A DNA stretch of 64,000 nt from Anthoceros angustus. Lineage: Eukaryota > Plantae > Anthocerotophyta. The notes below the pieces were generated by a model. The model saw nothing but the letters and a program-made list of their open reading frames with translations. It was not told where the DNA came from and did no database searches. The DNA is taken from contig VJWM01000011.1 in the NCBI GenBank assembly GCA_010909165.1, positions 744,001 to 808,000 on the forward strand. The letters are read 5' to 3'. Numbering within the stretch: position 1 is the stretch's first letter; every line of letters begins with the position of its first letter. The position numbers and the translations under genes were made by a program. Shown in pieces: positions 1 through 64,000 of this stretch.

Positions 1-1873
1 GAAAATCAAAGGATAATAGGTAATACCCTTCTTCCTCAAACTTCCCGCGACGATGGCGACGTTGGTGGCGGTGATGGCGATGGCGATACGCTACCGCGGC
101 GCCAATCCACGGGAGGCGCCCGTGGCGCCCCCGTGTCCTCAACTGCGGCCCCTCTCCGCACCGCCGTGGTAGTCGCCCTCAGCGCCATCCGGGCGTCCTT
201 GCGAGGGCGCCCAGGGGCGCTGGCGCCAAACAAAAGACAAGGCGCCCCTACTGGATGCCCATAGTGTTCCTGGTGATGAAGAGTCTGCCTCCCGGACCTC
301 GTCCTTCGCCTGACCTTTCAAAGAAACTCCTGCATTGTCATTGATCGACCTCATCCTCGGAGGATGATGAAAGAGTGCCTAAGGATCCTACAGGGGACGC
401 TCAGCGAGAAGAGAAAGCCCGTGTAAGTAGATTGTCTTCATTTTGCCATTTCTCCTGATGCACATTTTGTGAACAATTGCTGGATCTCACCAAAGGGGAA
501 GCGCCCCTAGGTGATGAGGACGTGCCCCTCCCTCCCTTCAATCAATGATGCTCTGAAAATGTACCTCGCCAAAGTGTTTGTAGGAAAGATTGCCCATCTT
601 ATGCTTCTAAGAAGAAGCTATGACAAAGTGGATTACAAGGATGCTAACTTGATGGATAAAGGACACTGGTTGTGTGGTGGCGTTTGCGATGGGTGGAGAC
701 GGCATGGGGAGGATATGACAAAGGAGGAAGGGAAAGGTGCAATATTAAATAAGGTTATTCATTATATCCTAATTTCTATATGAGTTTTAGGATCGATAAT
801 AACCTAGCATAAATTTTGCTTGATGCGGTGTAAACACATTTTGTTTCCCTAAGTGTATTAAAGACAAAAACATGGGCTATTATAAGCGGGAATTCTACCA
901 AAAGGTGACCCGGAAAATAAAGTATACATACTCACCTTAGGTTTAAGTGAAAAGGAGATGTCCCTGACTCCTATATGTGAGGAAACTACCATCCACATGA
1001 TAAAAATAGCAAGTCTCCCATGTGAGGAATTTCAGGACATATCAAACATATTTTCCGTAGGTGCCTTTGGTGCTAAGGGAATTTAATGTTTTAATTACAT
1101 AAATACTGCTTAAATATTATTTTTTATTTTTTAATATAAATATTCCAGGTTCTATGTTGGCTGTCTATGAGGAGGAAGGCGGATGACCTAAGCTATTTTG
1201 AGATAGAAGAAGAAAAATGTTCAGAAAAATAGTAAGACAATAATTTTTGGGCTAAGATTTTAAGGTTATCTTAAATCGGCCCTAAGGCTATAGTATTAGG
1301 TTAAAGGTTTGGACTGTGTCCATTATACCTAAACATTTCATGTGTTTCCTATGTAACTCAATTCCCAATGACTTTGTTAATAAATCGTGACATTGTCTAA
1401 AGTTTGAACATAACTAATATTTATGGTTTGATCTTCTAACTTTTCCCTTATGTAGTGATACTCAACAGCTATATGTTTAGTTCTAGAGTGAAAACAGGTT
1501 TTCAAGTGCAATGGCACCACCTATCACTAAACAAAGATGTAGGCTTGAGTTGAGGATGATGAAGTTCACTCAAAACTAACACCGGACCACCTATGTCTTT
1601 CAAGATTCGCACTGGTAGGTGTTAAACCTTTGCAAGGCAAGGGGTTCTATATAGAGCTCCCTTAGACATTTGGATCAACTTTGACTATTAGGATGACCAA
1701 GGCGACAATGCCAAAGCATGGTTTGGGTAGGTGTCACGAGTTTGAAATGACAACATTAGCGAGGAATGGGTGGCTCCCACTTGTCGACAATCTATAGAGA
1801 CCATCATCTAAAGTGCATGTGCGATCGTGTAGTTTCTATCGCTATGTAAGAAGAGAACTATGTGCATAAAGGA

Positions 1874-2818
1874 TCACCTAGAGTGTGTTCTTGGCAAAGA
1901 CTCGTGGCGTAGATTCTTGCATTGAAGGAACATGGAGGACTTGATGAAGATGAAGAACCCTCGAATCACACTTGAATACAATCGAACCAAACCCGCTATG
2001 GGTAGGTTGTGATCATCTCCGTGAGGATGATTGATGTCCTGTGGGTGAGTAGTAAGCGTAATCTCGGCCTCGCCGTCCTCTTCCTCTACCCCTTGTGAAG
2101 ACATCACCGCTTTGGCTCGGAGTGATGGTGACGCGTTTGTTGCCTCCTCCTGTAGCAATGCTCCAATAAGTTCGGAGACACTGATGTCTGGCTCTTCATT
2201 TGGATCTTCATCTGCAGCTTTTCTGACATTACGAATCACTGCATTTTGAGTTGTAATGAAGGGCCTATAAGAAGGTGGCAATGAAGATAAGAGAATGACG
2301 TAAGCCTCCATCTCTGAGATAGGTACGCCAGTTGAAGATTCCAAATGAGATCGTGCCAATCGAAAAGCATTAACATGATGTTCGATGGTGTCAGACTCCT
2401 TCATTGAGAGGTTGCGGAAGTTACGTGAAGCTGCAACAATACTCATTACATCTCGAGATGAATATAATTGAGCAAGGTGAGTCCACATATCCTTGGAGGT
2501 CTTTGCGTGGACATGTCTCACCATATGTTGAGAAAGTCCACGACCAATAAATCTTGTGCCTTCGTCACAGCGTCCCGGAAGGTTGAAGTTCACGTTCAAA
2601 TCGGGCGTGTGGCCTTGGAATTGATCCATCGGATGCCCCAAAGGTCTCTTTGCCGCAAAGCTCCTCGCATTCTCAATGACCCGGATGTCATAATCCCTTC
2701 CATTGAATCTATCTTTCTCTTTGAAATCACCATAATGATAATGCAATGAAGTGTTAGCATTATCATTACCCAATGGGGAATTAGGAGTTTGTTCTTCATC
2801 ATTGATCACTCCAGCCAT
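1874..2818 (-). CDS. Copia Gag (UBN2/Retrotran_gag_2-like)
   Basis: DRFNGRDY...TSKDMWTHLAQLYSS...LSMKESDTIEHHVNAF...VILLSSLPPSYRPFITT is the typical copia gag pattern. Confidence 0.85.
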   Translation of the reverse strand: MAGVINDEEQTPNSPLGNDNANTSLHYHYGDFKEKDRFNGRDYDIRVIENARSFAAKRPLGHPMDQFQGHTPDLNVNFNLPGRCDEGTRFIGRGLSQHMVRHVHAKTSKDMWTHLAQLYSSRDVMSIVAASRNFRNLSMKESDTIEHHVNAFRLARSHLESSTGVPISEMEAYVILLSSLPPSYRPFITTQNAVIRNVRKAADEDPNEEPDISVSELIGALLQEEATNASPSLRAKAVMSSQGVEEEDGEAEITLTTHPQDINHPHGDDHNLPIAGLVRLYSSVIRGFFIFIKSSMFLQCKNLRHESLPRTHSR

Positions 2819-3595
2819 TGTAGGTGATTTAGAGGACTAGGCCTCATGTCTGACCTCATCTTCTCTATTGCATGCGAAACTCTTCTCTTGCATCATAATC
2901 TGATTCGGATGATGATAGCATGCTCTCGAATCTCTGCGCATTATCAACCTTAGAGAGAATAGACAATTTTGTCCTTAATTCAGATAATTCTCCCTTAAGA
3001 TCAAAGATTGGATTCTAAGAGTTGCTAATTGATGATCAATTTCTTGAAATCTAAGAGTTTCTATGCTATTTTTGTCTTGCAGACTAGAAGATAAAGGAGT
3101 ACTAATACCAGCATTCAAGTTTGGGATATGTTGGAGAGCTAATTCTAATGCCTTGACGTGAATTGGGCTAAAAACTTCTAGCAAATCACGTCTAGCTAGC
3201 TTGATAAACTTCCCTTGATCTGGTTTAGAAATTAAAATAGATGCAATGAAGTTTGCTATACAAGAGGAGGTTTCTATCTCTCCCTCTATAGCTTGTTGTC
3301 TTCTATTGCTTCTATGTGTTGGACTCCTAATTTGTTCTTGTTGTCTTGTAGGACTATCTCTCTTCTTAACTCTATGCCTCCTCCTTCTAAGGGAACACAA
3401 ATCCATTGAGGAAGGACAAAGAATTAGAGCATAAAAGCATTGTTAGAAGAGAAATGTTAGCATAAAAAGAATGCATGCAAAGATAGCAATTTTAGGATAA
3501 GCACAATCTATCTAGTCAAACGCTAGATTAGAAAGTGTCTCCTAGATAAGCTACTTAGATGCATGAGGATACACAAGCAAACAAAGAGCAAGTGT

Positions 3596-3607
3596 GCTCT
3601 GATACCA
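3596..3607 (-). other. Primer-binding site (initiator tRNA-Met) of the copia element
   Basis: The + strand reads gctctgatacca, i.e. TGGTATCAGAGC on -, immediately inside the LTR edge. Confidence 0.85.
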
Positions 3608-4138
3608 TGATGAGAATCATACACAAGCTGAAGCAATATGTGTTGCATTAATTCATAATAGAAAGTACATGACTTTATGTAGGCAAGGTTGTTGTAACCG
3701 TTAAGTGGTTGTAACAACTAACCAATTAAATAACTACTAGAAGAAACTACTTAGTGGCCTAAGGACTAAATTAATTATTAAGTCCTAGGTGCCCTAGTGA
3801 AGAGTGCCCTAATAGTAAGCTATTTTATCATATCCTTCCGCTTGTGTGGCGTGCAGAATGTCTCGCCATTCCAGACTCAGTCGGTTAATAGCGAAAGCGA
3901 GGTCCGGATGTGGGAACTTGCTTTGTGCAAAGCTTCGGATGACACTTCCTGCACTGAAATCATTTGTGCTAGAATTTTACAACCTATTGTCAGAGCTTGA
4001 TCGAGGTTGAAGGTCAAATCAGCCATGCGGCGAACTCGATGCGATGCCGGTATTGAGCGAAAGCAAGCCGTGTTATGTGCACAATTTGTACAGCATGATT
4101 CTAGCCAGAACTCGGTAAGCACCATGGCGCCACCAGTC

Positions 4139-4232
4139 GGTAGAAGCACCCTAGCGCGGTGCTTCTACTAGCCTTCATGGGTAGCTCGGTAGAAGCACCC
4201 TAGCGCGGTGCTTCTACTAGTCTTCATGGGTA
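4139..4232. repeat. Two tandem 49-bp units, each with an 11-bp-stem hairpin
   Basis: gtagaagcacc-ctagcgc-ggtgcttctac occurs at 4140-4168 and again 49 bp later. Confidence 0.85.
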
Positions 4233-5433
4233 GTGTATATGACTATATAATGTAGAAATAAGAGTGTTGTGTCATGATTAGGGTTTAGGGTTTAGTGGAT
4301 AATGTCATTAGTGATTAATCATTATTAATTATCCAGCTGATACCCGTTCATTAGGGTTGTGTCCCTAGGTTGAATAGACATGCCTTTTCAGTTATAAGTT
4401 AAAGTTGTCTTTTCAACATATATAGTATGACTTTTCTTGATTGAAATATATATGTAATTTACTCACTATTTTCAATAATCTGTATAAATTATCATATAAT
4501 CGCCATGTCTATCCATGACAATCTTTATTTCTGTTTATGTTTATCCTTGTCTATATTGCTATGATTATTTGCAAGGTTCAGTTCTCAATTATTTACAACA
4601 AAAATATATATTTAATTTTAAATATCTAGAATGACAACAAAGGAGCCTTTTATAGTCCACTTGGACATAATTTCCTTAACAACTCATGGTGCATACCTCA
4701 ACGTGCTCAACAAAAAAGAACCCTGGAACATGGAGGAACGCCAATCACGCTTGTGTTTGAGTCAGTATCTGAATACTAAGACATGAGTCAAGTCTCCGGG
4801 TACTAAGACATGAGTCACATCTTTGAGTACGAAAACAATACTAATAGAAGAAGAAGAAGAAGGACTCTTCTAATGAGGGCCGAATGCAATATATAAACGC
4901 CAGTGTGTGGAGCATGAGTGGCACAAGAAGATGCCAGTAGGTCAGACTCCATACCCGATCATCGGTACATGTACTTGATGAGCAACAACTGAGGCCCCAG
5001 CAGCACAGCATTTGACGGCGAGCATAGACGCATGGGAACAAGTTAGAACTCATCCTGGAAGTCAGCCGTCACTGTGTCAACCTTCAGGCTCTCAACATGG
5101 AGTTGATTCTTAGGACTTGTAGAAGTCAGCAGAGCAATGCATGTCTGCAACTACCGGTGGTGAGGAACTGCCGACCTGGCACCTCCTGATGTTGCAAATC
5201 ACTGCATGATGCATTCTTTGACAGATGCTATATGCTTGGTTTGGTTGCAGCGGAGGCATCTGGGCAGGCACGATGGCGGGAGAAGTCGCTGGCTAACTCT
5301 CCGCAGTGATGCCGGTTCATGTCAGATAAGGTAAATTGGGCACGCAATGCTCATGGTTTGCTTGTAAGGAGGTAACCACGTGAAGAGGAACATCTGAGTA
5401 AGGAGTAAGGCCGTTGAGGTCCTGGACCTTCTG

Positions 5434-6560
5434 GTGCAGCCAGGGTGGTATGTGCCCGCATCTTTCTTCTATCAGGTCATCAAGAGGTGCATTGCACACA
5501 AAGATCTGGGTGCTGGCAGGGGTGTGCATACCCTGATTGTCAGAAGTGGGTATTTGGGCAGCAGATTCTTGGCCAATCACGTCATACGAATGTATGCTGC
5601 CTATGGGAGGTTGGAGGATGCGTTGCAGGTTTTGAATGGATTGGCTGCTCCCAATGCTTATTCGTGGTCCTCCAGAGTTGAGGCACATGTTGACAATGGA
5701 CAGGCCAGGCAGGCAATCGAGATCTATTTGAGGATGGGACAGTCATCCCTATGTTGGCAGATAATCATCTGTTTGTGGCAGCACTTAAGGCTTGTGCCAG
5801 TGCAGAAGATCTGACATCAGGCAGACAGGTCCATTCCGATGTCCTGAGTAGTGTGCTTGAGCCTGATGTGTTTGTTGGGAGCTGCCTGGTGGAAATGTAT
5901 GCAAGATGTGGGAGGTTGGATGATGCTCGCACAATCTTTGACAAGTTGGACTCGAGAAACGTGGTCACATGGAATACGCTGCTTGGAGGGTATGCTCAGG
6001 GTGGGCGTGGGCAACTTTGAAGCCCTTGCGCTCTATGCAAGTATGCAAGAGGAGGAATCCATCTGCCTGACCATGTCACGGTTTTGTGCCTCCTCAAAGC
6101 ATGTGCTAGCAGTGGAACACTACACCAGGGAAGGCAGCTTCATTCACAAATACAGGAAGCAGGTGTCGGATCTGAGGTGATGGTGGGGAGCTGCCTCATA
6201 TGTATGCAAGATGTGGAAGCTTGGATGATGCCCGGACTGCCTTTGACAACATGACCAGAAGAAATGTGGTGACCTGGAACGTGATGCTCGCAAGATATGC
6301 TGATGGTGGGCTAGGTGAAGAAGCCCTGTCTCTTTATGCAACTATGCAACAGGAGGGCGTTACTTCAGCAGATCACGTAACTTTTGTAAAAGCATGTAAA
6401 AGCATCGAGGCATTGGAGCAGGGAAGGCAGCTACATGACCAGGTTCAGGAGATGGGGCTGCAAGTTGACGTGGTCATTTCGAGCTGCCTGGTGGACATGA
6501 ATGCAAAGTGTGGGAGCTGAGAGGATGCCCGCAGGGTGTGCCTGCCATTGCTTCTGGGAA
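5434..6560 (+). pseudogene. PLS-class pentatricopeptide repeat gene (RNA-editing-factor type), frameshifted (pseudogene or sequencing errors)
   Basis: Successive frames give DVFVGSCLVEMYARCGRLDDARTIFDKLDSRNVVTWNTLLGGYAQ and MYARCGSLDDARTAFDNMTRRNVVTWNVMLARYA (P-L-S triplets). An in-frame stop occurs near 6518. Confidence 0.85.
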
Positions 6561-7167
6561 GCTAGGTGCATCCACGACTTGCTCCAAAGACAGCTCACCT
6601 TGGGAGCATCACGTGGCAGAGGAATATACCTGTTCTACAAAGAGCATCGCTTGACGGGGTCAAGAGGAACGTGCCTCATGTTCTGAAGATCTGGAGCCCA
6701 GCAGACAGTGTACGGATTGGGGCTGGACATCTCGCTTCCTTTCACGGAAGGGCCATCTTCATGGACGAAAGAGAGAGAGTGCAGCGCTCCTGAGGCTGAA
6801 AGCCACTCACAAGGCATCCGACAAAGCACAGAAAAATGTCGTCCGAAACCACTGGTGTCAGGAATGCCTTGTCGTGCAAAGTCTACAGTGTAGACAGGTT
6901 GGGAACAAGTAGCTAAAGAGGCGCCTTTGCAGGCGTGCAGAAGTTGCTCCACTGCATGCTTCTCCGCGCCGCTGGCCAGCACTGGCCCAGCAGGAGTGGA
7001 TTCGAATCTCCCAATCACACTTGCACGCTTCTTGTTGCAACTTGCAAGTGCCCACATTGATCCATATAAGAGAATCGGGATGAGCAGGATGTGGAGTGGG
7101 ACGCCGTTTGCTCTGCTTGCCTTTTCTTGCAAGTCCTCCTGAGAAGGTGGGACGTTGTTGTGGAGGT

Positions 7168-10100
7168 TGGGCTATGGCGGATCCACCTCTTCCTGCCGGC
7201 GCCGCGCTGGTGGACCTGCTCGAGAGCCTCGAGTCCCGCTCGCCGCAGCTGCGTGCGTTGCTTGCAGAGCTGGAGTCCGACTCGCCAAAGCGGCAGGAAC
7301 TGCCATCTTTTGATTCGTGGGGAAGCTACTTCAATTGCGACTGCCAGGACGGGGAATGTCACCACCGCGAGGAGTGGCACTGGGCGGTGCGCTTGCGTCT
7401 GCTCACCGCTATCGGCAGATGCCGTACGCTCAGGAAGATTCAACTGAATCCTCTGTGGAAGAGGGTCACAGCGTGAGGCGGGACGAGGCGTTGGCGCTCT
7501 TTTCAGGCTTGCAACACAACCTTGTGCTGGAGGAGCTGAATCTGTTTGGCTACAAGGGGTTTGGGACGGCAGCAGCGTGCCTCCAGGCACTGAGTGCCGT
7601 CATCGACAGAACTCATCGCTCACTGGACTTCCTCGGTCTGCAATCTGTGGGATTGAGTGCAGAAGGACTGGGTGCCATCGCTGCAGCCCTTGGACGCAAT
7701 GTCAGCTCTTCAGTGCTGTCCAGATTGTCTCTGTGTGGGAACGACATCAGGAATGCTGTCGGGCGCAACACTTGGCCGACATCCTTACCAAGTCGCCCAA
7801 GCTGCGCAATCTCTGGATGAGCAACATAGGCATGGACGAGGAAGGAGCCGTGGTGATTGCACAGGCCCTGGCGCATACCACTACACTGGCTGGGCTTAGA
7901 ATCGGAGATCCTGCGCCCCGGAATCCAAACCGGCCCGCGCCCATGTTCCTCGTTCCATTGCTCCAAGCTTTGGTGTGGCACACCCTGGCGGATCCTCCAG
8001 CTGCTGTTTCTGGCAATCACTCCATCACACGGCTTGTCCTTGAGTGTCCGGGAGGCCAGGAGGCTGTGGAGCCAGGGCTGGGAGAAGCCCTGGCTCAGGT
8101 GCTTGCACCAACCGGGCTGAAAGACCTCAGACTATCCAGCTTCTTCGTCACACGCGGATTGGGAGCTCTGCGGGAAAACAGCAGCATCACCAAACTCCTG
8201 GTGTTTCACTCGCGGCAGTCGGAGGATGATGACATGGATCCCATCCTGACCACCATCCTGGATGAGTGCAAGACTGTTGAGGAGGTGCAGATCCGGTTTG
8301 ACAAGCCCTTTGGTCCGTCCAGCTTCACCAAGGCGTTTTCCAAGGGTTGCTGCAGAAAACCGCAGCATCAACAGGCTGGTGTTGGATGGCTGGGATGGCT
8401 GGACGACGAGATGTTTGAAGACCTGATTCAATCCCTGTCTACCAACACCAACACCCACCTCAGGCTGGATCACATCTCCATCAAGGGCACCTCATGGGAA
8501 AAGCAAGGCAGGGGCGAACGTCTGGAGAAAGCGTTGGGAGCTGCGCGAGTGCAGCCGCAGCTGCGTGCGTTGCTCGCAGACTTGGAGTCCGAGTCGCCAG
8601 TGCTGCAAGAACTCCCATCTGTGGATTTGTGGGAAGCTATTTCGATTGCCTTTGCCAGGAGGCCTACAGGAGTGTCAACACCGGGGCAGTGGCAGTGGTA
8701 CGTACGCCTGCGCCTGCTCACAGCTATCGGCAAATGCCGGTCGCTGAGGAAGATTCATCTGAATCCTCCGGGAGGAGGGCACTTACAGCGTGAGGAGGTA
8801 GAGGCGCTGGCTCTGCTATCAGGCTTGCAACACAACCTTGTGCTGGAGGAGCTGAATCTGTATGGCTACAAGGGGTTTGGGACGGCACCCTGCCTGCAGG
8901 CATTGACTGGCGTCATGGAGAGATGCTATTTCTCATTGGACTTGCTGGTCTGCAACATCTGGGATTGAGTGCAGAAGGACTGGGTGTCATCGCTGCAGCC
9001 CTTGGACGCAACCGCAGCTCAGTGCTGTCCAGATTGTCTCTTTGTGGGAACGACATCGGGAATGCTGTCGGGGCGCAACACTTGGCCGACATCCTTACCA
9101 ACTCGCCCAAGCTCCGCAATCTATGGATGAGCAACATAGGCATGGACGAGGAAGGAGCCGTGGTGATTGCACAGGCCCTGGCGCATACCACTACACTGGC
9201 TGGGCTTAGAATCGGAGATCCTGCGCCCCGGAATCCAAACCAGCCCGCGCCCATGTTCCTCGTTCCATTGCTCCAAGCTTTGGTGTGGCACACCCTGGCG
9301 GATCCTCCAGCTGCTGTTTCTGGCAATCACTCCATCACACGGCTTGTCCTCGAGTGTCCGGGAGGCCAGGAGGCTGTGGAGCCAGGGCTGGGAGAAGCCC
9401 TGGCTCAGGTGCTTCGCACCAACCGGGCTCTGAAAGACCTCACACTATCCAGCTTCTTCGTCACACGCGGATTGGGAGCTCTGCGGGAAAACAGCAGCAT
9501 CACCAAACTCCTGGTGTTCCACTCGCGGCAGTCGGAGGATGATGACATGGATCCCAACCTGACCGCCATCCTGGATGAGTGCAAGACTGTTGAGGAGGTG
9601 CAGATCCGGTTTGACAAGCCCTTTGGTCCGTCCAGCTTCACCAAGGCGTTTTTCAAGGGTTGCTGCAGAAAACCGCAGCATCAACAGGCTGGTGTTGGAT
9701 GGCTGGGATGGGCTGGACGACGAGATGTTTGAAGACCTGATTCAATCCCTGTCCACCAACACCAACACCCACCTCAGGCTGGATCACATCTCCATCAAGG
9801 GCACCTCATGGGAAAAGCAAGGCAGGGGCGAACGTCTGGAGAAAGCGTTGGGAGCTGCGCGAGTGCAGCCGCAGCTGCGTGCGTTGCTCGCAGACTTGGA
9901 GTCCGAGTCGCCAGTGCTGCAAGAACTCCCATCTGTGGATTTGTGGGAAGCTATTTCGATTGCCTTTGCCAGGAGGCCTACAGGGAGTGTCAACACCGGG
10001 GCAGTGGCAGTGGTACGTACGCCTGCGCCTGCTCACAGCTATCGGCAAATGCCGGTCGCTGAGGAAGATTCATCTGAATCCTCCGGGAGGATGGGCACTT

Positions 10101-13100
10101 ACAGCGTGAGGGAGGTAGAGGCGCTGGCGCTGCTATCTGGCTTGCAACACAACCTTGTGCTGGAGGAGCTGAATTTGGCTACGTGGGCTTTGGGACGGCA
10201 CCCTGCCTGCAGGCATTGACTGGCGTCATGGAGATGCTATTTCTCATTGGACTTGCTGGGTCTGCAATATCTGGGATTGAGTGCAGAAGGACTGGGTGTC
10301 ATCGCTGCAGCCCTTGGACGCAACCGCAGCTCAGTGCTGTCCAGATTGTCTCTTTGTGGGAACGACATCGGAATGCTGTCGGGCGCAACATTTGGCCGAC
10401 ATCCTGAGGAATTCGATCGCCCTCCGCAATCTCTGGATGAGCAATATTGGCATGGATGAGGAAGGAGCCGTGCTGATTGCAGAGGCCCTGGCGAATACCA
10501 CCACCTGATCCGTCTCAGAATCGGAGACCCTGCGCCCCGGAATCCGGGCAGCCGGCGCCCATGTTCATTGGTCCAATTCTCGAAGCTTTGGTGTGGCACA
10601 CGCCGGATTCGGAGAATCAGGAGGATTGTCATCCTCTGCTTCTAGAGCCACTTCCAATCGCTCCATCAGGCTGCTTGTTCTTGAGTGCCCAGGAGGCCAG
10701 GAGGCTGTGGAGCCGGGGCTGGGAGAAGCCCTGGCTCGGGTGCTGCGCACCAACCGTGCTCTCACTGACCTCAGACTATCCAGCTTCTTCGTCAGACGCG
10801 GATTGAAAGCGCTACCTGAAAACAGCAGCATCACCCAACTCCAAGTAAGTCACACGCGGGATTCGCAGGATGATGACATGGATCCTATGCTGATCACGAT
10901 CCTTCAGGAGAGCAAGACTATCCAGGAGCTGCAGCTTCAGTTTGACAAGCCCTTTGGTCCATCCAGCTTCTCCAAGGCGTTTTTCCAAGGGTTGGGGGAT
11001 ACTCGTAGCATCAAGACGCTTGTGTTGGATGACTGCCGAGGATTGGATGACGACATGTTCCGGAACTTGATGCGGTCTCTGCGACGCAACTGCAACAACG
11101 TCCTGGAGAATATTTCCATCCAGAAAACAACCTGGGAAAGCGAAGGCAAAGGAATACAGATCCAGAATCTGCTCTCAAGGAACGTGCACAGAAGAAGCGC
11201 TGCTCCGCAGGGTAGGTGCCCCAAGCCAGTAGCTTGCTACCCTTGTCCTGATTTGTATCTACTGTCAGAACCCACGAACCCAGATGTATACTGACCCCTT
11301 CTCACTTGTGCAGGTTCGGAAGGAGTGCCACCACCGGTCACGGCAACTGTGGCAACCTCTGATGCCGCAGCAGGTAATGAAACTACATGAATCCATGGAT
11401 TTGATCCAACCACTTCCAAGCTGTTGTTGTTGTTGCAACTAGTTTGAATGCCTGTACCGAATGCACCACTTGATGCTGCTGCTGGCAGGCAGTCTGATGA
11501 TTGACTGATTGGCTGTTTTGTTTTCACCACAATTTCCAGTTGCTGTTCCTGAGGAGCTCAGTGCCCTGCTTGCCGAGCTCGACTCACCTTCGCCCACACT
11601 CAGTAGTCTTCCTCGTGTGAAAGCGTTTGGGCACCTGTTCAAGAGGGACGTGGAACATCCACAGGTGGAACTTGAACTGCGCATGCGCCTTGTGAAGGCT
11701 ATCGGAAAATGCCCCACACTCAGATTCATAGATCTCGACCCTCTTGGGCGTCGAAAGTACAGGGTGACGGTGGCAGAGGCGATGGCGCTGCTACAAGGCC
11801 TGAGCTCGAATGCAATAGTGGAACGGCTGGACTTGAGTGGCTTCCTTGGTTTTGGAACAGGTGAAGTCTGCGCTGCAATCGCCGCTATCTTGCAATCCAG
11901 CCGCACCTTGCAATCTCTGAATATGGGATACACTGGCATGACTGTCGAAGGACTGGCATTGCCCTATGCTGCGACATAATCGCAGCACTGTGCTTCGCAC
12001 CTTGTATCTTTCTGGAAACACGACTGTGGGAGAAGGTGTTGGAGCTCAACACCTGGCTGATATCCTGACCAGCACTCCCGCTCTTCGCAACCTGGGGATG
12101 TGGGATACAGGGATGGATGAGGCGGGAGCATTGATGATAGGGGATGCTCTGGCTCAGAACACCACACTTGACTGGCTGAACATAGGATTCAATCAAGCGT
12201 GGAGGCCAAAGCAGGCAGGGATGATGGCCACGCTGTTAGCTCGAGCATTCACCCTGGCATGCTGGACGCAGACCAGGAGGCTGAAGGTGTTGCTCCCAAG
12301 CTTCCTTCTGTTAACGAGTCTGTCACACATCTCCAGCTGGAAGTATGGGGAGCAGGACAGCAGCCTGTCATCGCTGAGTTGGGAGAAGCTGTGGCCCGCA
12401 TGCTGCGGTCGAACATGACTTTAAGGCATCTCGATGTATGTAGCTGCTTTATAAGCCAGGGATTGGAGGGGCTGTGTGACAACAGCAGCGTTATCCGTGT
12501 GACAGTCCGACATGGTAGCTCTAGTGCTAAGGAGGACTACTGCAAGCTGATGCCAATCCTGCAGAGGTGCCAGACAGTGGAAAGTTTAGAATTATATCAG
12601 GACAGTTTGGGACCTTTGGGATCATCCGACCTCCCGAAGACGTTTTTCAAATCGTTGCAGGACAATCGTTACCTCAACAGGTTGGTGTTGGATGACTGGA
12701 AAGGGTTGGACGACAATATGTTCCAAGACTTGTTGCGGGCTCTGCAAGTGAACACCAATTTGAAAAGGATATCGTTCGAGAACACTGTGTGGAAAAGTCA
12801 GGGAAAAGGAGCTGCAGTGGATGAACTACTACGCCAAAACAGGGAATACCGGAAAGCTCTGGCAGGGGCTCCAACAATGCCAGTGAAATCATGTCGCCTC
12901 ATACTTTGTGGATTTCCATATGCAGGTGAGCCACATGCTGAACCCAAAGTTTGTACATCCCCAAATGGCGTAGTTTGTGTCAGACTTCACTGCAGTTGTT
13001 TCTGTCTTCTCTACAGCTGTTTTCTTGTCTTAACGTTGTTTTCGTCTCCGGAGTGTAATCGGTGGTAAATGTTGCTGTTTCAGGGAAAACCACGATACGG

Positions 13101-15924
13101 AATACGTTGATGAGCATGCAAACACACGAAAACGATCTTGAGATCGAGGGTGAAACGATTTTGAAGCACATACCTCGAACCCTTGGGTTTGAGGTTGAGG
13201 TGATAAAAGATGGTCCAGCCTTGAGAATTACCGTTTGGGATCTTGCAGGGCACCGGGAGTTTCATGCTCTTCACGATTTTGTCTTTCCTGCTGTGAATAA
13301 CTCTTCTCTCTTCTTGTTTGTCTATAACCCGTTCAAATTTGGTGGTAATTATTCAAGTGCGGAAATGAAGGATAGAAAGGATTTTCGAGATGAATTTATA
13401 TATTGGCTTAAATTTATTGCTTCCAACTCGCGGTTAGCTCAACAGGTGAAACCTTATGTGCATGTGGTGGTAACATTTGGTGACAAGCTTGAAGGTAGGA
13501 TGTCTTCGTTGCACGGAGGAAGTGTTGGTGATGAAGAAAAGTTCATGGCTGTTGTGGAAACATCCAATGAACCCACTTTCATCAATGGACAGAGTTGGAA
13601 AGATGTGTATGCACTCGCAGCCTTATAGAGGAAAAGCTACGCCAGCTTGTCAATAAAATTGGCCCCAATTCCCAATATTTGTGAGCAGACCCGTATACAT
13701 GTGCAAAGATGGGCTGAGGATCAACAAGGTATGCCAATCATTTCTGTTGAGAAGTTTAGTGAGTTGTTTCATAGCACATGTAAGGCGGCAATAGGGCATC
13801 CACTCATCTCGAGGATTACAAATTTCTTAGAGACTTCATGGACAAAGAGGATAGCTGGAAAGTAGTAGCATCATATCTCAAGGATTCGGGAGATCATATA
13901 TTTCCAAATGTCACGACTTATGGTCATCAACCTCCGATGGTTAGGAATGGGCGTTTTGGTCAGCTGATTAGTATATTTGGTGAACGGACAATAGGCAAGA
14001 TTGGCTTCAAGTTCAAAATGGGTTCATCAGCAAATATGGGTTGAGTAGCCTTCTAAAATGTCTTTGAACAAGGTAGGGCTTGATGAAACCATTGTGAGCG
14101 AGGAACAATTCATCCAATTGATGCTTGAGTTACACCTTTGCACGAAAGTAGAGATGAGGAAGGAGAAGTGCGTTATTTTGTTCCAATATGTATGTATAAA
14201 GAAGATGGATCGAGTTGACCAGTTAGTATGGCCTTCACGGTGGTAATCTTCATGATTATATCTTTATGGGTTTGCGTCTACAATGTGATGATCAAGATTG
14301 TACATTCCTCACACCAGGATTTTTCCCTAGGTTACAGGTTTGTAACTTTTCTCAAGCTCACTATCTTTTGTTTTATGTCCTTGAAACTTCTTCTTTTGTT
14401 TATTATTATTATTACTGTTAACTAGTCTCATTGTTCCTATATATTGTAGGTACTTTTATACACATATTGTTTGACAAAAGGCTGGGTTGATGAGGAAAGA
14501 CCAATTGATTCAGAATAAAATTGGAGCCTAATGTCCTTTTAATATCTGCAGAGGCATTGGATATCTTTGTGGAATTTAATGCCAAATCGGTTGCTACATA
14601 GATATATTGGCCCGATCTACTCAAGGCTATTTAGAGTCCATGTCATTTTGAAGGAACATATTGTATCTCGATTCGGGCATTTTGTGCTTCGTATGAGGGT
14701 TGTGCAGGTTACATTGGTTGAAGGTGTTCTTGACATGAATGTGTGGCATCCCTCACTCTATGCGACATAGGAGACACGAGTGTATCCAGATAAGCTAGTC
14801 AAAGCGGTGGCTGCTGCAAAGGACCGATGCTATGCTCACTACGCATCTTGGAGAGCTATCTTGATGCGGCAGCTCTCACTCATTTTAAAGGCCAACATAG
14901 AGTATGCAACCGTGGTGGATGGTCATGTCATTTTGGGACAAAAGAGGACCTTGCAGCCGAGAGTTCCAAGGTTGAAGCTCTCAATCCTGTGAATAGTCTG
15001 TTTTTTGCTAGGTGTCCTCATTCTGCACATGTAGTTTTCAGTAGCATTACACAAGTAGGCCTTTCTTGCAAACTCGAGGTGCATATTGCAGGATCAAAAT
15101 CCACCAGCAGAGAAGCTGCTGAAACTTCTACATCCAAGTAGTGCAAGTGCGAAAGAAGAACTATTGTTGGGAGTACTTATCCTAACCATGGTGTGGAAGG
15201 AGGAAAGCAGAGGTTTGGCAATGATTGTGAGTATGGAAGGACTGGAGGAGCAGGCGGAGGGCGACTTGAAGCTCTTTTTGAGACTTTGGCGTTTGATACT
15301 GATATATTAGTGGATGGTTCTGAGAATGTGAAAGCACGATTGAGGAGCGTTGCCAAACTCCCTACCCTAGCTAAGGACGATTGCTTTCTATGTTGCATCA
15401 ATGCTCATGGGGGGATTGAAGAAGATGGCAGACAGTACATTCTCACAAGCGGAGCACGGCGGGAGAAGCTATATGTTGATGATGACATCTTGAAGCCCAT
15501 CTCGAATCCACGTGGTTGAGACAAGCCCAAGGTGTTTTGATCAATGCTTGTCGAGGCCGTAGCCTTATCACAAGCGAGAAGCTAAGGACTCTAAGTTGAG
15601 AGTAGCCAAATGTGAGCAAGAGAGCCGGAGAAGTCCGACTCCTGCACTCTGTGAAGGATTGTCTCATCTTCTTCTCGACCCGGTCATGGACAACAATCCT
15701 TTAGAGATGTTGAGAAAGGCACAAACTTTATCACAGCTTTGATGAAAGCCATCATTCGGGGTCTCGAAGAAGGGATGATGTGTCTGACATTTTAACATCG
15801 ATGATTGCCGAGGTCACGGAGATAGAAGTCAAGCTCCCAAGTGAAGCGAAGGCGCCCGAGAAGAGATCCCAATGTCGAGTTGTATTCCACACTCACAAGA
15901 AAGCTTTGCTGGTCTTTACCATAA
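7168..15924 (+). CDS. TORNADO1-like LRR-Roc-COR (ROCO) protein with a C-terminal caspase-like (peptidase C14, p20+p10) domain; multi-exon, with several apparent frameshifts
   Basis: ATG at 7168 (MADPPLPAG...). RI-type LRRs. Predicted introns: 11212-11313, 11374-11539, 12926-13083 (splits the P-loop GFPYAG|KT), 14339-14449 (after TPGFFPRLQ) and ~14990-15091. The Roc motif WDLAGHREFHALHDF matches the TRN1 family. The last exon carries caspase motifs; stop at 15922-15924. Confidence 0.8.
7230..12860 (+). repeat. Four tandem ~1.32-kb (~440 aa) copies of an entire LRR domain
   Basis: The motif QLRALLA(E/D)LES recurs at ~7245, ~8557 and ~9871, and a diverged ELSALLAELDS at ~11555. Modules end with a conserved SW(E/K)xxGxG motif. 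Confidence 0.9.
12890..14990 (+). other. Roc GTPase and COR domains of the ROCO gene
   Basis: G1 motif LILCGFPYAG|KTT, G2-like RTLG, G3-like WDLAGHREFHAL, and TPGFFPRLQ|V, all TRN1-family motifs. Confidence 0.85.
15205..15924 (+). other. Caspase-like protease domain (catalytic His codon 15406-15408, Cys codon 15549-15551)
   Basis: Across frames: ESRGLAMIVS; LEALFETLAF; DDCFLCCINAHGG; DKPKVF(L)INACRG; VKDCLIFFST..GQQSFRDVEKGTNFITALMKAI; STLTRKLCW. All are collinear with the caspase p20/p10 consensus. Confidence 0.85.
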
Positions 15925-17096
15925 GTTCACTCACTTGGCCAACGGGAGTTCGGTATGGCCATGGTCCTTCATCCGTAACTGTAATAGAGTCATCGTTCCC
16001 AACAAGACACTATTGGTGCAGCTCTAATGTGGCCTTCTCTTTTGTCCTTTTCTGTTCATTTCTTGTTCAGTGGCTCGCATACAATTTGGAGGAGAAACGA
16101 CTCCTTCTGTGGATGAACCTGTAGGCAAGAGCTTATGGACTTTAGGGAGGAAAGAACAAGGGAGTTGTGGAGCTGTAGTTGTACTCTTTGGTTTCAAGAA
16201 GCAAGTCCGGATGTAAGCGTTCCTCGATCGAATGACTTCTAGTCCTTTTGCATACTAGATGTGTGTCCATCTTCCTGAGCGGCCCAGGCGTTTGAGGCTT
16301 GCCTTTCTTTCACGATGAGAAAACACAAAGCGCGGACAGTACCTCACAGTAGCTGGTGCCAAACCCTCACCTCCAGTGTTAGAGCTACGATATTTTCGCT
16401 GTTGAAATGTGGATTAGGTTACTTTTCATGAATCACCGACAGCACAAACATGTATGTAAGTTTGTGTTGTCCTTCCGGTTGTACCAGTGACCAATCCATG
16501 TAATCTCTCTGACTGCAAGGAAAAGTGCGCTATATTCTGCCTCTGTTGAGGAGAGGCTGATCGTCGAAAGCTTTTTGCTTTGCCAACTAGTAGCTGATCC
16601 ACATAAAAGTGTGCGATGTCGCTATCGACTTCCTCATCAACATCGCCAACTCCTTAAAACAGTGAGGTTGAAATTACTTGCCTTGGTATATGTTAGACAT
16701 AAATGTCTAGTGCCTTTCAATTAGCGTAGGATTCGCTTAACGGTTGACCCAATGGCGCTTCTGTGGTTGACAGAAACGTGAAACAATGCCTGTAGCTTGT
16801 GAAATATCAGGCCTTGTCCAGCCAGCGAGGTAAAGTAAACTGCCCACAACTTCTCGATAAGGGACAACGCCATTTTGCCTTGTCTAAATTACATCAAGTC
16901 CTCGAGTGATAGCTTCTCACCCGGACCATCGGGTGGCTACTCAATTAATACCTTGCAGGTTGAATTTAGATAAAATCGGCCAGATGAAATGCTCTTGATG
17001 TAATGTGATCCTGCTGTAAGGTCGAAGAAGAACTGAATGCCCAATGCGAACGAAGAGGGCCTACATCATCATATCCCACTCTTCAAGAGCCGCTGA

Positions 17097-17420
17097 CTTT
17101 CGTGAAGGATTGTCTCATCTTCTTCTCGACCATCATGGACAACAATCCTTTAGAGATGTTGAGAAAGGCACAAACTTTATCACAGCTTTGATGAAAGCCA
17201 TCATTCGGGGTCTCGAAGAAGGGATGATGTACATTTTAACATCGATGATTGCCGAGGTCACGGAGATAGAAGTCAAGCTCCCAAGTGAAGAAGGAAGGCG
17301 CCCGAGAAGAGATCCCAATGTCGAGTTGTACTCCACACTCACAAAAAGCTTTGCTGGTCTTTACCATAAGTTCACTCACTTGGCCAACGGAGTTGTGGCC
17401 ATGTTCCTTCATCCGTAATC
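17097..17420 (+). pseudogene. Duplicated caspase p10 fragment (copy 2)
   Basis: Near-identical to 15650-15924 (GQQSFRDVEKGTNFITALMKAII...ELYSTLT); joined to copia RT sequence on its 5' side. Confidence 0.85.
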
Positions 17421-18632
17421 GTAATAGAATCATCGTTCCCAACAAGACATTGTTGGTGCAGCTTCTAATGCGGCCTTCTCATTTGTCCTTTTCTCATTTC
17501 TTGTTCGGTGGCTCGCATACAATTTGGAGAAAACAACTCCTTCGTGGATGAACTCAGGTGAGAGCTCATGGACTTTAGGGAGGAAAGAACAAGGGAGTTG
17601 TGGAGCTGTAGTTGTACTCTTTGGTTTCAAGAAGCAAGTCCGGATGTAAGCGTTCCTCGGATCAAATGACTTCTAGTCCTTTTGCATACTAGATGTGTGT
17701 CCATCTTCCTGAGCGGCCCAGGCGTTTGAGGCTTGCCTTTCTTTCACGATGAGAAAACACAAAGCGGATAAGACTTCACGAGTGGTGCCAAACCCTCACC
17801 TCCAGTGTTAGAGCTACGATATTTTCGCTGTTGAAATGTGGATTAGGTTACTTTTCATGAATCACCGACAAAGACAAACATGTATGTAAGTTTGTGTTGT
17901 CCTTCCGGTTGTACCAAAGGACCAATCCATGTAATCTCTCCGCAAGGAAAAGTGCGCTATATTCTCGCCTCATGAGGAGAGGTCGATCGTCAAAGCTTTT
18001 TGCTTTGCCAACTAGTAGTCGATCCACATAAAAGTGTGCGATGTCGCTATCGACTTCCTCATCAACATCGCCAAATCTTAAAAAGTGAGGTTGAAATTAC
18101 TTGCCTTGGTATATGTTAGACATAAATGTCTAGTGCCTTTCAATTAGCGTAGGATTCGCTTAACTGACCCAATGGCGCTTCTGTGGTTGGACAGAAACGT
18201 GAAACAATGCCCGTAGCTTGTGAAATATCAGCCTTGTCCAATGAGAGGTAAAGTAAGCGCCCACAACTTCGATAAGGGACAACGCCATTTTGCCTTGTCT
18301 AAATTACATCAAGTCCTCGAGTGATAGCTTCTCACCGGCTGCAACTGGGGTGGCTACTCAATTAATACCTTGCAGGTTGAATTTAGATAAAATCTGACGA
18401 ATGAAATGCTCTTGATGTAATGTGACAGATCCTGCTGTAAGGTCGAAGAAGAACTGAATGCCCAATGCGAAACGAAGAGGGCCTACATCTGTCATATCCC
18501 ACTCTTCGAAGAGCTGCTGCTTGACTTCTGTAAGGATTTCGTTGTCGCTTGCAAAAATGAAATTATCATCAATGTAAAGGGCAATAATGCATAGCTGGTT
18601 GTTCTTGCACAGATATAAATCGCTATCGGCGG

Positions 18633-19089
18633 AGAAGCTATATGTTGATGATGACATCTTGAAGCCCATCTCGAATCCGTGGTTGAGACAAGCCCAAGGT
18701 GTTTTGATCAATGCTTGTCGAGGCCGTAGCCTTATCACAAGCGAGAAGCTAAGGACTCTAAGTTGAGAGTAGCCAAATGTGAGCAAGAGAGCCGGAGAAG
18801 TCCGACTCACATTCGTGAAGGATTGTCTCATCTTCTTCTCGACGGTCATGGACAACAATCCTTTAGAGATGTTGAGAAAGGCACAAACTTTATCAGCTTT
18901 GATGAAAGCCATCATTCGGGGTCTCGAAGAAGGGATGATGTGTACAGCATTTTAACATCAGTGATTGCCGAGGTCACGGAGATAGAAGTCAAGCTCCCGA
19001 GTGAAGCAGGAAGGCGCTCTGAGAAGAGATCCCAATGTCCCGAGTTGTATTCCACACTCACAAGAAAGCTTTGCTGGTCTTTACCATAA
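18633..19089 (+). pseudogene. Duplicated partial caspase domain (copy 3: post-His p20 including NACRG, plus p10)
   Basis: Begins at EKLYVDDDILKP and carries aatgcttgtcgaggc (NACRG) and ELYSTLTRKLCWSLP*. It lacks the His-containing segment. Confidence 0.85.
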
Positions 19090-19614
19090 GTTCACTCACT
19101 TGGCCAACGGGAGTTCGGTATGGCCATGGTCCTTCATCCGTAATAGAATCATCGTTCCCAACAAGACATTGTTGGTGCAGCTTCTAATGCGGCCTTCTCA
19201 TTTGTCCTTTTCTCATTTCTTGTTGTGGCTCGCATACAATTTGGAGGAGAAAACAACTCCTTCGTGGATGAACACAGAGAGCTCATGGACTTTAGGGAGG
19301 AAAGAACAAGGGAGTTGTGGAGCTGGTGTACTCTTTGGTTTCAAGAAGCAAGTCCGGATGTAAGCGTTCCTCGATCGAATGACTTCTAGTCCTTTTGCAT
19401 ATTAGATGTGTGTCCATCTTCCCGAGCGCCCGTTTGAGGCTTGCCTTTCTTTCACGATGAGAAAACACAAAGCGCGGACAGTACCTCACAGTAGCTGGTG
19501 CCAAACCCTCACCTCCAGTGTTAGAGCTATGACATTTTATTGAAATGTGGATTAGGTTACTTTTCATGAATCACCGACAGCACAAACATGTATGTAAGTT
19601 TGTGTTGTCCTTCC

Positions 19615-20940
19615 GGTTGTACCAGTGACCAATCCATGTAATCTCTCTGACTGCAAGGAAAAGTGCGCTATATTCTCGCCTCATGAGGAGGCGATCGTCA
19701 GCTTTTTGCTTTGCCAACTAGTAGCTGATCCACATAAAAGTGTGCAGTATGCTGCTATCGACTTCCTGCTGTCAACATCGCCAGCCCAGTCAGCGTCTTA
19801 AAAACAGGTGAGGTTGAAATTACTTGCCTTGGTATATGTTAGACATAAATGTCTAGTGCCTTTCAATTAGCGTAGGATTCGTTTAACAGTGACCCAATGG
19901 CGTTTTCCAGGGTTGGACAGGAAACGTGAAACAATGCCTGTAGCTTGTGAAATATCAGGCCTTGTCCAGCCAGCGAGGTAAAGTAAACTGCCCACAACTT
20001 CTCGATAAGGGACAACTGCCATTTTTGCCTTGTCTAAATCTGTTACTGGGCAGTCCTCGAGTGATAGCTTCTCACCGGCTGCAACTGGGGTGGCTACTCA
20101 ATTAATACCTTGCAGGTTGAATTTAGATAAAATCGGCCAGATGAAATGCTCTTGATGTAATGTGACGGATCCTGCTGTAAGGTCGAAGAAGAATGCCCAA
20201 TGCGAACGAAGAGGGCCTACATCATCATATCCCACTCTTTCAACATGACCTGTAAGGATTTCGTTGTCGCTTGCAAAAATGAAATTATCATCAATGTAAA
20301 GGGCAATAATGCATAGCTGGTTGTTCTTGCACAGGATATAAATACTGCTATCGGCAGTAAGGGGCTCAAAACCTAAAACACGAAGCTTTGCATCTGCTCT
20401 TCCATTCCAGATGCGTGCAGACTGTTTCAGTCCATACAGCGACTTTATAAGCTCACATACCAGGTCAGGATCTAATACATAACCCTGTGGCTGCTGCATG
20501 TAGATTGTTTATTCTAGAGGCCCATTTAGAAATGCTGCTTTTACGTCCATCTGATGGACGATGAGTTTATGCTGAACAGCGAAACATAACAGAATTCTCA
20601 TTGATGTCAGCTTGACTACGGGGCTAAATGTCTCGTTATAATCGGGGCCTTGAACTTGGGTGTAGCCCCGTGCTACAAGGCGGGCCTTATATCTAGCAAC
20701 AGACCCATCAGGATGAAGCTTAAGTTTAAATACCCATTTTGAGGTAATAGCTTTCGATCCTGCAGCAATTTGACTAGCTTCCATGTGGTTATCTATCAAA
20801 GATTGGTACTCACTATCAATGGCTTGATCTACCGTTTGGGGTGAACTAAGAGCTTCCGAAATGTCATAGGCGATCAAGAGGTCTGTAATGGTAAGAGCAA
20901 TGTCGAGCCATCTCGCTAGACTACCTCGCACATTATGCAA
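19615..20940 (-). pseudogene. Copia reverse transcriptase/RNase H (frameshifted)
   Basis: KWVFKLK...ARYKARLVARGYTQVQGPDYNETFSPVVK...HQMDVKAAFLNG; KSLYGLKQSARIW; LYIDDNFI. Confidence 0.9.
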
Positions 20941-21202
20941 GCATTTGGTGTTGCACGAGAAACAAATGAATCACCTGGTGTGTAGGGAGGTTCCAACCAG
21001 GCTTCTCTTGGACGATGTGTCCGTGCAGACCTACGTAAAGGTAACTGATCATGTAAAGGCTCTTGTTGTGGCTCATCAGCAACATGGACAGGTGCTGGTA
21101 AATCAGGATCTAACATGTCATCAGCGAGATTGGGTGGACCAGGGTCATCATGATGCTGGAAAAGAGGCTGATCATCATCAGGTGGTATGTCAATGTCGCT
21201 CA

Positions 21203-22030
21203 TCAAAGTCGTGCTGGTAAGGGTGCTACATAATTCAAAGGTTGAGGTTGACTTAAAGGTTCATCATCAAAATCTGAGTGGTGGTATATGTTGTCTTCAA
21301 AATCTAAGCATATACAAAGTTGGTCGATGAAAATTGCAGGAGGTGTGTGTCCATAGATGGAACTGCGGTATGGGGTCGTCATGGCTAGTGCTAGTATGTG
21401 CATGTGAGTCTAGGATGAAAGCTTCATTAAAACTTACACTGCGAGCAATACATGTATTGATATGTAAGGGAACTATGTATAGTTCCCTTGTAAGGGGATT
21501 AAAAAGCTTATAGCCTTTGACTGTGTCGGAATAGCCGACGAACACATGTTTGGTTGCCTTGTTGTCCATCTTATAGTGCTTATCAGCAGGAATATAGGCA
21601 TATGCCATGACCAAAAACTCAAGGTGACCAATACGTGGCTTGTGTCCGCACCATCTTTCAAAAGGAATTGTGTCGTCTGAGGTTTAAGGGGCAGCGGTTG
21701 GCGACATAGTTGAGAATCAGCGCCGCCGAACCCCCCGGTAAGTCTTGCTATTGTAAGAGTTGCTCTTGAACGCTCCTGTAATGTGCGGTTATACCTTTAC
21801 GCATATGGATTCGAGGAGGATGGTAGGGCATCAACTCATGAATGATGCCCTTCCGCTGCGTAATTCGATAAATTCATGACCGAGGTACTCTTTGGCGTTG
21901 TCGGTCGTAGGCGTTTGATGGTGGAGCCTATCCGAGTTTACGCCATGGCTACATATTCACGAAATTTGTCAAGACTTGATGTCTATTGTGAAGGAAATAG
22001 AGCTTGCAAAAGTGGCTCTATTCATCTAAG
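21203..22030 (-). pseudogene. Copia integrase core and downstream domain (degenerate)
   Basis: AYAYIPADKHYKMDNKATKHVFVGYSDTVKGYKLFNP, with degenerate integrase sequence upstream of it. Confidence 0.7.
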
Positions 22031-22099
22031 AATGAAGGAAATAGAGCTTGCAAAAGTGGCTCTATTCATCTAAGAATGACAAGAAATACACTGCTCCTC

Positions 22100-25000
22100 A
22101 AAGGATTGTGTAGACATGGGTCCACAAACATCCGAGTGTATGACTTCCAGTAAAGAGGTGGCTCTTGTAGGTGAGGGGTCATTGTAAGGCTTTTGAGTAA
22201 GTTTCCCAATTTGACTTTACAAAGAGTGTTGCATCAGTTTGAAAGTAAGCCCGTCTTTGTACAAGGCTTTATTTTTCACTACCCTATCTACATATGCTAG
22301 ACTAGGGTGACCTAATCTGATGCCATAAGAAAGAGGGACTTATCTTGGTTTAGCATCCGCTACATAGGCTTCTTTGTGTGTTTGTTGAACATGCTTGGTG
22401 GTAATGTGTAGATGATATAGGTCATGGTAAGGAAACCATTAGCTAGGACGAGTGGAACCGGGAGACTACATATGAAGTCAGTAAATGTACTGCAGTGCGA
22501 TCAGGTTAGTTTGTGTATTGAAAGCATTTCAGGCTTTGTACAAGGCTTTATTTTTCACTACCCTATCTACATATGCTAGACTAGGGTGACCTAATCTGAT
22601 GCCATAAGAAAGAGGGACTTCTGGTTTAGCATCCGCTACATAGGCTTGTGTGTTTGTTGAACATGCTTGGTGGTAATGTGTAGATGATATAGGTCATGGT
22701 AAGGAAACCATTAGCTAGGACCGGAGGTGTGGAACCGGGAGACTACATATGAAGTCAGTAAATGTACCGCAGTGCTGCGATCAGGTTAGTTTGTGTATTG
22801 AAAGCAAGTTTTTAGTCATACTAGGAACATGGAGTACCCTCTGTGAATGTTGTGTCCATGATTGAGTGCAACTTGATTTGCCCTTGGATGGACAAATCAT
22901 CATCTCCTAATAGCACAAATTGGCTGGTTGTAGAAGAGGTATAATTGCTGAACATCTCACGAGTGGCAGATGTGGTTGGTGGCACCGAGTCCGTGTACCA
23001 CATGTTAATGTCGGCTGTAAGAGATAGGCAAACGCCAATATTGTTGGAGATTTGTTGTTATTGTTGGGTCGACAACCATGTTGTTTTCTAATGGTCGCGT
23101 AGTGGCATTTGCTTGTTTCTTAGGCATTCATTCTCGAAATGCCACGGAATTGACACCAGCGTTTTCACTGTGGTGAAGAATTGTTATTGTTGGGTCCGAC
23201 AACCATGTTGCTTCTGCAGTCGCCGTGGTCACTGCTTGTTTCTTCCGGCATTCATTCTCGAAATGCCACGGAATTGACACCAATTGCGTGGGCCTTTCAC
23301 CGCCTGTGGAAGAAATGTATTTAGTTGTGCGAATATGGATGTCGAGGACCAAAACTTTGTCCCTTCCACGTCCTCTTCCTCTTCCGCGAGAGGTGTATAG
23401 AACATCTTTGTTGATTGGAGGAAGAAGGTCTTACAGATCCAACTCTGGATTTCTCTTCCAATGAGCTCCAACAACTTGTGACAAGGTGATACTTGGAAAT
23501 GCGTTAGTGTGGTACAAAGGATTGTGTAGACATGGGTCCACAAACATCCGAGTGTATGACTTCGATGAGGTGGCTCTTGTAGGTGAGGGGTCATTGTAAG
23601 GCTTTTGAGTAAGTTTCCCAATTTGACTTTACAAAGAGTGTTGCATCAGTTTGAAAGTAAGCCCGTCTTTGTACAAGGCTTTATTTTTCACTACCCTATC
23701 TACATATGCTAGACTAGGGTGACCTAATCTGATGCCATAAGAAAGAGGGACTTATCGGGTTTAGCATCCGCTACATAGGCTTGTGTGTGTTTGTTGAACA
23801 TGCTTGGTGGTAATGTGTAGATGATATAGGTCATGGTAAGGAAACCATTAGCTAGGACCGGTTTGTAACCGGGAGACTACATATGAAGTGGGGTAAATGT
23901 ACTGCAGTGCGATCAGGTTAGTTTGTGTATTGAAAGCAAGTTTTTAGTCATACTAGGAACATGGAGTACCCTCTGTGAATGTTGTGTCCATGATTGAGTC
24001 ACTTTACTTTGTCCTTGGATGGACAAATCATCATCTCCTAATAGCACAAATTGGCTGGTTGTAGAAGAGGTATAATTGCTGAACATCTCACGAGTGGATG
24101 TGGTTGGTGGCACCGAGTCCGGTACCACATGTTAATGTCGGCTGTAAGAGATAGGCAAACGCCAATATTGTTGAGATTTGTTGTTATTGTTGGGTCGACA
24201 ACCATGTTGCTTCTGCTGCAGTCGTGTGGCTCGCACCTTGTTTCTTCCATTCATTCTCGAAATGCCACGGAATTGACACCAATTGCGTGGGCCTTTCACT
24301 CGCCGTGGAAGAAATGTATTTAGTTGTGCGAATATGGATGTCGAGGACCAAAACTTTGTCCCTTCCACGTCCTCTTCCTCTTCCGCGAGAGGTGTATAGA
24401 ACATCTTTGTTGATTGGAGGAAGAAGGTCTTACAGATCCAACTCGGCTGGATTTCTCTTCCAACAGAGCTCCAACAACTTGTGACAAGGTGATACTTGGA
24501 AGTAACGTTGCTTGTGAGCTGACAAAAGTTCGATAACTTGCAGGCAATGAAGTTAGTAGGACAATAGACGCTTTCAACTCTGTTAGCGTTTCTCCAGCAG
24601 CTGCTAATCTTGCTCTTAAGGTTCGAAACCTATGTATATGGTGTTCCACGGTCTTATTGTCTTTCATGCGAAGTGAGTAGAAAACACGTGGCTTGATAAG
24701 AGACATAGAATCTTTTGTAGCAAACATGTCTTGGAATACCTTCCAAACATTGTGTGTGTTGCTTGCCCTTGAGTATGTTGCATCAGTTTGAAAGTAAGCC
24801 CGTCTTTGTACAAGGCTTTATTTTTCACTACCCTATCTACATATGCTAGACTAGGGTGACCTAATCTGATGCCATAAGAAAGAGGGACTTCTTTGGTTTA
24901 GCATCCGCTACATATAGGCTTGTGTGTTTGTTGAACATGCTTGGTGGTAATGTGTAGATGATATAGGTCATGGTAAGGAAACCATTAGCTAGGACCTAAT

Positions 25001-45372: not shown

Positions 45373-46563
45373 TCACACTCAAGTGACTTGCATGAGTGCA
45401 GAGCTTGGGACGAAAGCCGGACTCGCATGAGTGCTGAGTAGCCGGTCGCTTGCGAGTGATGAGTAGCCGGTGAAGGTCCTTTTTTTACGGAAGGAATGCA
45501 CATAGCGAAGGCATGGAAAGTGGCAATATCGTTCCGGTCCAACTGCAAGTTGAAAAAGCCGCCGTAAATATCGGCCCTCATGGAAACCGGCCCTCAATGT
45601 CCCTAGTTATGACATTGTAGGCAATATGGATGACTTTAGATACGAAACTTAGTTGCTCGTTCTTTACTGTAATCCTCGGAGTCTCCCTTTCATGTTGTTT
45701 AGGAGATGGGCGAACCCCATTTCTCGAAAACTATTCTATTATGTAGGTACACCTAGGTACATATATCGGCCGACGAGGGGAGAAATTGGGACAAATGGAA
45801 GAGCAAGATAGCAAAACGTAATGTACGAGGTCCCACACGCACGCAGGGGAGTCAAAGACAGATCGACGTCGTCCGAGACTTGGTCTCCGGCGTCTCTACA
45901 GTTTGGCACACGAGGCCTGGGTAGGCGTTTCCTCGTCTTTTACACCCCTCGCTCTCCCAGTACTGCCTCGTCTTGATTGTGGGTACCTCTGACAGTGACA
46001 GTCGCACTGTCGTGGTCTTGAGCAGCGAGCTCCATGTTCCGGGGCCACCAAATTCTCTAGGACCCTGCCTCGAATGTGGGCGGCTGCGGAGGGAGCGAGC
46101 CTGGAGGTCGGGTTTCTGACACCTTGCCTTCGCCGGGGATTTTGCCATCCGACTCGGACAGCCCAACAATTAGTGCCGGTCGGAAGCAGCTGGCCGAGCC
46201 CCGGCCCGCCCCGCCTGCCCAGCCTAGCGCCGATTGTTGGGCGGCCATGGCTATGGAGGGCGTGCCGGTGAAGCTGCCAGTGTGATGTGAGAGCGCCCCG
46301 GGAGAAGATGTTGTGGGCAATCTTGGAAGCATGTGTGCCGTGGCTGCTTCTGGAGCTGCCGTCTTCCCCTTTGCTAGAACTCCAAACCGGGTGGAATCTG
46401 GGTGTCTGGAGGATTCCTGCCCGGGTTTACACAGGCACTTGACAGGTGCATGGCTTGTTGGGTGTCGGTGTTTGACAAGGCTCTTGGGGTGCCGGAAATG
46501 GCAACTTCGTGGCGGGAGTGGGGCTGAACATCGTTTCTTCCTCTGTGAATTGGATTGCAGGCA

Positions 46564-49500
46564 ATGGCATCGGCACACCTTCTGGATGCCGTTACGGTAG
46601 TGGACCCCGGCAACGGGGTGTACGATGTGTGTGGTAAACTCTGGACAGGTGCGTCTCTTTGTGACTTGCAGTCTGTTTGGGAAGGAAGCTCTGTGGTCGT
46701 GCACGGGTGGCATTGGTAGCAGCAGGTTGTCAGGTTCGGGCTCTCACGGTGGGGACGTGGTGGTGGGGATCTGCAGTGGGAGCTCGGTACCAGCTGTGTG
46801 AATATGTTGGAGGAGGGTCGTATGGTGAAGTCTGCCGGGCGACAGATATGGAGCTTGGGGTCTCTGTTGCCATCAAGGTTGCTTTGTGGGAGTGCAATGA
46901 AGTGATGTTGATATATAGAGGGAGGCTTTGTGCTAGTCCAGTGAGATAGTTTGCTTTTGATTCCGAGCTTCAAGTGTTCACCCTGGAAGCCTGCCCTGTG
47001 AACAGAAAGTGGCCGACATCTTGTGTAGTCCGGTGCTGGCAAAGCGGATACTGCGGGAAGTTTGCATCATGCGGCGGCTCTCTCACCCATACATCATTTC
47101 GTGTAAGTTCAGTGGTTATCTGTTGAAGCATGTAATTTGCATTTATGTCATGGTGGTCTTCTGTGCTCTAAGCTGCCATGCTGTGATGGGCAGTGACAGA
47201 TGTGTTCACTCAGCCTTCTCTTGAAACAGAGAGAGGTTTGGACCTCTACATAGCAACAGAATTCGCCAATCGGTGTGTACCGTGTGGGCTGTGTCTCTCT
47301 CCATTATATCTTCTTTCTTATGTTATGGGATTGATATTTCTATGTGGGTGTTGCTGCAGGGGTGACATGTACCATCTCCGAGAACAACTGTCATCAGAGG
47401 AAGTGAAACGTTTGATGTGGCAATTGCTTGTTGGAGTTGAGTTCATGCACTCAGTTCACGTCTGGCACAGGTAGCTTCATAAGTTCTCATGCTAGGATAT
47501 TTGAAATTCTATGTACTCCGGCAGAGTCTAATCTGGTGTTTATCTTGAGGATGCACCATTGCAGGGATATCAAATCTGAAAACGTCCTCCTGAGCTTCAA
47601 TAATTCAATGATGCAAGTCAAGCTTTGTGATTTTGGGTTGTCTCGCTCAGCCATGGAGGTACGTAGGGCATGGAAATGACTGATAAAAATTTGGTAACAG
47701 TGATGGTGCAACTTGGTTGTACTTCAGCCCGGTTGGTGAGACCGTGCAGCTGACGTACTTTGTGTACAGTCTGGCGGTTTATTGGTTGTGGGACCCGGTG
47801 TTTGCAGACGTTTCAGACAGAGTTAAGATACTCTCTGGGAACTACTCCTGCAGAGCAGAGTAAACGAAGACTAGTCCGGCAATACACGAAAACGGTATTT
47901 GTGACTTTGTTATAACTCCTTTGTAATGTTGTTGTCCAACTTGAGCCTGCAACCGTAACTCTTGTGTGGCTGAACAGGTCGTTACTCCTAGCTACCGTGC
48001 CCCAGAAGTTGTCATGTCTCAAGGACAGTACTCCTCTCCCATCGATATGTAAGTCCGCCTACAGAATTCAAACGCCCTGTTAATGGAGACTTCTCGTTTG
48101 CACTATGCATAGGTTCTAGGGTGAGTGGCACTGCTTGTGGTAAAACGTTGTGTGTTGCCTGCAAAGTTATCTGCTCGTTTGCAGCCACTTGTAAGGGACG
48201 GGGTTGTCTGTCCAGTAGGGTGTTACACCATCATTGTTTTGTTTCTTGCAGATGGTCGCTTGGCTGTATCTTTTGGGTGAGTTTTATTTTTCTCTTCTTG
48301 AGTTCTTAGTTCGCAAGCATTTGTGCCTACATCAGAAGGGTAGAGTCGTCACTCACTGTCCAGATCCATCTTGCTTGTTGTCAAACTTTAGTGTATCGCA
48401 TGTGCAGGAGCTTCTTATGAGACAGTTGACTCCTCAACGAACTGGCCCGCCATCACGTCCTCTTTTTGGAGTACGGTAAGGTTTCTTCGGACAATTGTGT
48501 GCTGTGTATGTATGACACAGTTGAACGGAAGATTTTGCACCTAGGGTGTCCCCGTCTCTCCTTTGCTGTACTCCTGCTGACTTCTAGTGCATTAAGGACT
48601 TTTCCGGATGTTGCAGTGGTGAGCCTGCCACTCCAGAACGTGGAGAAAACTATGCTGAAGATGGTCATTCGACACTTGCAGAACAGGTTGATATGTCCAG
48701 CTGATGTTTATCAGATCCAGTTGGTGGGGTTGCATGTAGATTTTAAATTTCAATGTTTTTAGGGGTCGTGCATGAGCCATATTTGATGTGCAGCTGGACG
48801 TTATATTCAACGTCATTGGTACTCCATGCTGGAAGGATATTGAAAGCGTTCCCAGTGAATCATGGCGAAACTACCTAAAGCGCTTGCCAGGCAGAGTATG
48901 TCTCTATGTAGCAGGCCTCTTCCACACGGCGGTCCATGTTGTGGTGTTTTAAACCAGGTTACATAATTTGATGTCCCTGTATTTCCAGGCAGGCAACTTA
49001 GGGGCACAGCTGGGTAGCTGTGATCCGGAAGGGCTTGATCTCTTGTCACGAATGCTGGCTTTTGATCCTTCTCGTCGATGTACTGCAGAGGAAGCCCTCT
49101 CCCACACCTATGTGAGCCTCTGTCTACTTAGGCTTTCTCTAATTCAAGTTTGCCTCTGAGACTTGGATGCATTTTTGTCAAAGCTGTTCTGGATGGCCAC
49201 TTGGATTGTTTTGGTGCTAGTACTCTGTTTCAGCCCAGTGACTGGCTTGCATGATTCGTTCGCAGTTCAAAAGCTATAAAAAGCATGTTGGACTCCCGCA
49301 AGTCTCTGTGAACGGTGCTCCAACTGTCCTACCGGATGAGCCCTTTTGGACTATACGTGATCCAGCCACAGCTCTCGGTGTCCTTGAGGTATACCTTGAA
49401 TTCCAGGATTAGCCCCGCCAACCAGGGGGCTGCAAAGGCTTGCTGTCACTGATCCCATCCATTTTTGTGCAGAGAGAATTGGAGCAGTCGGTGCATGAGA

Positions 49501-50177
49501 AAGATGGTGGGCAGTTGAAATTGCTTCAGCTGCTGCGAGGAGAGGTTGAGGATCAGCAGTTGCAACACCGGTTGATGGTTCTTCAGGCAGAGATTGTTGC
49601 CCGGAATATCCCAGTTTACCGCCAAGCCCAAGATGCAGCTGCTGCTTATCAAGTTGTCCAAGCTCCTATCACCATGCAGCTATTCCCACCTGCCACTGCT
49701 GGAAGGCCAATGATGATGGGAAACACAATGGCTGATCCAGGGGTGGTGCTTGTTGGTACTCAACAAGCCATGGAATGGCAATCCCAAATGTTACAGAGAG
49801 AGTCGGAGATTAATTTGTCTCAGATGTCTAGAAGAGACACGGGAGGGCAATCAAAGAAGCAAAGGAAGAGCAACAACAATCAAGGACAATCCAGCGTCAA
49901 CTTATCGACTCGTCACACCCGCGCAACAGCTGCAGCAGCATCCGCTGCCGCCGCCGCCGCTGCTGCCGCTGGTGTGCAGACCGTGGATGTGAACATGACT
50001 CTGGTGCCTGCTCCACAGCAGAGTTCTAGCAAGGTAACAGGCCAGAGGAGGGGAAACAACCGGGTTGCTTATGAAGGGAATTCTGCATTACCAAGGAGGT
50101 CACCACGCCTCAGAGATCTGCACTCTGGTGAGCTGCCCCACCGCAAAAGAGTCTGTCTCAAAACTGGTGCGGGATAG
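46564..50177 (+). CDS. Atypical MAP kinase (CMGC), multi-exon, with a long Gln-rich C-terminal tail
   Basis: RYQLCEYVGGGSYGEVC, VAIK, AKRILREVCIMRRLSHP, HR|DIKSENVLL, KLCDFGLSR, VVTPSYRAPE, LSRMLAFDPSRRCTAEEALSH; GT-AG introns join these motifs in frame. Confidence 0.88.
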
Positions 50178-53008
50178 GTAAAGTAACCTCGTTCTGCATT
50201 CCATCCGTGTGTAATATATTGTAGCCATGCCTGCCTTGGTGGTCCTTTCCTATGGTATCCAGAAAAATGGCATATGGGTGATCCACTGATTCCTTTGTTG
50301 TGAGGTCATCATTCTTTTGTGCATACAGTCCGATGTCAAGTCTCCCTCGGTTGTAGAATATGCAAGTATATCCTGATCTAATATCCCACCCCTTCTGAGC
50401 CTGTCCTTGTGCTCTAGATGAAACAAGCTTGTGAATGAGCCATACGCCCCAACAGGGAGGAAGTGAGTCTTAAGAGGGTATTGGGAATATCCTAAGCTGT
50501 TTCAACAATCAGATCAGACAACTACTGCTTTCTCCCCCTAATTCCGGTCCTGAGAGATATCAAGGCCATCATGTTTCCAAGACCTACATTGTATGAGATA
50601 CCTCCTGTAATAGTATTGACTGCACAACTTGTTGCAATGTCCGAAAGCTGTTGAAGTTGTCATGATTCGGCTTGATGTGTGTAATGCCAGTACCTACATA
50701 GCATGCCCAACTGCTTTGTCTGTAACTGGAATGCTGTGATCTCGTGTATACTGCGTGATGAGAGTGCATGAGATGGCATAGATGTCGTCCAGCCAAACCT
50801 ATTCGCGAAACGGAAAAACTGTCTTCTGTTGCAGACTCGTGACTCTATCTCCCTCTCCACAAGTAAGAAGTATGATGTAGCATCTGCAGCTCGAGACTGA
50901 TCCGTAACCATATGCACAATCCGTAATGCTAAAATCGAGCACCCTATGCTGTGTCCAAATTAGTGTGGTCAAAGCCCTGGTCCTGGCGGTAAGCTAGTCG
51001 TGGAGCTCCTTTCCACCTGGCTATGTCTGGCCAATGTCTGCAGCCTGTGCATTAACTGTTGCTTGCGTCTGGTTTGCTTGTCTCGTGGGCAGGTGCCAGG
51101 AGGAGTCAGGAGGCGGGATCGCCGCAGTATGCCACGCTGTGGCATCTCCTGAACGGGCAAGGCTTGAGAAGTTGATATCTCGACCTACCTACATGGTATA
51201 AGCCATAAAGCCACACGGCAAAGGAGAGGGCAACAGATGTGAGGGCCTCTGGCTCCGGCTCCGGCTCCGCTCCCAAGTGCTACCAGCAGGCTGCACAATC
51301 GCGCATTTTGAGGATAACTGTAACAAGTATGACGCGGTATCACGGCAACCGAGATCGCCCATCACAAGGAAATGCACGGATTATCTCCTGCCGCACCTGC
51401 TCAATCGCTGTCTGGCATGTGCAGTCTGCACACTTGTCCAACTCCTCTTTCTACAGGCGTTATGGTCGCTAGGATTTGTCCGTGCTCCAGATTTCTGACT
51501 AGGGCGTCGTGTTTGTACTGAGCGGTTCACGCTCTAGCAGCAGTTGCGATTTGAGCCTGCTCCTAGGAGGAAGATTGTTTAGCAGAAATATATAATTTGA
51601 CCCAACGGCTCTCCAGTGCTGGATGTTACACTTTGCGTGTTAGTTACACTTGTCGGAATCAAAACATCACCTACATACATCCCCTCGGCCAGGTCTAGGG
51701 TTGTTCCCCATCGCCCCGGTGTCGATGGGACTTCCATCTCTGCATCTTTATAAAGTCTCACATTCCATCCTACATACATATAATGCCTGCCTGCAGTTTG
51801 AGAGTGGTCTTGTCTGGAGTGAAGCATCAGCAAACAATGCAACCACACGATCTCCGAGGGAAGGCAGCTCTAGCTTGAACAACCAGGTTTCGAAATTGAG
51901 AAACACCTAAGATACGATCTCCGAGGGAACGCAGAACCAGACTGAAGAACTAATTGGAGATTGAGAAACACCTAATAAAATAAGCTATCTCAGCTGCTTA
52001 AGGAAAGAAAAATGATCCAGAGATGTTTTGCACATGCTTGTACGCCTCGAAGTGCGATGGATAAGTTGTTGTCGGAAGAAAACAACACTTGAGGCTCCCA
52101 TTGCACGTTGAAGTGCGATGATAATAATGAAGACAGCAAAGTCCAATTATCTTAGCATGCTTACGTACTGCAAGAATGGGGCGTGATGACGGTGGGAATG
52201 GAAAAGCGAGGCGGGATGGATGGACGGAGGGCGGCCCCAGAGGCCGTTGGGGTGGCTACCAATGAGGGACAGTGCTTCAACGGAAAACCAGCTTCACTTG
52301 ATGGCTCGTCTCTGTTCTCTGCCCTCTGCAGGCACTCTGCCCTCTGCCCTCTGCTCTCTGCTCTCTGCTCTGCTGTGCGACAGATACAAACAGACACGGC
52401 GAGGGCGGGCAGCAGTGTGATCAGAGAGAGAACTGTACATGCAATGTACAGCAGGGAAGCCTGGCATGCACTTGGCGCATCACGCTGAGAACAGTCGCAT
52501 TTACTGGAAGGCGGTACAATTGCAGACGCTGTTGTGCGAGGCACTCGCCTCATTCATTCCAGCCTCTAATGCGCAGGCAGGCAGGCAGCCCAGGCCAGCT
52601 CAGGCTTCCGGTGCCTCCATTCAACGCATTCCCATTGCCAACCCGCCCCCTTGTAGTTCTCTTGTCTGCTCGCTCTCATCATCACAGTTTACTGTTTCCG
52701 CTCACTCACTCAGTCACCAGCTCTTCCTTCCTCCCTTCCTCCCTTCCTCCCTTCCTCCCTTCCTTCCTCCTTGCAGAGCTCGGCAAAGCGCGGTTCTGTT
52801 CACAAGAGGGACTGGACCATCACTGCAGGGCTCCTAGACTGACAGTCACGCTCCCCTGCCCATGGCAGCTGCACCAACCACTCGCTCTGCCTCGTCCCCT
52901 GTGCCTGTGCCTGTGCCTGTGCCTGCCTGAAGGACGCCCTTTCCGCCTCACTCGATTCATTTCGCTCCTACACTCCCCGCAGAGAACAGCAGCAGCGGGA
53001 GCTCGAGC

Positions 53009-54842
53009 ATGAGATCATCTGGCATGGCAGGGAGGCGGCCCTCGCTGCTCCTCCTGCTGGCCCTAGGCCTGCTGCTGCCGAGCGTGGCGCTGGCCGCGGA
53101 ATTGTTCCAGGAGCTCAGGCTGGTGGCAGACGCGAGAGGGAGGCACTTGGCGGTGGAGGAGGAGGAGGATCGGGAAGGCCTGGAGGGGACGCTGACGCTG
53201 AGTCTGACGCATCGAGATCACCCGGACTCCCCCTTCAGCTCCGGCAGCGGCAGCGATGCGCTGCGGGAGCGGCTGGAGCGGGACCGGAGGCGGGTGGAGG
53301 GGATCATGTCCCGCGTGGACAACATGGTGAGCTTGCAGGCAGGCGGCTACGGCGGTGATCGAGACCCGGCCGGGAAGAAGACCAAGAAGGAGAAGAAGAA
53401 GCACAAGAGGAAGCACGCGGTGGAGTACAGGAAGTCTTCCGCCGGGGGCAATGTCGGGTTCGAGGGCGCCGTGGTGTCAGGCTTGTCTGCCGGGAGCGGG
53501 GAGTACTTCGTCACGCTGGGCATCGGCACGCCGCAGGCCAAGACAGCCTTGGTGATGGACACAGGGAGCGACGTGCTCTGGCTCCAGTGCGCTCCTTGCC
53601 GGGTAAAATCAATCAATCCCCGCCTCTGCCATAGCCACTCTCCTTCTGCCATAGGTTTGGTGCAGCAATTGGTGCGGTGAGAGTGTAGGTCCTGAAATTA
53701 TCCGATCTGGCTGCTGCTGCTGCTCCACAGGATTGCTACAACCAGAACGGGGCCATCTTCCAGCCGAAGCAATCCGGGTCGTACCGCACGCTCTCGTGCG
53801 GCTCCAAGCAGTGCCAGCTGGTGGACGAGCGCAGCTGCGCCAAGAACGTGTGCCTGTACGAGGTGAACTACGGGGACGGGAGCTTCACGGTCGGCGATTT
53901 CTCCACCGAGACGCTCACCCTGACGGCCAAGGGAGGCAAGGAGTTCCTGGTGAAGAACGTGGCATTCGGGTGCGGGCATGACAACGAGGGCCTCTTCGTG
54001 GGAGCCGCGGGCCTGCTCGGGCTGGGCCGGGGCGCGCTCTCCTTCCCGTCGCAGGTAGGCTGGATCGTGGGCAACGTCTTCTCCTACTGCCTGGTGGACC
54101 GGGAGAGCCTCGGCTCCAGCTCCCTCTCCTTCGGCCAGTCTGCCATCCCGCAAGGTGAGTCCCATCGTCCATCCGCCTTTCTCCTCTTCAGCCGGACTCC
54201 TCTTCGGCAACTGATCGAAGTTGCTTCGCTCGTCATCATCAACAAGCGCGGCCATGGCCGCCGCAATTCCTGCCCAGCCCAGGGCCTGCCTGATGTGGGA
54301 TAATCCATGGTGCATTTGCAGGCGCGCTCTTCACGCCACTCCTCACCAACCCCAAGGTGAAGACGTTCTACTACGTGGGGCTGGTGGGAATCAGCGTGGG
54401 CAAGGTCCAGGTGCCCGTCCCCGCCGCCTCCTTCGCCCTCTCCGCTTCCGGGACGGGAGGCGTCATCATCGACTCGGGGACGTCCGTCACCCGGCTGCCG
54501 TCCGCCGCCTACACCGCCGTGCGCAACCAGTTCGTGAAGATGGCGGCCGCCGACCTGGGCCAGCCCTCCCTCTCCTTCTCCCTCTTCGACACCTGCTACG
54601 ACCTCGGGCAGCGGCAGAGCGTGCAGGTCCCCGTGCTCAGCCTGCTCTTCCAGGGCGGCGTGGAGGTGCCGCTCCCCGCCCGGAACTACATGGTGCAGGT
54701 GGATGCCCAGGGCACCGTCTGCTTCGCCTTCGCCCCCACCACCGGCCCGCTCTCCATCATCGGCAACATCCAGCAGATGAGCATCCGAATAGTGCACGAT
54801 GTGGCGGGATCCCGCCTCGGCTTCGCCCCATCCCAATGCTAG
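53009..54842 (+). CDS. A1 aspartic protease (nepenthesin/ASPG1-like), 3 exons (53009-53602, 53731-54154, 54322-54842)
   Basis: Signal peptide; VVSGLSAGSGEYFVTLGIGTP; catalytic motifs VMDTGSDVLW and IIDSGTSVT; IIGNIQQ; canonical splice sites. Confidence 0.95.
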
Positions 54843-55050
54843 AATCGAGCTAGATGGACCACCTGCACGCAGGATGCAATGCAATGCAAAGTAAGGCAAG
54901 CATTGCAGGCAGGAAGGAAGAACGCAAGAAAGGATGAATTCAGCTAGCTTCACGTCCTGGTCTTCAATGCAATGCAAGAAAGGATGTATTCAGCTAGCTT
55001 TCGCGTCCTCGTATTCAACGCAACACATGTAACAGCAAGCTCGTCTAGCA

Positions 55051-56414
55051 CTAGTTCACAAATCCGCATCTCGTCCTAATCTCGCCCGCGCTGCCCGTCT
55101 TCACCGCCACGCGCCCCAGCTTGATCATGGAGCGGCCGAAGTGATGGAAGAAGGAGTCGGCGTTGTGCGCGTACTCCTTCACGATCACTCGCGTGCGGTT
55201 GTCCAGGGCCAGGGCGGAGTCGGAGGAGAAGAGGCCCTTGTCCGCCAGCAGGTCCTGGTAGTAGAAGGGGTCCAAGACGTCGGGGGTGAGGGGGTCGTTG
55301 GGGACCCTGGTGGCCGGGTTGATGGGCTGGGGGCAGGCTCGGCGAAGCTGCGCGGCGTAGGCCGGGTCCAGGGCCGGGTCGATCCCGCTGAGGCTGCCGG
55401 GCCAGTTGTAGAAACGCCTCGCGATTTGGAAGCAGTGGGCTCTGCCGAAGGAGTGCGCGCCTGTGGCATCGCACTATGCTCGTCTCAGTATGGGTTAAAT
55501 GGGATGGCAGCAAGAGGAAGCCGGTTCACGTGTGGACATGGGCTCACCTGAGAGCGTGACGAGGTCACGCACGTTGAGGTCGAAGGCCGCGAAGATGTCG
55601 ATCAGGGGCTGGGCGCTGAGCTGAGATGAAGGCAAATGGGCGCTGGCCAGCGCTGCTGTGGAGATTCTTCCGTCTCTCCTCCCGAGCTCCACCGCCCAAG
55701 TCGGTCCTCCGCTCTGCAGGTGTGCCAATTTCCAGTTGCCGTCATGATCGTGAATTCAAGTGGCCGTGCGCACTGAGGCAGCTGCTCACGACTCGCGAGA
55801 ATTCCATTGTTTGTGTTGCGTTGCATTGCATTAATGCTGTACAGGTGGAGGTCCTGGAGTCATGAGCTTGCAACAGGCTTGCAACAGGCTTGCAACATAC
55901 ATACCTGGACCACAGCATCTCGGGCAGCGACTGCCAGAATGTCCGCACACGACACCACTCCTGGGCAGCGGGATTCCAGGCCGACCTTGATCTCATCGAT
56001 GATGTTGAGCTCCCTCAGTGTTTGGTTAGGGACTGCGGTCTTCTCCGAAGGGCCAGCGCTGGATGTGGACTCCAGCAACACGGAGCCATCGCAGCCCTGG
56101 CATCAAGACTGGTTGGTCACGACAGCCAAATCCTCACAGAATTGGACAGGAACGTTGGCACATATTTGACAAATTTGGATTCAACTTACCTCTACGAAGC
56201 AGTCATGAAAGAAGAGTCGGAGCAAAGATGCTGCGGATGTGGGGTCCTGCTGCAGATGCCTGGCCACGATGCTCTCCACGAGAGGCTCCAAGTTGGGGCA
56301 AGATCGAGAGTAGAAGTCCGGGGTCAGCTTCAGTGCACCTCCCTCTGATGCAGCAGTGAGCAGCACTGCCAGAAGCAGCACCCAGGACCGTAATTCTGCT
56401 GCCATTCTCCTCAT
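55051..56414 (-). CDS. Class III secretory peroxidase, 4 exons
   Basis: [20 protein letters not shown]|[35 protein letters not shown]|[20 protein letters not shown]; classical 3-intron layout. Confidence 0.95.
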
Positions 56415-57000
56415 CCCAGAATGTTCGCACAAGGAGCCCAGCTTGTCCAGTTTGTGGCAGATGCTTGCTCTCTGGCGTCCTCTGTGAACGAGACGTACCG
56501 ATATATGTGTGTCGAGTAGGCTGCTCATCAGCCAGATTAACATTCAAGTCCATCTCATGCTTGGTGAATAACAACCCAACGGAGGGGCTCTAATAATCAG
56601 CTACGGTTGGCCAATCATTCTATTCTTTAGTGCCAGGAGCATCTTCGATCAACAGCAGCACAATCGAGGACCACCTGACATTCCGCAGGTTGCCGTGGGA
56701 CGTCTGTCGCTTTTGTCCGTAACCATAGAGCTGCCAGAGCCATCTTTCTGCCATACTGCTGTCAGCAGTGCGCTCGACTGCAAAGGCCTCACCTTCTACA
56801 GACATACATGTATCCCGTATGCACATACGCAGGCCGCTCCCGGACAAAGGGATTCAGTAACAGGCTGGGCTCTGGCTGGGAGGACGGTGTGGACCTGACA
56901 GGAAACCACAGCAGTACACCAACATGTGAATTCCGTCCTTGCAAGCCACCGCCAAGCATGCTCGACAAAGCTGGCTAATCAGAACTTTTGGACGGCAAGC

Positions 57001-57083
57001 AGCATGAGTGACCACCAGCATGAGTGACTACCAGCATGAGTGACCACCAGCATGAGTGCTGACCAGCTTGAGTGACCACCAGC
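57001..57083. repeat. ~5 copies of a 16-bp minisatellite (agcatgagtgaccacc)
   Basis: Read directly; units start at 57001, 57017, 57033, and so on. Confidence 0.85.
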
Positions 57084-57239
57084 GGCCCCTTGCACTGCAA
57101 CAGCACGGGACCAGAAAAGCTCTTACAACATTCGTGCGAAAACCTGCACAAGGATGTTGATTCAGCTACATACTTGTCCAATGTAGAGCAGCCTTTATGG
57201 AGTAGTACAGGAGGAAAATCTTACGACCACCTGCACCAT

Positions 57240-57900
57240 CTAAATAGAGCTCTAGTGCATCACGCGACGTGAGCCTCTTGGCAAGCAGATACAGTCGAAA
57301 ATGGGCTCCACGTTCTGTGAATCAGGCCAGCCTGACTGCAGCTGCTCGAAAAGGGATGGGATAAGAGATAAAGCCTCCTCCCAAAATACATCCCCGTCAT
57401 ACAAGACCAGAGCTTTACCTGCAGTAATGGCCTGGGCTGGATTCTCGAAGCGGATCTGCACAGGTAGGGTTTACTGCCTCTGACATGGACTGGTCCTTAT
57501 CAACATCAACATCTCGAAGCAGATGCACCTTGCCTTGCTGATCGATATGCACACGTGCACAATGGCCAGTGGCAAGCTTAGTAGCCTTTGTGGAAACCAC
57601 ACAGACCCCAGACAGCCTGCTGAAACAAGCGGGTGTCTCCGGGAAAGAAAACAATTGCTGCTCATGATCAAGCCTGAACAGAATGAACCAACTTGACCAT
57701 GCTGAGCCCGATAAAGTTGGAATGGGAAGGACAACAAGAAGCAACCTATCTGTTTGGGCAGAATAGGGTTCGAAGCATTCTTCAAAATTGCTGCCTTCTG
57801 CATGTTTGTGTCTCGTGCAGGCTTCAAAGACCGTCCACTCATAAGTCTTCAACCTGAAACATGAAGATAGTTCCTCGCTTGGGAATGACTGCAGCACGAA
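57240..57900 (-). pseudogene. mnmA: MnmA pseudogene fragment with internal deletions
   Basis: LATGHCARVHIDQQGKVHLLRDVDVDKDQS is followed directly by [23 protein letters not shown]. Confidence 0.8.

Positions 57901-64000: not shown

Follow-up and report, generated by a model that had tools for sequence, protein, structure and literature searches.

The LRR-Roc-COR-caspase layout has so far been described in bacteria only, among the LRR-AP-GTPase(Roc)-COR proteins of conflict systems, whose C-terminal effectors include a caspase (Kaur, Burroughs, Iyer, Aravind 2021, eLife, PMC8195603). Like the gene described here, which lies in a window of 64,000 nucleotides (the whole stretch of DNA that was analysed), these proteins have fast-evolving LRRs at the N-terminus, then Roc-COR and a C-terminal effector, which is variable and can be a caspase, and they occur as multiple paralogs per genome. 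However, they are prokaryotic and their description is computational only, whereas the window holds a spliced nuclear plant gene with a protease that, unlike theirs, has its nearest relatives among canonical caspases of the animal type and bryophyte caspase ORFs. The fusion had been called novel in a sequence-only reading of this DNA; given the published bacterial precedents, what is new is the land-plant host and the canonical caspase-type domain.

In Runella, a Roc-COR-CHAT protease cleaves a neighbouring gasdermin and so releases the pore (Johnson et al. 2021/2022, bioRxiv 10.1101/2021.06.07.447441). As in that system, Roc-COR is fused in the window to a caspase-like protease, and a putative bacterial-type gasdermin has its gene in the neighbourhood. 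The protease belongs to the CHAT type in Runella and to the Peptidase_C14 caspase type in the window. The Runella genes form an operon, whereas the gasdermin-like gene of the window lies 20 kb off on the other strand, and cleavage of its product would be a prediction. In plants, TORNADO1 (TRN1) has N-terminal ribonuclease-inhibitor-type (RNI-type) LRRs followed by Roc-COR, and lacks a kinase (PMC4104024). Compared by published description only, TRN1 and the window gene both have RNI-type LRRs N-terminal of Roc-COR and no kinase; however, TRN1 stops behind COR and has a role in leaf patterning, whereas the window gene has a caspase after COR-B and duplications of an LRR module of ~1.3 kb.

The plant and animal NLRs, the apoptosome and the inflammasome resemble the window gene in having an LRR sensor, a nucleotide switch and a death effector activated by oligomerisation. 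They differ in that NLRs are STAND NTPase receptors, whereas the window gene has no NB-ARC or NACHT and its switch is a Ras-like GTPase, and in that the caspase-activating platforms recruit the protease through CARD or DD adaptors, whereas the window protease is part of the receptor polypeptide. The general view is that plants have neither true caspases nor gasdermins and rely on NB-ARC receptors for intracellular immunity. No description of a plant or hornwort Roco-caspase, a moss caspase-NLR or a hornwort gasdermin was found in the literature.

Organisation of the locus

At ~7174-16470 of the window, on the + strand, RNI-type LRRs are followed by Roc, a COR-like region, a linker and lastly a caspase domain, all colinear. 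With a probability that we put slightly above even, this is one transcribed gene of a plant (probably hornwort) family, of which 12890-15924 forms the 3' half, and its product would work as a sensor-switch-protease. RNA contigs reach over the caspase part and confirm four introns (at 11.2, 11.4, 12.9 and 14.3 kb); a contig of 980 nt crosses the 12926-13083 joint with 255 nt on its shorter side. The motifs on which the fusion had been proposed (GFPYAG/KT, WDLAGHREF, TPGFFPRLQ and DQNPPAEKLLK) were all found on the + strand, where they had been placed, when the sequence was read directly. The gene comprises the following features:

7174-12925, + strand: 5' part of the gene, with a candidate start codon (MADPPLP...), RNI-type LRRs, two introns and the first half of the P-loop
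7242-11059, + strand: tandem LRR modules of ~1.3 kb (internal repeats)
about 11211-11313 and about 11371-11539, + strand: GT-AG introns (splice joints in RNA contigs)
12910-12925, + strand: GFPYAG, first half of the Roc P-loop, ending the 5' part
12926-13083, + strand: GT-AG intron splitting the P-loop, GFPYAG/KT (RNA joint)
13084-13628, + strand: Roc GTPase exon, with the P-loop (...GKTT), switch II WDLAGHREF (13236) and a G4-like TFGD
13084-13091, + strand: KT, second half of the P-loop (read directly)
13629-14337, + strand: COR-A-like region, containing EIIYF...VINLRWL and ending in TFLTPGFFPRLQ
14311-14337, + strand: TPGFFPRLQ, directly before an RNA-confirmed intron
14338-14449, + strand: GT-AG intron of phase 0 (RNA joint), in the same position as an intron in the homolog L007
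14450-14988, + strand: COR-B-like region, then the first part of the linker (...IDILARST..., ...FCASYEGCAG VTLVEGVL..., YAHYASW)
14989-15091, + strand: candidate GT-AG intron of 103 nt and phase 0 (from sequence and frames), which would connect frame 1 with frame 2
15092-15560, + strand: end of the linker and large-subunit (p20) part of the caspase, with SRGLAMIVSMEG (frame 2), ...RLEALFETLAFD...CFLCCINAHGG and ...DKPKVF / INACRG
15561-15924, + strand: inter-subunit linker and small-subunit (p10) part of the caspase, with DCLIFFST, SFRDVEKGTNFITAL, DILTSMIAEV and STLTRKLCWSLP; stop codon at 15922-15924
15925-16470, + strand: probable 3' untranslated region (RNA-contig depth is zero after about 16470)

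LRRs, Roc and the COR-like region

In the LRR part, the ORF at 8923-9729 matches ribonuclease inhibitor in the PDB by sequence, at values down to 6e-7, as well as further proteins there with RNI-type LRRs (best 2.9e-8); the LRR of NOD2 is matched too. The Roc exon keeps its frame unbroken over 180 codons and matches Pfam Roc at 1.1e-6 (29.3 bits, cut-off 27), Atlas Roc clusters at 0.91 (189 shared features) and the LRRK2 Roc domain in the PDB at 0.0072. As a ROCO protein would, it has a Roc GTPase with a P-loop (GFPYAGKT) and a DxxG motif (WDLAG). No NB-ARC or NACHT domain was found in any ORF of the locus, the switch being Roc.

The COR identification of the region after Roc, made from sequence, is weak. 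Neither Pfam, with the frame-broken pieces of the window, nor a PDB sequence search gave a match to COR, and the homologous exon of L007, a relative on an unrelated contig, reaches Pfam COR-A at 0.015 with only 15.6 bits, the cut-off being 35.3. A model of COR-B from L007 had low confidence (pLDDT 66) and no Foldseek match below an E of 0.1. By position and motif, EIIYF...VINLRWL and TPGFFPRLQ presumably fit COR. The COR-A-like region aligns to the L007 exon in a frameshift-aware alignment (tblastn 1e-8), and the COR-B-like region can be aligned with L007 exon 2 and with two transcripts of the hornwort Nothoceros, P0010 and P0011.

Caspase domain

The motifs of the catalytic dyad are both present, CCINAHGG with the His codon at 15406-15408 and INACRG with the Cys codon at 15549-15551, and they lie in different frames as assembled. 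The caspase pieces of the window are under the Pfam C14 cut-off (0.0028 and 17.8 bits for the p20 piece, 0.0057 and 16.8 bits, and 0.17), and intact relatives match the caspase profile at 1.9e-31 (P0011), 1.1e-27 (P0009) and 2.1e-33 (P0002). Frameshift-aware alignments match the window caspase to intact relatives, with the p10 motifs aligned. The fold, that of a caspase with a large and a small subunit part, was judged on the relative L007 and not on the window protein. The L007 caspase part matches caspase-3/6/7 by sequence at 1e-13, and its AlphaFold model, with a pLDDT mostly of 75-95 in the domain core and low in the inter-subunit loop and the C-terminal third, retrieves procaspase-7, caspase-6 and Sf-caspase-1 in Foldseek (E 1e-16 to 1e-14, target-normalised TM 0.70-0.83). 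Not every member of the family is an active protease, since the catalytic Cys is absent from the L007 caspase (VISGHG). Going by caspases in general, cleavage after Asp is suggested by the conserved R-x-G and SFR...GT.F motifs.

In other contigs, plant-like (bryophyte-like) in character, the closest caspase relatives are found immediately upstream of NB-ARC-LRR ORFs, which lends indirect support to the comparison with NLRs made in the sequence-only reading. The wider searches were less productive. HMMER over the whole library with the p20 piece gave nine weak matches, a full-length family member being absent, and a word-index search for proteins, run with the p20 piece and again with the Roc exon, gave nothing within the length range searched, outside which the full-length proteins fall. 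A metagenome scan with a caspase profile gave 13 short contigs, none with Roc, COR or NB-ARC flanks, and 185,579 genomes of bacteria and archaea, scanned by pattern, gave no close relative of the window caspase.

Frame breaks and the state of the window copy

Between 13.6 and 15.9 kb the assembled sequence has at least 20 frame breaks, and the exons are therefore not readable from ORFs. A three-frame reading places the breaks of the COR-A-like region near 13625, 13810-13821, 13997, 14050, 14140 and 14241, with read-supported indels at 13810, 13819, 13821 and 14140. The COR-B-like region (14450-14988) has about eight frameshifts; RNA contigs carry insertions at 14669 and, coinciding with shifts predicted from homology, at 14512, 14706, 14731, 14763 and 14939. 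The p20 frame breaks near 15240 and at 15505-15538, and that of p10 near 15682, 15757 and 15891, so that the caspase domain (15240-15891) has, as assembled, three in-frame stops (TGA at 15517-15519, TGA at 15597 and TAG at 15603) and at least six frame shifts, two of which are mended by read-supported indels. These two are in p10, where RNA contigs drop one base at 15682 and insert an A after 15757, and the frame predicted from homologs is regained. When only the 12 listed read-supported indels were applied, solely for measuring ORF length, ORFs merged to 139, 123 and 118 aa. The RNA contigs over the caspase part also have substitutions and may derive from near-identical paralogs.

Assembly error is indicated by the read-based contigs, because they mend many of the breaks and differ from the window mainly by indels of 1-2 nt, with few substitutions (e.g., eight gaps and no other different letter in 158 nt). 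We infer that most of the breaks, at least 20 in all, are indel errors of the assembly and not lesions. As a control of assembly quality, an aspartyl-protease gene at 53-55 kb also shows breaks, which could be introns.

The caspase 3' part stands in three tandem copies (15457-17086, 17090-18630 and 18627-20243, about 92% identical), and RNA-contig depth is 0 to below 1 over 16473-17050. The additional features are:

17090-18630 and 18627-20243, + strand: two further partial copies of the caspase 3' part and its downstream sequence (repeats)
about 18358-18640, - strand: copia reverse-transcriptase fragment
33440-34300, + strand: older caspase fragment

The stops at 15517, 15597 and 15603, common to the tandem copy, may be genuine; random assembly error does not explain them, because they are identical in copy 3 and the 15597/15603 motif occurs in read-based DNA contigs. 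A serious possibility, to which we give less than an even chance, is that the window copy is a decayed, still-transcribed pseudogene of a family in which the fusion is real. Its caspase would be dead because of nonsense and frameshift lesions, and partial duplication in tandem would have rearranged its 3' end. Besides the sharing of the TGA at 15517 and the TGA/TAG at 15597/15603 with copy 3 at 18.6 kb, this agrees with the older copy at 33.4 kb, which is open at the second stop site, with the string TGAGAGTAG, which is also present in read-based DNA contigs, with the 2 nt before ELYSTLT that copy 1 lacks relative to copies 3 and 4, and with surroundings rich in gene fragments and transposon pieces. 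However, the listed read-based corrections (15682, 15757 and 14706-14763) regain the homologous frame, and differences confined to indels are typical of assembly error and not of decay. The breaks at 15519/15538 and at 15594/15609 also form frame-restoring pairs, a pattern not predicted by neutral decay, and RNA depth over the caspase part equals that over the LRR part.

Two other ways around the stops were rejected. A short intron in the p20-p10 linker, taking out those at 15597 and 15603, would be 47 nt long, would not keep the frame and would delete or misframe DCLIFFST. RNA editing in hornworts is organellar, and editing of the stops in a nuclear transcript was discarded for this reason.

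Junction between COR and caspase

For the gene family, the LRR-Roc-COR-caspase fusion is real. In L007, the intron after TPGFFPRLQ is followed by an unbroken ORF from COR-B through the linker to the end of the caspase, and the Nothoceros transcripts P0010 and P0011 contain the COR-B tail and a complete caspase. The proposal that Roc-COR and caspase belong to one gene layout is thereby borne out, with L007 having a single ORF behind the TPGFFPRLQ/GT intron.

In the window copy, a caspase exon had been proposed to start at an AG acceptor near 15091. DQNPPAEKLLK does begin at 15092, right after the AG at 15090-15091, and a donor at 14989 with an acceptor at 15091 is consistent with the frames; however, the reads report no joint for this start, none at 14989-15091 being among the RNA-contig joints listed. 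L007 has no intron at the matching place, and the RNA depth in the bin is compatible with zero coverage at 14989-15091. A single transcript across 14970-15092 is not directly proven in this copy, because no RNA contig is shown bridging that interval. The claim that neither an ATG nor a promoter-sized gap separates the two parts holds for the gap, but an ATG is found at 15186, just before the caspase core.

This ATG and the missing bridge would fit two genes, one for a TORNADO1-like LRR-Roc-COR protein that stops short of about 15090 and one for the caspase, transcribed independently and starting at 15186, as would the nearest caspase relatives on other contigs, which are called as stand-alone ORFs of 262-382 aa. 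We consider two genes very improbable: the caspase core begins only about 250 nt after COR-B homology ends, open frame spans the gap (14794-15138 in frame 1, 15059-15307 in frame 2), RNA depth is alike on both sides, and COR-B and caspase share one ORF in L007 and in the Nothoceros transcripts. Equally hard to credit is a chimeric join, made by the assembly in an error-prone and repeat-rich region, between a Roco gene and a caspase-bearing repeat: the local assembly is poor (about 2-3% different from read-based contigs), the caspase 3' part is repeated in tandem and DNA-contig depth is almost gone at 14682-15278, but the same domain order is found in L007 and the Nothoceros transcripts and the join sits within continuous homology to L007 exon 2.

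Gasdermin-like neighbour and proposed mechanism

The ORF at 36000-36893 (- strand), 20 kb downstream of the caspase and in the opposite orientation to it, is assigned by Atlas as bacterial-type gasdermin-like (0.96, 201-207 shared features to Bact_GSDM clusters) and is a candidate substrate; it had no match in Pfam and no sequence match in the PDB.

Read as a single gene, the locus would encode a sensor-switch-protease. A ligand would bind at the LRRs, Roc-COR would dimerise in a GTP-dependent manner and two caspase domains would thereby meet, and dimerisation would activate the protease because caspases are activated in this way. By analogy with the Runella Roc-COR-CHAT protease, the active enzyme might then cut a death effector, most plausibly the gasdermin-like protein. 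Here it is suggested, as a speculative and rather unlikely extension, that hornworts and perhaps other bryophytes keep a pyroptosis-like pathway in which an LRR-Roc-COR-caspase receptor directly senses a pathogen, dimerises by means of its GTPase module and uses its own canonical-type caspase to cleave a bacterial-type gasdermin of the same gene cluster.

If true, the Runella system would have a counterpart in eukaryotes, and plants would have a class of immune receptors outside the NLRs. A spliced, expressed plant family with a canonical caspase-type domain on LRR-Roc-COR would overturn part of the picture of plants as lacking caspases and gasdermins, and the gasdermin-like neighbour, together with the relatives adjacent to NB-ARC-LRR ORFs, would show the bacterial sensor-switch-protease-gasdermin logic in land plants. 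ROCO biology would gain a case in which the output of Roc-COR dimerisation is an enzyme activated by dimerisation. The window locus itself, one of several paralogs, carries less weight in this.

A conserved ORF of ~240 aa between caspase and NB-ARC in four of the related contigs (L001, L005, L021 and L022) was considered as well and is not gasdermin-like. Within the window, repeat comparison identifies a decayed second gasdermin-like copy (33005-33730, - strand), which adjoins the older caspase fragment.

Organization of the Roco locus

The DNA of the window is eukaryotic and plant-like, and contains a long Roco locus on the plus strand, which runs from near an ATG at 7174 (MADPPLP...) into the stretch 12890-15924. 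Its N-terminal part consists of ribonuclease-inhibitor-type LRRs in ~1.3-kb tandem modules (7242-11059), duplicates with 80-90% identity, which suggests a recent expansion of the sensor part. All the motifs quoted in the sequence-only reading were found in place:

12910-12925, plus strand, GFPYAG, joined across an intron to KTT (13084 onward)
from 13236, plus strand, WDLAGHREF, by sequence reading
up to 14337, plus strand, TFLTPGFFPRLQ, by sequence reading
from 15092, plus strand, DQNPPAEKLLK, behind an AG

The Roc exon has an intact 180-codon frame, matches Pfam Roc (1.1e-6, above threshold) and the LRRK2 Roc domain, and has Roc clusters as its nearest in the Atlas (0.91). A COR domain is only weakly indicated. 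The caspase part includes CFLCCINAHGG and INACRG and, farther along, DCLIFFST, SFRDVEKGTNFITAL, DILTSMIAEV and STLTRKLCWSLP followed by the stop, all of which can be aligned to the large- and small-subunit regions of intact relatives.

Fusion in independent sequences

Judged from homologous sequences, the Roc-COR-caspase fusion is real for the gene family. The protein P0009, a weak match of the whole-library search, sits on an 8.7-kb contig of an unrelated public run (L007), whose upstream exon ends in ...TFLTPGFFPRLQ directly before GT (Pfam COR-A 0.015, sub-threshold). An intron of ~115 nt follows, exactly at the position of the 14338-14449 intron of the window, and then a single unbroken ORF of 458 codons that takes in COR-B, a linker and the caspase domain up to its end. 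In sequence, the caspase part of L007 is similar to caspase-3/6/7 (down to 4e-13); an AlphaFold model of it, whose pLDDT in the domain core is mostly 75-95, has procaspase-7, caspase-6 and Sf-caspase-1 as fold matches at TM 0.70-0.83 (target-normalised). Trinity transcripts P0010 and P0011 of the hornwort Nothoceros aenigmaticus (EukProt) start within the same COR-B region (38% identity to L007 over 100 aa, E 6e-16) and continue into a complete caspase; they and P0009 are of the Roco type. The window aligns to the L007 and Nothoceros guides at 13922-14340 (COR-A) and 14521-14923 (COR-B). Because these independent sequences carry COR-B and caspase together, two separate genes at the locus are highly improbable, and the same domain order in both leaves very little chance of an assembly chimera.

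In the intact Roco-type relative at L007:1141-1977, the His is kept (MGHGG) and the catalytic Cys is absent (FFVISGHG where FINACRG is expected); some members of the family may be pseudo-proteases.

Transcription and introns

The reads came from three runs under one species label, with X1 taken as DNA (introns covered) and X2 as RNA (spliced joints). The X2 contigs confirmed GT-AG introns at ~11211-11313, 11371-11539, 12926-13083 (spanned by a 980-nt contig) and 14338-14449. The X2 depth extends from 11100 to ~16470 and is zero beyond; this shows transcription of the caspase part and places the end of the locus near 16470.

The caspase exon had been proposed to begin at an acceptor at ~15091. 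An AG does precede DQNPPAEKLLK, and the proposed pair (GT 14989, AG 15090-91; 103 nt) would give a phase-0 link between frames 1 and 2; the X2 depth of the 14881-15079 bin also fits zero coverage of this interval. However, none of the X2 joints listed lies within 14449-15920 and no listed contig bridges 14970-15092, so the candidate intron 14989-15091 is plausible but unproven. The alternative is a single exon that continues from 14450 up to the stop codon, an arrangement seen in L007, plus one more indel error.

Integrity of the reading frame

Between 13.6 and 15.9 kb there are at least 20 frame changes inside what must be exons. Compared with the window, read-based contigs have many 1-2 nt insertions and few or no substitutions (for example 8 gaps and no other letters at 14685-14842, or 9 gaps and one other letter at 14055-14249), a pattern that points to sequencing or assembly error and not to divergence. 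Of the indels listed, those at 14512, 14706 (+2), 14731, 14763, 14939, 15682 (-1) and 15757 sit, with the correct sign, at shifts predicted by alignment to intact relatives. Applying just the 12 listed indels by script, out of a set with 50 more beyond them, fused open stretches into longer ORFs at 13629-14041 (139 aa), 14771-15138 (123 aa) and 15606-15959 (118 aa, the whole p10 part). A real, largely intact fusion gene masked by assembly error is the reading somewhat favored here.

A decayed copy is a lesser, though still considerable, possibility. It would account for three in-frame stops without an indel explanation (TGA 15517, TGA 15597 and TAG 15603), all of them present unchanged in tandem copy 3 (18.6 kb). 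Read-based DNA contigs share the 15597/15603 string, and the older copy at 33.4 kb is open at this second site. Decay is countered by the read-supported indels, which restore frames where intact relatives predict shifts. Expression of near-identical paralogs follows from the RNA contigs across the caspase region, which contain substitutions and in some cases match copy-3-like sequence.

PPR-like repeats just 5' of the Roco gene (VVTWN..., LLKACAS...; 5398-6517, plus strand) are likewise broken several times in frame as assembled, and a GC-rich TAXi-type aspartyl protease gene (53009-54842, plus strand) has three ORFs in different frames (introns or indel errors).

Relatives of the caspase domain and comparison with known systems

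No close relative of the window caspase was found in a library of 1.84 billion representatives (best match 42-45% identical over ~80 aa), nor any bacterial or archaeal relative by pattern scan. Among the nearest hits, P0002, P0004, P0006 and P0007, on plant-like contigs, directly precede same-strand NB-ARC-LRR ORFs, in many cases with one conserved ~240-aa ORF in between. In four plant-like metagenome/SRA contigs (L001, L005, L021, L022) caspase, ~240-aa and NB-ARC-LRR ORFs follow on one strand, an order repeated in tandem in L001. The ~240-aa ORF (LDVVLFHGYEF...WY.AALSSW) has no Pfam match and is possibly hydrolase-like. Taken with the Roco-type relatives, these neighbors indicate that the same protease domain goes with two kinds of receptor scaffold. 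The suggested analogy to an NLR-like receptor gains from this adjacency, although NB-ARC is absent from the locus.

TRN1 has RNI-type LRRs and Roc-COR (PMC4104024), as in the first three quarters of the window gene, a likeness taken from its published description; unlike the window gene, it has no protease. The literature search found no description of a plant LRR-Roc-COR-caspase gene, but in bacterial LRR-AP-GTPase-COR proteins caspase is one of ~24 C-terminal effector domains (Kaur et al. 2021, PMC8195603). The novelty claimed for the fusion is thereby narrowed to the land-plant host and the canonical caspase-type domain. Overall, what the sequence-only reading observed is confirmed in part, and its interpretation is likewise supported in part.

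In Runella, a gasdermin is cut by a neighboring Roc-COR-CHAT protease (Johnson et al., bioRxiv 10.1101/2021.06.07.447441). In the window, a gasdermin-like ORF (36000-36893, minus strand, 297 aa; nearest Atlas clusters Bact_GSDM, 0.96) lies ~20 kb downstream of the Roco gene; neither Pfam nor PDB sequence searches gave a match to it. In the mechanism proposed here, the LRRs would bind a ligand, and two caspase domains would be brought into contact by Roc-COR, a module that dimerises in a nucleotide-dependent way (Gotthardt 2008, via review PMC4104024). Proximity-induced dimerisation would activate the protease, which could then cleave a death effector; the most plausible candidate is the gasdermin-like neighbor.

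Repeats and mobile elements

The last ~460 nt of the caspase coding sequence and ~1.1 kb downstream occur three times in tandem (15457-20243, ~92% identity). The C-terminal p10 frame is open in copy 3 (...DDVYSILTSVIAEV...ELYSTLTRKLCWSLP-stop), with no such open frame in copy 1, and a copia-type reverse transcriptase fragment (YIDDNFIFASDNEIL...; 18358-18640, minus strand) lies at the copy 2/copy 3 boundary. At 33.0-34.3 kb, a decayed pair consists of a plus-strand caspase fragment head-to-head with a gasdermin-like ORF (33005-33730, minus strand); this older 3' fragment (within 33005-34300) is ~80% identical to copy 1 and has an internal deletion. A large tandem array (22099-31315; units of ~1.1-1.5 kb, 90-99% identical) includes an ORF (26973-27851, minus strand) matching the retrotransposon Pol beta-barrel domain. 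Besides the PPR-like repeats and the TAXi-type protease, the window holds copia and PIF/Harbinger elements, including a 313-aa copia gag ORF (1874-2818, minus strand) and an intact-looking 463-aa PIF/Harbinger DDE transposase ORF (43978-45372, minus strand).

Follow-up and report, generated by a model that had tools for sequence, protein, structure and literature searches.

A caspase-type protease domain encoded behind a Roc GTPase in the hornwort Anthoceros angustus

The locus and its repeat-Roc-protease gene

We analyzed 64,000 nt of the genome of the hornwort Anthoceros angustus (GCA_010909165.1, contig VJWM01000011.1, 744,001-808,000, forward strand); this whole stretch is called the window, and all positions below are counted within it. 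A large land-plant gene ends in a protease domain, which is encoded at positions 15172-15921 (+); judging from the sequence, a linker separates this C-terminal domain from a Roc GTPase, and leucine-rich repeats lie upstream of the GTPase. The repeated sensor region (7317-12922, +) lies in overlapping ORFs of differing frames, and its assignment to leucine-rich repeats is based on the visible repeat pattern, because the best match to the Pfam LRR models was only E = 0.067. RNA contig 9 (run X2) reaches 12922 and then splices onward, and a 980-nt RNA contig in which 12922 is joined to 13081 marks a GT..AG intron of 158 nt (12923-13080, +) within the P-loop of the GTPase. The Roc-type GTPase domain itself (13081-13628, +) matches Pfam Roc (PF08477) with E = 1.1e-6 and a score of 29.3 bits (cut-off 27), and the Atlas clusters nearest to it are those of Roc and Roc-COR proteins. 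Between Roc and the protease lies a region presumed to be COR (13629-15171, +), where many frame changes occur; Pfam searches with pieces of its broken part 13629-14989 found no COR or other match. This region contains a second GT..AG intron at about 14336-14447 (RNA joint 14335->14448), and the N-terminal part of a hornwort transcript matches it weakly at 14647-14709.

RNA contigs cover 12500-16385 at continuous depth with both introns spliced, none spanning the whole region singly, and they extend from the Roc exon beyond the caspase stop. That the window belongs to a plant genome is shown by its copia elements and, besides these, by a Plant_tran transposase and the gene of a TAXi-type aspartyl protease. 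The transcripts and these neighbors agree with an earlier reading of the locus, made from sequence only, in which the host gene was taken to be a plant gene. Like the Roco proteins LRRK2, DAPK1 and plant TORNADO1, the hornwort gene has repeats followed by a Roc GTPase; it differs from them in that its output is a caspase-type protease, rather than a kinase or nothing, and in that no model detected COR. The only paper found to contain both TORNADO1 and caspase (PMC4104024) is a general review of Roc domains, in which the second word appears once.

Including the stop codon, the caspase-type (C14A-like) protease domain extends over 15172-15924 (+). All of the motifs that the sequence-only reading had quoted are present on this strand, where it had placed them. 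CCINAHGG (15391-15414) carries the catalytic His codon (15406-15408), and the Cys motif (15520-15557), which contains a one-base shift at about 15538, consists of DKPKVF (15520-15537) and INACRG (15540-15557), with the Cys codon at 15549-15551. Downstream of these are DCLIFFST (15657-15680), GQQSFRD (15688-15708, Arg codon 15703-15705), GTNFITAL (15718-15741) and ELYSTLTRKL (15877-15906), followed by the stop codon at 15922-15924. Upstream, an R-T-G sequence occupies 15238-15246 (+), and its R (15238-15240) is the candidate for the first S1 Arg, by alignment to the R of the caspase motif RxGxxxD.

These motifs are split among three frames, and no ORF runs across the domain, so that the window copy is not a translatable gene as assembled. 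A homology-guided reading of the domain requires ten frame changes, at about 15190, 15236, 15510, 15519, 15538, 15561, 15629, 15682, 15757 and 15870, and encounters zero in-frame stops. The linker between the large and small subunits (15563-15628, +) is found in the third frame, where it reads PYHKREAKDSKL.. and resembles the linker of the intact relative P0006; with this linker, the score against a hidden Markov model (HMM) of intact relatives rose from 173 to 189 bits. An intron in the linker was considered as an explanation for two frame-0 stops and was ruled out, because there is no RNA joint and the third frame fits P0006. The small subunit starts with DCLIFFST and, after the shift at 15682, continues as HGQQSFRD..GTNFITAL (15657-15741, +, placed by alignment and an RNA contig); the remainder (15759-15921, +) reads ..DDVSDILTSMIAEV.. 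and ELYSTLTRKLCW, with shifts at 15757 and about 15870. The small subunit had been described as complete; it lies in four pieces across frames. The joining of KPKVF(L)INACRG across frames was right, given that intact relatives have GKPKVFFINACRG in one frame. The term 'canonical', applied to the whole catalytic domain, goes too far for a copy that is untranslatable as assembled, in which the Asp of RxGxxxD is Gly and an Asn codon (15543-15545) occupies the place of the Gln in caspase QACRG.

With X placed at every break, the window domain scored 189 bits (E = 5e-60) against the HMM. Given that its first joining had already scored 173 bits, that 200 shuffled versions did not exceed 1.5 bits, and that tblastn with intact relatives matched this stretch with E-values down to 5e-13, the resemblance of the motifs to the family is far above chance. 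Single pieces of the window copy matched Pfam C14 weakly (E = 0.004 and 0.17), the p20 piece alone matched caspases in the PDB weakly (E of about 0.07), and we therefore turned to intact relatives. The same p20 piece, used in a protein search by word index, gave no match within the length range of that search.

A plant family of the caspase type

Intact relatives were recovered with the p20 piece as the query. Among them are hornwort transcripts, from Nothoceros, and genes on spliced eukaryotic metagenome contigs, which represent plant-like environmental DNA. On these contigs, the same domain lies upstream of NB-ARC-LRR immune-receptor exons: the domain exon ends with AG|GTAAGT, and a CAG acceptor and the NB-ARC-LRR exon follow. 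The closest relative of the window copy is P0006. The members that keep the catalytic dyad and the window copy share R, H and N-A-C-R-G, together with a second R in those that include the small subunit; the hornwort transcript P0010 ends before the position of this second S1 Arg. In one subgroup the His is replaced by Tyr (eight rows) and the second Arg is also missing, and in P0009 the catalytic Cys is replaced by Gly. INAHG and INACRG align with LLSHG and IQACRG of caspase-2, the Gln of QACRG being Asn throughout the plant family. Both S1 arginines are thus present in the window copy (15238-15240 and 15703-15705) and are kept together with the dyad, the R of R-T-G and the R of SFRD aligning with the first and second S1 Arg of caspases, respectively, as the sequence-only reading had suggested. 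From the residues of the domain, the enzyme is predicted to cleave after Asp.

The comparisons of fold and profile were made on intact relatives and not on the broken window copy. When a profile of 17 relatives was compared with solved structures, the best 60 matches were all animal caspases; the top match was caspase-6 (E = 3.5e-33), and it covered profile positions 18-263, which correspond to p20 and p10. Animal caspase clusters likewise made up 80 of the 100 Atlas clusters that lay nearest. An AlphaFold model of the relative P0007 had a pLDDT of 87, and in Foldseek searches its best PDB and Swiss-Prot matches were all caspases (E = 1e-18 to 1e-20); the 30 best structure matches in Swiss-Prot included no metacaspase. 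VIA-align of the same model gave Z-scores of 27.3 with caspase-9, 27.0 with caspase-3 (4pry), 26.5 with caspase-8 (4jj7), 21.9 with MALT1 and 20.8 with the protease-like domain of c-FLIP, as against 18.4 with Arabidopsis metacaspase 4 (6w8r), 17.1 with metacaspase 9 (8a53) and 14.5 with yeast Yca1. Metacaspases therefore score below every caspase and below MALT1 in structural fit, and the identity in the structural alignments was 26-28% with caspases versus 13-15% with metacaspases. We also calculated a phylogenetic tree, without metacaspase, paracaspase and most caspase reference sequences; its deep branches were unresolved, and it did not place the plant family relative to animal caspases. 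The grouping with caspases as opposed to metacaspases consequently rests on the profile and structure scores. These comparisons of intact relatives support the caspase-type call and show that the domain belongs to a plant caspase-type (C14A-like) family and is not a metacaspase, as had been claimed from the motifs; by either kind of score, it does not group with the metacaspases.

The plant family shares with the animal caspases (C14A: caspase-6, -3, -7, -8, -9 and -2) the order p20-linker-p10, the fold (Z up to 27.3), the His/Cys dyad with both S1 arginines, and the motifs RxGxxxD, (S/A)HG, GKPK.F.I.ACRG, S.R...G..F.Q.L and S.LT.KL. It differs from them in its sequence (21-28% identity, with Asn for the Gln of QACRG), in having no CARD, DED or pyrin prodomain, and in its occurrence in plants, where the domain is located C-terminal to LRR-Roc or N-terminal to NB-ARC-LRR. 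The S1 pocket of metacaspases is acidic, and these enzymes cleave after Arg or Lys. The plant metacaspases (C14B; MC4, 6w8r, and MC9, 8a53) have the clan CD fold and the His/Cys dyad in common with the new family, which differs in having Arg/Arg at the S1 positions and the motif INACRG instead of DxCHSG. The paracaspase MALT1, an Arg-specific enzyme that also has an acidic pocket, is similar in that its caspase-like domain is part of a signalling protein switched on by assembly; it shows 15% identity and has death and Ig domains where the plant gene has repeats and Roc.

Outside the plant family, a plasmid search found no relative of the protease, one distant bacterial locus was found among species genomes (23% identity), and a metagenome scan yielded relatives of 23-38% identity whose origin was not assigned. 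From these relatives, no bacterial or animal donor can be named. No NCBIfam or PADLOC model matched the protease family above threshold; the best NCBIfam match had E = 0.01 and 15 bits, where the cut-off is 140.

The 'caspase-like' activities that have been measured in dying plant cells have been ascribed to unrelated proteases. Plants are said to have metacaspases only and no caspases (PMC9104976, PMC12521494), and our literature search found no publication describing a plant caspase-type family such as this one. The picture that plants have no caspases would change with a plant family that combines the caspase fold, the dyad and a basic S1 pocket, and all the more so given its direct wiring to receptor modules and the nearby gasdermin-type gene. 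The window copy alone, being broken or badly assembled, adds little; the family and the locus are what make the finding valuable.

The state of the window copy and other explanations

The breaks in the window copy may reflect error or decay. In the main RNA contig one base is missing at 15682, and RNA contigs have an extra A behind 15757; each change restores the frame. These frame-restoring contigs may derive from a paralogue, because they show about 2% substitutions relative to the window. Relative to the window, read contigs that differ by 0-1 substitutions are longer by 1 to 9 bases, those free of substitutions by up to 9 bases per 195, which suggests a deletion-prone assembly. DNA-labelled run contigs match the window at 15682 (change in 0 of depth 66) and also at 13810, 13819, 14669, 14706 and 14939. 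Only 15% of the domain's exact 31-mers occur in the short-read runs, which therefore do not vouch for the domain as assembled. The read evidence on indels covers 12 of 76 indel sites. Most breaks are likely to be assembly errors in a deletion-prone long-read consensus; otherwise, the window copy became a pseudogene only recently and is still transcribed, as a member of an expressed family.

Further copies lie nearby. A partial copy with the 3' part of the domain and its 3' flank (17102-17829, +) and another that begins at ..KLYVDDDILKPISNP.. (18627-19538, +) are each 93% identical to the window copy, and an older remnant of the small-subunit part (33481-34050, +) is 71% identical. The shift in the Cys motif and two frame changes in the linker are common to the window copy and the copy at 18627-19538. 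A 2-base gap at about 15868, seen when the 18.6-kb and 33.5-kb copies are compared, is common to the window copy and the 17.1-kb copy. Such common breaks fit inherited mutation as well as systematic error.

Taken as a whole, the explanation that we consider probable is that of a C-terminal caspase-type domain in a plant Roc gene, to which the sensor and gasdermin mechanism described below belongs as a proposal. The strongest competitor, to which we give a chance only somewhat short of even, is that the window copy is a true pseudogene, a decaying duplicate of the expressed Roco-caspase family with real mutations and no function. Ten frame changes within 750 bases, the breaks found again in neighboring partial copies, the agreement of the DNA-labelled contigs with the window at the six sites above, a locus rich in copia pieces with three plainly truncated copies, and an upstream repeat region likewise in overlapping frames all speak for decay; a dN/dS of 0.4-0.8 between copies points the same way, and, as it is derived from few sites and an uncertain alignment, it was given no weight. 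Against this, about 250 codons with ten indels contain zero nonsense codons, although stops would be expected from natural decay, in which substitutions are usually several times as frequent as indels, and the catalytic and pocket residues are all kept. The substitution-free contigs with their additional bases have the signature of consensus deletion, and the scarcity of exact 31-mers in the short-read runs also argues against a faithfully assembled pseudogene. Loss of catalysis alone, with the domain serving as a pseudo-protease scaffold that only recruits or oligomerizes, as c-FLIP does, appears improbable. The members without His or Cys would suit such a role, as would the fit of c-FLIP to the model, but the window copy, P0006 and the dyad-keeping subgroup retain His, Cys and both S1 arginines (as far as P0010 extends), and the joint loss of several residues in the dead subgroup argues for selection where they are kept.

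Two other explanations concern the identity of the stretch, and we regard both as very improbable. A relative of metacaspases or paracaspases that cuts after Arg or Lys might be expected, since metacaspases are known from plants (PMC9104976, PMC12521494) and a single Pfam model serves for all C14 proteases. The 60 caspase structures at the head of the profile search, the Z-scores near 27 with caspases versus 17-18 with Arabidopsis metacaspases, the higher identity with caspases, and the Arg/Arg pocket with INACRG in place of an acidic pocket with DxCHSG leave this explanation only a slight chance. We give marginally less credence to a foreign origin of the stretch, by animal contamination or a very recent transfer outside any plant gene, even though the closest named relatives beyond the family are animal caspases. 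The identity with those caspases is merely 21-28%, the domain sits behind the Roc exon and this organism's RNA contigs cover both, plant genes and plant transposons flank it, and relatives occur in a hornwort transcriptome and, spliced to NB-ARC-LRR, on other contigs.

A neighboring gasdermin-like gene and a possible pathway

A bacterial-type gasdermin-like gene, which is a candidate substrate of the protease, is located at 36003-36854 (-), with a frame change near 36225. The PADLOC bGSDM model matches it with E = 7.8e-8 on 36228-36854 (-), and its tail, in the next frame at 36050-36223 (-), reads ..SRMQPDGPGD... Its Atlas neighbors carry the Bact_GSDM and Gasdermin families, and Pfam gave no match for this gene. 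The distance to the caspase-type domain is 20 kb, with transposons in between.

We suggest that a ligand detected by the repeats would trigger assembly through the Roc-linker module, and that assembly would bring caspase domains together for activation by proximity, as in caspase-8, caspase-9 and caspase-1. The activated protease would then cleave after an acidic residue, Asp or possibly Glu. Its substrate could be the bacterial-type gasdermin 20 kb away, which has a short C-terminal tail behind an Asp-Gly site; release of this tail would produce pores and cell death. It is conceivable, though rather doubtful, that hornworts and the plants of the environmental contigs possess a pyroptosis-like pathway in which a caspase-type protease carried by a receptor (Roco or NLR) would, once activated, cut a bacterial-type gasdermin behind an acidic residue and so set free a pore-former. 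If this is true, then signalling from sensor through caspase to gasdermin extends beyond animals, fungi and bacteria.

The fungal proteins HET-Q1 and HET-Q2 form a protease-activated gasdermin system (PMC8851545). The hornwort locus resembles this system, as well as the bacterial bGSDM operons and the animal pathway of inflammasome, caspase-1 and GSDMD, in having a sensor-linked protease near a short-tailed gasdermin gene. It is unlike the known systems in that transposons and a distance of 20 kb separate the hornwort genes, and in that the members of the caspase family match no PADLOC defence model. On the metagenome contigs, no gasdermin was found adjoining the caspase-NLR genes. Two unnamed ORFs next to caspase-NLR genes on L002 were considered as gasdermins and ruled out. 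A plant family of this kind would make Asp-directed proteolysis and cell death by pore formation directly testable in a plant lineage, and it would provide a fresh data point on the age of the caspase-gasdermin pairing. A gasdermin remnant is also present in the window, at 33008-33469 (-), where the PADLOC bGSDM model matches with E = 0.014.

Caspase-type domain of the window copy

The caspase-type domain occupies positions 15172-15921 of the forward strand, and all the motifs that a sequence-only reading had named were found within it. On this strand, RGLAMIVSME lies at 15209-15238, GRTGG at 15235-15249, CCINAHGG at 15391-15414, DKPKVF at 15520-15537, INACRG at 15540-15557, DCLIFFST at 15657-15680, GQQSFRD at 15688-15708, GTNFITAL at 15718-15741 and ELYSTLTRKL at 15877-15906, with a stop codon at 15922-15924. 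These motifs are distributed over three frames, and the ORF listing contained no ORF of more than 125 codons (stop to stop) across 15172-15921. We read the copy by joining its pieces with X at the breaks, using intact relatives as a guide. In the best joined reading the frame shifts ten times (near 15190, 15236, 15510, 15519, 15538, 15561, 15629, 15682, 15757 and 15870), and this reading scored 189 bits (E = 5e-60) with an HMM built from the relatives; the first joining scored 173 bits, and its 200 shuffles at most 1.5 bits. The domain had been described as canonical and its small subunit as complete; the motifs are real, but both labels hold solely after reading across the frame breaks. Given that the relatives carry the Cys motif GKPKVFFINACRG in one frame, as they do CFVSAHG, VVFSTEEGNxSxR..GTYFVQAL and S.LT.KLYW, the frame-crossing reading of this motif is the ancestral one.

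The domain had also been assigned to the caspase rather than the metacaspase type, and profile, feature-neighbour and structure scores all agreed with this. A profile of 17 relatives matched caspase-6 among solved structures (E = 3.5e-33, profile positions 18-263), and all 60 profile matches listed were caspases. In the profile-caspase alignment, eRxGaavDR corresponds to ERRGTCADR, sAhG to SHG, GkPKvffinaCrg to GKPKIFIIQACRG, egnesaRspedGtyFvqaL to EGYYSHRETVNGSWYIQDL and skLtkklyW to SMLTKKLHF. By protein-language-model features, 80 of the 100 nearest clusters were animal caspases. The AlphaFold model of one relative, P0007 (pLDDT 87), had only caspases as its top PDB and Swiss-Prot matches. 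A structure search independent of Foldseek ranked caspase-9 (Z = 27.3), caspase-3 (4pry, 27.0) and caspase-8 (4jj7, 26.5) highest for this model, followed by MALT1 (21.9), c-FLIP (20.8), Arabidopsis metacaspases 4 (18.4) and 9 (17.1), yeast Yca1 (14.5) and Trypanosoma MCA2 (12.1); the structural alignments showed 26-28% identity to caspases and 13-15% to metacaspases. Together with the pocket residues, these comparisons support a caspase type, and leave the metacaspase and paracaspase types without support.

The Arg of RxG, the His and Asn-Ala-Cys-Arg-Gly occur in the window copy and in every member with an intact catalytic dyad, and the second Arg (of SxR) is kept wherever the small subunit is present. 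Both S1 arginines of the window copy stand at caspase positions in the alignment, as had been proposed. Caspases have Arg, His, Gln-Ala-Cys-Arg-Gly and Arg, so that the plant family differs by Asn for Gln. In eight members (P0005, P0018 and P0021-P0026), which form one clade in the tree (support 100/100), Tyr replaces the catalytic His and the second S1 Arg is lost too, and in P0009 Gly replaces the catalytic Cys; judged from these residues, all nine are likely pseudo-proteases. The joint loss of His and the second Arg in the Tyr clade suggests that dyad and pocket residues are retained for function in the members keeping the dyad. By analogy with caspases, the two S1 arginines point to a putative preference for Asp at P1, and the change of Gln to Asn could widen the pocket, perhaps admitting Glu.

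Frame breaks and extra copies

We consider it somewhat more likely than not that the gene is less broken than the assembly shows, and that most frame breaks are assembly errors. Despite its ten frame changes, the best joined reading has no in-frame stop in about 250 codons, and every key residue is retained. Contigs with 0-1 substitutions from two public A. angustus runs are longer than the window (+9/195, +8/158, +5/278, +4/114 and +1/201), as expected of a consensus prone to deletions. In the main RNA contig, one base is missing at 15682 and an extra A stands behind 15757, and both differences bring the reading exactly back into frame (..FFSTRHGQQSFRD.. and ..KAIIQGSRRRDDVSDILTSM..). Among the 12 indel sites listed, of 76 in the read comparison, four (13810, 14669, 14763 and 15757) have CG in the window and CAG in RNA; this looks systematic, and may reflect base-calling loss at methylated CHG sites.

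Real decay of the gene is a possibility to which we give a smaller, still considerable, weight. The RNA contigs that restore the frame are about 2% substituted relative to the window, and so possibly come from a paralogue. Contigs of the DNA-like run, which covers both introns, match the window at 15682 and five other listed sites. Several frame breaks are also common to the tandem copies, and dN/dS between copies is 0.4-0.8. The runs contain just 15% of the exact 31-mers from 15160-15930 and so neither confirm nor correct most of this interval.

These tandem copies form a triplicate at 15457-20239, with units beginning near 15457, 17102 and 18627 at 89-93% identity. Each unit consists of the domain's 3' part, some 480 nt of the flank behind it and a piece of copia (16380-17095 in the first unit). 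The triplicate is a true segmental triplication or else an artefact of long-read assembly. A second caspase-type domain has left an older remnant of its small-subunit part at 33481-34050 (+), 71% identical to the first. The three extra copies (near 17102, near 18627 and at 33481-34050) are all fragments in which the large subunit lacks its first half.

Relatives and NLR genes

A full HMMER scan with the large-subunit (p20) piece returned nine proteins, seven of which were clear relatives (31-45% identity); two relatives are hornwort transcripts (Nothoceros aenigmaticus), and the others were found in Logan assemblies and JGI metagenomes. Further searches enlarged the family to about 25 members. 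On metagenome contigs the caspase-type exon ends in AG|GTAAGT, and a CAG acceptor with an NB-ARC-LRR exon follows about 320 nt downstream; by these signals, the genes on these contigs are eukaryotic, with the domain at the N-terminus of an NLR. At L002:1855-12643, and on contigs L003 and L004, the caspase-type exon is spliced to NB-ARC-LRR, and there is also a second caspase-type exon, separated from another NB-ARC-LRR by an alpha/beta-hydrolase-like ORF. These loci thus encode NLR immune receptors whose N-terminal domain is of caspase type.

The bacterial and archaeal species genomes searched contained no relative besides one ORF in a Verrucomicrobia genome bin (L005:5980-6633). This lone caspase-like ORF of 217 residues carries KIPKIFFIQACRR; its first strand and first S1 Arg are missing.

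Passages of two papers state that plants are without caspases (PMC9104976, PMC12521494). Our search of the bryophyte, hornwort, Anthoceros, TORNADO1, NB-ARC and Peptidase_C14 literature, with subscription journals mostly outside its coverage, yielded no paper that describes a gasdermin or a caspase-type domain in plants, and two surveys, covering the N-terminal domains of plant NLRs and plant domain combinations, leave the caspase-type domain unmentioned.

Gene setting and gasdermin-type neighbour

The protease domain is the extreme C-terminus of its gene, in the order repeats, Roc, linker and protease. The domain is preceded by about 5.6 kb of repeated coding sequence rich in leucine (7317-12922, +), a spliced intron (12923-13080), a Roc GTPase domain (13081-13628, +; Pfam Roc 29.3 bits, cut-off 27; Atlas neighbours in Roc and Roc-COR clusters) and a linker with a second intron (about 14336-14447), both introns being spliced in RNA contigs. 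In the repeat region, ORFs in different frames overlap one another in a chain, and whole modules several hundred residues long recur almost verbatim (e.g. 7577-8968 and 8923-10219). The RNA-supported intron at 12922/13081 falls within the Roc P-loop (..LILCGFPYAG / SGKTT..).

The window is plant DNA, since it contains a TAXi_N/TAXi_C aspartyl protease gene (53009-54842, +), an intact Harbinger-type transposase matching DDE_Tnp_4/Plant_tran (43978-45372, -) and copia gag and RT pieces. A PI-PLC X-domain protein (39007-40008, -) is, like the TAXi gene and the transposase, an ordinary neighbour.

A gasdermin-type ORF lies at 36228-36854 (-; gene 36003-36854; PADLOC bGSDM E = 7.8e-8), and its neighbours in the Atlas are annotated with the Bact_GSDM and Gasdermin families. 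The gene shifts frame near 36225, and its tail then reads ..AFRGWKCRYEHGLLRNYIPSRMQPDGPGDAAPEPSAGQQEEAHATPHG and a stop, with an Asp-Gly 23 residues before the stop. Bacterial gasdermins are cut at such a C-terminal position. We hypothesize that this protein is a candidate substrate of the protease. Assembly of the receptor part would activate the protease by induced proximity, the activated protease would cut after an acidic residue, and the neighbouring bacterial-type gasdermin might be cut at the Asp-Gly site in its tail. The family is transcribed. No gasdermin was found beside the caspase-NLR loci on the metagenome contigs. Between the caspase-type and gasdermin-type genes lie 20 kb of DNA with nested copia elements, and what is left of a second gasdermin-type gene (33008-33469, -; PADLOC bGSDM E = 0.014) abuts the caspase-type remnant at 33481-34050 (+) head to head.
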